A DNA stretch of 63,891 nucleotides, filler included, from Corallochytrium limacisporum Hawaii (lineage: Eukaryota > Protista > Pluriformea), in assembly GCA_002811645.1 (NCBI GenBank). It is 5 parts of 5 records of this genome, joined end to end, with 100 filler letters (N's around TTAATTAATTAA, not from the genome) between each part and the next. Parts side by side here need not be neighbours in the genome. Positions count along the whole stretch, not along the records: positions 18,392 to 36,726 come from PDIP01000167.1; 4 more parts are not named here. The stretch is one strand, 5' to 3'. Below, piece by piece: positions 1-63,891 of this stretch (position 1 is the first letter of the stretch; each line of letters starts with the position of its first letter). Both the position numbers and the translations under genes were made by a program. Below the pieces are notes generated by a model. That model made no database searches, was not told the origin of the DNA, and saw nothing but the letters and a program-made list of their open reading frames with translations.

Positions 1-470
1 AGAAGGGAAGAGAGGGGCAGAGGGGGGGGGGTAAAGGGAGAGAGAGAGATGATCAAAGGAAGAGGGGTGGTGCGGTGGGGAGGGAAGGGGTGGAAAGGGC
101 AGAGAAACTCATGAAACTTAGGAGAGCGATCAAAGCTGCCTTTTGATCGGTTAGAACGTCAGGGGGCGATGGTGATGAGGGAAAGACTGTTTGTGAGCTA
201 TGGCGTTGAAATGGGTTGGGTCCTCTGTTTATACGTATGCGGATTGGACAAAAATCTGCCTTTCATTGTCGAGTCCGCACTTTTTATGTCGTCTATGCAA
301 GTGTGTATAGATGCGCTGGACAGTAATTGCCGGTGTCTCTGAGCAGACTGATCGAAACCTATGTAAAGGAAGTACCTGTGACTAGGATAAAGAGCCCTGA
401 ACTTGTTCAATGTAAGAATGGTATAAGTGCAGTGTTTGGATCAATACAATCCTTTGCGAGCAGAAAAACA

Positions 471-1673
471 ATGAGTATCGCACATTATCAGTCGATTGGA
501 CAGCCACACAGCCTATACAATATCCAACTCAGCCCGTCTGATTACAGCACAACCAACACAACCTCTCCCCCAGATAGTATGTCACACAGCCCTGTTCAGT
601 CTGCACTTCCCGGACCACCCCAGCACATTCCCGCACAGAAGGCGGAACACGAACACCACAGTATGCCCGAGGCAGCGCAACAGCAGCCGCGCCAGAGCGT
701 GCTCAAGACCGGACCAGGACGGAATCCCGAGTTCATGCTTACTCTGGGACGCCTTCTCGATGAGTCCAACCCGAACCCGTACATTTCATGGACCCAAGAC
801 GGTCTGTGTGTGAAGATTACAGATATGGAAGGCTTCAGCCGCACCGTCTTGCCCGTCTGGTTCCGTCACCGTAATGTCCGCTCCTTTGTGCGCCAGCTGA
901 ACATGTACGGTTTCAGCAAGGCCAAGGCAAAGCCCCGTAAGGAGAATGGTAAGGAAGTCGCCTACTTCCAGCACGCCATCTTCCGCCGTGGAAACGAGGC
1001 CGCCTGCTTCGACATTCGTCGCAACTACAGAAAGAAGAGCTCTTCCAAGAAGAACTCTACCGCTTCCGCCACTGGTGCTGTGGGTGGTCGCGCCATGTCT
1101 ACCACTTCCCTGCGTGCACTGGGCAGCGCGTCGACACGGTCCTCGACCGCTTCTATGCATGAAGTCCCTGCATGGGGCACCCCCGGTGCTGGACACGACA
1201 TGTGGACGAGTGCGTCTGCAGCCAACGCAGGACTGTCCCCTGCCCTGCCCTTCATGAATGCCATGAGCCAACCCCGATACCATAGTCGCGATGAGTTGGA
1301 GATGGGCATAACAGGTGCGCAGACTGGTTACCTGAACGGTATGTATGGTGGTAATGTGCCCCAACAGTACACCCATCCGGCATCTGCGGGCACTCCGTCT
1401 GCTGCGGATGACTACTTCTCCACAGCTGCTGCTGCTGGCCAGTACGCGATGGAAGGCTTTGGCGATGTGCACAAGTTCATGGCATCGTCCGAGGCCGTGA
1501 CCGCAAGAAGGCGCTCGTCTGGATCCTCTGATTACACCACAAACCTGCTGGAATCATCCTACGGTGGTCAGCAACTGCAACCGATGCACCGAACATCTGG
1601 TGCTATGCCTCTGCAGTACGCTAACCTGGCAGGACACCAGGCGCAGCAACAGGAACAACAGTCACCTCCTTGA
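471..1673 (+). CDS. HSF-type DNA-binding transcription factor
   Basis: HSF DBD motifs: PEFMLTLGRLL, ISWTQDG, F..TVLPVWFRHRNVRSFVRQLNMYGFSK, YFQHAIFRRG...DIRR. A basic NLS-like RRNYRKK follows, then an S/A/Q-rich tail. First ATG is at 471 (the ORF track starts at TTG 327). Confidence 0.9.
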   Translation: MSIAHYQSIGQPHSLYNIQLSPSDYSTTNTTSPPDSMSHSPVQSALPGPPQHIPAQKAEHEHHSMPEAAQQQPRQSVLKTGPGRNPEFMLTLGRLLDESNPNPYISWTQDGLCVKITDMEGFSRTVLPVWFRHRNVRSFVRQLNMYGFSKAKAKPRKENGKEVAYFQHAIFRRGNEAACFDIRRNYRKKSSSKKNSTASATGAVGGRAMSTTSLRALGSASTRSSTASMHEVPAWGTPGAGHDMWTSASAANAGLSPALPFMNAMSQPRYHSRDELEMGITGAQTGYLNGMYGGNVPQQYTHPASAGTPSAADDYFSTAAAAGQYAMEGFGDVHKFMASSEAVTARRRSSGSSDYTTNLLESSYGGQQLQPMHRTSGAMPLQYANLAGHQAQQQEQQSPP

Positions 1674-2205
1674 GTGAGCTCTCCGTCGAGGCGATCTGTC
1701 GATCCTAGAGTCACCATCATCATGCACGTACAACAAGAACTGCCATCAAGGGCTGGACCAACCTCTTCCAGCGCATCGGTGTCACCGGCGACTTCAAAAA
1801 AGCAAAGACCATACCTTCCATCATCGTAACCATCATCGTCAACAATCCCATCCCTTGGTGGAATAGGCAAGCTTCTAGTTTCGAACGTGAGCATTGATTC
1901 CGTTTACGTAAGTATAGAATAAATTGTGCACAAATAAAAAAAAAGTAACATGCTCTCTTTTTTTTAGAGTACTTCATGAAACCCCTGTTATAGACAAATG
2001 GCTGTTCTACTGAGTTTTCGGGGCACCTATCGCACGTATCCAATCTCGAACCAAGGCGACCAACAAAGGTTTGGGGGATGAAGGCCCCGTGTAGACAGAC
2101 CACCATGGCTGTCGTTTCCGCGTTTGTACAGTTGTTCGATATCGTTGTGTTGCGGGTCACTGATAATCTTGGGATGGTTGGCTTCCCCCGTTAGCTGGCA
2201 TTTGG

Positions 2206-2206
<1 letters not shown>

Positions 2207-2256
<50 letters not shown>
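2207..2256. repeat. (AC)n microsatellite
   Basis: About 25 perfect AC units read directly. Confidence 0.95.
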
Positions 2257-2257
<1 letters not shown>

Positions 2258-5200
2258 ACACACGCGCGGGTAGGTGTGGGAGGGGGCGTAGAGTACTAGT
2301 AGTTCAGCGTCGCCTCCGCGGCCCCCCCCCGGGGGGNNNNNNNNNNNNNNNNNNNNNNNNNNNNNNNNNNNNNNNNNNNNNNNNNNNNNNNNNNNNNNNN
2401 NNNNNNNNNNNNNNNNNNNNNNNNNNNNNNNNNNNNNNNNNNNNNNNNNNNNNNNNNNNNNNNNNNNNNNNNNNNNNNNNNNNNNNNNNNNNNNNNNNNN
2501 NNNNNNNNNNNNNNNNNNNNNNNNNNNNNNNNNNNNNNNNNNNNNNNNNNNNNNNNNNNNNNNNNNNNNNNNNNNNNNNNNNNNNNNNNNNNNNNNNNNN
2601 NNNNNNNNNNNNNNNNNNNNNNNNNNNNNNNNNNNNNNNNNNNNNNNNNNNNNNNNNNNNNNNNNNNNNNNNNNNNNNNNNNNNNNNNNNNNNNNNNNNN
2701 NNNNNNNNNNNNNNNCCCCCGGGGACCTCCCCGATTAAAACCCACCACCCCCCCCCTCTCATCCCGCAAGAAAACTAAAAAAAGTACTAGCACTCGGATC
2801 CGTTTTGGTTTTGTTTTTTTACCCTTTTGCTTTTTTTTGCGGTGTGCCCAAGAACGATCGACGAGTGTCTAGGGAGGAAGAAGTAAAAAAATGGTTGGGT
2901 ACACACAGAGAGTTGCAATGTGGGCCAAGGGGTGTACACCCAGCATCCCAGCGTTTGTATGCGAAACTCCGCGACGCGCCGGGGTTTTGATGGGAACCTG
3001 AGATTATCTGCTTGCTGCAGCAAGACAGTGTTTTGTACTGCAGCATAAAAAAACAAAACAGGTAGATTAGGATTTCTGCAACGGGAAAACACGACGACTA
3101 AAACAAGAGCCTACGATACTTTTCGATCGTCGGAAATGCCCGCAAGAACAAATCACCCGTTCAGGACTCTCTCTACACACAAGAAAAAGTTCGACCTATT
3201 CTCGTAATCAACGCAACCCCCCAATCTATCGATTCGGTGCCGGCAGTGCCAACTCATGGGCGGCCGACTTTCAGCTTTGGTTTTTCCCGTGAACAATCGC
3301 AGGCATACAGCACGGAGCCATAGTCAGCAACCTGGGCATCGCTGCGATAGCTTCGCTAACCGGTCGCAGAGTTCGCACACAGGAAACGGAAACCGCTCGG
3401 AAGGTGTTCAATGGCAGCAGGCCCGCACCATTAGGGCACCAAAATTCATATAAATTGTACTGGATTTGGGTGGGCTTGCGGGCGGCTTGTGCGCTGCAAA
3501 CTGATGGTACAAGATACGAATGCTCATGTGGGTACCTGCAGCATATTCCCATAGTCAATGAACCAAGTTCTTGATTCGAGGTAGATGCGGGAGGCTTTGG
3601 ATCGTTTGTTCCCAGCACTTTGCGGCGACTGCCCAGACACGGGGCGATCACCCTTGTCTTTAGCAACGAAATCTAATAACGGTACTGCCAGTAGATATGA
3701 CACGTGTCATCGAGTAGCAGTGCTTGTCGGCGGTGGAGGTGGCCACATATACTTCTGCGATCGCTGTCTCCGTGGTACTCTTCAAAGGTAGTGGTAAGTG
3801 GTAGCATCACCTCAATCTTCAACATCACACGGACATGCTGTGTATGATCGAACATCTGCCTGAGGACCCACGTATGCTGGCATGCACTCCGTGCACGTCG
3901 ACAGGTGCAGGTCTAGTTACATGCTGAAGGGTGCTGATGAATAGTGTTGCCACGTTTGGGACTGCAGAGATGCACATGAACCCTATTGCGGATCACATCC
4001 AATTCACTCGCTATCGTGTGGTTGGTCAGCACCTCGCTCACAAAGCGGGTAGCTGACTTATGGGGCTATGTGGGGGGTGCTCTTTCAGATAGTGGAGCCT
4101 TTACCACTAACTTGGACGGAGCAGATGTGCCGTTTCCCGGCGTCTACGCTGCTTGTCTGCGTGCATGGGCATGCAAGGCGATACAATGCATACGGAAAAT
4201 GCCGGATGACAATGGAAGCGACACATCCGTTTGTGCGTTTGCAAACCGTTGGTGCGAGATAAACATCACCAACCGCTCTAGGTCTTATCATTCAGTCTTG
4301 GGGTCCGTTGATGGCGGATTGTCTCGTAACATTTCCCTACGCGTCCCTGTGGTTCGATGGACGCCTGAACGCGCCTCTTGAACCGGGGTCGTACCAATGC
4401 GAATGGAGGAATACTTAGCCCAGTATTGGCCGGTGCCAGTCGTGCAATTGCATGTCGGCTGCTTGTATGGCTGTGGCTATGCGTGCATACCACATGTACC
4501 CAGTATGTGTCCTAACTGATGACAGATGGAGATGGCTCACCCGCCTGTCCTTCCCGCTTCTACAGGGACAAATTAACGTAAAACGAGGCAAGTATCCAAC
4601 GAAATAAGGAAACTATTACCGATAGGAGGTCCGTGTTATTGATGGCTTGCAGTTTGGGTCGTCGTTCTTAAGGATTTCAAAATTAATACATGCCTCGCCC
4701 ACTCCCCCCCCCTGTGCGTCAGGAATGTGCGCATACTGAGTCCTTGTTTAGGTATCCATTGTATTGAATGCTTATTAAATGAAATATTCGGGACACATAA
4801 TGACAGGCGAATGGAACGAATGCCTGCGAGGCAAAAGGGAAACCGATCAGTGAGTATCCAAGAGACAGTAATATAAAGAAGGGCTCTATTTTTTTTTCAC
4901 CTTCCTGCTCGTCTCTCTCCTCCCTTTTTCTCTCTCCCGACTACCTCTTTCTGTCACAAGCGCAAAACAAAGTAACAAAAGAAGAAGAACCAGAGAAGAA
5001 AAAGAAAGAAAGAAAAAAGGAATGATACGAAGAGCAAGGGAGTGAGACACAGGCGCACACACACACACACGCCCGCCCGCACGCACGCACGCACTGACAG
5101 AGTCGGTTCTGCGTCTAAGCGGCCCCCGGTAGGGGCCCAACTGGCGCTCTCGCTCATCTCCCTCTCTCTCTCTCTGTGTACCATGCGCTAGTTCTGTAGC

Positions 5201-5840
5201 TTTGCACGCCCAAAAGGTGTGTGTGTGTGTGACACTGACAGACAGCCAGCCAGCCAGCCAGCCAGCGAGCGAGATGTCACGGACAGACACCCGACTCTGC
5301 CACGATGGAAAATATTAAGTACCTTCACAAAAAAGGAAAGTATTTCTGAATCCCATACTTTATATATGTGTTCAGACATTCCTTTCTCGCCTCCCATACC
5401 TCCCCCTTTCTCTCCCGGCGTGCCAGGAGGTGGGGAGACGAGGCGGCTAAAGTAGGTCCAGTGCGCGCGGCTGGTTCGTATCGGTGTTATTGCAGGAGAG
5501 TGTTGCTGTGTCCAGTTTCCATTCTCGGTTGCTTCGTTCGTGTCAGTTTTTTACCATCTAACCAAGAGTAATACGCTTGCAAAAACTCTATGCCAAAAAT
5601 ACGGGCCTTTCGGTATGGAGAGGACCCCACACGGGTCCCCTCCCCAAGGTTCCGTCCTTCTCGGTACCTTCCTGTCAAGCGGTACACCGGGAGATAAACT
5701 CCGGGAGGGTGCGGTAGTAGATCTAAAGCAACAGTTCCGTGTGACACTTTGACACTCTCCCATTATCCATGACACGCTGGGCCATGTGTTCCTCCCGGGT
5801 CTTTCTGCCCTTCTTCCCTTTCTCCATTTCTTTTTTTTTT

Positions 5841-5844
<4 letters not shown>

Positions 5845-5929
<85 letters not shown>
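5845..5929. repeat. (CT)n microsatellite
   Basis: About 85-bp TC run with one interruption at 5881. Confidence 0.95.
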
Positions 5930-5933
<4 letters not shown>

Positions 5934-8900
5934 CGCTCAGCGGTTCCCGCCTTTTCTCTGATTTTCTTTTTCTTTGGCCTTTGCAAAAATCTCTATCCCC
6001 CCTTCCGGGGTCGTTGGTTGGTTGTTTCTGCTAGCCCCTGTTGAACAGGGGCCGGTACTTAAATGGAAGTAAAGGGGAATAATGGAAAGATCGACGAACG
6101 AGGAACCGATGCGATTTTGGTTGCATCCACGGTTGTTGAGGGGCAGCACTCTACCGTAACGGCCATACCCCGTTATGTGCGGGGCGGCGTGGCAATGATC
6201 GGTTAGCAATTTTCGTGCATGCATGATGATGTTCAGGTGGGGAAGGGGGACTGATCGTGGTGCACCTTGCTACTTTCTTAGATCTCCTGTCTGAGACGGG
6301 ACTTTTGAGTTTGAACAGTCCACTCCCTTTGTTCCGATGCGGTCGGTCGGAACGTGGTTTGGAATGAAGGTCAGACTGGCACGGGCTCTTAAGGCCTTAA
6401 TCTGTGTCAGTTTGATGTTGTGGTTACGTAAGTGTTACATTTATTATATAGCATGTAAGTATAAAGAAAACAAAAGAACGGGGGAGTGGGTGGGAGAACA
6501 TGTGCCACACTTGTGTGTTTAAGTTCATGATTTTGTGGCTGCTAAGCAATTTCAGCTCTGGGTTTTTGGTGGCTCGCAGTGGGGCGGCCCCCTCCCCCNN
6601 NNNNNNNNNNNNNNNNNNNNNNNNNNNNNNNNNNNNNNNNNNNNNNNNNNNNNNNNNNNNNNNNNNNNNNNNNNNNNNNNNNNNNNNNNNNNNNNNNNNN
6701 NNNNNNNNNNNNNNNNNNNNNNNNNNNNNNNNNNNNNNNNNNNNNNNNNNNNNNNNNNNNNNNNNNNNNNNNNNNNNNNNNNNNNNNNNNNNNNNNNNNN
6801 NNNNNNNNNNNNNNNNNNNNNNNNNNNNNNNNNNNNNNNNNNNNNNNNNNNNNNNNNNNNNNNNNCACACCCCGCGGGTTCTTCCACTTGTACGCGCACA
6901 CCACACCAACCCGTGAATGCACACGCTCAACCACCTACCACTCACGCACACACGCACCGAAGCATGCACACGCAACTCGCACACACACACACACGTCCGG
7001 TTAACGCGCTGCCGAAAGAAGATGGGCACATTTTTCTTGATTCCACACGCGAGACGAGGAAAACTAAGCGTGAGCTCCGCCCCGCGATCTTCCGTTAGAT
7101 GAAAGGCGCGGTACGGTTAGAACATGACCGTGAGTGGTGATTCGGGTGGGGTGTACATGGGAGAAGAGTCCTGTAGGTGATGAGCATGCATGCCCGGTTC
7201 ACGACGGGCTGCATACCTGAAGATCGTCCACCATCATCTTGTTTCGACCAAGCACGAAACAGGCTCACGACGATGCACAGTAAGGTCGTCCGTTCCCCCA
7301 TCCCGCTCTTCCTGTTTCTTGGGCGGAAAGCAATAAAGAAAAATCCTGAAAAGAGCCAAGAAAAATAGCAATCGACACAGAACACCGAACTGGAATGTTC
7401 GATCTCTTCGTCAACCACTTCCTTTGGTATTTTCTCTTCTTCCGTTACGATTGTTCCAAAGGGGATAAAAATATGTAAAAGGGATTCTCTCCCGGGGTGG
7501 GACACACGCAACAATCCGCGAGTTTTCTTTTTCGTTGTTTGAACAGTTTGTACACTTCCTACAACGTACAACAATTAATGGGATCTCTAATGCTATGACG
7601 AAGATCTCACCAATAAATACCATGGCGGGGCTGAAGAAGAAAAAGAACGAGCACACTCTGGTGTGTGTGAGTGTGTGTGCTTATCGACCGATCCCTCATC
7701 CCGAATGCGTGATACAATCAACTTTAAATACGACTGTATATCACAAGTCCAGTGCTCCCCCAAGGTCCAACGTTCAAGTAGATAGGGAGGACACGGTGTG
7801 GCGGGGAGGACTACTCGTTGATTTGTGGTCTGCATGCTTTGAACCAACTCTGGTACGCACAAAGTATTCCTACACCGGTAGATCCTGGAACCACATAGGC
7901 AAAACAGGGTTATACAGACTGTCAATTTCAATGTCATCCGATAGTCTCATGTCACAGTTTAGTTGTGCTTCCTTGGTTCACCACACTGCCGAATCAGTGG
8001 CCCGTATCGTCAAATGGGATAGCGTACGATACGTGCTGCTTATTACAAAGGCGAGCAGAAACTTCTTAAGTGTTTCCTTTTGTTTCTGTTCTTTCGCTAT
8101 CGTGTTCCAATTTCTCTTCATGTCTACATCGATAAGGTCCAGGAAAGGAGATCGCAAGTAGGCCAAGGCATCCTGGACACAGAGATGACTCCCTGGATTC
8201 AAGGTACACTGAATGGACAACAAAGGAGCGGCCCTGGGTACTGAAACTATGGAGAAACATGGACAAAAAGTTCGGCAACTAGTATGCAACTGTGATTGCG
8301 CCCTCGTCATTCTTTCGTCAATTACAATATATACAAATACAAAACACCCAAAAGTCTAAGTGCTGTTTTGAGAAGGAAAAGTGTTTTCAGAAGTAGACTG
8401 CTCTGCAGACGCGCTGCAAATCGAGCGGTCCCATTCCATTTCTTTCCCCTTTTTCTCTTTCCTTCCCATCCACTGTCCCTTTCCATATTTTTTTTAAAGA
8501 AAAGGGGACTGACGACGGGTCCGTCCGTTGGCTGTGTGTGCCCTGCTCCCCTTTTCAGTCTCTGTCCCTCTTCTTAGTAGCCGTTGTGATCTTTTTGTCG
8601 TCAATTGTCGTTCAAGGGGTTTTCTCATCCGGTTATGGGGCTTCGCCCGGGTCCGTGGATATGGTGCCAACATCAGAGCAACCGGGGAGGAACAGCGATC
8701 GACGGTGCGATGCGTATGTCGTTTAAGTGGACAACACTGAGTTAGCTTAGCTATTTTGCTTGCCATTGGGGCCGAACGAACTGAAACCTCCGGTATGAAG
8801 CAAACTTCCATCGGCACGTCGTAAGCCGATGCACGACTAGTATTCTCGCTAGTGCCACAGACAACCCACGTCTTCGACTTCCCTCTAAGTGACAACCATA

Positions 8901-10714
8901 CTGGGAGTCATTTGGTATTTTGGTGGGTAGACGGGTGGCCAAGTGCCCCATTCTCAGGGAGTCTTCGCATCGAAAGTAGCAAGATGGCTGAGATGTTGCT
9001 GTACTGCGGTGCTTGTTGGTTTTCTCTGTTCTATGATCTTGCCAACCCGCTTGTTTTTGCCTTTCCTGTGTTCCAGTACCTTGCCCTGACATTCCACTGA
9101 AACGGTGTCTAGGATAAGTGATATTTTCACTGCCGTAGGCGTAGCTCGAGATCAGGTTGCGCCTTAGGAGGAGATTGTGACGACGATGGATCCATCTATC
9201 GGTTATGCAGGATAGGGGGCAAGGCAATCTCTACCGACAGCAACAAAAAGTCAGCATGTTCTGCAGCGTCACGGAGTCTGTTTAACTGTGGTGTATTTGT
9301 GAAGCAGACGATGTGCTTCAAGGCACTCCCTCTGGCAGCAACAGCGCACCCGAGTTCACTTTGTGTCCATTTGTCCTCCTGCATCCAGCAGCATCATCAT
9401 CTCTCGTTACCCGTCCCCACCTGCTACCATCATCAATGGTGATTTAGGCGCCCACACGATGGTCTGGATGCTGGGAGAACATCGATTGAGGAGGAAGCTA
9501 CTCCTCAAGAGGAGAACCTGTGATGCGAATGTTGCGACCTCGATTGGGAAGAGGCGTTTGTCATCGAGTAAGAATGTTTCAAATCCTAACCTTCGAAACC
9601 TCGAAGAATGCTCGACGACCACACGGCCCACACCTAGCTTTTTTTTTTGAATTTTTGTTCACAAGTCTAAGATCTTGACAGTACGTGACATTCCACATCC
9701 TCAGGAAGATTTACCGCCCTTGCCACACTAGAAATCAATGAGGCCAGCAAACACCACCAAGCACGTATTTGGGTGTGTTTCCAAAAGAGAGTTTCAATCT
9801 CTCGCGCCGTAGCATCTGTCTCTCGACAGCCCGGGCCATTGGCCCTTCCGTGTCCCAGGTTTTGTTCTCAGATCCATCTTAGTAGCGTTTCAATATTCGA
9901 AAAAAAAAAGGAGCAAATAGTAGCAATAGTCAAGGGCCAGAGAACATGCGAAGGAACATGATGAATCTGGCCTAGTTGGACATTGCAGTCGGTTGGATAC
10001 GCATCCGATGCTAGTGCGCGAGCGTTAGCTGGCACAGTACTATGACCATGATAGAAAAATCGAGCTGATCATGGATGACTGCTCATACAAACAGTTTCCA
10101 GCATTTTAACATCCGATCACAAATGCTTCAACCACCCGTCGCACAGTGAGACTCGTGGCAGTGGAAGCGGGCATAAAGCAGGACGATTAGATGGTAGAAG
10201 ACGAAGCTTCTTTCAAATCCCGCATGCTCCCGGTGATGTCTGCGTCACATAATTCCCTTCTATGATAAACTTGTTGTTGCTGTTTGTGCATCATAAACGA
10301 TTGCCTGCTGGTATCACATCAGAGCCATGTCTGTTGCATTTTCACCCAACAATGCACATCGGAATGCTGTAGAGACCAGGTTCAAAATGGAACAAGCTGG
10401 CATTGCTATTGTTCATACTGACATGGTGCTTATATGTTCACAATGTGTTTGCATGTGCTAGTCAGGCCGAAGAACACCGCCGCTGCTTGTGTTGTCACCT
10501 GTGTGTCGACACATACAATCAACACCAAGCCCCAGAGAGAGAGAGAAAGGCCCGCCTGACCTGGATAATTTCTCGTTCGGGGAAAAGGGGAATTAAAATA
10601 AAAAACAACCAAAGAGCCAAAAGGAAAAGATAAAAGAAAACGAAAAAAACCTAATGGCCCTTCAAATCGTCATCACAGAACGCCCCTCCCGCCCCCCCCT
10701 CCCTCTTCGCCCGT

Positions 10715-10749
<35 letters not shown>

Positions 10750-13700
10750 GACGAACGCATCCCCGACTACGCACACACACACACACATACACCAACACGT
10801 TTTCTTTTATTCTCGCTCCCTACGCAATGGGCGGTTCTATTAATGAGTGTATATGAGAATTAATGCGCTCACATAAACGCCTGCATAATTCTGGCTCTGG
10901 CTCTGGCTCTGGCTCTCTCTCTCTCTCTCTTTACTTTCTCTGTTCTGTGCGGTGCGTGTGTGTGTATATCGTCACGAAGGAGCGGCGGGGAGGGGGGGGG
11001 GGGGGGNNNNNNNNNNNNNNNNNNNNNNNNNNNNNNNNNNNNNNNNNNNNNNNNNNNNNNNNNNNNNNNNNNNNNNNNNGGGGGGAAGAGAGGGAAAAGC
11101 GACGGGCGGTGGAGGGAGAGACAAAAAAAAAGAGAGAGGGAGAGAGAGAGAAGAAGAAGAAGAAGAATAAAAAGGAGTGACGATTGGGAAGAAGAGGCAC
11201 GTTGGACAATCTTGCGAAAGCCGGGGTATACTCACGGCAAAGAAAACGAAGGAAAGAAAGAAAGGGAAAAAAATACGGGGAATGTTTTCTTAACATGTCA
11301 ACAACAACCACGACGGAAAGAGAGAATATAAATCCCAAAAATAAAAAAGAAGGAAGAAAATATGCCTTCCTCTCTCTCCTCCCAGGGTGGTTGGAACCGC
11401 GGCTCTTAAGTACTTCCTTAGCGGGTTCTCTTCTTTTGTTTACCAACGCGCGGCACCCACGGGTGTTGCGGCGTCGCGGAGGCAGAGACGCAGAGACGCA
11501 GAGAGAGAGAGAGGGAGAGGGAGAGGGAGAGGGAGAGCGAAGGAAAACTACGGACTGTACAAGTTAGAAAGAGAAATGGAAAGAAAATAAAAAAGGGGGG
11601 AGGAAAGAGAACCCCCGTAAGACCAGGCGACGCCGCGAGGCCGCGAGTGGGTGAGAAAAACATGGAAGCGGCAGGAGACTAGAGGTCGTGCCGTCAACCC
11701 CCCCCCCAAAACCCCCAACTGCGAGATTTCGGCAAATGTCTCGAAATCGCAGACGTCCCCCCCCCCTCTCGAGAAGAGTTACGGTTTAAAAAAAATACGG
11801 AAGAAGTTTGGTACATCGTAGTTTACGTAATTACATTCCGCAAGCTATATCTCGTCACTACCACTGTAACACCTCTCTCTCTCTCTCTCTCTCTCTCCCC
11901 TCCCTCCCCCATCTCTCATCATTTCGTTCCTTTCTGGTTTGTTTCGGTATTTTCATTTAAAGTATGTGTCCTCATCTCTCTGCCTCTCCAGATTTCCTCT
12001 CCCGCGCGCGCATCCCTCCCCGCCCCCTCCCTCCCACTCCCGTTCACAATGTTTCAGTTTATTTATTCACCGAATCTCTATTTTTTTTCTCTGCGGGTCA
12101 GACGGACAACCCGCGGCTAGCAATTTTTCCATAATTCTTTTCTGTTGTATATTTCTTTTCCGTGTTTTGTTAGCGAGTGAGAACGTGATAAGGGCTGATG
12201 TGTATTTACCACACGCTATGATCTTTACCTACCAAAAAAATGAGGAAAAAGGAAAACTGAGAAGTAAAAAAATAAGCGGTGAATACCAACGTCAGCCTTC
12301 GGGAAACATAGGGGTGGCTGGCGCCTTGATAATTCTGAAGATATAAAAGAAAGAAAACGGAATAGAAAGAAATAGAGCGTACGTAGCACATGAACATCAT
12401 AACTCGCCAAAATTACAAAAGTTAACGCCCAATAGTGCGTTGTCAGAACGGACATAAACATTCCATGTCATAGTGCGTGACGAGTAGAAGAAAAACGAAG
12501 AGGAAGAAGAAAGAAAGAACTATTCCCGGCATCAATAGCTCTATAGTCGGTATATTTTAATGGCTTGCTTGCTACTTTTCTTTTACCAATTATTTTTGCG
12601 CCGCCCACGGTATTTTCTATTGTCGTGGAGTACATACAGGTGGCGATAGCATGCGGTAATATTCCCGTCTGGGATCTTTCGTGGTCAGCGAACATCTGTG
12701 ACAGTTCCAACACTATAGAAACAGTACTGCCAACATGATCCGAGTGTGAACAACTCCAGCTCACATTGAATCCGTTTTACCTTTTGTGTCTTCCGGATTG
12801 CGAGACTACGAATCTTGTTGTCACTATTCTGAGAGGGTCACTGTGGAACTACGCAGCAACCAAATCCGATGGAATGCGAAGGCCACAACCGCAAACTGAT
12901 AGAACGCACAAACGCAAAAAGAGGATTTGCTCATCACTTTAGTGACTTGAATGAAGTGTACTAAATAGAAAAAGGAGAGGACCTCAGAGGTTGAGGTTTG
13001 TTGTTCGGTTTGCGCCAATCGCGAACAGGGTACACCTTACCATTCACTAATGATGGTCATCGGCATCAGACCACGCGTCAAAGCTGTCAAAATGTTTGGA
13101 TAGTCGACACTCCGATGTCTGAAAAACTGATGGGGGTGGATGAGTCAACGAATGGGCAAGCAGGTCAGACAGAAGCTCCGACGGGTGCTGGTCCGCCGTC
13201 CTCCTTATCATGGCAGCAAGCATTCGGAGACAGGTAGATGATGACATGTTTTGAGAATTCATGCGCTCTCGAGCATGGTGAACATATCGAACACAACGAT
13301 ACCGTACGGTAGTGCACAATTTTCGATGAGAGAGGTTACAGATGTGAGCAAGGAGCGACAAGCGTTCGGTGTGAATCCCTAGAATTTATGTTGCTGGCAT
13401 ACGAACCCTATTGAAAGTAAAATTCTGAAACACAAAGAGCAAGCAGTGTATTCCATCAGAACACATCTTCGGTTCACGGATCATGTGTCAGCAGCCAGGC
13501 TTGTGAGAGATGTGGCCAGACTACAATCATAAGAAGAATCAAATGTGAATCACGTTCACAGGGGAGGCTGTTTTCCATACATAATAAACGTCTCCAGGCC
13601 CTCTTCAGTATTCTCAGTACCGCGCAAGCTTACCTCTGTGAAAATTCTGAACGTCCGGATATATTTATCCATACGTACGGCTACCACAGCTGCCGAGGAG

Positions 13701-14218
13701 GGGGCCCCTTACTGGCAAAGGGGAAAATAATTGGGAGTAACAGCAGCGCAAGGCAGAGAGACTCTCTCTTCCCCCGCGGGGGGGGGGGAGGGAGAGATGG
13801 AGAAACCCGGGGAGAAGGAAAGGACGGGGGTTCTTGGGGGGAGGGGGGGGTTAGACCAAAGGGACAGGGCCTGTGGGCCGGGCGGGCCGGGGCGCGTTAG
13901 AGACGGGCGCCTCTCCCGGCTGTCGGAAGCGTAACAAGGGGACACAGTGCTGTTTGTGCCATCCTGAAGCCCACTGGTATTTCACGTTGTGGGTCAATGG
14001 ACATGTAAATTTAGATTTGAGAGGAAATATTATGAATACATTAACATGTGCTGCTGGACGGCAATGTAAACCGAAGAAATGTGAGGTAGAGTAAACCATT
14101 GGGATCGACTGAAGACATACCTTCATTTGCAAGTGCAGCCATGACGAGTACATGACGAGTAGAATACAACCTCATCCCTGGATCTACTGGGGCGCTGAAT
14201 TAAAAGGAAGGATTTAGA

Positions 14219-17200
14219 ATGAGTTTTAACCAGCAGCAACAGCAACAGTCCGGTTTCGGACAACAAGGTGTTGGACGCCCGCAACAGATGAACTCTCAGG
14301 GTTTAGGAAATCAGTTCCCTGGTGGCATGAGGCCCAATCAGAACATGATGCGGCAGCAGCCATCTATGGCTGGTGGCATGAACATGGGCATGAACATGCA
14401 ACAACACCAGATGCCCATGCAGAGTGCTATGCCGATGGGCATGCAGTCTCAGCACGGTATGACCATGACACCGCAACAGCAACAGATGATGATGCGCCAG
14501 CAACAGCAGATGATGAAGCAACAGCAGGCTATGCTCAAACAGCAGCAGGAGCTGGAAGCCAAACAAAGGAAGGAGGCGGCATTTGCGGGACTAGCTGGAT
14601 TGGGTGATGGCAGTAAAGCGCCCCAGGGATTCGGTTCATCACAGCAACAACGTCGGCCGAGCGGTGATCAACGAAGTGCAAGCCAGGGTGGCATGAACAT
14701 GCAGCACGGATCCCCACCATTTCAGCAGCAGCAGCAGTGGAACACCCAACAGAATATGAGCATGCAATTAGGCATGCAACCCCAAGTGTCACACATGCAG
14801 AATGCTGGATCGTTCGGGAGCATGTCAGAGCAACAACATGTACAATCACCACCTCTATCCCCACCGCGTACAAGTACTGGCTTCCGTACCCAGCAGCAGA
14901 CGTTCCCGCCCCAGCAACACCAAATGCAGGCGCAAAATTCACCACAACGCTCGGGCATACAGATGCAGGGATCTCCAGGCCGTAGGGGCATGCAGACGTC
15001 GGTGTCACCACAACGCTCGGGCATACAGATGCAGGNNNNNNNNNNNNNNNNNNNNNNNNNNNNNNNNNNNNNNNNNNNNNNNNNNNNNNNGGCCGTAGGG
15101 GCATGCAGACGTCGGTGTCACCACAACGCTCGGGCATACAGATGCAGGGATCTCCAGGCCGTAGGGGCATGCAGACGTCGGTATCACCACAACGCTCGGG
15201 CATACAGATGCAGGGATCTCCAGGCCGTAGGGGCATGCAGACGGAGGCATCGCCACAGCGTACTGGAACGTGGTCACAGCAGCAAGAGCAGAACCATGCT
15301 CGCTTTGCTCCACAAGCACCTCAGCACAATAATGATCAACAGCTGAGAGCAAATGCCTCACCTAAAAAGATGAGTGTTGTCCGCAGCTCGTCCACAGTCG
15401 AATACGAGGAAGGTGTCACACCTGAATTCCACAATGAGGCAGAGTACAAGCTGTGGATGAAGAGCAAGAAGGAAAAGGAAGAGGCTCGGCGAAAATCTGT
15501 CCATATGCAACAGGAACCCGGACAGCATCAAGACCAGGCTGCACTGCAGCGCAGCACAAGTGCTCCCCAGACTGGCGCGGCAGGGGCTTTTCCGCCCATG
15601 GGACCCGGCACTGGTGGCATGACGCAGCCACTGCAACCCACTGGAGAGCCTGCAGAAACACAGCCAGGCAGTAGTGGCCCGGACTACAGTGCGTTCTCCG
15701 TTGCTCAAACTTCACAACAATCGCAAGGGAAGGCCGACGGCGGCTTTGGAGGATTTGAGGCTCCTCCACCAGTGACCGCCGTTCCTTCTGGTGGATCATT
15801 CGGACAAGGATCCTACGGTCGAACGGGATCTTATGGTCAACAGCAACAGCAGTCCGGGCCATATGGGGCTCCTCAGCAGCAGAAGCAGCCCGTCACACCC
15901 TCCAACGCCACTCCACCGGACTTTACGGCCATGGCCCCGCAGCTGTACAAGGACCTTTTTCGCCTGCTCACCAACACCGGGAGCAGCGATGCCGAACAGG
16001 CAGCTGCAGCGAGTGCAACAATTGGTGGTCAGGATGCCCTGCCGGTCTTCAATGCTAGCAAACTCCAGTCACGGACTCTGTTCGCCATTTGGCAGGAGGT
16101 GGATCCTCAGAATTCTGGCTTTCTAGACAAGAACCGCTTCTTTGCTGCACTGGTAATGATTGCACTGGCACAGGCCAACCGTTCGCACACTCTCGCCGAT
16201 GCTGTCAAGTACCGTATCCCACCAGTGCCCGAGTTTGAGTACGATGTCATCGGTAAACTCGCAGAGTTGGATGAGAAACTGGCTAAGGAGCGACAGCAGA
16301 ACGCATCGTCCGGACCTGTTGAGGCCGGAAAAGCAACAGCGAGCGAGGAGGAATGGGGAGACGATGATGGCTGGGACGACTTTGCCGCACCCGGAGAGAC
16401 TCGAGGTAGCTTCGGGAACATGACAGCCACTGTCCCTGCCAACGGTGCCCCTGCAACTGCAGCCGCAATCAGCCTGGAGCACTCGGTGCCAGCAGTGACC
16501 GCGACCGCTCCAGCTGGCATAGACACTGTTGGGTCAGCTACTGCCACTGTGAAGGTCGATGAGGAAGAATGGATCGAAGGCACGGGAAGTGGCTCGGAGT
16601 GGGGAAGCTTCGGAGACATTACTGCTGCCGCTGCTCCTCCTCCTGCACCTGCGGCTGGTTCAGTATCTCCACCAGCTGCAGCAGAGAAGCCTCAGGCTCT
16701 GGACATTTCCCCCACAGGTTTCACGTCAGCGGAATTTGCCGGCTTTGGCGCCGCACCGGTGGTGGCGGCTGCGGAAGACAAAGCAATGCCCGTTGGTGCT
16801 GTTACTGTCGAAGAGGCTACATCACAGCAACCAGATACCATCCCTAGCGATATCGCAGCAGCACTATCCAGCACGGACCATGCAGGTACAGAATCCAAGG
16901 ACCAACACGGCCACCGAGGCCACGGAGGTAAGCATGGCCAAAAATTTGACTTTGAACACTTCAAGCCGAAGTTTACCCTCGACTCTGCTGGCGATCTACT
17001 CAGCGGTTTCAGCAGTACAGCAAAGAAGGATGAACCAAAGGAGGATACTGGCTTCCATGGGAAAGCCTTGGACTTTGTGCCGCCTCCGGAAGCGACACCC
17101 GCAGCGTCTGGCATCGCCGACTTCTTTGAGGCCAAGAGAAACGACGACGTAGACAAGGACGCTGGGGATGAAACTGCGGAGAAAAGCCCGGCTGATCCAT

Positions 17201-17868
17201 ACGCTCTCTTCCGCAATGCCCTAGAGGGCAGTGAAACGGGGAGCAATCCCGACATTCTCGGAGCATCGGCTAGCATGGAACACGATGGAACAACCCAATC
17301 AGAAGGGGCCTCCCCGGAACGGACGCATGACCACAGTCCTTTCGCCCCGACCGAGCGCCACCGTGCTCTCACCAAATGCGTGAATCTTTTGCATCAAGTT
17401 GTTAATGCGCTCAAGGACGTGCTCGCGGACGAAGCTTTGTGCGACGAACTCACTGCAAACGCTGGCTTCCGTTCGCAGCTGCATGGCGCGCTCGAAGTCT
17501 ACGCAACCGCCCGGCGAATCCACCACGGCTTGGGTGCCAAACAAGGGGACGAACAGCACCGCGAGCGTGACAAAACGCTACAATCGTGCTTCGATGTCCT
17601 ACTCAGGGCTGCTAACAAGTGCCCATCCTACATCACCGGTGGTGCAGCTGCCGGTGAGATCAAGGAGGATTTGCCTGCCCTGGCCATGTCCCTTGAACTC
17701 ATGAAGCTCGACGGTGCAGAGCAACACAAGACGACTTGTCCGGTTTGCGCCCTTCGTCTCCAGGGCCTCGACCGTCCAGTCGTCGTGACCCGTGGAGCCC
17801 GTTTCCACGCGCCATGTATTAACCTTTGGATCAATGAGGTTTCAAGCACGTTGCCACCAATGGCATGA
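14219..17868 (+). CDS. SYNRG: Synergin-gamma (AP-1 gamma-ear binding EH-domain protein) homologue; one gene broken by the N-gap 15036-15090
   Basis: Q/M-rich N-terminus. EH domain (IGGQDALPVFNASKLQSRTLFAIWQEVDPQNSGFLDKNRFFAALVMIALAQ). Gamma-ear-binding motifs EEWGDDDGWDDF, EWGSFGD, GFGGF, EFAGF and DPYALFR. The C-terminus CPVCAL...FHAPCINLWINEV resembles the synergin-gamma C-terminal CxxC...HxxC-N-W segment. The same repeat is read on both sides of the gap, joining ORFs 14219-15346 and 15103-17868. Confidence 0.8.
14939..15261 (+). repeat. Coding tandem repeat, 66-bp unit (SPQRSGIQMQGSPGRRGMQTSV)
   Basis: Unit starts at 14939, 15005, 15118, 15184 and a degenerate one at 15250. Spacing is 66 bp except across the N-gap. 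Confidence 0.95.
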
Positions 17869-18291
17869 AGAGCACGAGAGCGAGCAATATGGATATGTAT
17901 GTATATATATATAGTGATAGCGGACTACCGGATAACTTCGACAGCCGTGGACAGACCGAAACTGGAGCCCCCCGCCGTTCCAGGACGGCGGCTGACGGCT
18001 TGTATTTGTATACTGCTTACCTTAATTTTACCAGCAATCGGTGAGAATTATCTATTAATATAGTTTATGTGCACATATTATATACTGACGTCTCTTAAAA
18101 TCCAGGACCGATGCCCATAGCAAAAGTACCGCCTCGTCGGCCGCGGTGCAGGATCAAAACAAAAAGAAAAGAGAGGAAAAGGGAGAGAGAGAGAAGGGGC
18201 AAAGCAACAAAAGAGTACCACCCTCTGTCTGGGAATATTGTATCAAATCTACTCTTTTTGATTTAGCTCTGCCGTCGCTTGGGAGAGCGGG

Positions 18292-18391
18292 NNNNNNNNN
18301 NNNNNNNNNNNNNNNNNNNNNNNNNNNNNNNNNNNTTAATTAATTAANNNNNNNNNNNNNNNNNNNNNNNNNNNNNNNNNNNNNNNNNNNN
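18292..18391. other. Artificial contig linker N44-TTAATTAATTAA-N44
   Basis: Exactly 100 bp with a six-frame-stop core; an identical construct occurs four times in the window. Confidence 0.95.
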
Positions 18392-21387
18392 GGGGGGGGG
18401 GAGCGCCGTGTTTTGTCTCGGTATTTATTGTTTCACTGCTCCATTATATTGCTTCTACGGCGACGTAAATCATCGGAAAGGATTGACTTGGGTGTGCCGG
18501 TCGAATGACTCAGATGTCCGAAAGTCATTTCGACCAAAAAGCCCCGAAGACTGCTTGGAGAAATGCAGGCACACTATATTCCATACAATAAGTAGAGAAT
18601 ATAGGTTCCCGTTTGTGGCCGGGGACAGGCGGCGATTTGCAGATCTTCTGTCCCGAGCACCGCGCAGGCAAGGAGCGGAACTGCCCGCATTCACGTTATC
18701 GAGAGAACGGGGTGCATGCAATGCCCGGTGGCGTTGTAGCCGTGTATAGATAGTCAATGTTTTAAATCATGCATGGTCAGCAAACACCAGCTGACGGATG
18801 TATTCTCTGTGCTCGTTAGCCTTAGTATGTGTCGACTGTCCAGCTTGCCCACGCACCAGCCCTATTGCCATCACAAGCTTACCGTTATGGGCTGGCTGAG
18901 GCCTACATCGTGCTGTTTCTGACCCTCCGAAGACACAAAGCATCCAAAGATACTGGGCAGCCACTAGCGGACTTATTCAGTTCAACACCCGTAAGATGAC
19001 CTCAAACAGACCTCAGTTATGCGAGCCGTGCCCACAATTCGAGCGCCTTAGCAATCAAATGCACCGGCAAAGGCCCATTTTCAATGTCCCCATAAAATGT
19101 TCGTTTCCACAGGCTTCCACTCTTGATTTCCGACCCGGGTCGACACTTTGAATTCTTGCTCTGTCGTAGTAATCGTCGGCTTTAATGTTCCTTTGGCAGG
19201 GACAGAAGGACAGGGGGCCCAAATGCCAAACCGCTCGCGGAATTAAAGGCCTGCACACCTCAGAGCACAACCACGCGAGTGGAGAGACTATGGTCGTGCG
19301 GGGAGAATCCACATAAATTCCACAACGTTTCTAACGCAAAAAAACAAGGGTCGAAGTACCACCGGTACTGCTTTTTTATTTATATTTTCCGAGTCCCGAA
19401 GAGTGGTGCACGTTGCGCTGATGGCTCCTTTGTTGCTACCTGCGTAGGAACGTGCTTTGGTTCACGACCCAGTGGTGTCTAAGGGAGCGAAATCGATGTC
19501 GCGTCACCTGGACGGACTGCTCTCCTCTCCCCGGGCATCGACGGGGTCTGTCCGAAACGGAGAAATGAAATAGTGAATGTAGGAGAAACAATTTCGATGA
19601 GGTTCGGGTACGTTGTGCAAGACATCTTCCCGAGAAAGGATATGTTCTCTTTCACTATCCCCGACCAGTGTAACGGTGTCGGTGGACCTAGGTGGTGAGC
19701 ATCTGATACCGTTCCGTAAAATAGTGCCAGTAAACTGAATCACTCACCATTGTGTCCTGGGTAGTTTGACTCTAGGTCCTGGTATGACATGTGAGGAGGC
19801 CATTCACGATGGAACAGTCCCGAGCAATGCTTCAAGGTATTGTTTGTATTCCGCTATCCGAAGTCAGAAGCCATCGTGCATGCCCTGCGGACCTTTCTGG
19901 CGTTACTGTTGAAAGCGAACATTGGATGGCGTTGTATGCTACTGCAGCATACATTGTCTTTCCACACCGGGTTTCTCAGTTGTTCGAAGATGAAGAAGAA
20001 TTCATTTCGTACCATTCTGTACATCCCGTCCGTTTCTTCTTTCGTGGTAGAACGGCAAGCTAGACGATGGCATTGGTAATCTATGCAATTTGGTGGTTTC
20101 GCGATGAAGGTTATTATAAAATTCTTACCGCTCGCAACCCCTTCTAACCTCCTCTTTCTCGGGAGCTATTCCCGCCTGCTAAAATACAGGCAGGGTGGGG
20201 CACCGTTCACATCTCCTTCCGCCGAAAGTATAAGGCCTGGGATTTTGTCGCTAGGGTATGACAGGGGCACACTTGTCACCGGTTATTTCCATACTCATGA
20301 ATGCACCGTGCTATGTAACGGGGTTACACGAGGTGGACATCTACAAAGTGAAGTTCCATCGCGCTGGGGCAGATGATGAGAGTTCTGAAACGGTTTGTTC
20401 CACTCTGAGAACGCTATAGAATCAAAAATGGCTCGCGATGATCTTTATTATTGTTTCTGAATATGGTTCACACCATTCTACAAGGTACCAACTTGGTAGC
20501 AGACTAGGCTCGTTAAATCTATAGAGAAAGCGAAAACCGACGCCTGGTAGTTCCTGAATCGGCTTTGTAGGGGGATTCCCAATTTCTTGTGCCCCGCGCA
20601 CCACTAGTCACTCCTCTAAAAACCCAATCCAGCCGTTTTGTTCGGCCGTCTCGGCCTTTATTTTATTCTTCCCTCTGCTGTCCCTGATTTCTTCTCATAT
20701 TCGTCAGTTCCTGACAGTTTGCCACAGTCAGGGCATGGTGGTACGGGTGTCGTGAATGGGCCGGGCGAGTGGTGGTAGCACTCCACGAAGTTCTTGTTTC
20801 GATTTGGAGTTCACGGGCTATCCGAAAGGTTCGCGTTGTAGAGGGAGAGCAGGAGTGGACAAATCCGGAGGGGAAATGAAGAACGATCGGCATTCCCGCT
20901 CAAACCCCCATAACCCCCCACCCAACAGGCCGGAGGGTGGCGAGAAAGCACGAAGGGGGGGAAGGGGGGGAAGGGGGGAAACCGGTGACCTTGGCTGCGG
21001 GGTTTGCGCAGATGGTGCGGGTCACACACGTCCGAAAGCAGAGTCTTTTGTTGCGTTCCTGCATATGATATCCGTTAGCTCCCAGTCAACTCCCATGAAC
21101 GGACAATGATATGGGGTACAAAGCCCCGAACGACCCAGGGCACGGTATGATACACTCATTTCGCTACTTTTCCATAATGTCCCGGATAATGCAATCCGTC
21201 TCCAAATGGGGAAGCACTTTGACGGTTGAAGTTCCTTTGCGAGTCTCTGAGCCAGTCATTTTCTTTACTGTAAGAAGTTTATTTAAGAATCCACATAGAA
21301 GATCCAAGATGAGGAAGGCTTCAATGGTCTTGAATTCCGACTCTCATGCAGAACGAACGGTGACTTTTAGCAAGAGACTGCATAGCC

Positions 21388-24300
21388 ATGGATCTCGAAG
21401 AAGGTCTTGACGGTTATGAAGGGTTTTTAGCCCGACTTGATGTGCGCACAGAGTTTCCTAATGATGGGTCGATTGAAGATCAGGTTAAGGAGGCCAAAGA
21501 TGCTAATATTATTGCGATCTTTGCCAAATCAGGATGTCCCTTCTGTCACGAATCCAAGAAGATTCTCTATGAGGAAAATATAGATCCCACAAAGATGACG
21601 GTTTACAATATAGACAAATTCAAGGAGTCTCACGCTGGTACAATCCAAGACACATTGCAGAAGTTGACTGGATCACGAACAGTCCCCAGTATCTGGGTCC
21701 GTGGTACGTTTGAGGGAGGTTGCAGCGACCTTAAGGCCAAGCAGCACAATGGCACTCTGGACGGAATCCTCTCCGGTCTGCGTGTTCCAACATCAAAGGC
21801 CGTGGATCTCAACGCTTTCTCTACTATAAAACATGATAATGGCAAAGTATCTGATGATGAGACCCACATGCTACTCTCGCCCGGCATCCGCAATGTCAAA
21901 GGCAATGTCCACGATGTCGAGAACCGCATGTCATGGCCTCCAGCTGACGAGGACACTGATTCTGATGAGAAAGTGATCCTTAGCACCCTGTTCTACTTCC
22001 CACATACCCTGAATCGCTGGGTAGTTCAGGTGAGCGGTGTCCTCGTGTTCATCACCTGCATTATTCTGGCTGCTTTCTACGATCATGAATATGTCAAGTG
22101 GGCCTCTCTTGGATTTTTCTTAGATTTTGTAGTCCGTTTCATGTTTGGTGGCAAGGCGAGTATCATTGGATCGCTGGGGGCTTTGATAGTGTCCATTCCG
22201 AATCCAGAGCCGCAATTCGTGGCTGGTGCTCCCAAACAGTTTGCACAGTTTATCGGTGTCTTCTGCAGTGGCATGGCTGCTCTGCTCTTTTTTGTCAATG
22301 CACCGGAGGGTGCAGTAGTCTTCCTGGCGATGTTGGCCGGAGGATCGGGGGGTGAAGGCTTCATCAATTTCTGTTTGGGATGCAAAATCTTTGCCATGGG
22401 TGTTAACCTGGGTATTGTGCCCAAAAATATTTACAATGAGCACATCGTGGCCAAGCGTGAGGTTGAATGGCAGTACAATTTCCGGTTTGGTGAGTATCTA
22501 AATAAGGTGGTTCCGGTACCATCCTATGCGCTCACTCAGGCCAGCCTGACCAGTGACACAAAGAAGAGCACTGAGCACGACAAAACGGGTGACGAAGGAT
22601 CTGCCACCCCGAAAACATCAGGTAAACATGTTGCTGTGGCCAGCGGTAACGTGTCTAAAGTGGGCACAATCGCCACCCATACCACACCAACCTGGCAGTG
22701 GTACGTCAATCCCAAGAGCAAGCCCACAGCAGTCGACTTCCGCTGGAAGGCGGGCAAGGGCGACGACGTTGAGATGCGACACATGAGCATCATCAAACAC
22801 TGCCGTCCGACCATCTTTACTCCAGGTGCCATTTTAATTGGTCTGGCGGTTTTATTCCGCATCATGACTGCCTTCCCACGATACAATGCTCCGGAAGAGC
22901 TTTGGAAAACGTTCGCAATCCTTGGCGCTATTTACGTAATTTGGGCGATTTGTGTCTATGGAGCTCGTTTGATTCTCTATCCACGCAAAGTCTACAAGGA
23001 TTTGACCCACTTCCAGTACCGCAACTTCTTTGCAATGCCTGGAGTGATCCTGTCATTTAGTGCCTTCCTTGCCCAGACCCAGTACGCTCTGGATCTGGCC
23101 AATGGCGATGACTCTGGCTATGGCGACCTTGCCAAGGCGCTTTTTTGGATTGGTTTTATCTGGATCGGTGTCCTACAGCTGTTCCTATTTGCCGAGTGGT
23201 ACGTACACAAGCATGAACTCCAGCACATCACTGGTGTTATCTTGCTGCCGGCTGTGGCCGGTACCACCCTTGCTTTGGTAGCTCCCATAATTGACCTAGA
23301 CTACCTGCCCTTGGCGCAGCTGCTCCTCGGTGGCTATGGTGGTCTTGCACTATTTCTGCTTATTCCCTTTATGCAGAAGATCCAGGTCCAACCCTTCCAT
23401 GTCGATGAGAAGCGGAATGGTCCCAATATCTTCCCAGTGGCGGTCAATGTCCTCGCCATTGCCACCAGTGTGGTGCTGGCTGGCAACGGTTGGTTCGATT
23501 TCACCGGGTGGGTCCCGCGTGCCCTGTTCGGTCTCGGCATTTTGCTGGAGCTCGCCATCTTTAGCACAGTGTTTTGGAACTTTCTCGGTCGCATACACTT
23601 TGTGTTCGAGTATTTTGCTTGGGGGTTCAGCGTTCTGATCATCGCCTTTGCGACCGTGCTCTTTGATCAGTCCCTGAGGACCGATGCCTCCTGGGCATTC
23701 TCCTGGATCTGCATTAGCATAGCCTGCTATGTTAACGCTGTTCTGTTCCTGAACTTTGTTGAATCTCTGCTCCACAAAACCATCTTCCTCCGCAAGGATG
23801 AGTGGGGCCCAATTTCCTTCATGAAGATGACTCACTATGCCATGCGTGAGATGATGGGTGCGATTGAGGCGACAGTAGCTGCCATTGACGCGGAAGCGGC
23901 CTGTACAGAAGAAGCTACGGACCAGACGTCATTGGCCCGTCTTGCCGGACGCTGGGCTGAGTTCCAGCGCCTCTATGCCATCCACAGTCGCCAAGAGGAT
24001 CACGTCTTGTTCCCTACCGCCGACCGCTTCTTCCCGGGCTTTGCCTGCACCCAACTCTGTGCTTTGCACTCCGAGGAGGAGGGCCTGGTCGAGAACTTCA
24101 ATTCTGTGGCCCTGTCCTACACTGAACAGATCAAGACTGGGGTCCGCACTGCCAAAATGGGAGAGCTGACAGAGGCGTTTGCTGCCTTCAAACGCCATTT
24201 TGAACACCATCTGTACACAGAAGAGACAACAGTCGTGAAAATGATGCGTAAGTATCTGAACTCTACATTACAGATGAAAGTGAACAAGAAATGCTGGCGG

Positions 24301-24534
24301 ATCATGAGTGAGGAGGAACAGGAGTTCTTCCTGCCCACCGTTGTGCAGAATCTTCCCGTTCACTACATGCGTGTAAAATTCATTCGAACTTGGATGTGGG
24401 CCCAGCCTGAGATGAAGGAAATCATTGGACAGATAATCTTCCGTGGCGTCGACACCATGACCTGGCTGCGCATAGTCCGTGACATTCCTGATCTCATTCC
24501 TCGCAACCTAAAGTATTGGCACCAGTACAAATAA
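21388..24534 (+). CDS. Multidomain membrane protein: glutaredoxin + DUF4395 + TDT/SLAC1-family anion channel + hemerythrin (HHE) domain
   Basis: Grx: IFAKSGCPFC (21535-21546), TVP, GGCSD. DUF4395: hydrophobic helices with AGAPKQFAQFIG (22231) and FCLGC (22369-22383). TDT: about 10 hydrophobic segments (~22790-23790) with RLILYPRKVYKDLTHFQYRNFF (compare SLAC1 helix-2/3 KCIFYFEAVKREYFHPVRVNFF) and FEYFAWGF (gate-Phe helix). Hemerythrin (~23809-24260): THYAMRE, HSRQEDHVLFP, LHSEE, HLYTEE. Confidence 0.85.
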   Translation: MDLEEGLDGYEGFLARLDVRTEFPNDGSIEDQVKEAKDANIIAIFAKSGCPFCHESKKILYEENIDPTKMTVYNIDKFKESHAGTIQDTLQKLTGSRTVPSIWVRGTFEGGCSDLKAKQHNGTLDGILSGLRVPTSKAVDLNAFSTIKHDNGKVSDDETHMLLSPGIRNVKGNVHDVENRMSWPPADEDTDSDEKVILSTLFYFPHTLNRWVVQVSGVLVFITCIILAAFYDHEYVKWASLGFFLDFVVRFMFGGKASIIGSLGALIVSIPNPEPQFVAGAPKQFAQFIGVFCSGMAALLFFVNAPEGAVVFLAMLAGGSGGEGFINFCLGCKIFAMGVNLGIVPKNIYNEHIVAKREVEWQYNFRFGEYLNKVVPVPSYALTQASLTSDTKKSTEHDKTGDEGSATPKTSGKHVAVASGNVSKVGTIATHTTPTWQWYVNPKSKPTAVDFRWKAGKGDDVEMRHMSIIKHCRPTIFTPGAILIGLAVLFRIMTAFPRYNAPEELWKTFAILGAIYVIWAICVYGARLILYPRKVYKDLTHFQYRNFFAMPGVILSFSAFLAQTQYALDLANGDDSGYGDLAKALFWIGFIWIGVLQLFLFAEWYVHKHELQHITGVILLPAVAGTTLALVAPIIDLDYLPLAQLLLGGYGGLALFLLIPFMQKIQVQPFHVDEKRNGPNIFPVAVNVLAIATSVVLAGNGWFDFTGWVPRALFGLGILLELAIFSTVFWNFLGRIHFVFEYFAWGFSVLIIAFATVLFDQSLRTDASWAFSWICISIACYVNAVLFLNFVESLLHKTIFLRKDEWGPISFMKMTHYAMREMMGAIEATVAAIDAEAACTEEATDQTSLARLAGRWAEFQRLYAIHSRQEDHVLFPTADRFFPGFACTQLCALHSEEEGLVENFNSVALSYTEQIKTGVRTAKMGELTEAFAAFKRHFEHHLYTEETTVVKMMRKYLNSTLQMKVNKKCWRIMSEEEQEFFLPTVVQNLPVHYMRVKFIRTWMWAQPEMKEIIGQIIFRGVDTMTWLRIVRDIPDLIPRNLKYWHQYK

Positions 24535-24723
24535 GGTCCCATTCCGGTAGATCAAAAAAAATTGAGAGAAGGACAATCAGTGGTTCTAGCTTGCTCGAAA
24601 GAGACCATACTTTAATTTTGTCATATACATTACATTATACATGGAGTCCACAATATGTTTCTAGTGCAACCAAGGACTTACTGTCTAAGACATGGGAGGA
24701 AATGAGAGACTTCGGGAGTCCCA

Positions 24724-25845
24724 TCAAATACGTGACTCAGACTGATGCATACTGGCCACGTATCCCAGTTTGGGATCAACTTTGCCGACCAGCAAATCAT
24801 CGAACAGTTTACTGACGTTCTCTGGGCCTTGAATACGCTTCACCTGCATCCATCGGCCAGCGTCGTTGACGAATTGCGCCCAATCGGCGCCAGTCTTGCG
24901 CTGGAACTGTTCGGGACCCCATTCTTGGTTGCGCTTTTGCGCTTGCGCAGGTGCAAAGAACAACAGTGGCTTCGGGCCGGGCAGATCATCATTTCGACCA
25001 CGGTCGTCCCAAAATGTCGCACCCACACTGCAAGAATATTTGAGATTGTCCCGCCAATGATGATGAATGTTTCGGCGCAATTTGTTGCTCCCGGCCATGT
25101 CGACAAAAACTGTTGATGTGGCACAGTCCAGATCCCGTTCCAAACGGTCATAGGGAACCACAGTATCGTAGAAACCAAGATCTTCACAGAAACGGACGTT
25201 GTTTGGGCTGGTCAAGCCAATGATTTGCACCGGGTGCCCCTGACGCTGAGCCAACTGGAAAGCCAGTCCGATGGACGTCTTGCTTGATGCACTGCTGATC
25301 AGAACAGACTTGGCACCGTAGAACTTGTTGTCCTCAAGCCAGTCATCAATCAGCCAGGAGGTCATGTACAGAGGACGCAAAAGCTCAATCAGTGCCTCGG
25401 CATATGGAGAATAGCTCGGATCCGCTGAGCATCGGAGGTAGTTGTTGTAGACTGGAGCCAGCGGCTTACGGTACTCAGCACCGTCCGTGAAGCCGTTGCG
25501 CGTGACCTTTGTGGGGATGAGGCTGACGTACTGCGCAGGACAGTAGGCACCGTAGAAGCGCTCACCGACGGATACACCCTCGCACTTGGACTGCACCACA
25601 TCCGCGAAACCCCAAACAGGGAAATGCGCCCATTGTTTTGGATCTGCGGTGGGCCAGAACTCGAAGTATTTCATGTGATTGCCAAAGGAGGCATAGGTGA
25701 TGTTGTTTGAGGTGAAGGCAAATTCATTCACCTTCATGACAACCTCTCCTGGCTGAAGATCCTTGAGAGAGATCTCATTGCTAATGACACGCGAGCGTGT
25801 GATGTCCTTGCGCGTTACTTGGAGGGCTACGTTCCGAATCATCAT
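24724..25845 (-). CDS. DUF2855 family protein (putative MDR-like NAD(P)-binding oxidoreductase fold)
   Basis: Family-typical blocks FAFTSNNITYA, YFEFWP, PVWGFADVV.S, GERFYG, LRPLYMTSWLIDD, VLISSASSKT, IGLTS..N, VDMAG, VGAT.W, LPGPKP..FFAP. Confidence 0.85.
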   Translation of the reverse strand: MMIRNVALQVTRKDITRSRVISNEISLKDLQPGEVVMKVNEFAFTSNNITYASFGNHMKYFEFWPTADPKQWAHFPVWGFADVVQSKCEGVSVGERFYGAYCPAQYVSLIPTKVTRNGFTDGAEYRKPLAPVYNNYLRCSADPSYSPYAEALIELLRPLYMTSWLIDDWLEDNKFYGAKSVLISSASSKTSIGLAFQLAQRQGHPVQIIGLTSPNNVRFCEDLGFYDTVVPYDRLERDLDCATSTVFVDMAGSNKLRRNIHHHWRDNLKYSCSVGATFWDDRGRNDDLPGPKPLLFFAPAQAQKRNQEWGPEQFQRKTGADWAQFVNDAGRWMQVKRIQGPENVSKLFDDLLVGKVDPKLGYVASMHQSESRI

Positions 25846-26770
25846 TGCGTTGTATGTGACCCTTTCCTTCTGCTTTCGAACCTACGAAACTCATTAATCC
25901 AAGGACTGACGTACTATCTAGCACTCAGGCCCCTTAAATACCATTTGCCACTGCTCAGGTCAGCCCCCCCCTTCGACCTCAACCAAAAGTGACTCCGCAC
26001 ATCTGCGAAACACCGCTCTCCTACCCTCCCCCCCCCCTCCCTTCTTTGCCCTCTCTATCACACTTTCGGCAGCGTCATTGCCTGGTCATACCCGTACATT
26101 AAAAACCAGGAGCACACGGTGGTATTAGTGAACCCGTCACGCTATCATCATTCTACACCACGGAAGCCAAAAAGGAGGGGTGTTGAGGGAGGCCCTTGGA
26201 TTTTCTCTACGCACTCTTTGCCCGGAACTACTGATCTTTTTCCGTCCTTGTTCCCCGAAAGGTCAGGGAGTCCCAAAGCCAGATGAAGAATTATCCAAAA
26301 GATCCCGTCTCGCTCCGGCACTGGGCCCGTATCCTAATTATAGAGCCGCCAAAATATGGGAATTGGGTGTCAGAGGAATGGGAGTCTATTTATTTCATTA
26401 TTTCCTTTCCTCTTTTTGTGGGTTGCACAGCAGGGAACCAAGAAGACCACCTTACCCTCGCTCTACCCCTCCCCTCTCCAGGCCCACAGCGCGCCGGGGG
26501 GCCTAATCTTCACTTTGCCCCCACCTAGGCCATCGAACCCGCCTTGTCGAGTGCGAAAGGACCCCGCCTTGCGCGGAGGGTCGGCGCACGCGCTGGCCAT
26601 TTGGTGCATTCCCAAGTGCCAGGCTGTTGTACAGATTCGTTTCCCTTTGTCAATATTAGACTACTTAAGATTTGTGTGCCTTCATATTATGTTGAGTGCT
26701 TCTATTTATATTTCTGAGCAGAGATCTAGTATGTTGGGCTCGTCGCTATCGGTCATGTCTGTACATAGCC

Positions 26771-27709
26771 ATGGAGCACGGGTTTGTGAACCACTATGAA
26801 ATTCTGGGCATTGTTTGCCCAAATCTGTTAGCAGGTGAAAAGATAGCGAATGATACGATACGTACGGCCTACCGCAGACTGGCATTGCAGTACCATCCGG
26901 ATAAGAACCAAGGGAATCCGACTGCAATTGCAAAGTTCCATTCTCTTTCTGCATCCTTTGAAGTCCTGAATGACCGGCGGGCAAGGGAAGCGTTCGACGC
27001 AGTCCTCAAAAGTAAGCAATGGATCAGACACCAACAAAATCAATGGACTGTCGAAAGACAGAAGCTGCGGGCGGATCTTGAACGGCGTGAAGCTCAGGCG
27101 CAGATGGAGAATGCGAGGGCTGCGTTCGAAGTCGAACTCAACCGCATCCGGGAAGACAACCATGCAGCCCTGAAACAATTCCAACGGACCCTGCAAGAAG
27201 AAATTGATGCACAAGAACGCGAAGATAGTCGACGCAGGGCACTGGCAGCAAGTCAGCAGATCTCCGCCCAGCAGGCCAGTAACTCTGCTGTGCAATGGCA
27301 GCAGAAGACGCTGTCCGTCCGGCTCAAGCCAGACTTCTGGTCAGAGACCTGCGAAGAGTCCAAAGCCGAAGCAGAATCCAATCTTCGAAAGCAATTTAAC
27401 AAGGTTTGCGGTGATGACGAAGTTCAGAACATTGTCATCGCCAAGGGTGGCAAAAAAGTCATGCTCGAATTGAAGTCCAACGACGGCTGTGAGATTGCTC
27501 TGCAGGCTAGCATTCCAGGAGTGGCCAAAGTCAAGAGGGTCAAGCCATCCCATCTGCCGTCTTCTTCTGTCCCTGTCACAGATGGTGCATCTGTACCGCC
27601 ACCCCAAGTGCTTGATGATGCGCTGCAGCGGGATATTCGCATTCGCGCTGAGATGATGTCCCACACAGATTTTATTGCCCTGGAAGACAGGATACTTCGG
27701 TCCCTGTAA
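26771..27709 (+). CDS. DNAJC17: DnaJ protein of DNAJC17/Cwc23 type (spliceosome disassembly co-chaperone)
   Basis: J domain (HYEILG, AYRRLALQYHPDKN), then RQKLRADLERRE coiled coil, a degenerate RRM-like segment and a terminal DF..LEDRILRSL helix. ATG at 26771. Confidence 0.75.
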   Translation: MEHGFVNHYEILGIVCPNLLAGEKIANDTIRTAYRRLALQYHPDKNQGNPTAIAKFHSLSASFEVLNDRRAREAFDAVLKSKQWIRHQQNQWTVERQKLRADLERREAQAQMENARAAFEVELNRIREDNHAALKQFQRTLQEEIDAQEREDSRRRALAASQQISAQQASNSAVQWQQKTLSVRLKPDFWSETCEESKAEAESNLRKQFNKVCGDDEVQNIVIAKGGKKVMLELKSNDGCEIALQASIPGVAKVKRVKPSHLPSSSVPVTDGASVPPPQVLDDALQRDIRIRAEMMSHTDFIALEDRILRSL

Positions 27710-28105
27710 CACTAAAGAATACATATATTGTGAGCCAACAAATGTTGTGGTTAACGAAACAAATAGCAAAGGAACGAAAAGCACATTAACACATTTGATG
27801 TATTAGTTATGGCAGAAACGGCCCAAAACAAATGGGTGTTACGGTGCGCGTAGGTGTCGAATGGGGGGTAGGGGGACTGTCCATGATCCAAATTGCTATC
27901 TCCTTGTTTCTCCGTTTCCACAGGGGTAAGACCGCGTACCTGCATGGTTGCCCGGTGAAATTTTACAATTGTCCGTCCCAAGGAGATGTGATGAAGATTT
28001 TGGTGTGTTTGCCACGGAATCCGGAGGAATGAACCCTTCAATGATATCAAGCGAGGAAGTGCCATGAGAAGAGAGTGCTCTTTCCGTATCGGCCGCACGC
28101 GCCCT

Positions 28106-28774
<669 letters not shown>

Positions 28775-31183
28775 CTAAACGTGTTCCAGTTTCCGCAGGG
28801 TCTAGCTTCCTTTAAGCTTTCACCCAATCACCCTTCCGACTCGTGTCAAGGAATCGACGTCTATGCGTCTTTTTTATATTTACTATCGCGCCTCCACGGG
28901 TCCCCGCTTGTGAGTCGTCGGTTCCTTACGTAGGACTCCCTTGTGGTGCTATGACAAAACATTGGACCCGTGACGCTCTCCAATATACTAGACTTCAATA
29001 AATAGCACATATCCTAGAAACTGGCAGCTTGTGATTCGCCACTTAATGCACGCAGCCAAAGCGGTGGAAGACAATGGCGTATCCCAGCACATGAATCCAA
29101 CGAAGAAGCCGTACTTCGTCTTCCCGCGGGATCACCGACAACAAGAGCCACCTCAGTTTCGCCCGGGCTCTTTTTTTTTCATTGTGGTGAACACATCTTC
29201 GTTTGGAGTGATTGCGGGAACCCCCAACCGCGCGGAGACAGGTCCCGCCCCCCCCCCTCGTCTTCCCCCAAACCTAGCTCCCCAGGCCACCGTAGTACAA
29301 ATCCTACTGCCATGGGGCCGGGTGTTCATTCAGGCCAGGACGTGGCTAGTCATGGCGGCAACACCCTTCCCTCCCCCTTTTCCTGCTGAAAAGTCCTTCC
29401 CACACCGCCTCGCACTGTGGTGCGGCCAGTCATTCGCTACCGACCCGCCTTGACTCAGTGAGCATTCTCTCTGCCCCATTTTTTTTCCCTTGTTTTTGCA
29501 GTCTTCTCTTCTGTTGCCGCGGAAAACTAGAAAATATAAAAAAAAAGGAAAGAAACAAGCAAAGTAGACGAACTGAAATATTACCAAGGCATAACTCACT
29601 GCGGCAGTACTCGCAGCCACACACACACACACACGCACACACACGGTGTGGGGTCCCCCTTGGGGGTTGTGGGTGTTGGTGATAGCGGCGCTCCCCAGTG
29701 AATCTTCCCCGTGCGGCCGCACTGCCCTTGGTGTGATTTATTGCAGTGTTTCAGTTGCTGCTGGTTTCCCGAGGGTGGACAAGATTTGAGAGGGGACGGG
29801 GAAGACGTTGAGCCCTCTCTTCGCCCAGGGAGAGGAGAAGAGAGTGGGGGGGGGCGCGCGCGTGAAACTTTTCAGTCGTCATAAACCGGTGTCTTCGGCT
29901 CTCTCTCTCGGTTATTGTCCGGGTCCTCTCCCCCCTCCCCCCCTCTCTCTTTCTCTCTCTCTCTCCCACCCAACCCCCCAAAACTCCTCCTCACCTGGCG
30001 GCACAGACCGTTATAGCCAAAGTATTGCCAAAGCCAGACGGTACGAAGACCTCGTGATTTTCCTTTCTCCTTCTTATTTCTTTTTTACATATTTTTCGTG
30101 GTCCGCCTTAGTTTTACCTACTGGGCGCTGGGCGTCCTTTAATTCCCATCCCATTATTCATAGTCGTGGCCCTCACCGAAGCATTCTGTTGTGGGTGTTA
30201 AATGTATGGCAAAATGAAAAGTGGATCACTCACTTTGGCCCCAGAGGAGCTCACGAGGGAAGCGCGGATGGGTCAGATCCGAAAGCACACACACTCTCTC
30301 ACCGCCAAGGCAGAGACACTCCGGTACTGAAGAAAAATTAACCAGCATGAAATCAGTACTGGTATCGGATGTACGGGTTTCACCTCCCACGTACTGAATC
30401 AATGGTGATTTAGTACTTCAGCATCATCCATACAGAAGGTAAGATGATCTGTGAAAATTTGAATCAATCTTGATTTTCTACAGACGCTGTTCAATGGTGA
30501 GCCACACACTATACAATCGGTACTTTGAAGAGGACCCCTGGTTGATTTGCCAACAAGTCAGTCCAGCTAGAACAGGAACAACAAGCCACCACTGGCTGGA
30601 GGGAGTGAGTATCGAAAGGGGCGGTGGATGTTTCGAGAAGGGTTGGGACGTCTGTTACCCCAAAGGGAGGGCGGAGGGGGTGAAAGAGCGCGAGTTTACT
30701 GGAAGAGGGAGGTCCCCGGGGGGGGGGGTGTTGTGAAGCCCAGCTGTTGGGAGCAAGTGTGGGGTGGCTGGTCGAAGGCGCGCAAAAAACAAGGGGTATC
30801 CCGTCTGTGTGCCGATGGATTTTAAACCCTGGTGGCTTTCCTGACGGCTTTTCCGTGTGCCGCCAGTTCGTCAGTTTTAAGGGACTAAACTACCTCTTTC
30901 TGAGTGGTATTTGCGAGTCAGCGCAACTTGATTCTGGACTTTCCTAGCGAAAGCTAGCACGTTTGCCGCGGTATTCCGGGACCGAGCACAATTGTAATCT
31001 CTAATCAGGACGAGTGACAGAATTTATCCTCAAATGTGAGACGTATCATAATGAGATAAGAACGTGAGTGAATTAAACAAAGACACCCACACGATTCAAC
31101 CGAACCACTAGTACATAGGCCAAAAAGGGGCTCCGGCTAGCAAAGATCAACCACGGCATAGCGGACCATTAACTCGGCATAAG

Positions 31184-32911
31184 ATGTCACTAATTACTCC
31201 CATCTCTAGCAAAGAACCAGATGCAGCAGATCTGAAGCGCAGTGAAGAGCTGGAGAAGTGCCTTCGATCTTTTGATCTATTCGAATCGGAAGCACAGCTG
31301 CAGAAGAGGCAGAATGTTTTGGGTAAGCTGAACCGGCTGGTAAAGGAATGGGTGGTTGAAGTCAGTCAGGCACAAAACATCCTCGATGCAGAGAATGTCG
31401 GGGCAAAAATCTTTACTTTTGGGTCATATCGTCTCGGTGTACATGGTAAGGGTGCTGATATCGATACGCTGTGTGTAGCACCTGCCCATGTGACGAAGGA
31501 GGATTTTTTCGGTGCGTTGGTCACAAAACTGCGGGAGCAGCCGGAGCTGAACGAGTTGACGCCTGTACCTGATGCTTTCGTGCCCGTTTGCAAGCTTATC
31601 TTTGATGGCATTGACATTGATTTGTTGTTTGCTCGTATTGACCGGCACAGCATCCCGGACGACCTCGATCTACTGGACACGAGCGTTCTGAAGGGAATAG
31701 ATGCCAAGGACCAGGCCACAGTGCGGTCCCTAAACGGGTGCCGTGTGACAGATCAAATCTTGCGGTTGGTTCCTAAGGTACCCAGCTTCCGAATGGCGCT
31801 GCGGTGTATTAAGTTGTGGGCCAAGAAGCGGGCCGTGTACTCGAACGTCATGGGCTTTCTCGGTGGTGTAGCCTGGGCCATGTTGGTGGCCAAGATTTGC
31901 CAGCTTTTCCCGAATGCGGCACCGAGCACCATTGTGAGCAAATTTTTCAGGGTGTACAGCATGTGGAAGTGGCCCACTCCTGTGCTGCTGAAGGAAATTG
32001 AAATGCACCACGAATTGAACTACACAGTCTGGAACCCAAAGGTCAACCGCCGTGATGCCCAGCACCTGATGCCCGTCATTACGCCGGCGTACCCTTCCAT
32101 GAACTCGACGTACAATGTCAGTCAAAGCACGAAGAAGGTCATGCTGGGGGAATTTGAACGCGGAGTGGACATTATGAGCCGACTGGAGTTGGGAGAGGCC
32201 ACGTGGGACGAACTATTCGAACCCTCGGACTTTTTCTACCGCTACAAGAACTACATTCAGATCCTCGTCAGTGCCACAACAGAGGAGAACTTTAAGCTCT
32301 GGGAAGGCTTTGTGGAATCCAAGCTTCGTCATTTGATTCTGCGCCTGGACATGGTGCCGCAACTGCTGATTGCGCATCCGTACATTTCTTCATTTGATCA
32401 ACACAACGAGGCCGAAAGCACCTGGCAGACATCCTTCTTTGTCGGGCTCAAGGCAGCCAGTGCGGAACAGGTGGCTCAGCCGCTTGCGGAAGGCAAGAAG
32501 CCCGAAGTGGACCTGACCTCGGTTGCTCAGGAGTTTGTAACACTCCTGGAGGGATGGGAAACCAAGACGGAGGATATGACGGTGCGTTTGAGCAATGTGA
32601 AGCGGACCAATCTTCCCGCATTCGTGTACCCTGACGGAAAACGTCCTGCACGCAAGCGTGCCAAGTCATCGCATCCACGCAAGGATGGTACCAATGGCAC
32701 TGCCGATAAAGACACTGCCACTGCCACCGCTGAGGGTGATGCGGAGCCCAAGCGTCGCAAGACTGACAAAGAAGTCGAGAAGGCCGCGGGTGCAGACGGC
32801 GAAGACACCAACGCCGGCATGCTTGACATTAGTGAAAGCGGTGACCATCCTGGAGTGGTCAACAGTGCCATGCAGAACAAAAACCTCAAGCTCAACATGT
32901 CAGTTAAATGA
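31184..32911 (+). CDS. PAP1: Canonical nuclear poly(A) polymerase
   Basis: FTFGSYRLGVH.GADIDTL nucleotidyltransferase motif, VPDAFVP, RSLNGCRVTD, IKLWAKKR.VYSN..GFLGGVAW, HLMPVITPAYPSMNSTYNV, W.GFVESKLR; basic NLS-like tail. Confidence 0.95.
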   Translation: MSLITPISSKEPDAADLKRSEELEKCLRSFDLFESEAQLQKRQNVLGKLNRLVKEWVVEVSQAQNILDAENVGAKIFTFGSYRLGVHGKGADIDTLCVAPAHVTKEDFFGALVTKLREQPELNELTPVPDAFVPVCKLIFDGIDIDLLFARIDRHSIPDDLDLLDTSVLKGIDAKDQATVRSLNGCRVTDQILRLVPKVPSFRMALRCIKLWAKKRAVYSNVMGFLGGVAWAMLVAKICQLFPNAAPSTIVSKFFRVYSMWKWPTPVLLKEIEMHHELNYTVWNPKVNRRDAQHLMPVITPAYPSMNSTYNVSQSTKKVMLGEFERGVDIMSRLELGEATWDELFEPSDFFYRYKNYIQILVSATTEENFKLWEGFVESKLRHLILRLDMVPQLLIAHPYISSFDQHNEAESTWQTSFFVGLKAASAEQVAQPLAEGKKPEVDLTSVAQEFVTLLEGWETKTEDMTVRLSNVKRTNLPAFVYPDGKRPARKRAKSSHPRKDGTNGTADKDTATATAEGDAEPKRRKTDKEVEKAAGADGEDTNAGMLDISESGDHPGVVNSAMQNKNLKLNMSVK

Positions 32912-35900
32912 AAGAATTGAATGTGGTGGCCGTACAAGAGAGACTAAAGTGAGCAATTACGTGCACCCCTATTCCTGGCCCAGTCACCCCTGGACGCTCT
33001 CCTTGCGAACACCAGCAGGAACGGACGTTTGCGCCAACATGAGGGCAACCGTACCTGAGAGAAAGTCGGGATCTTTGCCGTTTGAGCCCGCCCGTGAGCA
33101 TGCACGCGCCATCAACACCAAATTTTATATATCCATGCATCATCAACCATTCTCTTTATCATACCCATCATCATTTCCATCAACATCATCGTATCAACAA
33201 ACAAAAAACCGCCTAACCTAAACATCCAAATAAAACCGTCAAAACCCACACAAATCTGCCGTAGATGATCTCCTCTGGCAAGTGCCCCTTCATAGCGTAA
33301 TCACCCCAGGTCCTTGAGAGGCCGCCGACCAAGACCGAATCACCAAATGCACACTCGGTGTCGAACCACTTTGCAACGCTCCATCTGACCACTTTATTCA
33401 CACATTTGCCCGGGGCTTGTCGCCCCAATCCCGCGCCACAGAGGTGAACTTGGTATAAGGAGGGTGGTGAAGCGATTAATAATTGGACCCCCACCCGAGG
33501 AAAACCCGTCTGCCCCCCCCCCCTGGGGACGGCCCGGGAGCCTCCCGCTGCCCGCTGGTAGCAAATGTACCAACAGAAAACACGAGCAAAAAAAAGGAGT
33601 AAAAATTGAGTGTTAAAAGGTGCGGGTACTTTTGCTACCGGGTGGTGCCCCTATCTGTCCGCACCCGGCTGCTGCGAACTGATGTTACCTTCACGGTGTG
33701 TGGCTGGATTCTGCTCCCTCACGTTCCTGACCTTCGCTTAGTTTTTGGTTTAAAAATGGGGGTCCCCTCCCCTCCGGCCCCCCCCCCGGGGGGGGNNNNN
33801 NNNNNNNNNNNNNNNNNNNNNNNNNNNNNNNNNNNNNNNNNNNNNNNNNNNNNNNNNNNNNNNNNNNNNNNNNNNNNNNNNNNNNNNNNNNNNNNNNNNN
33901 NNNNNNNNNNNNNGGGGGCCCCCCCCCCCCCCCCCCCCCCCCCGGGGGGGGGGGGAGGGGAGAGAGAGAGAGAGAAGGGGGCCGCGGTACCACTGGTAAC
34001 AAAAAAAGAAAAAAAAGGGAAGGCCGAGTGGCGCCCACCGAAAGGGAAGTGTTGGGGGGTCACCCAAGCAAACAGGCCCCTGGTGGTACATAGGCAAATA
34101 CGTCAGGCTCCTTTGCGGGTTGGTACGTCTTGGGTTTCACTTTTTGCACCCCTCCCCCCTTTCTCCCCAACGTCGTGTGCGGACGCGTGTACCAAAATAG
34201 TTGGGATGGCACCCGACATCTGCCACAGACGAAGATATTGACGCAGATGTGTACTCTTCCTACTGCAATCAACCTCGGACTCAAACCCCCTCTGAACATG
34301 ATGGCCACGATTATCGTGTTGGTGAGGATATCGGTCGGAACAAGCCATGCCAACTCGGAAGAACCCCAGTACACGCCTCCTGCTGCCCAAAAGCCCATCA
34401 ATACATGATCCAAGATCAAGTCCGTATTTGTTCAATGGGACATCCTGGAACATGGTAGCTGACTGTCTCTTCTTTGTTAACAGTTTGTGGCTTTCCTATC
34501 TCTCGCTGCTGGCATGGAACTTGCGAGGTCCGTTCATCGCTTGGTTGGGCCTACGCGGCTGCCCTCCATTTAACTCGCTGCTGTCCGTGCCTTTCTCAGC
34601 AGACTAGACTTAGGTTCTCGATTTGTATGCTTCTTTCTTCTTCGCTGTAGGTGGTCAAGTGACTGACCTCTGACTCCTCTCCTGATAACGGCGGGTTTGC
34701 CGGGCCGGGGTGCAACCGACCAGGGTGTGTCAAACAAAGCATTCCACAAGAATCTTTCCAACTGCCTCATTTACATATATATACACACACACGTGTGTAT
34801 TGGGTCCGGTGAGCAATCGGTACGGTTTCGTGCCTTGGTCCATGTCGTGCCGCGAAAGCATCACCCGAACCTGATGCGAGCCGGGTAGCACTCCTCCTTT
34901 TTACAGGGAGAGTTGGAGATTCCACACGGGGCGGGGGGCCGGGGCGGGCGGGCATGAGGGNNNNNNNNNNNNNNNNNNNNNNNNNCCGGCGGGGCGCAAG
35001 GCGCTTTTGGTTGCTGACAAACGCCAACCAAAACACCGCCCTGCGGCCGCCGCAAACGTTCAAAATGGTCAAAGGACGAGCCAGTGAAATCTGAAAAAAG
35101 CAGGGAAGGGAGGAAGGGCAGGCAGCAGTAAAGGAGAGGCAAGGAAGGGTTGGTCCCAAAAAAAGGAAAAATGAAAAAAACAGAAAAAAGGAACAATGAA
35201 AAAAATCAGGCATCGGAGCGGGTGCAATAACAGCCACGTTGACCCACTCGACCTAAAATAAAGCAAGCGTCGCTGCAAGCGCTCGTCGTCGTTGTTGGAC
35301 AAAAATGTAAAATTAAGAAAACCGAAAAAGAGGAGATAGCGGGTGTTGAGGGGGTTAGAAGGGGGTAACACAAAAGAAAGGGAAAAGTTAAAGTACACGG
35401 CTATTCAAAGCTCCCCAAAGGAAATTCAATATAGAAAACAAAGAAAGAAGAACCCGGACCCGCGGATAAAAAGACTGGACAGCATCGGTGGTTGCGTTGG
35501 ATCTGATACTCAATGTATACGAACCCACTGATGCAAACCCCTCGTCTCCCCCCCCCAGAAGAGACCAAAAGATGCTTGCAAAAAAAACTAAATAGACTGA
35601 ATAAAAAGATAAGATAAACTACAACAGAAAGGAAAAAACTAATAAAAAGGAATCCATAAAAAAATAGAAAACAATTAGGCAGGGGTGTAGAAGGAAGGGA
35701 GGGTGTGATTTTCCCCTTTGTGTATCTCTTCTTTTTACGGAATGCCTTCCCGCTGATCCGGGCTTAGAGAGTGCACAGAGAGAGAGAGAGATCACCGCGC
35801 GATAGTGGGCCCATTGCGGGTGTCGGGAGTGCAGTGCCCGTCAAGCACCGGGGGAGAAGGAGGGAAGGGAAGGGAGGGTGTTGTCCCTCCGAGCATGCAC

Positions 35901-36726
35901 CCGCCCGGCGATACCATCGATGGCGATAGTGTACGTATCGGAAAGAGAGAGAGAGGGAGCGAGAGAGGAGGGGCTAAGGGGTAGTGAAGGAAGGCCCCCG
36001 GAACGGGGAGGAGGGGGGGGGGGTAACGGGAGCCGCTGGGAGTCTGTCCGGTGACAATCAATCTTTTGTTCTTTACTTTCTTTTCAAGGTTCTTTTGATA
36101 CTGAGTGAGGAGCTCGGGTTAGGGAGAGGGAGAGGGGCAGTTTCCCCTTTTCTTTTCTCTCTGTGTTTCTCTCTATTTTCTTTTTTTTTTTGCTTTCGAC
36201 ACAGAAACTATTAAGCAGCCCCACCAAAAACTAATAAGAAAAGGGTAAAAAAGAAAAAAACAAGAGAAAACAAATTCCAAACTGACGTCTGTTCAAAAGA
36301 ATTCCAGCCTCCTCTCTCCCTGCTGCCTGAGCGAAGGAAGGCAAGTGTGTGAGGGTAAGTTAGAGACGGTGATTTTGTACGCAAAGTTTCTACGCAAGGA
36401 GCGGGCCCCAGGAGCAGCTTCTTCTTCTTCCTTTTTTCAGCCACCGTGACCAAATGGAGCAAATAAAACCAAAGAACAGACGAAGACACAGAAAGGGAGG
36501 GGCCGCCAACAAAGAGTGAGAGAGAGGGAGAAAATGATTGACTTAGCGATTGCGTTGCTTTTCTATTGTGCGTGCGTGCAGGCGTGCGGGTGCGTGCGTG
36601 TGTGTGTGTGTGTGTGCGTGTACGGACGGTCATACGTACTATCCTCTGAGTTGAATGTATACTCCGTATCCAACCAAAATTTTCGTTCGAAAATATATAC
36701 CGGATCGTGATTTATATGATTATTTA

Positions 36727-36826
36727 NNNNNNNNNNNNNNNNNNNNNNNNNNNNNNNNNNNNNNNNNNNNTTAATTAATTAANNNNNNNNNNNNNNNNNN
36801 NNNNNNNNNNNNNNNNNNNNNNNNNN
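36727..36826. other. Artificial contig linker N44-TTAATTAATTAA-N44
   Basis: Same 100-bp construct. Confidence 0.95.
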
Positions 36827-36846
36827 AACTCGGTTGGCGCGAATTT

Positions 36847-36913
36847 CTCCCTCCCTCCTTATTCCGGTTGATTAAATATGATTTGGAGCAATATTTCGAC
36901 GCAGAGGATAGTA
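36847..36913 (+). repeat. 67-bp dispersed repeat, copy 1
   Basis: ctccctccctccttattccggttgattaaat(a/g)tgatttggagcaatatttcgacgcagaggatagta; one mismatch versus the copy at 41327-41393. Confidence 0.9.
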
Positions 36914-36967
36914 ACAATTATGGAAATAGAAAATATGCTAGTGTACCAGGCAACCCGACCAGACGGC

Positions 36968-37606
36968 TTACCACACAATCACTGGCCTACCCCCTTTGGC
37001 CAGCTGCTCATTTAACCATACCAAAGTGGCCGCACCCTAGGAATCCACGGTGGGCGCTCAGAGGTGATGGATGGCTACTGGTCAAGACCCTATGTCTCGT
37101 TCTGTCGATGTTGGCGCCTTTTTTCTGAGCATGGGCCCCCCATAGTAGGCACACTATGGGTTCAGGGCCCTTGTTGAGGCACTCCACAACGTACTCCGTG
37201 AAGTCCTCCCACTCTTTATTTGCATGGCTCATCGGAGTAGCCTTACGCACAGTCAAGGTTGCATTGAGCATCATAACCCTTGCCTTGCCCGACTGCGCTT
37301 CAGTATAGGAAACCCCAAAGGCCGCTACTGTACCTCAAGATCGGGAACCCGTTCCCCTGGGACGAAGGGATGGCGGTACCAGCCCCACCCCACTTCCCCT
37401 CCCCAGGCCCGACCTCCTCGTTTCAACTAACCATCGCGACCTTCGTGTTAGGAGTGCCATGGTACTGTCCGTTCACTCCGCAGTATCCTTCAGTTTTTGA
37501 AAAGGACACATTGTGCGCAGTGACCATGACCCGCACACCGAAAACATGCGCACAATCACTGGTGGTGGGTGTCCATGGTGCTGCCCGGTTCTCATGTCTG
37601 GCCTAG
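36968..37606 (-). pseudogene. UNG: Decayed family-1 uracil-DNA glycosylase
   Basis: 37008-37274 encodes LNATLTV...SHAN.EWE.FT...LLWGAHAQKK...HPSPLSAHRGFLGCGHF. A 1-nt insertion at ~37011-37013 cuts off VNEQLAKGGRPVIVW* (stop at 36968). A frameshift lies in the ARQGV segment (~37278). Upstream remnants are VPPSLR (37362-37379) and LGQ..HE.PG..HG (37572-37606), without an intact GQDPY. Confidence 0.75.
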
Positions 37607-38005
37607 ATCTGAACACAGATCAATATTTACGAGGCCCGCCCTTTCCGTCACACCCTGTGCGTCACCAGTGCGATATACAACCGGTTTGAAATCTTTCAGC
37701 GGGGAGGCCATTGTTGTGCATTGACTCGGCATACTTCGGACTATGAATTCGTTGCTGGTTTTTCTGAAAGTCTACTCAACTCTGCGGTAAAAGTTTGCGG
37801 AATGATTTGGGAAACTGCATACGTGCCAGGTTCTAACTCTTGTGCGTTTATATGTTGGATGTGATCTGGCACGGTGAGGAACTGTCCAGGAACAATTCCT
37901 CAGGATATCACAGTGGTTTACCAGCAATTGATCTGATAGCTCACTGAACATGGACTACATGATTACCTTGATTGTTTACTGAGCTACGAGTTCTTCTTCT
38001 TGACA

Positions 38006-41000
38006 ATGAGAACAAAGTCAACCAGGTCAAGGGGATCAGCCCCGTCTTCAGGCATGAAGAGCGTACTGTGCTCCGCAGCGGTCGTAGTATTTCTGGGCAT
38101 TGTACTGTCCTTTGTCTTACCATTACCCTTTGTTCAGAGTCTACTTAGTGAAGATCCAGTAGTAGAAGCTCTTAGACTGCCGAACCTTCCATTACTGATT
38201 GAGGGGGACTCCGTGCTTGCGTCCTCCACTTACCGGAATCTCATGGCATGGGGAACGTATCGACCTGGTACATTTATTGGAATCAAGGGTCAATTCCGTC
38301 ATTCTCTTCCTCCAACTAATCTTCAGCAGAACCTTAATCGATTTCCAGGGGGTGACCTTGTTTTTGGTGTAGCCTGGCGGCTCCACAGCACCTCCGCACC
38401 TGACATCTATTCTTCAAGGTTAGGTACGGATGATGACCCGAAGCGCCAGCAAAGATATGGTGTTGATCGGTATCGGGAGGAATTGCAACGCATATGGCAT
38501 GACTCTGATATGCCAGGTGGCCATGCGCTGGATACACATGAGGACCAGAGGCGTTCAGAACTGCTGCGGGCAGACTGGCAGTATCACGATGGTGTGTCTA
38601 TTGGAACTCAGTTCTTGCAGTTTGCATCCGGCTACTCTGTGACATCTTCCTTTGTAAAGAGTGAAGAGGATCCCAGAGCTTGGGTGCAGCGGGTTACTCT
38701 TGGGATTGAGGGCTGGTGGCAAGCCGTGTCCAGTGCAATGGATAACGATGCAATGGAGCGCCAGGGACCACTAGTACTTTCATTTGTAACATATGTGCAT
38801 CAAAACCATGACTTCTCCTTGTCTGGTACAACCGACTTGAGCGCAGAAAAGGAGCTTCGCGGAAGCCTGTCTATTGAAGACCCGGATCAAGTTTTGGAGG
38901 ATGGACCATGCACCCATAGTCTCAACTTGAAGATCAGTGGTTCACCAAATGTAAGGATCTCTTTGCGTCAGGATCAAGATGGCCTTACTACGCGACTGCC
39001 GCCACAGTACATGAGTTGCCATCGACGAGTGGCTGTGCTAAACTATGATCTTAGGGAAGGAAGTCCAATTGCGGGCGACTACGAAAAGGTTTTGAGGAAC
39101 ACACTTCAAGCGAATCGTGCAGATGAACAACTACCGCCAGTGCTGGCTAATGCCCCCCACGGTGCAAGAGGTCGGTTCTTGCCTCACAGACCACAAGGAC
39201 ATGGTAACTACGTAGCTGTTGAGCACTACATTCGCATAGACCCAGATGTCATCTCATCATTGGGACTCAGCTCAAACAAAACAATGTCGCGAGTGTTTTC
39301 CTTTGAGATAGTCTATCATAGTGTGCCGCAAGGTGCAGACTATGGTGGACGTGCTGACATGTCTGATGTACCGGATAGCATTGCGACACCAGGCGCTGTG
39401 AGCAAGACAATACTGAAACGGGAACGTGCGATGGCTGATCGATGCCATGCCTTGTTTCCTGAGGCTGTGTCCCATCAAGCAGATAGTAATGGAATAGTCG
39501 ATGGAACTGCTGATACCGCAGAGCTCCAAACTTTCCACCGGGTTGCCATCGCTTCCCTGCTCGGCGGAATAGGGTATTTTTCTGGAAGCGGCCGAATCGC
39601 CGTGCCTCTCCCGGAATGGGCCCGTCCGTTGTATCATACCAAACCGGATACTGTCAAGCACGTACAAGAAAACATGCCGACCTCTGTTGTCGTGGATGGG
39701 CCGGTACAGAATCTGTTTAGCGCGACCCCGAGCCGTACTTTCTTTCCTCGTGGCTTTCTTTGGGATGAAGGTTTCCACCACCTGTTACTTGTAAGATGGA
39801 ATCCGCGACTTCAACGAGATCTCCTTGCCCACTGGTTTGACCTATTGTTTGATTCCGGGTGGATTGCCCGGGAGCAAATCCTCGGTGCCGAGGCCCGCCG
39901 ACGTGTTCCGCCAGAGTTTGTTCCGCAACATCCTGATGTGGCAAACCCGCCAAGCTTTCTGCTAGTAATTCATCGCCTTGTTGAGATGGCAAATAGCATC
40001 AGCGACGTGAAGGTTTCCAGTACGAGTGCGGACAGTGGAGCAGTGGACGACCCTTCAATCGCTAGAGAAACTCGCGATTTTCTGGAGCTCTTGTATCCGA
40101 GACTACGTAAGTGGGTCAATTGGTTGGAAACCAGTCAAGCAGGCGAAATCCCTGGTACGTTCCGTTGGCGTGGCCGTGGCGAGGACATTGACAAGTTGAA
40201 TCCGCTTACTTTGGCGTCTGGACTCGATGACTATCCTAGGGCTGCCTTTCCTGGGAAAGAAGAGCGTCATGTTGATTTGCTGAGCTGGATGGGTCTCGCA
40301 ATGGATGTCATGGAGAAGTTGGCACAGTTTGTGGGTGATGAAAATGGGGTGCGCAGGTTTGCCGCCAAGCGTGCTTTATTCACAGACGAAGAGCACATAG
40401 CCGAAATGCACTGGAGCGAACATGAAAAGCAATTTGCAGACTATGGAATGCACTCCAAGAATGTCAAAGTGCTCCTAACGCCACAAGGAGAACAAGAAAG
40501 ACAGAGACTCGATCGCGTGCCAAAGAGAACAGCCATGGTAGAGCCTGAGCTTCAGCTGGTGGATGACGTGAAGGGCTACGTATCACTGTTTCCTTTCCTG
40601 GTTCGCGTGCTCCGGCCCGACAGCCAACGTCTGGGGGACATACTTGCTACGCTTCTTTGGACAAGAAAGGTTTCGTCTGCAATAGGTATTCCACACGATT
40701 CTGGTTCTGTACCATCACTCTGGTCAGAACACGGAGGGCTCATGTCATTGAGCCCGACGTCAAACTACTTTATGCAAGGAAATACTGCCCAGGATGCCCC
40801 GTATTGGCGTGGTCCTGTTTGGATCAACATTAATTATCTCGCAGTGGCAGCCTTGCGGCACTACGGCACCGTCCCTGGTCCATACCAGAAGCAATGCCAT
40901 GCACTGTACGTACAGCTAAGCCAGCAGGTGCGGAACCAGATTTTCCTTCAGTGGCGAGATCGTGGCTTCCTTTTTGAGAACTATCATCCCATCAACGGCC

Positions 41001-41080
41001 GCGGAAAGGGAGTACATCCGTTTGCTGGTTGGACCTCGCTAGCTGTATCTCTTCTGAATGAGAACGATAGCTTTTGGTAG
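38006..41080 (+). CDS. MOGS: Mannosyl-oligosaccharide glucosidase I (GH63)
   Basis: Arg-rich N-tail plus single signal-anchor; WGTYRPG, LLGGIGYFSG, LFSATPSRTFFPRGFLWDEGFH, GWIAREQILG.EAR..VP.EF, ANPP, TLASGLDDYPR, YWRGPVWININYL, ENY...G.G.G.HPF.GWTSL. ATG at 38006. Confidence 0.95.
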   Translation: MRTKSTRSRGSAPSSGMKSVLCSAAVVVFLGIVLSFVLPLPFVQSLLSEDPVVEALRLPNLPLLIEGDSVLASSTYRNLMAWGTYRPGTFIGIKGQFRHSLPPTNLQQNLNRFPGGDLVFGVAWRLHSTSAPDIYSSRLGTDDDPKRQQRYGVDRYREELQRIWHDSDMPGGHALDTHEDQRRSELLRADWQYHDGVSIGTQFLQFASGYSVTSSFVKSEEDPRAWVQRVTLGIEGWWQAVSSAMDNDAMERQGPLVLSFVTYVHQNHDFSLSGTTDLSAEKELRGSLSIEDPDQVLEDGPCTHSLNLKISGSPNVRISLRQDQDGLTTRLPPQYMSCHRRVAVLNYDLREGSPIAGDYEKVLRNTLQANRADEQLPPVLANAPHGARGRFLPHRPQGHGNYVAVEHYIRIDPDVISSLGLSSNKTMSRVFSFEIVYHSVPQGADYGGRADMSDVPDSIATPGAVSKTILKRERAMADRCHALFPEAVSHQADSNGIVDGTADTAELQTFHRVAIASLLGGIGYFSGSGRIAVPLPEWARPLYHTKPDTVKHVQENMPTSVVVDGPVQNLFSATPSRTFFPRGFLWDEGFHHLLLVRWNPRLQRDLLAHWFDLLFDSGWIAREQILGAEARRRVPPEFVPQHPDVANPPSFLLVIHRLVEMANSISDVKVSSTSADSGAVDDPSIARETRDFLELLYPRLRKWVNWLETSQAGEIPGTFRWRGRGEDIDKLNPLTLASGLDDYPRAAFPGKEERHVDLLSWMGLAMDVMEKLAQFVGDENGVRRFAAKRALFTDEEHIAEMHWSEHEKQFADYGMHSKNVKVLLTPQGEQERQRLDRVPKRTAMVEPELQLVDDVKGYVSLFPFLVRVLRPDSQRLGDILATLLWTRKVSSAIGIPHDSGSVPSLWSEHGGLMSLSPTSNYFMQGNTAQDAPYWRGPVWININYLAVAALRHYGTVPGPYQKQCHALYVQLSQQVRNQIFLQWRDRGFLFENYHPINGRGKGVHPFAGWTSLAVSLLNENDSFW

Positions 41081-41226
41081 GTACGACATTCTGAACTGTC
41101 TAAATATATTAAACAATCAACAGGTTTCAATGCTAGTAGATGACTTGGGAATTCGAGTATGCGCATGGTCCAACAAGAACGCTTTCGCAGTTATCAAGAC
41201 ATTAACGGAACCCCCCCCCCCAACGG

Positions 41227-41326
41227 NNNNNNNNNNNNNNNNNNNNNNNNNNNNNNNNNNNNNNNNNNNNTTAATTAATTAANNNNNNNNNNNNNNNNNN
41301 NNNNNNNNNNNNNNNNNNNNNNNNNN
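41227..41326. other. Artificial contig linker N44-TTAATTAATTAA-N44
   Basis: Same 100-bp construct. Confidence 0.95.
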
Positions 41327-41393
41327 CTCCCTCCCTCCTTATTCCGGTTGATTAAATGTGATTTGGAGCAATATTTCGACGCAGAGGATAGTA
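41327..41393 (+). repeat. 67-bp dispersed repeat, copy 2
   Basis: Near-identical to 36847-36913; both copies sit at contig starts. Confidence 0.9.
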
Positions 41394-42644
41394 CATTATC
41401 CATACAAGCCACCTCACCCAACCATCCCTTCCCGCGATTCCGGGGTCTCCGTGCTGACGATCCGCGAGGGGTGCCAGCAAAAAAAAAAATTCTCCTACTT
41501 TTTTAAAATTGACTTTGTCGGCTTTTGGCTACACGCCGAAGAGGGCCGGACAACCCACCTCGCCAAAACCTCGCGGTGGCGCCTACAAAGGACCGAACCC
41601 CCCCCCCCCCGGCGGGAGGCCTAGGGGACCTGAAACTGCGATGGTTTCATCAAAGTAAAAGGAAAAAAAAAAAAAAAGAGGGACAGAAAAAGTAAGAGAG
41701 AACTGTGCATCAGTAAACCATAAAGAAAGGGGGAAAGAATAAAATATAGGGGAAGGGACCCAATGTTTTAAAAAGAAGAAAATGGTTCGACAGCGAGCGG
41801 ACGGACATTCATCACCGCCGGTACGGGTTTTCTCACAGAGTGCATGGATGTAAATTATAAAATGTCAGTATATATATAAAGGGTAACTAATCATAGATAA
41901 ATATAAGATATGGTGGTGCTATATTTAAATTTAAAATAGTCAGTATATAAATATATCGCTCCTGACGCCACGGAGTGGCACGGGCAGAGAGGTGGCTATG
42001 GGGCGACCCCTAAGGAACGAAGGGAAGGGCAGGAACCCAGGCGGCGGTCCCGTGCACATTCGCCGTCTGAGCTAAGTGAGTGCTAAGAGTCTTGAGCATC
42101 ATGGGTCAAGTCGGATGTGTTGCACTACTGCGGCACAAATAAAATACAAACCGTGTCACAGGATGCTGCATATTTGCATGCCAGCCGATGATGGCGGTGG
42201 TGGCGGTGACGAACTTTGGCGTGAAGCCGGGGGAACGAAGTAGATGCTAATATGAAGTCTACGATCTTTCCTTGTTTTGCTGAGATAATCGTCACACCCG
42301 CGCACGCAAACACTCGAACAGGGTTTAATACAATGAGGGCGATGATGACAAGTGACTCCTTCGCGTATGTGTTCCAAAGTTCCAACGCCAGCCAAAGGAG
42401 TCCCACTCCTTTTAAACCAGTGTGCGCTGTCAAGGCTGACAGGTGGCTGGCCTTTGGAAATAAAGAATGAGCCCTAACTGCTATCATCGGCGCCACAGGG
42501 GCCTGAAGATCGCCCGCGAACCGGGGCTATTTCGGATCGGCTGCGGTCTGCTTCACAGGACAGCATTGAGCCTAGCTCTGTGGGATGTTCGTTCATTGTT
42601 CGCTTCTAAAGAAAGCGGCCCTTGCCATGTAGACATTATTTCTC

Positions 42645-43196
42645 ATGAATGAAGAGGCAAAGAAAGACATGTCAAGACAAGTGCAGCAGAACGAGGGCCA
42701 AGGTGAAACGTTCCGTTTGTCCGATCCGAGCCAGATCAAACGGTTGCTGTCGCTTGGAACGGGGCAGGAAGGAGAACCGCGAATTATGGGGAAACCTCCA
42801 CCATATCCTCTGGTTCTACAGGTGCTGATCCTTGCAGATGACAAATCTCTCGGTCGTCTAGGGGGACCTCGTGGGGATAAACTGCCAAATGATCTTATGC
42901 AATTGATCATGGAGATAGTCAGCACTAACATTGTGATAAACACAAACAGTGACATCAATATCGACGTCAAACGCAAAGCGTACCAAAAGTCGTATCATAA
43001 ACCATCATCAGACGATGCTAACTGGGAGTGTGTGTGGTATTTCCGGCCGGTCGGATACTCTGCCTCATTGCTAGAGCCGCGGATCAGTGCGATTAAGGAT
43101 GAAGATGGGGATCGACCTATTCTGATGGAGCCGAGGAAGCTCGTGGAAATGGCATTAGTTGTGGAATTTAATGGAATAGATTTAGAGCCTTCATGA
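42645..43196 (+). CDS. Hypothetical protein (183 aa)
   Basis: ATG-initiated ORF of globular composition, convergent with ATRIP at 81 bp. It has a weak F-box-like LPNDLMQLIME segment; no family recognised. Confidence 0.4.
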   Translation: MNEEAKKDMSRQVQQNEGQGETFRLSDPSQIKRLLSLGTGQEGEPRIMGKPPPYPLVLQVLILADDKSLGRLGGPRGDKLPNDLMQLIMEIVSTNIVINTNSDINIDVKRKAYQKSYHKPSSDDANWECVWYFRPVGYSASLLEPRISAIKDEDGDRPILMEPRKLVEMALVVEFNGIDLEPS

Positions 43197-43277
43197 TAGG
43201 CATCAGGACACTTACCTACAGAACTAAATTGTGATTGGAATCTAGTGCAAGGACCCATTTTGCTCCTCCTCTGTGGA

Positions 43278-46037
43278 TCAAAGATCCAGGTACGACGCCA
43301 AGTCACGAATCTGACTCACAGTCATGCCAGGAATGCTGGAATCACCTCCTGCTCTGACAATCCATTGCAGCAGGGGAATTAGAACGATGAAATCGCCGTA
43401 CGCAACGCGAGCATGCCGAACGATGTTGGGGTCCTGCTTGAAACACAGATACAGCAGACTCACTCCCCTCCGTAGCGCATCGAGCAAGAGTTTTTCGTTG
43501 CTGCGGAACTGACACTCAAAATCTTTGCAACGGCGCTGCAACTCCCAGGCGTTCTTGACGCTGCGCGCCAGGTGGCAGAGAAAGACAGTCAGGCGGTGAA
43601 TCAGATTTTGGCCGCAGCTGCATTCCAGTGGATGGTAGAGTACACGAGACCAGGCACCGCCCCTAGAGCCCGGTGGGATAGACACTTCCGCGGTGGGTCT
43701 GCGGTGTTGGCTGTGTGGGTGTCGGAAAGGCGACGGTTGAAGTGACTCGTTGTTAGCAACACCATTGCCACCGGTGGCTACATCGTTTGCCTCGAAGATC
43801 ACTGCCAAAGACTTAGCTGTGGCCCCTAGGGCGTCCACCAGGGCATTCAGCGCTTCTGCTGCAAGTTTGAGCTCGAGGTCTGTAAAGTTCTCCTGCATGG
43901 GCAGTAGACGGATGACGTCGAGCAAACGGCACAGTGGAATCGGTTCCCGCAGGGCATGTACGTACTGCATGTGTGGCCACATGACATACGATTGGTAATA
44001 TCGCATCTGCGGAGTTGCATCATGCGGTTGATCCCACTCAGAGCTGGGGCTTGCGCAGGAGTATTCAATGTCTCCAAGAATCTTGTGGTCGGTAGTGATG
44101 TGGTTATAGTTCCATTCATGTAGGTAGTGCATCTCATGGCGGAGCATTCCCATCACAGCTTTGCCCATAGCATATATCTGCTCTTCACCTGCGGATGTGT
44201 CGTCCAATAGACCCGCACCGTTACTCTGTTGCCCACTCTCGGCCCTCTCGAAAATTTTTGCGTACACTTGGGTCCCACTGAGCAGTAGTGATCCCAGCAG
44301 ATTGTACGCCGGGTGGTTCAGCAAAAAGTCCAAAAGCTTGCGCTTACGATCCACAGGGTCATACCTCTGCGCGTACACACCAAGCAATGTAAACAATTTG
44401 CCTACAAAACTCAAACCCTCTACCGCCCAGCGAACATAGGCCGGGTGCTGCTGATGTGCAGTGGTCACAAGGTAGGTCTTGCTGCCTGGCACAGCGGTGG
44501 AAGGTTGCGGACCAGCCACAACGTTGCTACCCGTCATCTGGCCAAGTGTCTGGCAGTAGCTAAGATAGATTGCAATCACGTCTCTGCGCCTACCAATAGG
44601 TACAAACTGATCATCTGGGGCCCTCTGTTTCGGCGCACTGGGCAGGCTCCCTATGGGTTGTTCAGTCTGCATGTCACCACCTTCGACTGCGGCAACTCGG
44701 TGCAGTACGTCCATCCAGAACCAGGAGTGACTGCACGGATGGTTCCCGTGAGGTGCACGCTCGTCTTCTTGTTGGTCCAGAGTAATCATTAGACTGGGAT
44801 CAGCCTCAAACGCATGTGTCAGCCAGTCTAATGCCGTGGAACCCATCTGCAGGTAGTGGATTGCTGTTGTCGCATCCGTCTTCCTTTCGTTGGCCCTGAT
44901 ACCGTAGATTGACTTCGGTTCTTCAAACCTTGGGTCCTTGTCGTGCACTTCCCACCCAGGATCATTTACTCGCGCATTGTGATCCCACAACCAGGTCACG
45001 GCTTCCATGCCAGTGATCACGCACCATCTAGCTTGAGCGAGCTGGGCGTACGGTTTGGTATCTGGGATGCCAGTGGGATTTGCACTCTTGCTCAACAGTG
45101 ACAGAAAACTTTGGCGCTTTTGTTCCGCTTCTGCAGTGTGTAAGTGGGAGTGGATAGTCTGTGATTTAGGAAAAGAGATACTGACAGCAGTCCTGTTGTC
45201 CTCTACTCCAATCTTTGAGGATTTCGTCCGGTCTCCTCCAGGGTTATCATCTAGACGGAACGGGTTGACATCCTTTGAAGTCAGATCCACTCGGACCATT
45301 GCAGTGACTGCGCCCCCAACTGCCGATGTGCCACCTACCAGTGTTTCCCGTCGATGCGTTGAGAACGTTCCCAGTGGCGACCTGGTGGAGATCGGGGTGC
45401 TGCTGGTACCACCGTCCTCCACTGGAGCCGGTCGCTTCAAACCGCCGGCCGCAATGGGTGTTCTCATTGCAGACAGTCGCTGAGGTGGACTCTGCAGTAC
45501 CCGGTGCTGCGAGGATGAACCACCAACTGCCGATCCACTGCTGCGGTCTTTCTCTCTGAGCTTCTTGAGCGCCCGTTGTACCTCCCGGTGTTCTGCTTCT
45601 TGGAAGGATATTCGAGCCTTAAGGCCATCGTTCTCACTCTGTAGCTTCTTAAGCGTCTGCATAAAAGTCACTTCCTGCGATTTCTGTTTTTCTTCCTTGG
45701 TGCTGTTCTCTTCCGCTTTTTGTTTTCCCATGCGTGCAATCTGTTGCTTAAGATCTCTCAGTTGGGCCCTGAGGATCTTGACTTCACCATCACGTATATC
45801 GGCAGAGGATGCAGTCGAGCCAGAGTTGGTCACTTCAGAGTACTGATTGATCAAATGTGGCTTTAATGTTTGTTGAGATAACTTGCGCTGCTGGGCGAAT
45901 TGCTCGGCTGCCTCATCCGCCTTGGCGGACATAGCCCAGAATTCCTCGTCATCGTCGTCATCAAAGTCCATCATTCGTGCTGCAAAACTCGATTGTTTCT
46001 GTTGCTCTTTACCAACTGCACGGGAGGCGGCACCCAT
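43278..46037 (-). CDS. ATRIP: ATR-interacting protein (ATRIP/Rad26/Ddc2-like)
   Basis: Acidic N-terminal DFDDDDDEEFW motif. The coiled coil DGEVKILRAQL...KLQSE...ISFQEAE matches ATRIP NGEIKILRDSL...KLQSL..ELQFKDAE. The C-terminal CSC..NLIHRLTVFL...LRRGVSLLY resembles ATRIP CQC..EVVRALTVML...LRDTVLLLH. First ATG is at 46037. Confidence 0.7.
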   Translation of the reverse strand: MGAASRAVGKEQQKQSSFAARMMDFDDDDDEEFWAMSAKADEAAEQFAQQRKLSQQTLKPHLINQYSEVTNSGSTASSADIRDGEVKILRAQLRDLKQQIARMGKQKAEENSTKEEKQKSQEVTFMQTLKKLQSENDGLKARISFQEAEHREVQRALKKLREKDRSSGSAVGGSSSQHRVLQSPPQRLSAMRTPIAAGGLKRPAPVEDGGTSSTPISTRSPLGTFSTHRRETLVGGTSAVGGAVTAMVRVDLTSKDVNPFRLDDNPGGDRTKSSKIGVEDNRTAVSISFPKSQTIHSHLHTAEAEQKRQSFLSLLSKSANPTGIPDTKPYAQLAQARWCVITGMEAVTWLWDHNARVNDPGWEVHDKDPRFEEPKSIYGIRANERKTDATTAIHYLQMGSTALDWLTHAFEADPSLMITLDQQEDERAPHGNHPCSHSWFWMDVLHRVAAVEGGDMQTEQPIGSLPSAPKQRAPDDQFVPIGRRRDVIAIYLSYCQTLGQMTGSNVVAGPQPSTAVPGSKTYLVTTAHQQHPAYVRWAVEGLSFVGKLFTLLGVYAQRYDPVDRKRKLLDFLLNHPAYNLLGSLLLSGTQVYAKIFERAESGQQSNGAGLLDDTSAGEEQIYAMGKAVMGMLRHEMHYLHEWNYNHITTDHKILGDIEYSCASPSSEWDQPHDATPQMRYYQSYVMWPHMQYVHALREPIPLCRLLDVIRLLPMQENFTDLELKLAAEALNALVDALGATAKSLAVIFEANDVATGGNGVANNESLQPSPFRHPHSQHRRPTAEVSIPPGSRGGAWSRVLYHPLECSCGQNLIHRLTVFLCHLARSVKNAWELQRRCKDFECQFRSNEKLLLDALRRGVSLLYLCFKQDPNIVRHARVAYGDFIVLIPLLQWIVRAGGDSSIPGMTVSQIRDLASYLDL

Positions 46038-46614
46038 GCCACCACCCGAATGAATGTCTGTCACCTTGGATATCTTGGGCCCTGTCACAGCCTCGAACGG
46101 ATCGAACAGTCAGGTACTGATTTACGCACAGGGGTTACCTTAAACACCCGGTGTCCTTTACCACAACGACTACACCCATCCACGGTCCAGAACATAATCG
46201 CACATACTGCATTAATCTCATATGCATGCAAGCAGTGCAACTTCGGCACAATAATGATGGACTGACTACCGTCAAGTACCTTATCAATACATGAGGAAGC
46301 AGCTTCTCCATCCTGAGCTGAGACTTGCTCCCTTGAAAACGGCGCGCCAAGGGAGAAGGCGCAGGAGTGGGGAAGGGAAAGTGGGGGCACTGGCTGTGAA
46401 TGGGGAACGGGGGGAGGTAGCAGTGGTATTGGGACTGACCAGTCAGGGAATTCCAAAATGGCAAATGTATGGGAGTCTATTTTCTTTAATAGTGTTTCCT
46501 TCGGCGATGGAGTAAAACGGCGTTGTCCTGTCCGCGCACGACCTGTGGCAGGTCTCGCCGATTCCACGATCGACCTGCAGGCTAAGCACCCCTAAACCAA
46601 AATTTTGAATTTAC

Positions 46615-47442
46615 TCATGCTGCAGATGTGGGCAAAGCCTCCTCTAACTTGCATACAATACTGGACAGACTCTTGGCAGCCTCGGCGTCGCTGAAGGCGA
46701 CAGCATATGGTTTGCCCGCATCTAACGCAGCAGTTAGCTGCGGCTCGAGTGGAATGTGGCCAAGGTACGGAACAGAGAACTGTTCAGCAACAGCCTTGCC
46801 ACCACCCTGCGCAAACATTGCTGTGCATTCGGAGCAGTGGGGGCATACAAATCCGGACATGTTCTCGACTACTCCAAGGACATTGACCTTGGCCCGTTTG
46901 CAGAAGTTCAGTTCCTTGCGGACGTCCGCTAGAGCCACGTTCTGCGGTGTGGTAATTACCACTGCACCTGAAGGCTTAACTTTCCGCAGATTTTCAACCA
47001 CGCTGATGTGTTCATCTGAAGTTCCCGGGGGTGTATCAATAATCAGATAGTCCAAGTCACCCCAATACACCTCTGTCAGGAACTGCTTCACCATGGCTGT
47101 CTTCTTTGGCCCACGCCAGACAATGGCTTCATCTCCGCCTCCAGTCAGGAAACCAATACTCATGACTCGTAGGTGGCTGTCCGTGTCCTTGGCAAAGATG
47201 GGTACCCAGCCGTCCGAGGACTGGTGGACAGTTTCTGTATCCAGGCCCAGCATGCGCGGTACACTCGGTCCTGTAATGTCGAGGTCGAGGAGACCGACCT
47301 TCTTGCCTTTCGATGCCAGACTAAGGGCTAATTGTGTACTCACTGTGGACTTTCCTACTCCACCTTTACCACTTAGCACTAGAATTACGTGCTTGATCGC
47401 CTGGAAGCGGCGCACCAGCCTTTTGTCGTCCTCGTCTGCCAT
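46615..47442 (-). CDS. NUBP2: Cytosolic Fe-S assembly P-loop NTPase NUBP2/Cfd1
   Basis: [71 protein letters not shown]. It lacks the N-terminal four-Cys extension of Nbp35/NUBP1. Confidence 0.93.
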
Positions 47443-47948
47443 AGCCCTAGATCAACTTAAAACCGGTATGCGTCTTTTCGATGTCTACTGATCATTATTA
47501 AATTGAAACCAACGTTGCAGCCTACAGGTTTAATTACCTCATTCGTACGTGTTCCAAGGTTTGACAGCGCGAAACAGTAGGCCTTCGCGAAGAAGTGCGG
47601 AAGGGTCGCCGAAGCACGCTCCTGGAGAACCCTCTCCCTCCCGGGTCAAAGACCCCTCTCTGGCTTTTCACTTGTGCTGAACACCACCGCCGGGTATGTC
47701 AGCCCATTCTTTTTGTGCGGTAACGGGACCTTGTCAGATGAAAATAGGCCCCCGGTCTTACAGAGTGCTGGTTCGGACGGGAATTGTCCACAACAGGCAC
47801 GCCCGCCTAGGTGCACCTGCTGTTATTTGGACAACAATAGGTATCTGGGAAATACAGACTATACCTACGTACGCAGAAATCTGGGTTTAGGTGTTCACAT
47901 ATTGAAGCTGTGTACCAAAGACTGCGAATTGTAACAGCGCACGCTATT

Positions 47949-48524
47949 ATGGCGACGAACCTGACCCAGCTTGACAGCGAAACGCTTCCGCAGACGCCCC
48001 ACAGCGAATACGGGGGCAGTGATACACTTAGTCGAACCAGTTTGCTTAGTCTTGGAAACAAACGGTTTCTGGATCCCAGCACGACAAAAACTGTGGACAG
48101 AGCCACTAAGGGACTGAATGGTAGTATCAATCTCTACGCCACCGAGGTCAGTGTTCGTCTGTTTGCAGTGCAGAAGTCGTCATATCGCATGGTACCAGAG
48201 GTCGTGCAACATAGCCAGCATATCAAGGGTCTTGGAGAGACAGTGAGTGGACAAGAACATGACCTTCAGCTGAACACAAGTCAGCTTGAGTCTTTCAAAA
48301 AAGTACCGGAGCGGATAGATAGTTTGGTTCACTTGTGCGATAGGGCTTCCATCGCTCTGCAAGAGATCAATCCAGAGGCAGTGAAGCGAACGTGGCTGAG
48401 TAATCCGGAACTAGCCTTCTCGGGGGAAGCAATAGGATCGCATTCTGGCAATTTCGTAGAAGGAGAGGAAGGAGCAAACCAAAACAAAGGTGAAAAAGGG
48501 CAGGGAGACACAACTTCATCATGA
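47949..48524 (+). CDS. BORCS8: BORC complex subunit 8 (MEF2BNB)-like protein
   Basis: TVDRATKGLNGSINLYATEVSVRLFAVQKSSYRMVPEVVQH aligns by eye with BORCS8 [39 protein letters not shown]. ATG at 47949. Confidence 0.6.
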   Translation: MATNLTQLDSETLPQTPHSEYGGSDTLSRTSLLSLGNKRFLDPSTTKTVDRATKGLNGSINLYATEVSVRLFAVQKSSYRMVPEVVQHSQHIKGLGETVSGQEHDLQLNTSQLESFKKVPERIDSLVHLCDRASIALQEINPEAVKRTWLSNPELAFSGEAIGSHSGNFVEGEEGANQNKGEKGQGDTTSS

Positions 48525-50950
48525 TCATGCGCCAGTGTCGTAGCTCCTTCTCGACATTTACTGCGACCAGATTGGCACGCAGAGATAAAAACAGTGGGGA
48601 ATCGCTATTTGGTAGTTGGTTGAAGTGGAAATCTGCCCAGGCCCAGCCTTTTCCAAAGGCGTTGCTCCCCGACTGGAGCGAGACACAAGATCCATGTGCC
48701 CACCTCCGCTCGATTACTGCGGTGCGACCGCTCTTTGCGGACGGCAGCACTGCACTCGATAGAGCGTTACGAAAATTGTCGACCACAGAAGGTAACCAAG
48801 AGGCAGCCACATCCCCGCTGTTCAAGCGCTTCTATGCGTATAAGCAACAGCTCCAGGACATTGCGGGGATCTGTGAGGATTGGCACAGTTCGCGGGGAGA
48901 TGCGTCTGGAAGTGATGTGCTGGGGGGATGGAAGTATTGGACCATTGGAGAGGATTTTGTACGTCAGCGAGTGGCGGATAATGGGATCACCGGCAAGAGT
49001 CCGGTACAGGTGTTGCTAAATCCAGACCTCATGACAAAGTGGCGCATGCATGGATACATGGGCCAGATCAAGCTGGATCCCCTGGGTAACTACCTGGCTG
49101 TGGCCTGTGACATCGGGCACGGCCAGGAGACCTGGACAACATTCGTCGTGCGTCTGTTCGAAGACAGTAATGACGCGCCTGTTTGCGTCCGGTCTGTGAC
49201 CGGTGCCGTCAACAGTGAATTTGCCAACACCGCCGACGGGAGGACTCTCTTGGTCTGTACCGAAACCGGCGACGACAATCGACCCAGTCAGGTATATAGC
49301 ATTGATCTGTCCGCTGACAGCGACAATCAATACCTGATCCTGCCCGCAGTTAAGGACCAGTCGTACTTCATCGACGTTGGACGCACAAAGGATGGTAAGT
49401 TCATGACGCTCAACGCCAATTCCAAGTCCTCGTCGGTTGTGTACATTGCAGACCTGACCAAATCCTCTGCCGCGGGCGTCTTGACTTGGCATCGCTTCTT
49501 GCCTGCGCGCAAGCATCTGCGGTACTTTGTTGACCACCACGAGGATACGTTCTTGGTGCTGATGCTCGACGACCTGGAAAATCGATCTTACGTGGTAGCC
49601 GTAGGTGATACCGATGTCACGAGTCGGAAGTTAGGTCACGCCTCCTTGGACGACATTTTTGCCGCACAGAACAGTGAGGATGATCTCTTGGCGATGCAAG
49701 AGATAGTGTCCTCCGATCAGGACCGCGCTCTCACGGATATGGACGTTTTTAAGGATTTCTTGGCGCTCTACTACCACGCATCGGTGAGACCTATGATTTC
49801 TCGTCTGCGCTTGGATTGCAAAGACTGGGACGCGCCATTGTCCGCCACGCCCATTACCCTGCCTGATTCTGATTGCTCTGCGAGCTACCATCTCGTGCCT
49901 GACAGTAACGTCAATTTTAGCGCCGAACACGTGACCCTCGGGGTCACGAGCCCAACTCTACCATGGCTCAATTTGGAGATAAGTGGCACTGGAGGGACTG
50001 AAGCATCCGTCCAAGACAAGCTGACCATCCACGAAATTCAGCGCTGGCTCCATTTTGATATCTCCAAGGTGGCATTGAAGCACGAATTAACACAGTGCCA
50101 TAGTGGAGACGGCGTATCTGTGCCTATAACGCTGTGCCAGCCGTTGGCGCCCGCAAATCGCAGTGGTCGACTGCTTTGCCTCGTATACGGGGCATACGGG
50201 GAAGGGAAGGACTTGCTGGGCTGGCAGGCTCAGTATCACTTGCTTTGCGCCCGCGAAGGCTACGGCCTTGCCATTCTGCATGTCCGGGGCGGCGTCGGGC
50301 TTTCTCCGAAGTGGCACGCGTCTGTGCGCGGACGAAGTAGGCAGCCGACCTTTGACGATACTGATGCATCGCTGAGATTTCTACACAGCTCTGGAGTCTA
50401 TGATCCACAGTCGACGGCCCTAATTGGCGCCAGTGCTGGTGGAGTGGCCCTACTGCACGTCCTTCAACGGCAGCGGGAGCAACAGAAATCGCGGTCAAAG
50501 TCATTACAATGGCAATCAGGCGACGTAGGCGCCCTGATCTTCCGATCCCCTTTCGTTGACGTCGTCGCAACGACGCAGTCGGCCATGGGCAACGAGCCAG
50601 ATCCGCTCGCCATCCATGAACTTGAAGAATGGGGCAAAGACATTGAGGAGATCAGGGCCTGGGATCCATGGACATCGATGGTAAGTGACGTGGCCAAGGG
50701 GAACTCATCCTCGACGGGGGTTCCACACGTGCTAATCTCGCAACAGCTTGAAGACCCGCGTGTACCGGCCTGGCATGCCGCGCAGCTCTACGCCTGGCTC
50801 CACTCCCTTGACGATGGGGCTGACAAGGTCGTCTGGCTCGGCAGCGAGGATGGCGGCCACTTCGGTCCGAGCGGTGCCACCACTGTCCAGGACCTAGAGG
50901 CCCTGGAAATGGCGTTCTTGCAAAATGCGTTGGCGGTATCTTCAGCATAA
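48521..50950 (+). CDS. S9A serine peptidase (oligopeptidase B / PREPL-like) with putative mitochondrial presequence
   Basis: Beta-propeller region (QVLLNP, IDVGRTKDGKFMTLNANSKSSS, YFVDHH) and catalytic domain (SGDGVSVPIT, VYGAYG, HVRGG, GASAGG nucleophile, SPFVDV, EDPRVP, GGHF). The N-terminus is R/S/T/F-rich with no acidic residues. Start is 48521 or 48527. Confidence 0.88.
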   Translation: MIMRQCRSSFSTFTATRLARRDKNSGESLFGSWLKWKSAQAQPFPKALLPDWSETQDPCAHLRSITAVRPLFADGSTALDRALRKLSTTEGNQEAATSPLFKRFYAYKQQLQDIAGICEDWHSSRGDASGSDVLGGWKYWTIGEDFVRQRVADNGITGKSPVQVLLNPDLMTKWRMHGYMGQIKLDPLGNYLAVACDIGHGQETWTTFVVRLFEDSNDAPVCVRSVTGAVNSEFANTADGRTLLVCTETGDDNRPSQVYSIDLSADSDNQYLILPAVKDQSYFIDVGRTKDGKFMTLNANSKSSSVVYIADLTKSSAAGVLTWHRFLPARKHLRYFVDHHEDTFLVLMLDDLENRSYVVAVGDTDVTSRKLGHASLDDIFAAQNSEDDLLAMQEIVSSDQDRALTDMDVFKDFLALYYHASVRPMISRLRLDCKDWDAPLSATPITLPDSDCSASYHLVPDSNVNFSAEHVTLGVTSPTLPWLNLEISGTGGTEASVQDKLTIHEIQRWLHFDISKVALKHELTQCHSGDGVSVPITLCQPLAPANRSGRLLCLVYGAYGEGKDLLGWQAQYHLLCAREGYGLAILHVRGGVGLSPKWHASVRGRSRQPTFDDTDASLRFLHSSGVYDPQSTALIGASAGGVALLHVLQRQREQQKSRSKSLQWQSGDVGALIFRSPFVDVVATTQSAMGNEPDPLAIHELEEWGKDIEEIRAWDPWTSMVSDVAKGNSSSTGVPHVLISQQLEDPRVPAWHAAQLYAWLHSLDDGADKVVWLGSEDGGHFGPSGATTVQDLEALEMAFLQNALAVSSA

Positions 50951-51014
50951 AGTATAACCATAGAGTGTTTCTAATTTGTACATATATTGGTAGAATTCTA
51001 CAAGTGAAATGTAG

Positions 51015-53594
51015 TCAGTAGTCTGACCGTTCGGAGCTGTAAGATCGGGATCGACCGGAATTCCTGTGAGCGTCATCATCATCCCAGCGATCGCCCTCCG
51101 CCATGGCCTGTCGAGTCATTTCGGCATTGTGGTCCTCCGTCCAGGCGGTGAGTTCTTCCCGGGCGTCGTCCGTGACGGGCCCCAAGTTGATTGAAGTGAA
51201 AAAATTGATGGCAAAGCGGAGCTCGGTTAAGCCATCGTAGGGAATAAGTTGGCGACCCAGACGGCGCCGTTGCAGCTCTCGGCGGACTTGGAGAGGCAAT
51301 GGCCTGCCACCACTCCATCTGCTGCCCTTCCACCTGAGTTTCTGCTTGATCTCAGTCCAGTCCTGGTCGTTGGTGGCTTCATCTAAGGCCGACTCCCCAC
51401 GACTCTGCGGCTGGTCAAGGCCAAATTCTTCCATGAAGCGGTCCAGACCCCACGCATCAAAGAGCTCCTGGAACAGATACTTCAGAAAAATGCGGCTACC
51501 ACTGGTAGTGTCTTCCTGTGTGATGCGCAGATGGAACATTTCTTCAAGGGGTTCGCTCGGCAGGGGCGCCATAGTTGAGGCTACGTTCAAATCCTGACTA
51601 ATCTCAAAAACGTGCGCAAAGAAGAAAGCCGTGTTACGTAGGATAGTGGTATCGTAGTTGTGCAAATTTGCGTACTCACTGCGGAACAGCTCCTCCATTC
51701 TTTCGGTCCAATGTCGGTTGACGCGCATCAACCGTTCCGCAATAACTCCGTAGAACTTACGATAAGTCCTCTCTGCGACGCAGCACTCGAGGACCACCTT
51801 GACCAAGAGAGCATCGTAGCCTTCGGGTAGGATCAGCTGCAGTAGTTTGTGAGTAGCGTCATCCGCCGAAAGCGCCGTGTTGAGGGTCAGGTACACTGTC
51901 TTCCGGAAGTTTACAACATTAGTGTCGGTGTGGTCGACAATGCTTACGGACCCAGTGAGTGCACCCTGCTTCTTAAGCTCTTCGGCGTGCTCCTTGGCAC
52001 GCTTCAGCGACTCAGACACCATTAGAGCGTCGGCTCCTTGGCCGTCATCATCGACAGCTTCTTCTTCTTCAGCAATAGTGTCTCCCGGACCCAAGTCTTC
52101 CAAGACTTCCATGCGGAACTGCTCGTATTTCTTTTCATTTTCTCGGAAATTAGGATCGTACTGGAACTGGTCTAGCTCCCAATGAGGGTTGGTAATGGTC
52201 TCTTCGCCCTCATCGTTTAGTAGGGAGTGTTCGTGAGTGACGCAGTCTTCTTCGGGGAGAATATCCAAAATGTCGATAATGTTCTCCGATTTGGTGAATC
52301 CTTTCTTTCGCCATTCAAATATGGCTTCCACAGTATATTTCATGCGTCTGATGCGCTCAAAGTCACTGGCCTCCTCATCACGTTTCATTTGGCTCTTGCG
52401 GTGGATTCTATCATCGATGTGGGAGAGCTGTTCACGCAGCTGTTCAAAGATTGCGTCCAGTCCCTTCGGAACGGTCTCTTGGAGTGTATGGCCAGACACT
52501 TGCAAAATAGTAACACAGACTTCCATCAGGTCCGCCGTTGCCTCTGTGTACATAATGTCATCTGCTTCATGAGACGCACATCCCGTGTCAAGCAATACAA
52601 ATAGGAGCTCCAGAATAATCATCTCATGTACGACCTTGTGGGTCACCAGGTGGGACAAGAAAGACGCTGCCCGCAGCGTCTGAAGACGGTCTCCTTCGCG
52701 AATGCCTTCTTGAAAGATTGCCAGCAATCGGTGAAACAGTAACAGACCAACACGTGGTAGTAAACTGTTCAGTACAGCAACCAAGGCGCTCATAGCAGGG
52801 AGCAGCTTGGTGGACTGGCGTTGGGTTTTCAGTAGCAATTGGCACAGGATTCCACGTAGGCGTACCACGTTCACCTCGTCGATCATATCCACGGCAATTT
52901 CCCGGATATTTGCGTCTGTAAGACGGTTTAGCAGGCCGCGCATGACACTGACGCTCTCATTCCAGTGTCGTCGCTGCATGCTTTGATCGAGAGCACGCTT
53001 GGCCTCGCTTGCACTGCCGTGGGCCGTTGTAACTCCACTACTGGCCGTTGCCTTGCGAAGGTGAGGTGGGATATAGACAGTAGGCGGTCGCTTTGTGAAT
53101 TTGGGTCCCTCGAGTTCCTTGTCCCCTCGCTGCTCATTTCGATCCAGCTCTTTGCCTGATTCTCGTCTCCGATTGTCTCCATGGCGTCGATGACGATGAG
53201 CTCGATCTTTTCGATGTCTGTATGCCCGTTCTCTACTCCTATCTCGACGCGAACTTCCAATTCGCTGGTAGGTGTGCTCTTCATCGTCATCTGTTCGGGG
53301 TTGCCGCCTGTGATATTTGTCCCGGTCGTAGTCCTCATCGCTGTGTTCGCGTTTCCTTCGACTGCTACTGTGCGTACCATCGTACTCGTCACGGTCTTTA
53401 TGTCTGCGTGACCGTTTGCTTTCTCTCTGTTCGCGTCGTGTGTATGCATCCCTGGTCAATCGACGGGATACTTGACTATCGGAACTTGCTTGTCGCCTGG
53501 TGCCGACACTGTCTCTGCTCCTCTTCTGACCCTCCTGACTGACGTAAACGTCCTCTGATCCACTATGACTCTGGCGACTTACTTCTGAAGTCAT
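51015..53594 (-). CDS. CWC22: Pre-mRNA splicing factor CWC22 (MIF4G + MA3)
   Basis: R/D/S-rich N-terminus, YIPP, MIF4G (GLLNRL...NI, ALVAVLNS.LP.VG.LL, FLSHLV...VVHE), FQYDPNF.ENEKKYE, MA3 (VNFRKTVYLTL...A.HKLL, ERTY.KFYG), TTSGSRIFLK.LFQEL, RFAINFFTSINLG..TDD.RE. Confidence 0.92.
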   Translation of the reverse strand: MTSEVSRQSHSGSEDVYVSQEGQKRSRDSVGTRRQASSDSQVSRRLTRDAYTRREQRESKRSRRHKDRDEYDGTHSSSRRKREHSDEDYDRDKYHRRQPRTDDDEEHTYQRIGSSRRDRSRERAYRHRKDRAHRHRRHGDNRRRESGKELDRNEQRGDKELEGPKFTKRPPTVYIPPHLRKATASSGVTTAHGSASEAKRALDQSMQRRHWNESVSVMRGLLNRLTDANIREIAVDMIDEVNVVRLRGILCQLLLKTQRQSTKLLPAMSALVAVLNSLLPRVGLLLFHRLLAIFQEGIREGDRLQTLRAASFLSHLVTHKVVHEMIILELLFVLLDTGCASHEADDIMYTEATADLMEVCVTILQVSGHTLQETVPKGLDAIFEQLREQLSHIDDRIHRKSQMKRDEEASDFERIRRMKYTVEAIFEWRKKGFTKSENIIDILDILPEEDCVTHEHSLLNDEGEETITNPHWELDQFQYDPNFRENEKKYEQFRMEVLEDLGPGDTIAEEEEAVDDDGQGADALMVSESLKRAKEHAEELKKQGALTGSVSIVDHTDTNVVNFRKTVYLTLNTALSADDATHKLLQLILPEGYDALLVKVVLECCVAERTYRKFYGVIAERLMRVNRHWTERMEELFRSEYANLHNYDTTILRNTAFFFAHVFEISQDLNVASTMAPLPSEPLEEMFHLRITQEDTTSGSRIFLKYLFQELFDAWGLDRFMEEFGLDQPQSRGESALDEATNDQDWTEIKQKLRWKGSRWSGGRPLPLQVRRELQRRRLGRQLIPYDGLTELRFAINFFTSINLGPVTDDAREELTAWTEDHNAEMTRQAMAEGDRWDDDDAHRNSGRSRSYSSERSDY

Positions 53595-54172
53595 TGTTGT
53601 ATACTGCTCATACCAATACTAACATTGTACTTAACAAATCAAGGCGAAATTGTTCACAAAGCGTCTGACATTCCGACTCCATCCGTCAACCTGGCAGCTG
53701 GTCGATTTCAATGATTGTATAATTAAGATACGTCAAAGTCTATCTGTACAAGCCTTGTTCTTTTACATACCAACGTACACAACTCCGAATGCACATGTGT
53801 GGACTGAACGTCTTCTAGTGCCATAGAAACAAGGTGACCACCCAGGACAACACAGTTTTCCATGTGAGACCCACGTATGAGTATGTTTTAGAGCGGGCTG
53901 CGCTGGTCCCCTACCGCCCGGGGGAAGGGGCCAGAGGCGCGGGAAAAGGCGGGTCAACTGCAGCCAAGCCGCGGGACTTGTCCCAAAGAGGCGAGTGCAC
54001 ATAGTCGGAAGCACAGCATTGGCACTGACCAGGAACGTGTTTTTACATTGGACGCCCTGAACAGGATATAATCTCGAAACGAAAAATCCAAAAATTGTGT
54101 ATTTTAGCTCGACAATATGTACAAAACAGTGAAAAAGGAATCCAATGTAGTTGCTTCTAACTTCTACCCAGT

Positions 54173-57100
54173 TCACATCTGGCCGGCAGGATTCTTGCGC
54201 AGCTGGTCCAGAGTCGGCTTCTTGTTCGCGGCTGTCTTGCTGTCCTTTCCAAGCCCAGACAAACTCTCCATGGTCCGTTTCTCAAAGTCAGCAAGCATCT
54301 GCTTCTTACGATTGACGGCTTCCATGTCCACCGGGATCGTGGCACTGTCGCTCGCAATTGAACCTTCCCGACTGATACGATCTGTGTTAGGCCACTCAGT
54401 GTTCAGAATGTCAGCGTTTGAGTGAGTCCTGCCGTTCACTCCAATCGGGCGCCCCATGGTGCCAGCCGCGGGACCACCCATGTTCAAAGCCTGATCAGGA
54501 GCATTGAGAATATCCTCCAGGCTGGCGGCACGCCCGGGGGCGGCGGATGTTACAGTGAGAGTGCTGCCCCGTGGAGATCCCACGGTGTTGCGATAGGCCG
54601 GCCGGGGTCCTTTGCCGACCTCAAGCCCCGGGCGGCCTCGCATGTGAGAAGACTCAAACTCGCTCCATAACTCGCCGGGAGACCCATGGTGTGGTTGCTG
54701 CATTTGAATGTTCTGTTGTTGTTGTTGCTGCTGCTGCGGTGGAATCTGCTGTGGTGCAGTTCCACGATGCGGTTGCTGCTGCTGCTGTATCTGGTGCCTT
54801 TGCTGCTGTTGCTGAGGTTGCCTGACCTGCCCAGTCGGTGGAGTGTTGCTCATTTTAGTGGCTCCGAGATTAAAAGCCTGATCTTGTTTCTGCGGAATGG
54901 GTTGCGCTATAGGGGCTTGCTCCATGCTCTTGTGACGCACCTGAATGCCCGTGCCTCCGGACATCTGCTGAGCAGGCAATTGCGCATGCGGTCCCGGTTG
55001 CTGCATCACAGACGGACCGCTCTTCACCCGTTGAATACTGTCGTCACCGTGCACAGCCAGAGTAGGACTCATTGTGGTTGAGTTAAGGGTTGGTGAGGTC
55101 TTGTTGGAGGCGTGAAGGAACTCCGAAGGAGGCGCAGAATGTGACGAGGTCACTGCGTCAGGGTGGGGCACCGCCATCCCACCATTGCCACTCTTAATGT
55201 AGCTGTCCCTGCCACCTTTCTTCGGTGGTGGTTGTTGTTGGGGGTGCCTGAATTGTTCTGATCCACCATTTGCATTGTAGGCAGGTGATCCAGAGCCTTG
55301 ACGAGAGCCATAGTCGGTATCCTGTGACTGTGCTTGCGGCGCATGATAGGATGTCTGACGAACAGGCTGCCCGGGCATGGAGTGAGACATTGTTGCAGGG
55401 GATGCCTGGCCAGATTGCCTTTGCGTCATCTGTGTGGTTCTGATTGGTTCCGATGTGGTACTAAGACGTTGCTGCTGCGACGGCTGCGGCTGACTGTACA
55501 CCTGCGTGGGAATCTGCTCACTTTTAGGCCTAACCCGTCCACCGCCAATACTGTCCCTGGTCATAGAGGGAATGATGGCTTCGGGATCGCTGCCGCGGCC
55601 CACAGGAGGGTCTCCTGATTTCAGTGGCAGCGATCGCTGGTTCGGCATCCTTTGACCTTGCTGCCCGGAAGGAACACGCTCCATTGGTAAGGGTTGAAGG
55701 GCTCCTGGGGGTACCTGTTGCCGGGCAGTGGTTGACGGTTGTCCCGCTTGCATCGTCGGCCTCTGCTGTGGTACCTGGCCAGATCCTCCCTTTGCAGCAG
55801 TACTTGGCTGTTGTGGTGGCCGCTGCTGTTGCCCTTGTTGTGGCGGCCGCTGCTGCTGCTGTTGCTGTTGCTGTTGCTGTTTCTGTTGCTGTTGCGGTTG
55901 CTGTTGCTGTTGCTGTTGTTGTTGCGGTTGCTGTTGCAGTTGCTGATGTTGTTGCGGTTGCTGCTGCTGTTGTTGCGGTTGCTGCTGTTGTTGTTGCGTC
56001 TTTTGAGCAGCTACAGGTTGAGCAGCCTGTGCAATCTTTTGCTGTTCAGTTTCCTGTTTTGCCTTGAGTCTGGCATTTTCTTCTTCTTCTTTCTTGCGCT
56101 TCTCTGCTGCTGCCTTGGCTTGCTGCTGCTTCTGGAAAGCCTGTGCAAGAGCAGCTTCTTCTGCCTCAGCTTCCTGCTTGGCCTTTGCAATCAACGCCTG
56201 TGGATCCCGTTCATAATCCTTCACAATTTGGCGAATTGACTGCGATATCCGTTCACAGTCATCCTCAGAGGCCAGTTTTGCATCAACCATCTCCTTGGCC
56301 ACATCTTCCGGATCGTCCTTCACCATATTGTACATAAAGAAAACTTGGTTCTTCTTGACCGTGTCTTCCTTTTCATCCTGCACCATGTTGACAAACTTGA
56401 GTTTCAAAGCGTCGTCTTCTCCATCCTTCTCTACCTCGACAAAGGCGACATCCAGATCATCAACGCTCTCCGGGAGCTCTGCTTCATCCTGACTAGAGGG
56501 GTTGAATGAGGCCGACCCACGGCCTTCACCTTCCTTCGCAGGCACCAGAGTAGTACTTTCATCCGTAATGAAAGGGTGCTCCAAGAGCTGAGGAATCGTC
56601 AACCGCTTACTGTGATGACAAAGACACCCCATGATAAAGTTATACGCCTTCGCGTTCTCCACCTTCTTCAGCGACTCCGGCTGGATGCCACTGCTCACTC
56701 GCTTGTACACTTGTGCTGCATTGGTGCATTCACTGTATGGGTATTCCCTAGTGATCATCTCGAGTACGCACATGCCAAAGCTGTAGACATCGACACTCTC
56801 AGTGTACATCTCATCGTACATTTCCGGTGCCATAAATTCCGGGGTGCCAATAAGGGAGACTGCGTGATCATTTTTCTTCAGCGTAGCGAGACCCAAATCA
56901 CCAATCTTCACTTCACCATTGGCGCCGTTGACAAAAATGTTGTCGCACTTCAAGTCACGGTGAATGATCGGTGGATCTCGACTGTGCAGATACTGCAAGC
57001 CAGCCAGAATTTGCTTGCACCAACTACGTACGACCTTGATCCGTACTGCGGACGATTTCCGGATGTACTGCTTCAGCGTACCAGAAGTCATGAGCTCCGT

Positions 57101-57652
57101 TGCGAAAATGACCCGGTGGCCATTTTTAGAGGTCCTCTCCCATGCATCATAGAATCGAATGATGTTATCGTGGCGCAAGCTGCGCAGAATGTCGACTTCC
57201 TCCAAGAAACGTTGTCGTTCGGCTTCGCTGAAGTCTCGGCAAACAACTTCATTCCATGCCACCTCCTGGGCCTCTTCCGTATCTAATCCCCGGTACACCG
57301 TCTTGAAAGCACCACTGCCCAGAATGGTGGAGTAGCAGGCAAAGCGAGATCCCTGTCCGGGTTTTTCAGGGCTGTAGTCAATAATAACCTCGTTCTCCTC
57401 AGCGAGGGGATCCTCGTCTCCCGCCAAATACGAATCTACTGCCTTTCGGAGTAGTGTTGCCTCGAACTCAACACGATCCAGTTTGTTCACAATGTGTGAG
57501 CTCTTTTCTTCTATCTGTTTACGCAGGTCTTCTACAATAGTCTTCCTAATCTTGCGCCCATTGATTTCAACATACTCTTCCGTTTCAAGGGTGGGCGACA
57601 AGTCCTTGGAAGGCGCGGTGAGCACCCCTGGCTGTGTGCTTGAGTCAGTCAT
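54173..57652 (-). CDS. WNK: WNK (With-No-Lysine) protein kinase
   Basis: LGSGAFKTVYRGLD (catalytic Lys in subdomain I), VAWN replacing VAIK, TELMTSGTLKQY, PPIIHRDLKCDNIF, KIGDLGLATL, IGTPEFMAPEMY, EYPYSEC.NAAQ.YKRV. A PF2/CCT-like domain (DDPEDVAKEMV), coiled coil and long Q-rich tail follow. First ATG is at 57652. Confidence 0.95.
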   Translation of the reverse strand: MTDSSTQPGVLTAPSKDLSPTLETEEYVEINGRKIRKTIVEDLRKQIEEKSSHIVNKLDRVEFEATLLRKAVDSYLAGDEDPLAEENEVIIDYSPEKPGQGSRFACYSTILGSGAFKTVYRGLDTEEAQEVAWNEVVCRDFSEAERQRFLEEVDILRSLRHDNIIRFYDAWERTSKNGHRVIFATELMTSGTLKQYIRKSSAVRIKVVRSWCKQILAGLQYLHSRDPPIIHRDLKCDNIFVNGANGEVKIGDLGLATLKKNDHAVSLIGTPEFMAPEMYDEMYTESVDVYSFGMCVLEMITREYPYSECTNAAQVYKRVSSGIQPESLKKVENAKAYNFIMGCLCHHSKRLTIPQLLEHPFITDESTTLVPAKEGEGRGSASFNPSSQDEAELPESVDDLDVAFVEVEKDGEDDALKLKFVNMVQDEKEDTVKKNQVFFMYNMVKDDPEDVAKEMVDAKLASEDDCERISQSIRQIVKDYERDPQALIAKAKQEAEAEEAALAQAFQKQQQAKAAAEKRKKEEEENARLKAKQETEQQKIAQAAQPVAAQKTQQQQQQPQQQQQQPQQHQQLQQQPQQQQQQQQQPQQQQKQQQQQQQQQQRPPQQGQQQRPPQQPSTAAKGGSGQVPQQRPTMQAGQPSTTARQQVPPGALQPLPMERVPSGQQGQRMPNQRSLPLKSGDPPVGRGSDPEAIIPSMTRDSIGGGRVRPKSEQIPTQVYSQPQPSQQQRLSTTSEPIRTTQMTQRQSGQASPATMSHSMPGQPVRQTSYHAPQAQSQDTDYGSRQGSGSPAYNANGGSEQFRHPQQQPPPKKGGRDSYIKSGNGGMAVPHPDAVTSSHSAPPSEFLHASNKTSPTLNSTTMSPTLAVHGDDSIQRVKSGPSVMQQPGPHAQLPAQQMSGGTGIQVRHKSMEQAPIAQPIPQKQDQAFNLGATKMSNTPPTGQVRQPQQQQQRHQIQQQQQPHRGTAPQQIPPQQQQQQQQNIQMQQPHHGSPGELWSEFESSHMRGRPGLEVGKGPRPAYRNTVGSPRGSTLTVTSAAPGRAASLEDILNAPDQALNMGGPAAGTMGRPIGVNGRTHSNADILNTEWPNTDRISREGSIASDSATIPVDMEAVNRKKQMLADFEKRTMESLSGLGKDSKTAANKKPTLDQLRKNPAGQM
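55800..55997 (-). repeat. Coding CAG/CAA poly-Q/P repeat within WNK
   Basis: Run of ctg/ttg triplets on the + strand encoding QQQQQQPQQQQQQP... Confidence 0.9.
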
Positions 57653-60648
57653 GGTGTCTTCTACGGACTCAAAGTCTCGCTCCAATCTATCAGTGCCTCA
57701 AAGTTCAAAGACTGAGGGAGCTGGTAGTGATAACAATGCTGCACAATATACCCAATCTAGTATCCCAAGATAGAGACGCATGCACGATAAGCCATGTTAC
57801 TCATAGTCGAACCCATCTCCGTGTTCTTCGCTGCTGTTCTTTTATGGTGCAGAAAAACAACAATTCTGGCGCAGTTCAGTCTCGAAAAATGCTTTTTTCT
57901 GGTTAGTCTATCAACGGATAGGCCTGAATACTGGTTTGCAGACTAGTGCGAGCGCTCGCATATTCCCACAATAACTACTAAAATAACTCTGATCAGTTTC
58001 CGATTCCTAGTTACACGCAGAAACACAAACGCAGGAGCCTGATAAAAACTTATCTGGCTGCCTTGATTTGTATTCACTAAACGGTATCAACCGCGATCGC
58101 TGTCGAAACCAGACGTTCCAAAACGTAAATGGGAAGTTATGGGTCTCTTTGCGGGCCGGTCCAGAGTCCCAATTGAAATACTTGTATGCTCTCTACCCCA
58201 GTGACAAAGATAAAAAACACATGTTTCCTATATGTATCAAGACCACAACCTTTTGTCAGGAAGACCGTTTTACCGGTTTTCATCAAGACCTAAGAGGATT
58301 AAAAGATTCTGAACGGAGCCATTCGGAACACCACACTTCACACTCACAACACCCACTCATCCAGACACCCACACCGTCGCAGGCACTTCGCCACTCTGTG
58401 CAAGTCTCAGCAGCGGCGGTCCCCCCTCTCCCCCTCCCTCAATGGCTGTGGCGGCCCAAATGGGGCATAGGGGTGAACTGCACTGCATTGTTTGCCAGCG
58501 GCTCACTATCGCGATCACCCACCCTCCCTGTTGCACTGCCTTCCTCCCCTCCCACCCTCTTCCCCCCCCNNNNNNNNNNNNNNNNNNNNNNNNNNNNNNN
58601 NNNNNNNNNNNNNNNNNNNNNNNNNNNNNNNNNNNNNNNNNNNNNNNNNNNNNNNNNNNNNNNNNNNNNNNNNNNNNNNNNNNNNNNNNNNNNNNNNNNN
58701 NNNNNNNNNNNNNNNNNNNNNNNNNNNNNNNNNNNNNNNNNNNNNNNNNNNNNNNNNNNNNNNNNNNNNNNNNNNNNNNNNNNNNNNNNNNNNNNNNNNN
58801 NNNNNNNNNNNNNNNNNNNNNNNNNNNNNNNNNNNNNNNNNNNNNNNNNNNNNNNNNNNNNNNNCAACCTCCGTCGGTTCTTGGGAGAGCGCTACAGAGC
58901 TCGTCCACACGCACGCCCTCCCATTCCCCAGAGGCGCATCTGTTCCGGGTCTCAGTGGCCCACCTCCGCTCGGCAGCTGCGGCAGTACAGTGTGCGGCGC
59001 AGGCACAAAATACAATCCCCATCCCCCCCCCCCTTCCTCGCCCCAGGCGGAGAGGGGAGAAGAGAAGGGTTAGGAGGAGTGAGGGGGGTGCCACCTGAAA
59101 CCTTCCCTTTTGCCCTTTAGCTTCAAGCCCTTTCTTTGCCCACCCTTGCGCTCTTGCAACTTCCCCCTGCCACCCCCCCCCCAACCTCCTCCTCTCTCCC
59201 CTTCTCTCCCTCCCTCCCGGCGGGGGAAGGGAGAGAAGGGACCCCGCGCGCCACTCAAGTTCTAGGCACCTTCGCGGTGGCTTCTCTCTCACTCCTCCGC
59301 CTCCCCTCCGGGCGGTCCCTTCCGCTTTGCCCTTCCGGCAGGGTGCGTGCGTGCGTGTGCAGCGCTTGAGGACTTTTTGTTGCGATCTTTTAGGTTCTTG
59401 TAAAGTCTTCAACACACCCCCGCGTTTCCTCCAGCATACGCCCCCTTCCCTTTCCTCCCCTCCCTCCCGCTCCCGGGCGGTCCCTGTGCTTCACCAGTAC
59501 ATTCACTATACAAGGGCCAGCAGCGCGAGAGACGTCTCTGTTGCCAGATTCGTAGCCCCCTGCGGACGAGTTGCAAATCGGTGGGACGCCATCGGTACTC
59601 TTTCCATAGTGAATATACCATAATCTCATGGAGTCGGTGTTCCGAAGTGTGTCATTCTCGGTGTGTTTCTGCACGGCCTGCCGTAGGGGTCGAATCCCCG
59701 TACTTTCACTATGCCGAGGGACGTTCGAAGAGATTGTTGTGACCGGCAAGAAAATTTTCCTCGTTTGGAAGACCACATTACATAAAGGAAAAAATACAAC
59801 TCCAATCCGGTTCCCGCCCAATCGCAACCCACGAATCATCCCTAAACTTGTTAAATTAAATAGAAAGCATACCGTTAAACGCCGGCCAAGTGAAAACCAA
59901 AAAGAATTATTCGAAGGGAGTGGGAGGAGGCCCCTGGGGTGGGGGAGAGAGCCGCCAACCAAAAGAGCAAGGTAGAAAATCCACGGTGCCCCCCTCCCCC
60001 CCTAACCCCGTGGTGGAGGAGACTGCAGTGACGTGCTTTTTTTGTGAGATGGCCTCTTTTTGGCGGGGGCAGTGTCGTGCCTGCGGTGCCAGTGCACGGC
60101 TGCCCCACCACCCGCGAGAAGAGAGAGAGGGGGAGGGGAGAGAGACAGAGACAAGAGACGGAGGGAGAGGGAGGCGACAGGGGTGGGATGGTGTTGCGTC
60201 CTTTTTGTCTCCGGTGCCCCGTTCACAATTTTTTTTCTTTTTTTTTTCCCGTTGGCGATCACAAGAAGAGGGGTTTTCTATGGTTATATTTGAACATTTA
60301 TTAACGAATAATTTACTTTTGAGAAGAGGGGGGGGGGGCGTCGGACGGCGCCGTTGTGGAATGGCAGCGTTGACATGGTGCTGCGCCTCATGGCTGGCCT
60401 CTTCGGCAGCGGTACATAGCCAGCGTGTGGACATTTTTTTCGGAACCACGCGATTTTAGGCAGGGTTCCGATCCGATTGTGGATTACGTTGTCAAACCTC
60501 CAACGCCACCATAATGTTCAATATATTCATTACTGACGCCGTTTCCTGCTTCGTTGCCAACCTGTCGGTGACCCCCCCTCGTCAACCAGTATCTGCGTCA
60601 CACTGTACGTACTTTTCCAGGGTGTCCAATCCCGTGTCCCACTCCACA

Positions 60649-60649
<1 letters not shown>

Positions 60650-60703
<54 letters not shown>
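60650..60703. repeat. (CA)n microsatellite
   Basis: About 27 CA units. Confidence 0.95.
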
Positions 60704-60705
<2 letters not shown>

Positions 60706-60817
60706 GAGAGCACAGCACAAAGAAAAAAAAATTAGCAGCGGCCTAATTATAGTATTGCGTTTAGTTTTGCGATAACCGGCACGCGGGGAGGACCTCTCCC
60801 CCCCCCCCCCCCGGGGG

Positions 60818-60917
60818 NNNNNNNNNNNNNNNNNNNNNNNNNNNNNNNNNNNNNNNNNNNNTTAATTAATTAANNNNNNNNNNNNNNNNNNNNNNNNNNN
60901 NNNNNNNNNNNNNNNNN
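60818..60917. other. Artificial contig linker N44-TTAATTAATTAA-N44
   Basis: Same 100-bp construct. Confidence 0.95.
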
Positions 60918-61319
60918 GGGAAGAAGGAAGGCAGGAGGGGAGGAAGGGGGGGGGGAAAGGGCGGCGGGCAAATCGGTCCTGCCCGGAGCGCAGGTAACGG
61001 TGGCGCGTGTGGTGTGTGATGACACAGCGCGCAGCACACACCGCTTGGGCTTTTTCTTTAATTCCTACACCACGGGATGAGGAGGCAAAGTTTTGAAACA
61101 AGTTTTAGTGGTTATCAGTGGTGGCTACACTCCTCACATTTCGACGCTGTTCGCCGTCAGTGGTGTTTTTTCAGACGAGATGGAGTTGTGAGCATAGTGG
61201 GACACCCAGCGGGGTGCTCCTGGTATTTATTAGATCCATTGTACTGATCAAGAGATCTTGAGTTGTGATCTTGTGCTAAGCAGTTAAGTGATATTCATCC
61301 CTTTCTTATACAATCAAAC

Positions 61320-61961
61320 ATGTCCTTCAAGCAAGTCGCCCTCGCCGGTCTGGTTGCCGTTGTCGCCGCCACCCCTGCCCCTTCCACCCAGGAAGTCCTC
61401 AAGGCCGCAGTGAAACAGCGTGCCATGGCTATCGCCGGCGTTGATCCCGTCATCTCCGCTATTGGTGGTGTAGAGGGTAAGAGCACTGGCACCTACGCCT
61501 GGACCCAGGTTTCCTTTGAAGATGAAAACGGAACAGAATGCGAGAAGGCGATTGCCCTCAAGTATCAGGGCGTTGCATGCATGCTCTTCAGGCTTGACCC
61601 CGAAAACAACAACGAACTCTTGACCGTTGAGGGCAACCCTAAGGGTCTGTACGGCTCTGTCAAGAGCGGAGACGGTAATGAGTGGGAATTTACTAAACCG
61701 GACACCCAGTCTCTGGATTGGTACACTGAGGAATCCATGAACGTCAACGAGGAGAATATCTTTACGTTCCGCATTGGTAGTGATGATGTGGATGGTTTCT
61801 GGCCAACCTTTGACGTGTCCAAGAAGCTCCTTGAGAGCACTGTCGCAGAAGACAGCCGCGATGGCCGTGTAGCTGTCTTCCACTTCGGCCCCAAGAGTTT
61901 TGACGATGAGTATAGCCTCCTGTGTGGCTATGCCGCTGTCCCCACTTGCCCCCTCAACTAA
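61320..61961 (+). CDS. Secreted protein of unknown function (213 aa)
   Basis: Signal peptide MSFKQVALAGLVAVVAA; strong C/T-ending codon bias; A-rich context caatcaaacATG; four Cys; acidic, beta-rich-looking mature part. Confidence 0.8.
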   Translation: MSFKQVALAGLVAVVAATPAPSTQEVLKAAVKQRAMAIAGVDPVISAIGGVEGKSTGTYAWTQVSFEDENGTECEKAIALKYQGVACMLFRLDPENNNELLTVEGNPKGLYGSVKSGDGNEWEFTKPDTQSLDWYTEESMNVNEENIFTFRIGSDDVDGFWPTFDVSKKLLESTVAEDSRDGRVAVFHFGPKSFDDEYSLLCGYAAVPTCPLN

Positions 61962-62432
61962 AGTATTTTGGGTTACATCTCTTGCTTGCAAAGCAATCAT
62001 TAAAAAAAGTTCGATACTCACATCAATAGGCAACCATGTACGCCTCCGAGAACTCTCTGTTCACATCATGTATCCGTTTGTGCTTTAGCCATCACGTGCA
62101 ATGCAAACTCTGACCGCGTCAAGGTCTCATTCTGTCTTTGGCTTGTCCACTGGCGGAGCACACAAAAAAGCCATCGTCAAGATAAACGCGCGACATTTGT
62201 GAAAAAGGATACACTGCCATGTTTGTGAATGATCTGTGAGCCCCTTCCTTCCGCCTTAGTTCTTTTGCCGCTTCCAGGTAGAATTTCCCTTACCCTGGGT
62301 CACACCGAAGAACACGAATTGACACAGCGGTCCGAGTTGTGTTCAGACCTCGCTACCCAGCCCCCAGAGTATCCCTCTATGGTAGAGTGGCTGGCGAGAT
62401 GTCAATGCATGTAAGGTCACATGATGGCTGAT

Positions 62433-63176
62433 TTACTTTTCACACCACTCGGAAGATGCGGATGAGGAAGGTATCTCGATCAACGTTGGCAGCTCCTTGA
62501 TGCCATTTGGCCAGGGATTTGCTGGATTCGTGTTCTTTTTCGGGAATGGGTTGACTTCTGGTGGAGGATAGTGGGGTGGCTCTAATCTCTCCTCATAGGG
62601 AGGAGGAAGTTCGGTTATGTGAGAAACCCTTTGTTCCGTTGATGCCAAGTGCAGTTCACTACTCGGCTTACTGACATTGTCCTTGGTGGATTTCAAGACC
62701 TCACTGCCAAGGGAAAGGAGGACGACCGCATCAACAATCCACACGACACCTGAGAGAAAGCCGAGTGTGGTAGCAACAATGAAAGAAGGAACTCCATCGA
62801 TTTCGAATAGGGCCATGGACAAACCTAACACGGTGACACCAACCAGGATTTCCAAGACTCCGAGCACGACCGGATCCATGACTTGGTTCGCCGCATGCAC
62901 GATCATGAGCGCTAAAGAAAAGCTGCCGCAGGTAACAGAGACAGCGATGAAGCTAGCAACAAGGGGGTAAGGAGGTGCAGATGAGCTTTGAGGTGGAGGT
63001 GGGCCTTGAGGTGGAGGTGGGCCTTGAGGTGGAGGTGGGCCTTGAGGTGGAGGTGGGGTTTCAGGTGTGCCTTCATGATGGATTGGATTTAATGAGGCGA
63101 TGATCCCACCAATAGCTGCACAGAGCAGTACGCTCTTCAGGATGTAGTGCCAGGCAGAGTAGTTGAAGTCATGCAT
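62433..63176 (-). CDS. Four-TM MARVEL-like membrane protein with PPxY motifs
   Basis: Four hydrophobic helices; the last, VATTLGFLSGVVWIVD, resembles the MARVEL helix-4 A..FGF.....Y..D pattern. Pro-rich loop after TM1; tail contains PPPY and PPHY. Confidence 0.6.
   Translation of the reverse strand: MHDFNYSAWHYILKSVLLCAAIGGIIASLNPIHHEGTPETPPPPQGPPPPQGPPPPQGPPPPQSSSAPPYPLVASFIAVSVTCGSFSLALMIVHAANQVMDPVVLGVLEILVGVTVLGLSMALFEIDGVPSFIVATTLGFLSGVVWIVDAVVLLSLGSEVLKSTKDNVSKPSSELHLASTEQRVSHITELPPPYEERLEPPHYPPPEVNPFPKKNTNPANPWPNGIKELPTLIEIPSSSASSEWCEK
62988..63057 (-). repeat. Coding 18-bp tandem repeat (PPPPQG) x about 3.9
   Basis: ttgaggtggaggtgggcc repeated on the + strand. Confidence 0.92.
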
Positions 63177-63891
63177 GCTGATTTCCGGTGCTCTGGCTGA
63201 AGCATTGACAAAGCGGCATACATTTAGCTTTTCTTGAGGGTACTAAGCCGACACTTGAGAGGGGCGCTGGATCCGTTCGCCATGAATATGCCTTGCTACG
63301 ACGGTCTTGACCACTTCAAACCAGACCGTCTAAATTACCACGGCCCCTTCTGAATGGTCCTCTATCCGAGAAAACATACCGGACACCTTCAACCTTGATT
63401 CTGATCCTTTTCACAATGGGCAAGTGAACCCGTACTACTCTCTGCCCATGCGGATCGTCGCAAGATGACATCTTCATCCCGGCCGTATTTCGTCTCTGTT
63501 GCGATTGTATCACACTTTCCTTCCGCCCGGCCCCCTTCCCGTGGCCTTCCCCAGCAAAGAAGACTTCCTCTCCAAGCGCCACAGCAGAGGCTCCGCTCCG
63601 CCCGAGTTCTTGGACCGGTCCAAATCTAGCAGTTGGTAGACCTCGGAAGGTAAAAGCTATCTCTCTTAACACACAGCCCCCTTCCTCTCCCACCAAAACC
63701 TCTGACTTACGTTCTCTAGGCACATTTCATCAGAAATATTACACACACTGCAGCTCTCCCTCCCTCCTCGCCCTTACTACTCCGTTTGCAAGTGCTTCGC
63801 CCTTTGACGTGTTGTGGTGTACCAACCTCTGCCCCATAAGTTAAGGAGGAATCTGCCTAAAAACATGCACCGTAATATAAGGAGGGAGATT

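Follow-up and report, generated by a model that had tools for sequence, protein, structure and literature searches.

A Corallochytrium protein joining glutaredoxin, DUF4395, TDT/SLAC1 and hemerythrin domains belongs to a conserved, uncharacterised eukaryote-wide family

Channels of the TDT/SLAC1 family are known either as stand-alone pores, such as TehA, or as the kinase-regulated channels of plant guard cells. A phenylalanine of helix 9 occludes the pore (F262 in TehA, F450 in SLAC1), and the known members include sulfite and tellurite systems (Ssu1 for sulfite, TehA for tellurite resistance). In other proteins, domains of the hemerythrin type sense iron, O2 or reactive species of oxygen and nitrogen, and in FBXL5 the iron loading of the hemerythrin controls protein stability. 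Hemerythrin-like domains can instead be enzymes or iron donors (YtfE/RIC) rather than sensors. For the membrane domain DUF4395 we know of no chemistry, and our literature search found no paper on its function. According to a published survey, hemerythrin domains are for the most part terminal parts of signalling proteins (PMC4919030).

Here we describe a gene that carries a glutaredoxin (Grx) domain, DUF4395, a TDT pore and a hemerythrin (Hr) domain on one chain. The window is a joined stretch of 63,891 nt from Corallochytrium limacisporum Hawaii, to which all coordinates refer and in which positions 18,392 to 36,726 come from PDIP01000167.1. The gene and its parts are as follows.

21388..24534, + strand: whole gene, a single unbroken ORF of 1048 aa plus stop codon (translation; full-length colinearity with four-domain homologues)
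21469..21792, + strand: class I dithiol glutaredoxin domain, aa 28-135 (Pfam PF00462, PDB and Foldseek matches)
21793..21969, + strand: acidic, disordered linker 1, aa 136-194 (pLDDT < 50 at residues 152-194; composition)
21970..22497, + strand: DUF4395 membrane module, aa 195-370, four membrane helices followed by an amphipathic helix (Pfam PF14340; conservation; model)
22498..22797, + strand: Ser/Thr/Lys-rich linker 2, aa 371-470, mostly disordered (pLDDT < 50 at residues 386-432; composition)
22798..23787, + strand: TDT/SLAC1-type 10-helix anion pore domain, aa 471-800 (Pfam PF03595; family profile; Foldseek)
23788..24255, + strand: hemerythrin/HHE four-helix bundle, aa 801-956 (Pfam PF01814; profile matches; ligand conservation; modelled helices)
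24256..24531, + strand: conserved helical C-terminal extension, aa 957-1048 (family alignments; pLDDT mostly > 90)

An earlier note made from the DNA alone had claimed an unbroken 1048-aa ORF, and translation of the + strand indeed runs from an ATG to a stop through 1048 codons without a break. The ATG lies in the context gccATGg with an in-frame TGA 27 nt upstream, and since the chance of 1048 stop-free codons is about 1e-22 by (61/64)^1048, the length of the ORF is not a product of chance. We conclude that the ORF is a genuine single-exon gene, carried by a marine eukaryote with few introns. That the ORF might instead arise from mis-assembly, from read-through of neighbouring genes or from linkers containing untranslated introns would be in keeping with the low complexity and poor modelling of both linkers and with our search for RNA cover of the ORF, which found none (the sole possible RNA contig spans the neighbouring gene at 24694-25000). 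Such an artefact is nonetheless very improbable and largely refuted: a separately assembled 10,807-nt Logan contig covers 20900-25000 with zero differences, though its run is possibly the source sample, and the same domain order recurs among assembled transcripts, environmental contigs and 34 further cluster representatives. Homologues also carry linkers at the same two places, and the neighbouring genes are unbroken ORFs as well. The colinear contig and the recurring order likewise speak against a mis-join of separate genes, which the earlier note had named among the findings that would overturn its claim.

A word-indexed search with the whole protein returned only the protein itself, and an exhaustive search of representatives revealed a family. 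All four domains are present in 60 of the 214 proteins fetched, always in this order and never in another. Thirty-five of these 60 are representatives of 50%-identity clusters; setting aside the Corallochytrium protein itself, at least 34 protein clusters (< 50% identity) share this arrangement. The hosts comprise green, red and brown algae, a cercozoan, diplonemids and ichthyosporeans, some of them represented by single assembled transcripts (Trinity, MMETSP), and the order is repeated on one strand at seven environmental loci. Separate proteins with just Grx-DUF4395 or just TDT-Hr exist as well. In the family tree the neighbour of the Corallochytrium protein is that of Mesostigma viride (SH-aLRT = 100), but the two are only 33% identical and the branch is long. 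A search with the Hr/extension alignment gave 10 loci of apparently eukaryotic origin and no bacterial TDT-Hr contexts; a further locus search in metagenomes found nothing.

Public databases already list family members, automatically named for instance 'Glutaredoxin-C6' or 'S-type anion channel SLAH3', and an exact look-up of the 1048-aa protein in assemblies found it not on record. We found no paper on a Grx-DUF4395-TDT-hemerythrin fusion, so the statement in the earlier note that no protein of this architecture has been characterised stands as far as the literature goes, but the architecture is widespread and not peculiar to this genome. The protein is thus a member of a conserved, uncharacterised eukaryote-wide family, a variant of TDT/SLAC1. 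As it is spread over no fewer than five major lineages of eukaryotes, the family is probably ancient and of physiological weight in algae and protists. Several of the hosts lend themselves to genetic work (Diplonema papillatum, Creolimax fragrantissima, Porphyridium purpureum), so that its function is directly testable.

The Pfam matches along the protein follow the order Glutaredoxin, DUF4395, SLAC1/TDT and Hemerythrin, each above its gathering score, which bears out the four modules and the order first proposed; every motif then named (CPFC, TVP, GG, PKQFAQ, FCLGC, FAWGF) is found in the translation. PF00462 matches aa 42-108 (44 bits, cut-off 22.9), with the active site CPFC at aa 50-53 (nt 21535-21546), TVP at 98-100 and GG-C at 110-112. 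The thioredoxin fold, the CxxC, the TVP cis-proline and the GG glutathione-site motif together place the domain among class I glutaredoxins. It matches Grx2/Grx1 in the PDB (E about 1e-12) and human Grx2 by Foldseek (2fls, TM = 0.90), and it scores 87.0 bits against the 87.25-bit cut-off of the eukaryotic glutaredoxin equivalog TIGR02180 (NCBIfam). The N-terminal catalytic cysteine is kept in nearly all Grx-bearing family members; the second active-site position is Cys, or Ser/Thr in some members (monothiol CPFS/CPFT), and a strict dithiol relay is therefore not universal in the family.

The DUF4395 module is matched by PF14340 at aa 212-337 (65-70 bits, cut-off 24.5) and is modelled with a pLDDT of 92. 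It contains PKQFAQ at 282-287 (within GAPKQFA; P282-A286 conserved), E323 and FCLGC at 328-332, whose cysteines C329 and C332 (nt 22372-22383) are invariant or nearly so in the family. In the model these cysteines open the short helix that comes directly after helix 4, at the cytosolic end of the latter, and the conserved polar residues K283, Q284, E323, C329 and C332 are grouped at one membrane face. A fold search of the PDB with this model gave only generic helix bundles (best Z = 7.8) and no solved relative, the same search of the Atlas gave only DUF4395 clusters, and a word-indexed homologue search with the DUF4395 segment alone gave no match. Complex prediction for Grx (25-140) with DUF4395 (195-370) scored 0.02, which counts neither for nor against binding.

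For the pore, PF03595 covers aa 483-791 (42 bits, cut-off 27.9; model positions 13-328 of 331), and 10 helices are modelled by AF2 within aa 474-795. Single-sequence PDB searches with the TDT and Hr parts gave nothing useful, but family profiles did match, over the whole TDT domain, SLAH3 (5e-38), TehA (5e-37) and SLAC1 (7e-32). The modelled domain superposes on SLAC1 and TehA (7en0, TM = 0.85; 3m71, TM = 0.87). F747 (nt 23626-23628), on helix 9 and within FAWGF at 743-747, aligns with F262 of TehA (WAFSFP vs FAWGFS), and 35 of the 36 family members have retained it, confirming the proposal of a TDT domain of about 10 helices that retains its gate phenylalanine.

The hemerythrin match (PF01814) spans aa 808-952 (33.3 bits, cut-off 25.3), with modelled helices at 810-839, 846-881, 885-917 and 923-947. 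The full His/Glu set that had been proposed is present as candidate iron ligands, H816, H866xxxE870, H894 and H941xxxE945/E946, each kept in 31-35 of 36 members and aligned with the HxxxE motifs of FBXL5. The family profile matches the FBXL5 hemerythrin at 9e-7 and YtfE at 7e-6. Throughout the family the hemerythrin domain is always followed by the C-terminal extension, in which no Pfam family matches aa 957-1048 and whose motifs are WAxPE, G1014 and PEIIPRG (PDLIPRN in the Corallochytrium protein).

The full-length AF2 model (pLDDT 87, pTM 0.87) contains 14 membrane helices, four in DUF4395 and 10 in TDT, and its scores suggest that the packing between domains is fixed. The polar linker claimed ahead of the pore, at about 120 aa, is present as aa 371-470; its final ~30 residues, which are conserved, form a small hairpin in the model, and homologues have about 50-100 aa at this place. 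Nearly all Lys and Arg residues of the loops lie on the side of the membrane that carries Grx, the linker and Hr, which places Grx, the CxxC and Hr on one side. That side would be the cytosol, provided that the TDT termini are placed as they are in SLAC1 and TehA. The predicted topology thus fits both terminal modules being cytosolic, where they could act on the pore.

Taken together, the protein is most likely an anion channel or transporter, and the suggestion of the earlier note that sensing or catalysis may be wired to anion export is a reasonable one. The reading that we prefer, and hold to be somewhat probable, is anion efflux in which the opening or the stability of the protein would be set by cytosolic thiol redox together with iron/oxygen status. 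Its core is an anion pore of the TDT/SLAC1/TehA type with the usual phenylalanine gate. The N-terminal dithiol glutaredoxin, presumed to depend on GSH, is tethered to the DUF4395 four-helix membrane bundle and would most likely pass electrons to the DUF4395 CxxC at the cytosolic membrane face as a thiol-disulfide relay. This relay and the C-terminal FBXL5/YtfE-like bundle, which is putatively di-iron and precedes the conserved extension, would regulate the pore. A more specific version, which we regard as speculative and doubtful, is a self-contained sensor-effector that rids the cytosol of toxic oxyanion intermediates (sulfite or nitrite, for example) once failing iron-dependent reductases no longer consume them, with Hr reading iron/O2 and the Grx-DUF4395 CxxC relay reading or processing thiol-reactive sulfur. 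If this were true, direct gating by a metal centre and a disulfide switch would be seen for the first time in a TDT/SLAC1-type channel, and DUF4395 would have its first assigned role.

Two other readings give the modules different work. Catalysis might be coupled to transport, Grx-DUF4395 being an enzyme or carrier site for sulfite, thiosulfate, persulfide, selenite or tellurite that TDT then moves and Hr tunes; we consider this unlikely, if credible. The sulfite and tellurite systems within the TDT family would suit it, as would the gathering of K283, Q284, E323, C329 and C332 into an arrangement resembling an active site. It also draws on the bacterial neighbourhoods of DUF4395, in which a TauE/SafE sulfite-exporter gene directly adjoins it in 13/66 loci, a metallo-beta-lactamase-rhodanese fusion (persulfide dioxygenase type) lies within three genes in 5 loci, and two further metagenome contexts combine TauE with MBL-rhodanese, or ThiF-rhodanese with a cysteine desulfurase. 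The adjacency of TauE is, however, confined to 2 of the 13 clusters that DUF4395 forms at 60% identity, the majority of contexts are unrelated, and within 6 kb of the bacterial loci there are no TDT, hemerythrin or glutaredoxin genes. TauE beside DUF4395 in this minority of loci is a weak hint at sulfur oxyanions as the substrate.

Alternatively, Hr could be an iron/oxygen-dependent stability switch resembling FBXL5 or BRUTUS that controls abundance, with a constitutive pore and with Grx-DUF4395 as a separate activity sharing the polypeptide. In its favour, the FBXL5 hemerythrin is the closest solved match of the C-terminal profile, and Grx-DUF4395 and TDT-Hr each exist as proteins in their own right. 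We nevertheless judge this reading rather improbable, as the fixed order and the high full-length pTM argue for physical coupling of all four parts, and the fusion persists across very distant eukaryotes.

Compared with known systems, the glutaredoxin domain shares the fold, CPFC, the TVP cis-proline and GG with class I dithiol glutaredoxins (human Grx2, yeast Grx1/2, plant GrxC) at 30-36% identity. It differs from them in being tethered to a membrane protein through an acidic linker of ~60 aa, and it likely acts on the DUF4395 CxxC of its own chain instead of on free substrates. The DUF4395 module has the motifs FxFP, GPxFSP, PKQFA and CLGC in common with the stand-alone bacterial proteins of Actinomycetota and Chloroflexota, as well as a conserved Glu ahead of the CxxC (LEA in bacteria, E323 in GEG here) and the same predicted fold (TM = 0.77-0.84 to an Atlas cluster). 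With a length of ~150-190 aa, the bacterial proteins have no fused Grx, TDT or Hr, and 66/66 of them carry a second CxxC 19-20 residues downstream that is absent from the fused eukaryotic forms, a pattern that fits Grx having taken over as redox partner. The hemerythrin domain shares with FBXL5 and YtfE/ScdA (RIC), its best solved profile matches, a four-helix bundle and the series H...HxxxE...H...HxxxE, but the match is remote (E = 1e-6 to 1e-4), and here the bundle shares its chain with a membrane pore and has behind it a conserved extension of ~90 aa that belongs to no known family. Finally, the pore has the 10-helix fold, the full-length profile match and the helix 9 gate phenylalanine of SLAC1/SLAH and TehA at only 14-18% identity to the solved members. 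Whereas phosphorylation of its disordered termini regulates SLAC1, and TehA is without extra domains, the termini here bear folded Grx-DUF4395 and hemerythrin modules; a built-in, Grx-fed membrane CxxC together with a di-iron domain would be a new mode of control for TDT/SLAC1 channels, one that would directly tie anion efflux to the redox and iron/oxygen state of the cell.

The gene under study is a single ORF of 1048 codons without interruption, as the earlier note had proposed, and a Pfam search of its 1048-aa protein, counting matches above curated cut-offs, recovered all four claimed domains in the claimed order:

Window 21388-24534, + strand, Grx-DUF4395-TDT-Hr gene
aa 42-108, Glutaredoxin (Grx), 44 bits
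aa 212-337, DUF4395, 65 bits
aa 483-791, SLAC1/TDT, 42 bits
aa 808-952, Hemerythrin (Hr), 33.3 bits

The motifs that had been picked out by reading (CPFC, TVP, GG, PKQFAQ, FCLGC and FAWGF) each lie where expected in the translation. An artefactual ORF is very unlikely. The start codon has an in-frame TGA 27 nt 5' of it and a favourable context (gccATGg), and at the GC content of ~50% we calculate the probability of 1048 codons free of stops to be ~(61/64)^1048, or ~1e-22. A 10.8 kb Logan contig from sequencing run X1 covers window 20900-25000 with zero differences, although this is weak as independent support because X1 may be the source sample. Short pieces at ~100% identity were also found in Logan contigs from another organism's run and a marine metagenome, and no RNA contig over the ORF was found among the Logan contigs.

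The neighbouring genes are likewise uninterrupted ORFs:

24724-25845, - strand, DUF2855 protein, 373 aa (full-length match, E 2e-101)
26696-27709, + strand, DnaJ-domain protein
28106-28729, - strand, Rab-type small GTPase
31184-32911, + strand, canonical poly(A) polymerase

We found no convincing ORF in the 3 kb 5' of the gene and no tRNA in a search of the setting. The stretch looks like that of a gene-sparse, intron-poor eukaryote, as uninterrupted neighbouring ORFs together with ORF-free gaps of multi-kb size point to a eukaryotic genome that is intron-poor and not compact. The DUF2855 gene and the gene under study are convergent, with stop codons ~190 nt apart, and a contig from X7, a possible RNA run, spans 24694-25000 in the region of the DUF2855 ORF. 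A purine-rich G/A repeat (gggggaagggggggaagggggg) lies at 20940-20985, ~400 nt 5' of the start codon; its many 31-nt variants in run X1 mark it as a simple repeat that is dispersed or variable. Runs of N at about 33800-34000 and about 34950-35000, which appear as X runs in ORF translations, are assembly gaps inside the scaffold.

An exhaustive homologue search of 1.84 billion representatives returned 1722 matches to the protein, 84 of them below 1e-30. Domains were mapped using HMMs built from the family (alignments A2, A3 and A4 and the Grx columns of A1), and 60 of 214 fetched proteins carry Grx-DUF4395-TDT-Hr in this exact order, with no alternative domain orders among the 214. Thirty-five of the 60, the window protein included, are 50%-identity representatives. 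The singularity implied by the earlier note gives way to a whole uncharacterised eukaryotic family rather than a one-genome curiosity, with members such as:

Green algae: Mesostigma viride, Ostreobium quekettii, Pedinophyceae sp., Myrmecia bisecta, Tetrabaena socialis (PNH09480.1, named 'Glutaredoxin-C6')
Red alga: Porphyridium purpureum (KAA8499144.1, named 'S-type anion channel SLAH3')
Brown algae: Ectocarpus fasciculatus, Sphacelaria rigidula
Cercozoan: Papus ankaliazontas
Diplonemids: Diplonema papillatum, Lacrimia lanifica, Namystynia karyoxenos
Ichthyosporeans: Creolimax fragrantissima, Pirum gemmata

For several members the sequence is one assembled transcript (Trinity or MMETSP), which places the four domains on one mRNA in relatives. 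Seven full-length environmental loci, each read on one strand, keep this domain order; three of the seven stay in one frame throughout and the rest switch frame, which fits introns. GC-rich environmental homologues (L097, L098 and L099, the last at 2887-6195) also keep the order while split into many short frame-shifted pieces, which fits intron-rich genes of other eukaryotes. No other member shares more than 35% identity with the window protein, which in a quick tree groups, on a long branch, with the Mesostigma protein as its sister (SH-aLRT 100).

The Grx domain matches class I Grx structures in sequence (E about 1e-12) and fold (TM 0.90). Its first active-site Cys is kept in nearly all members having the domain, and the site is mostly CxFC/CxYC, with some CPFS/CPFT. 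DUF4395 is modelled as four long hydrophobic helices (pLDDT 92), with the invariant pair C329/C332 opening a short helix right after helix 4 and an amphipathic helix coming next; a fold search gave no solved structural relative and a literature search no published function. The family TDT profile aligns end to end with SLAH3 (5e-38), TehA (5e-37) and SLAC1 (7e-32), the fold matches at TM 0.85-0.87, and F747 falls on F262, the pore gate of TehA. The C-terminal region forms a four-helix bundle, with profile matches to FBXL5 hemerythrin (9e-7) and YtfE/ScdA. Both the family and the stand-alone TDT-Hr proteins conserve H816, H866/E870, H894 and H941/E945(E946). After the bundle comes a conserved ~90-aa helical extension that matched no known family.

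The full-length model (pLDDT 87.1, pTM 0.87) is disordered in the two linkers only and has 4+10 membrane helices, an even total. Lys/Arg residues lie mostly in the loops that share a side with Grx, the linker and Hr (the 327-473 loop has 20, the 531-543 loop 3); of the seven loops opposite, five lack them and two have one apiece. By analogy with SLAC1 and TehA, whose termini are cytosolic, the hemerythrin domain, the Ser/Thr/Lys-rich second linker, Grx and the CxxC of DUF4395 would be on the cytosolic side. Judged by eye, the acidic N-terminus does not resemble a signal peptide.

Both halves of the protein also stand alone. Grx-DUF4395 does so in, for instance, a 264-aa Seminavis robusta protein, and TDT-Hr with the extension forms proteins of ~625 aa that lack Grx and DUF4395 (L089 98-1969; L087 769-2646). 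One of these, P0103, is encoded on a dense, 72% GC contig of bacterial look, where its gene adjoins that of a He_PIG-repeat protein; P0080 is 43% identical to it. Bacterial stand-alone DUF4395 proteins come chiefly from Acidimicrobiia and other Actinomycetota, and all 66 that could be called have two CxxC motifs, the second, C-terminal one being absent from the fused eukaryotic forms. We infer, tentatively, that the fused Grx substitutes for this second redox pair. No TDT, Hr or Grx gene lies within 6 kb of the bacterial DUF4395 loci, and judging from these sequences the fusion of Grx-DUF4395 with TDT-Hr looks eukaryotic in the sample examined.

The bacterial neighbourhoods provide a lead, not a finding, towards sulfite or persulfide chemistry. 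A TauE/SafE sulfite-exporter gene directly adjoins DUF4395 in 13 of 66 loci, and 5 loci have a metallo-beta-lactamase-rhodanese gene no more than three genes away; near DUF4395 in some loci, this fusion is accompanied by an FAD/NAD(P)-binding oxidoreductase. Two more metagenome contexts are sulfur-themed. The TauE/SafE link is confined to 2 of the 13 DUF4395 clusters formed at 60% identity, the remaining contexts being unrelated. Examples are:

L052, L064, L071, L073, L078 (about 5170-5953) and L002 2007-2837, bacterial stand-alone DUF4395, often TauE/SafE-adjoining
L001 104-6598 (metagenome contig), one-strand run of DUF4395, Prok-JAB, ThiF-rhodanese, SrpI-like, cysteine desulfurase-like aminotransferase and RuBisCO-like genes, resembling a cluster for a sulfur carrier or for sulfur salvage

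An unlikely alternative is that the Grx-DUF4395 pair is a catalytic unit whose substrate, a sulfur or chalcogen anion, is then moved by the pore; slightly less probable still is that the end domains govern protein abundance, not gating. The reading with the best support is an anion channel or transporter of TDT type into which two cytosolic modules are built. One would be a thiol relay from Grx to the CxxC, placed at the membrane face. The second would be a di-iron, hemerythrin-like domain; FBXL5 and the Hr domains at the ends of bacterial signalling proteins (PMC4919030) suggest by analogy that it would sense iron, oxygen or oxidants.

Our literature search found no paper on this fusion, and the family sequences are already public under automatic names. 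Spread across eukaryotes, the architecture is less singular than first thought, yet likelier to be of biological importance because the uncharacterised family extends beyond one genome. We regard it as a TDT/SLAC1 family with fused putative sensor modules of an unprecedented kind.
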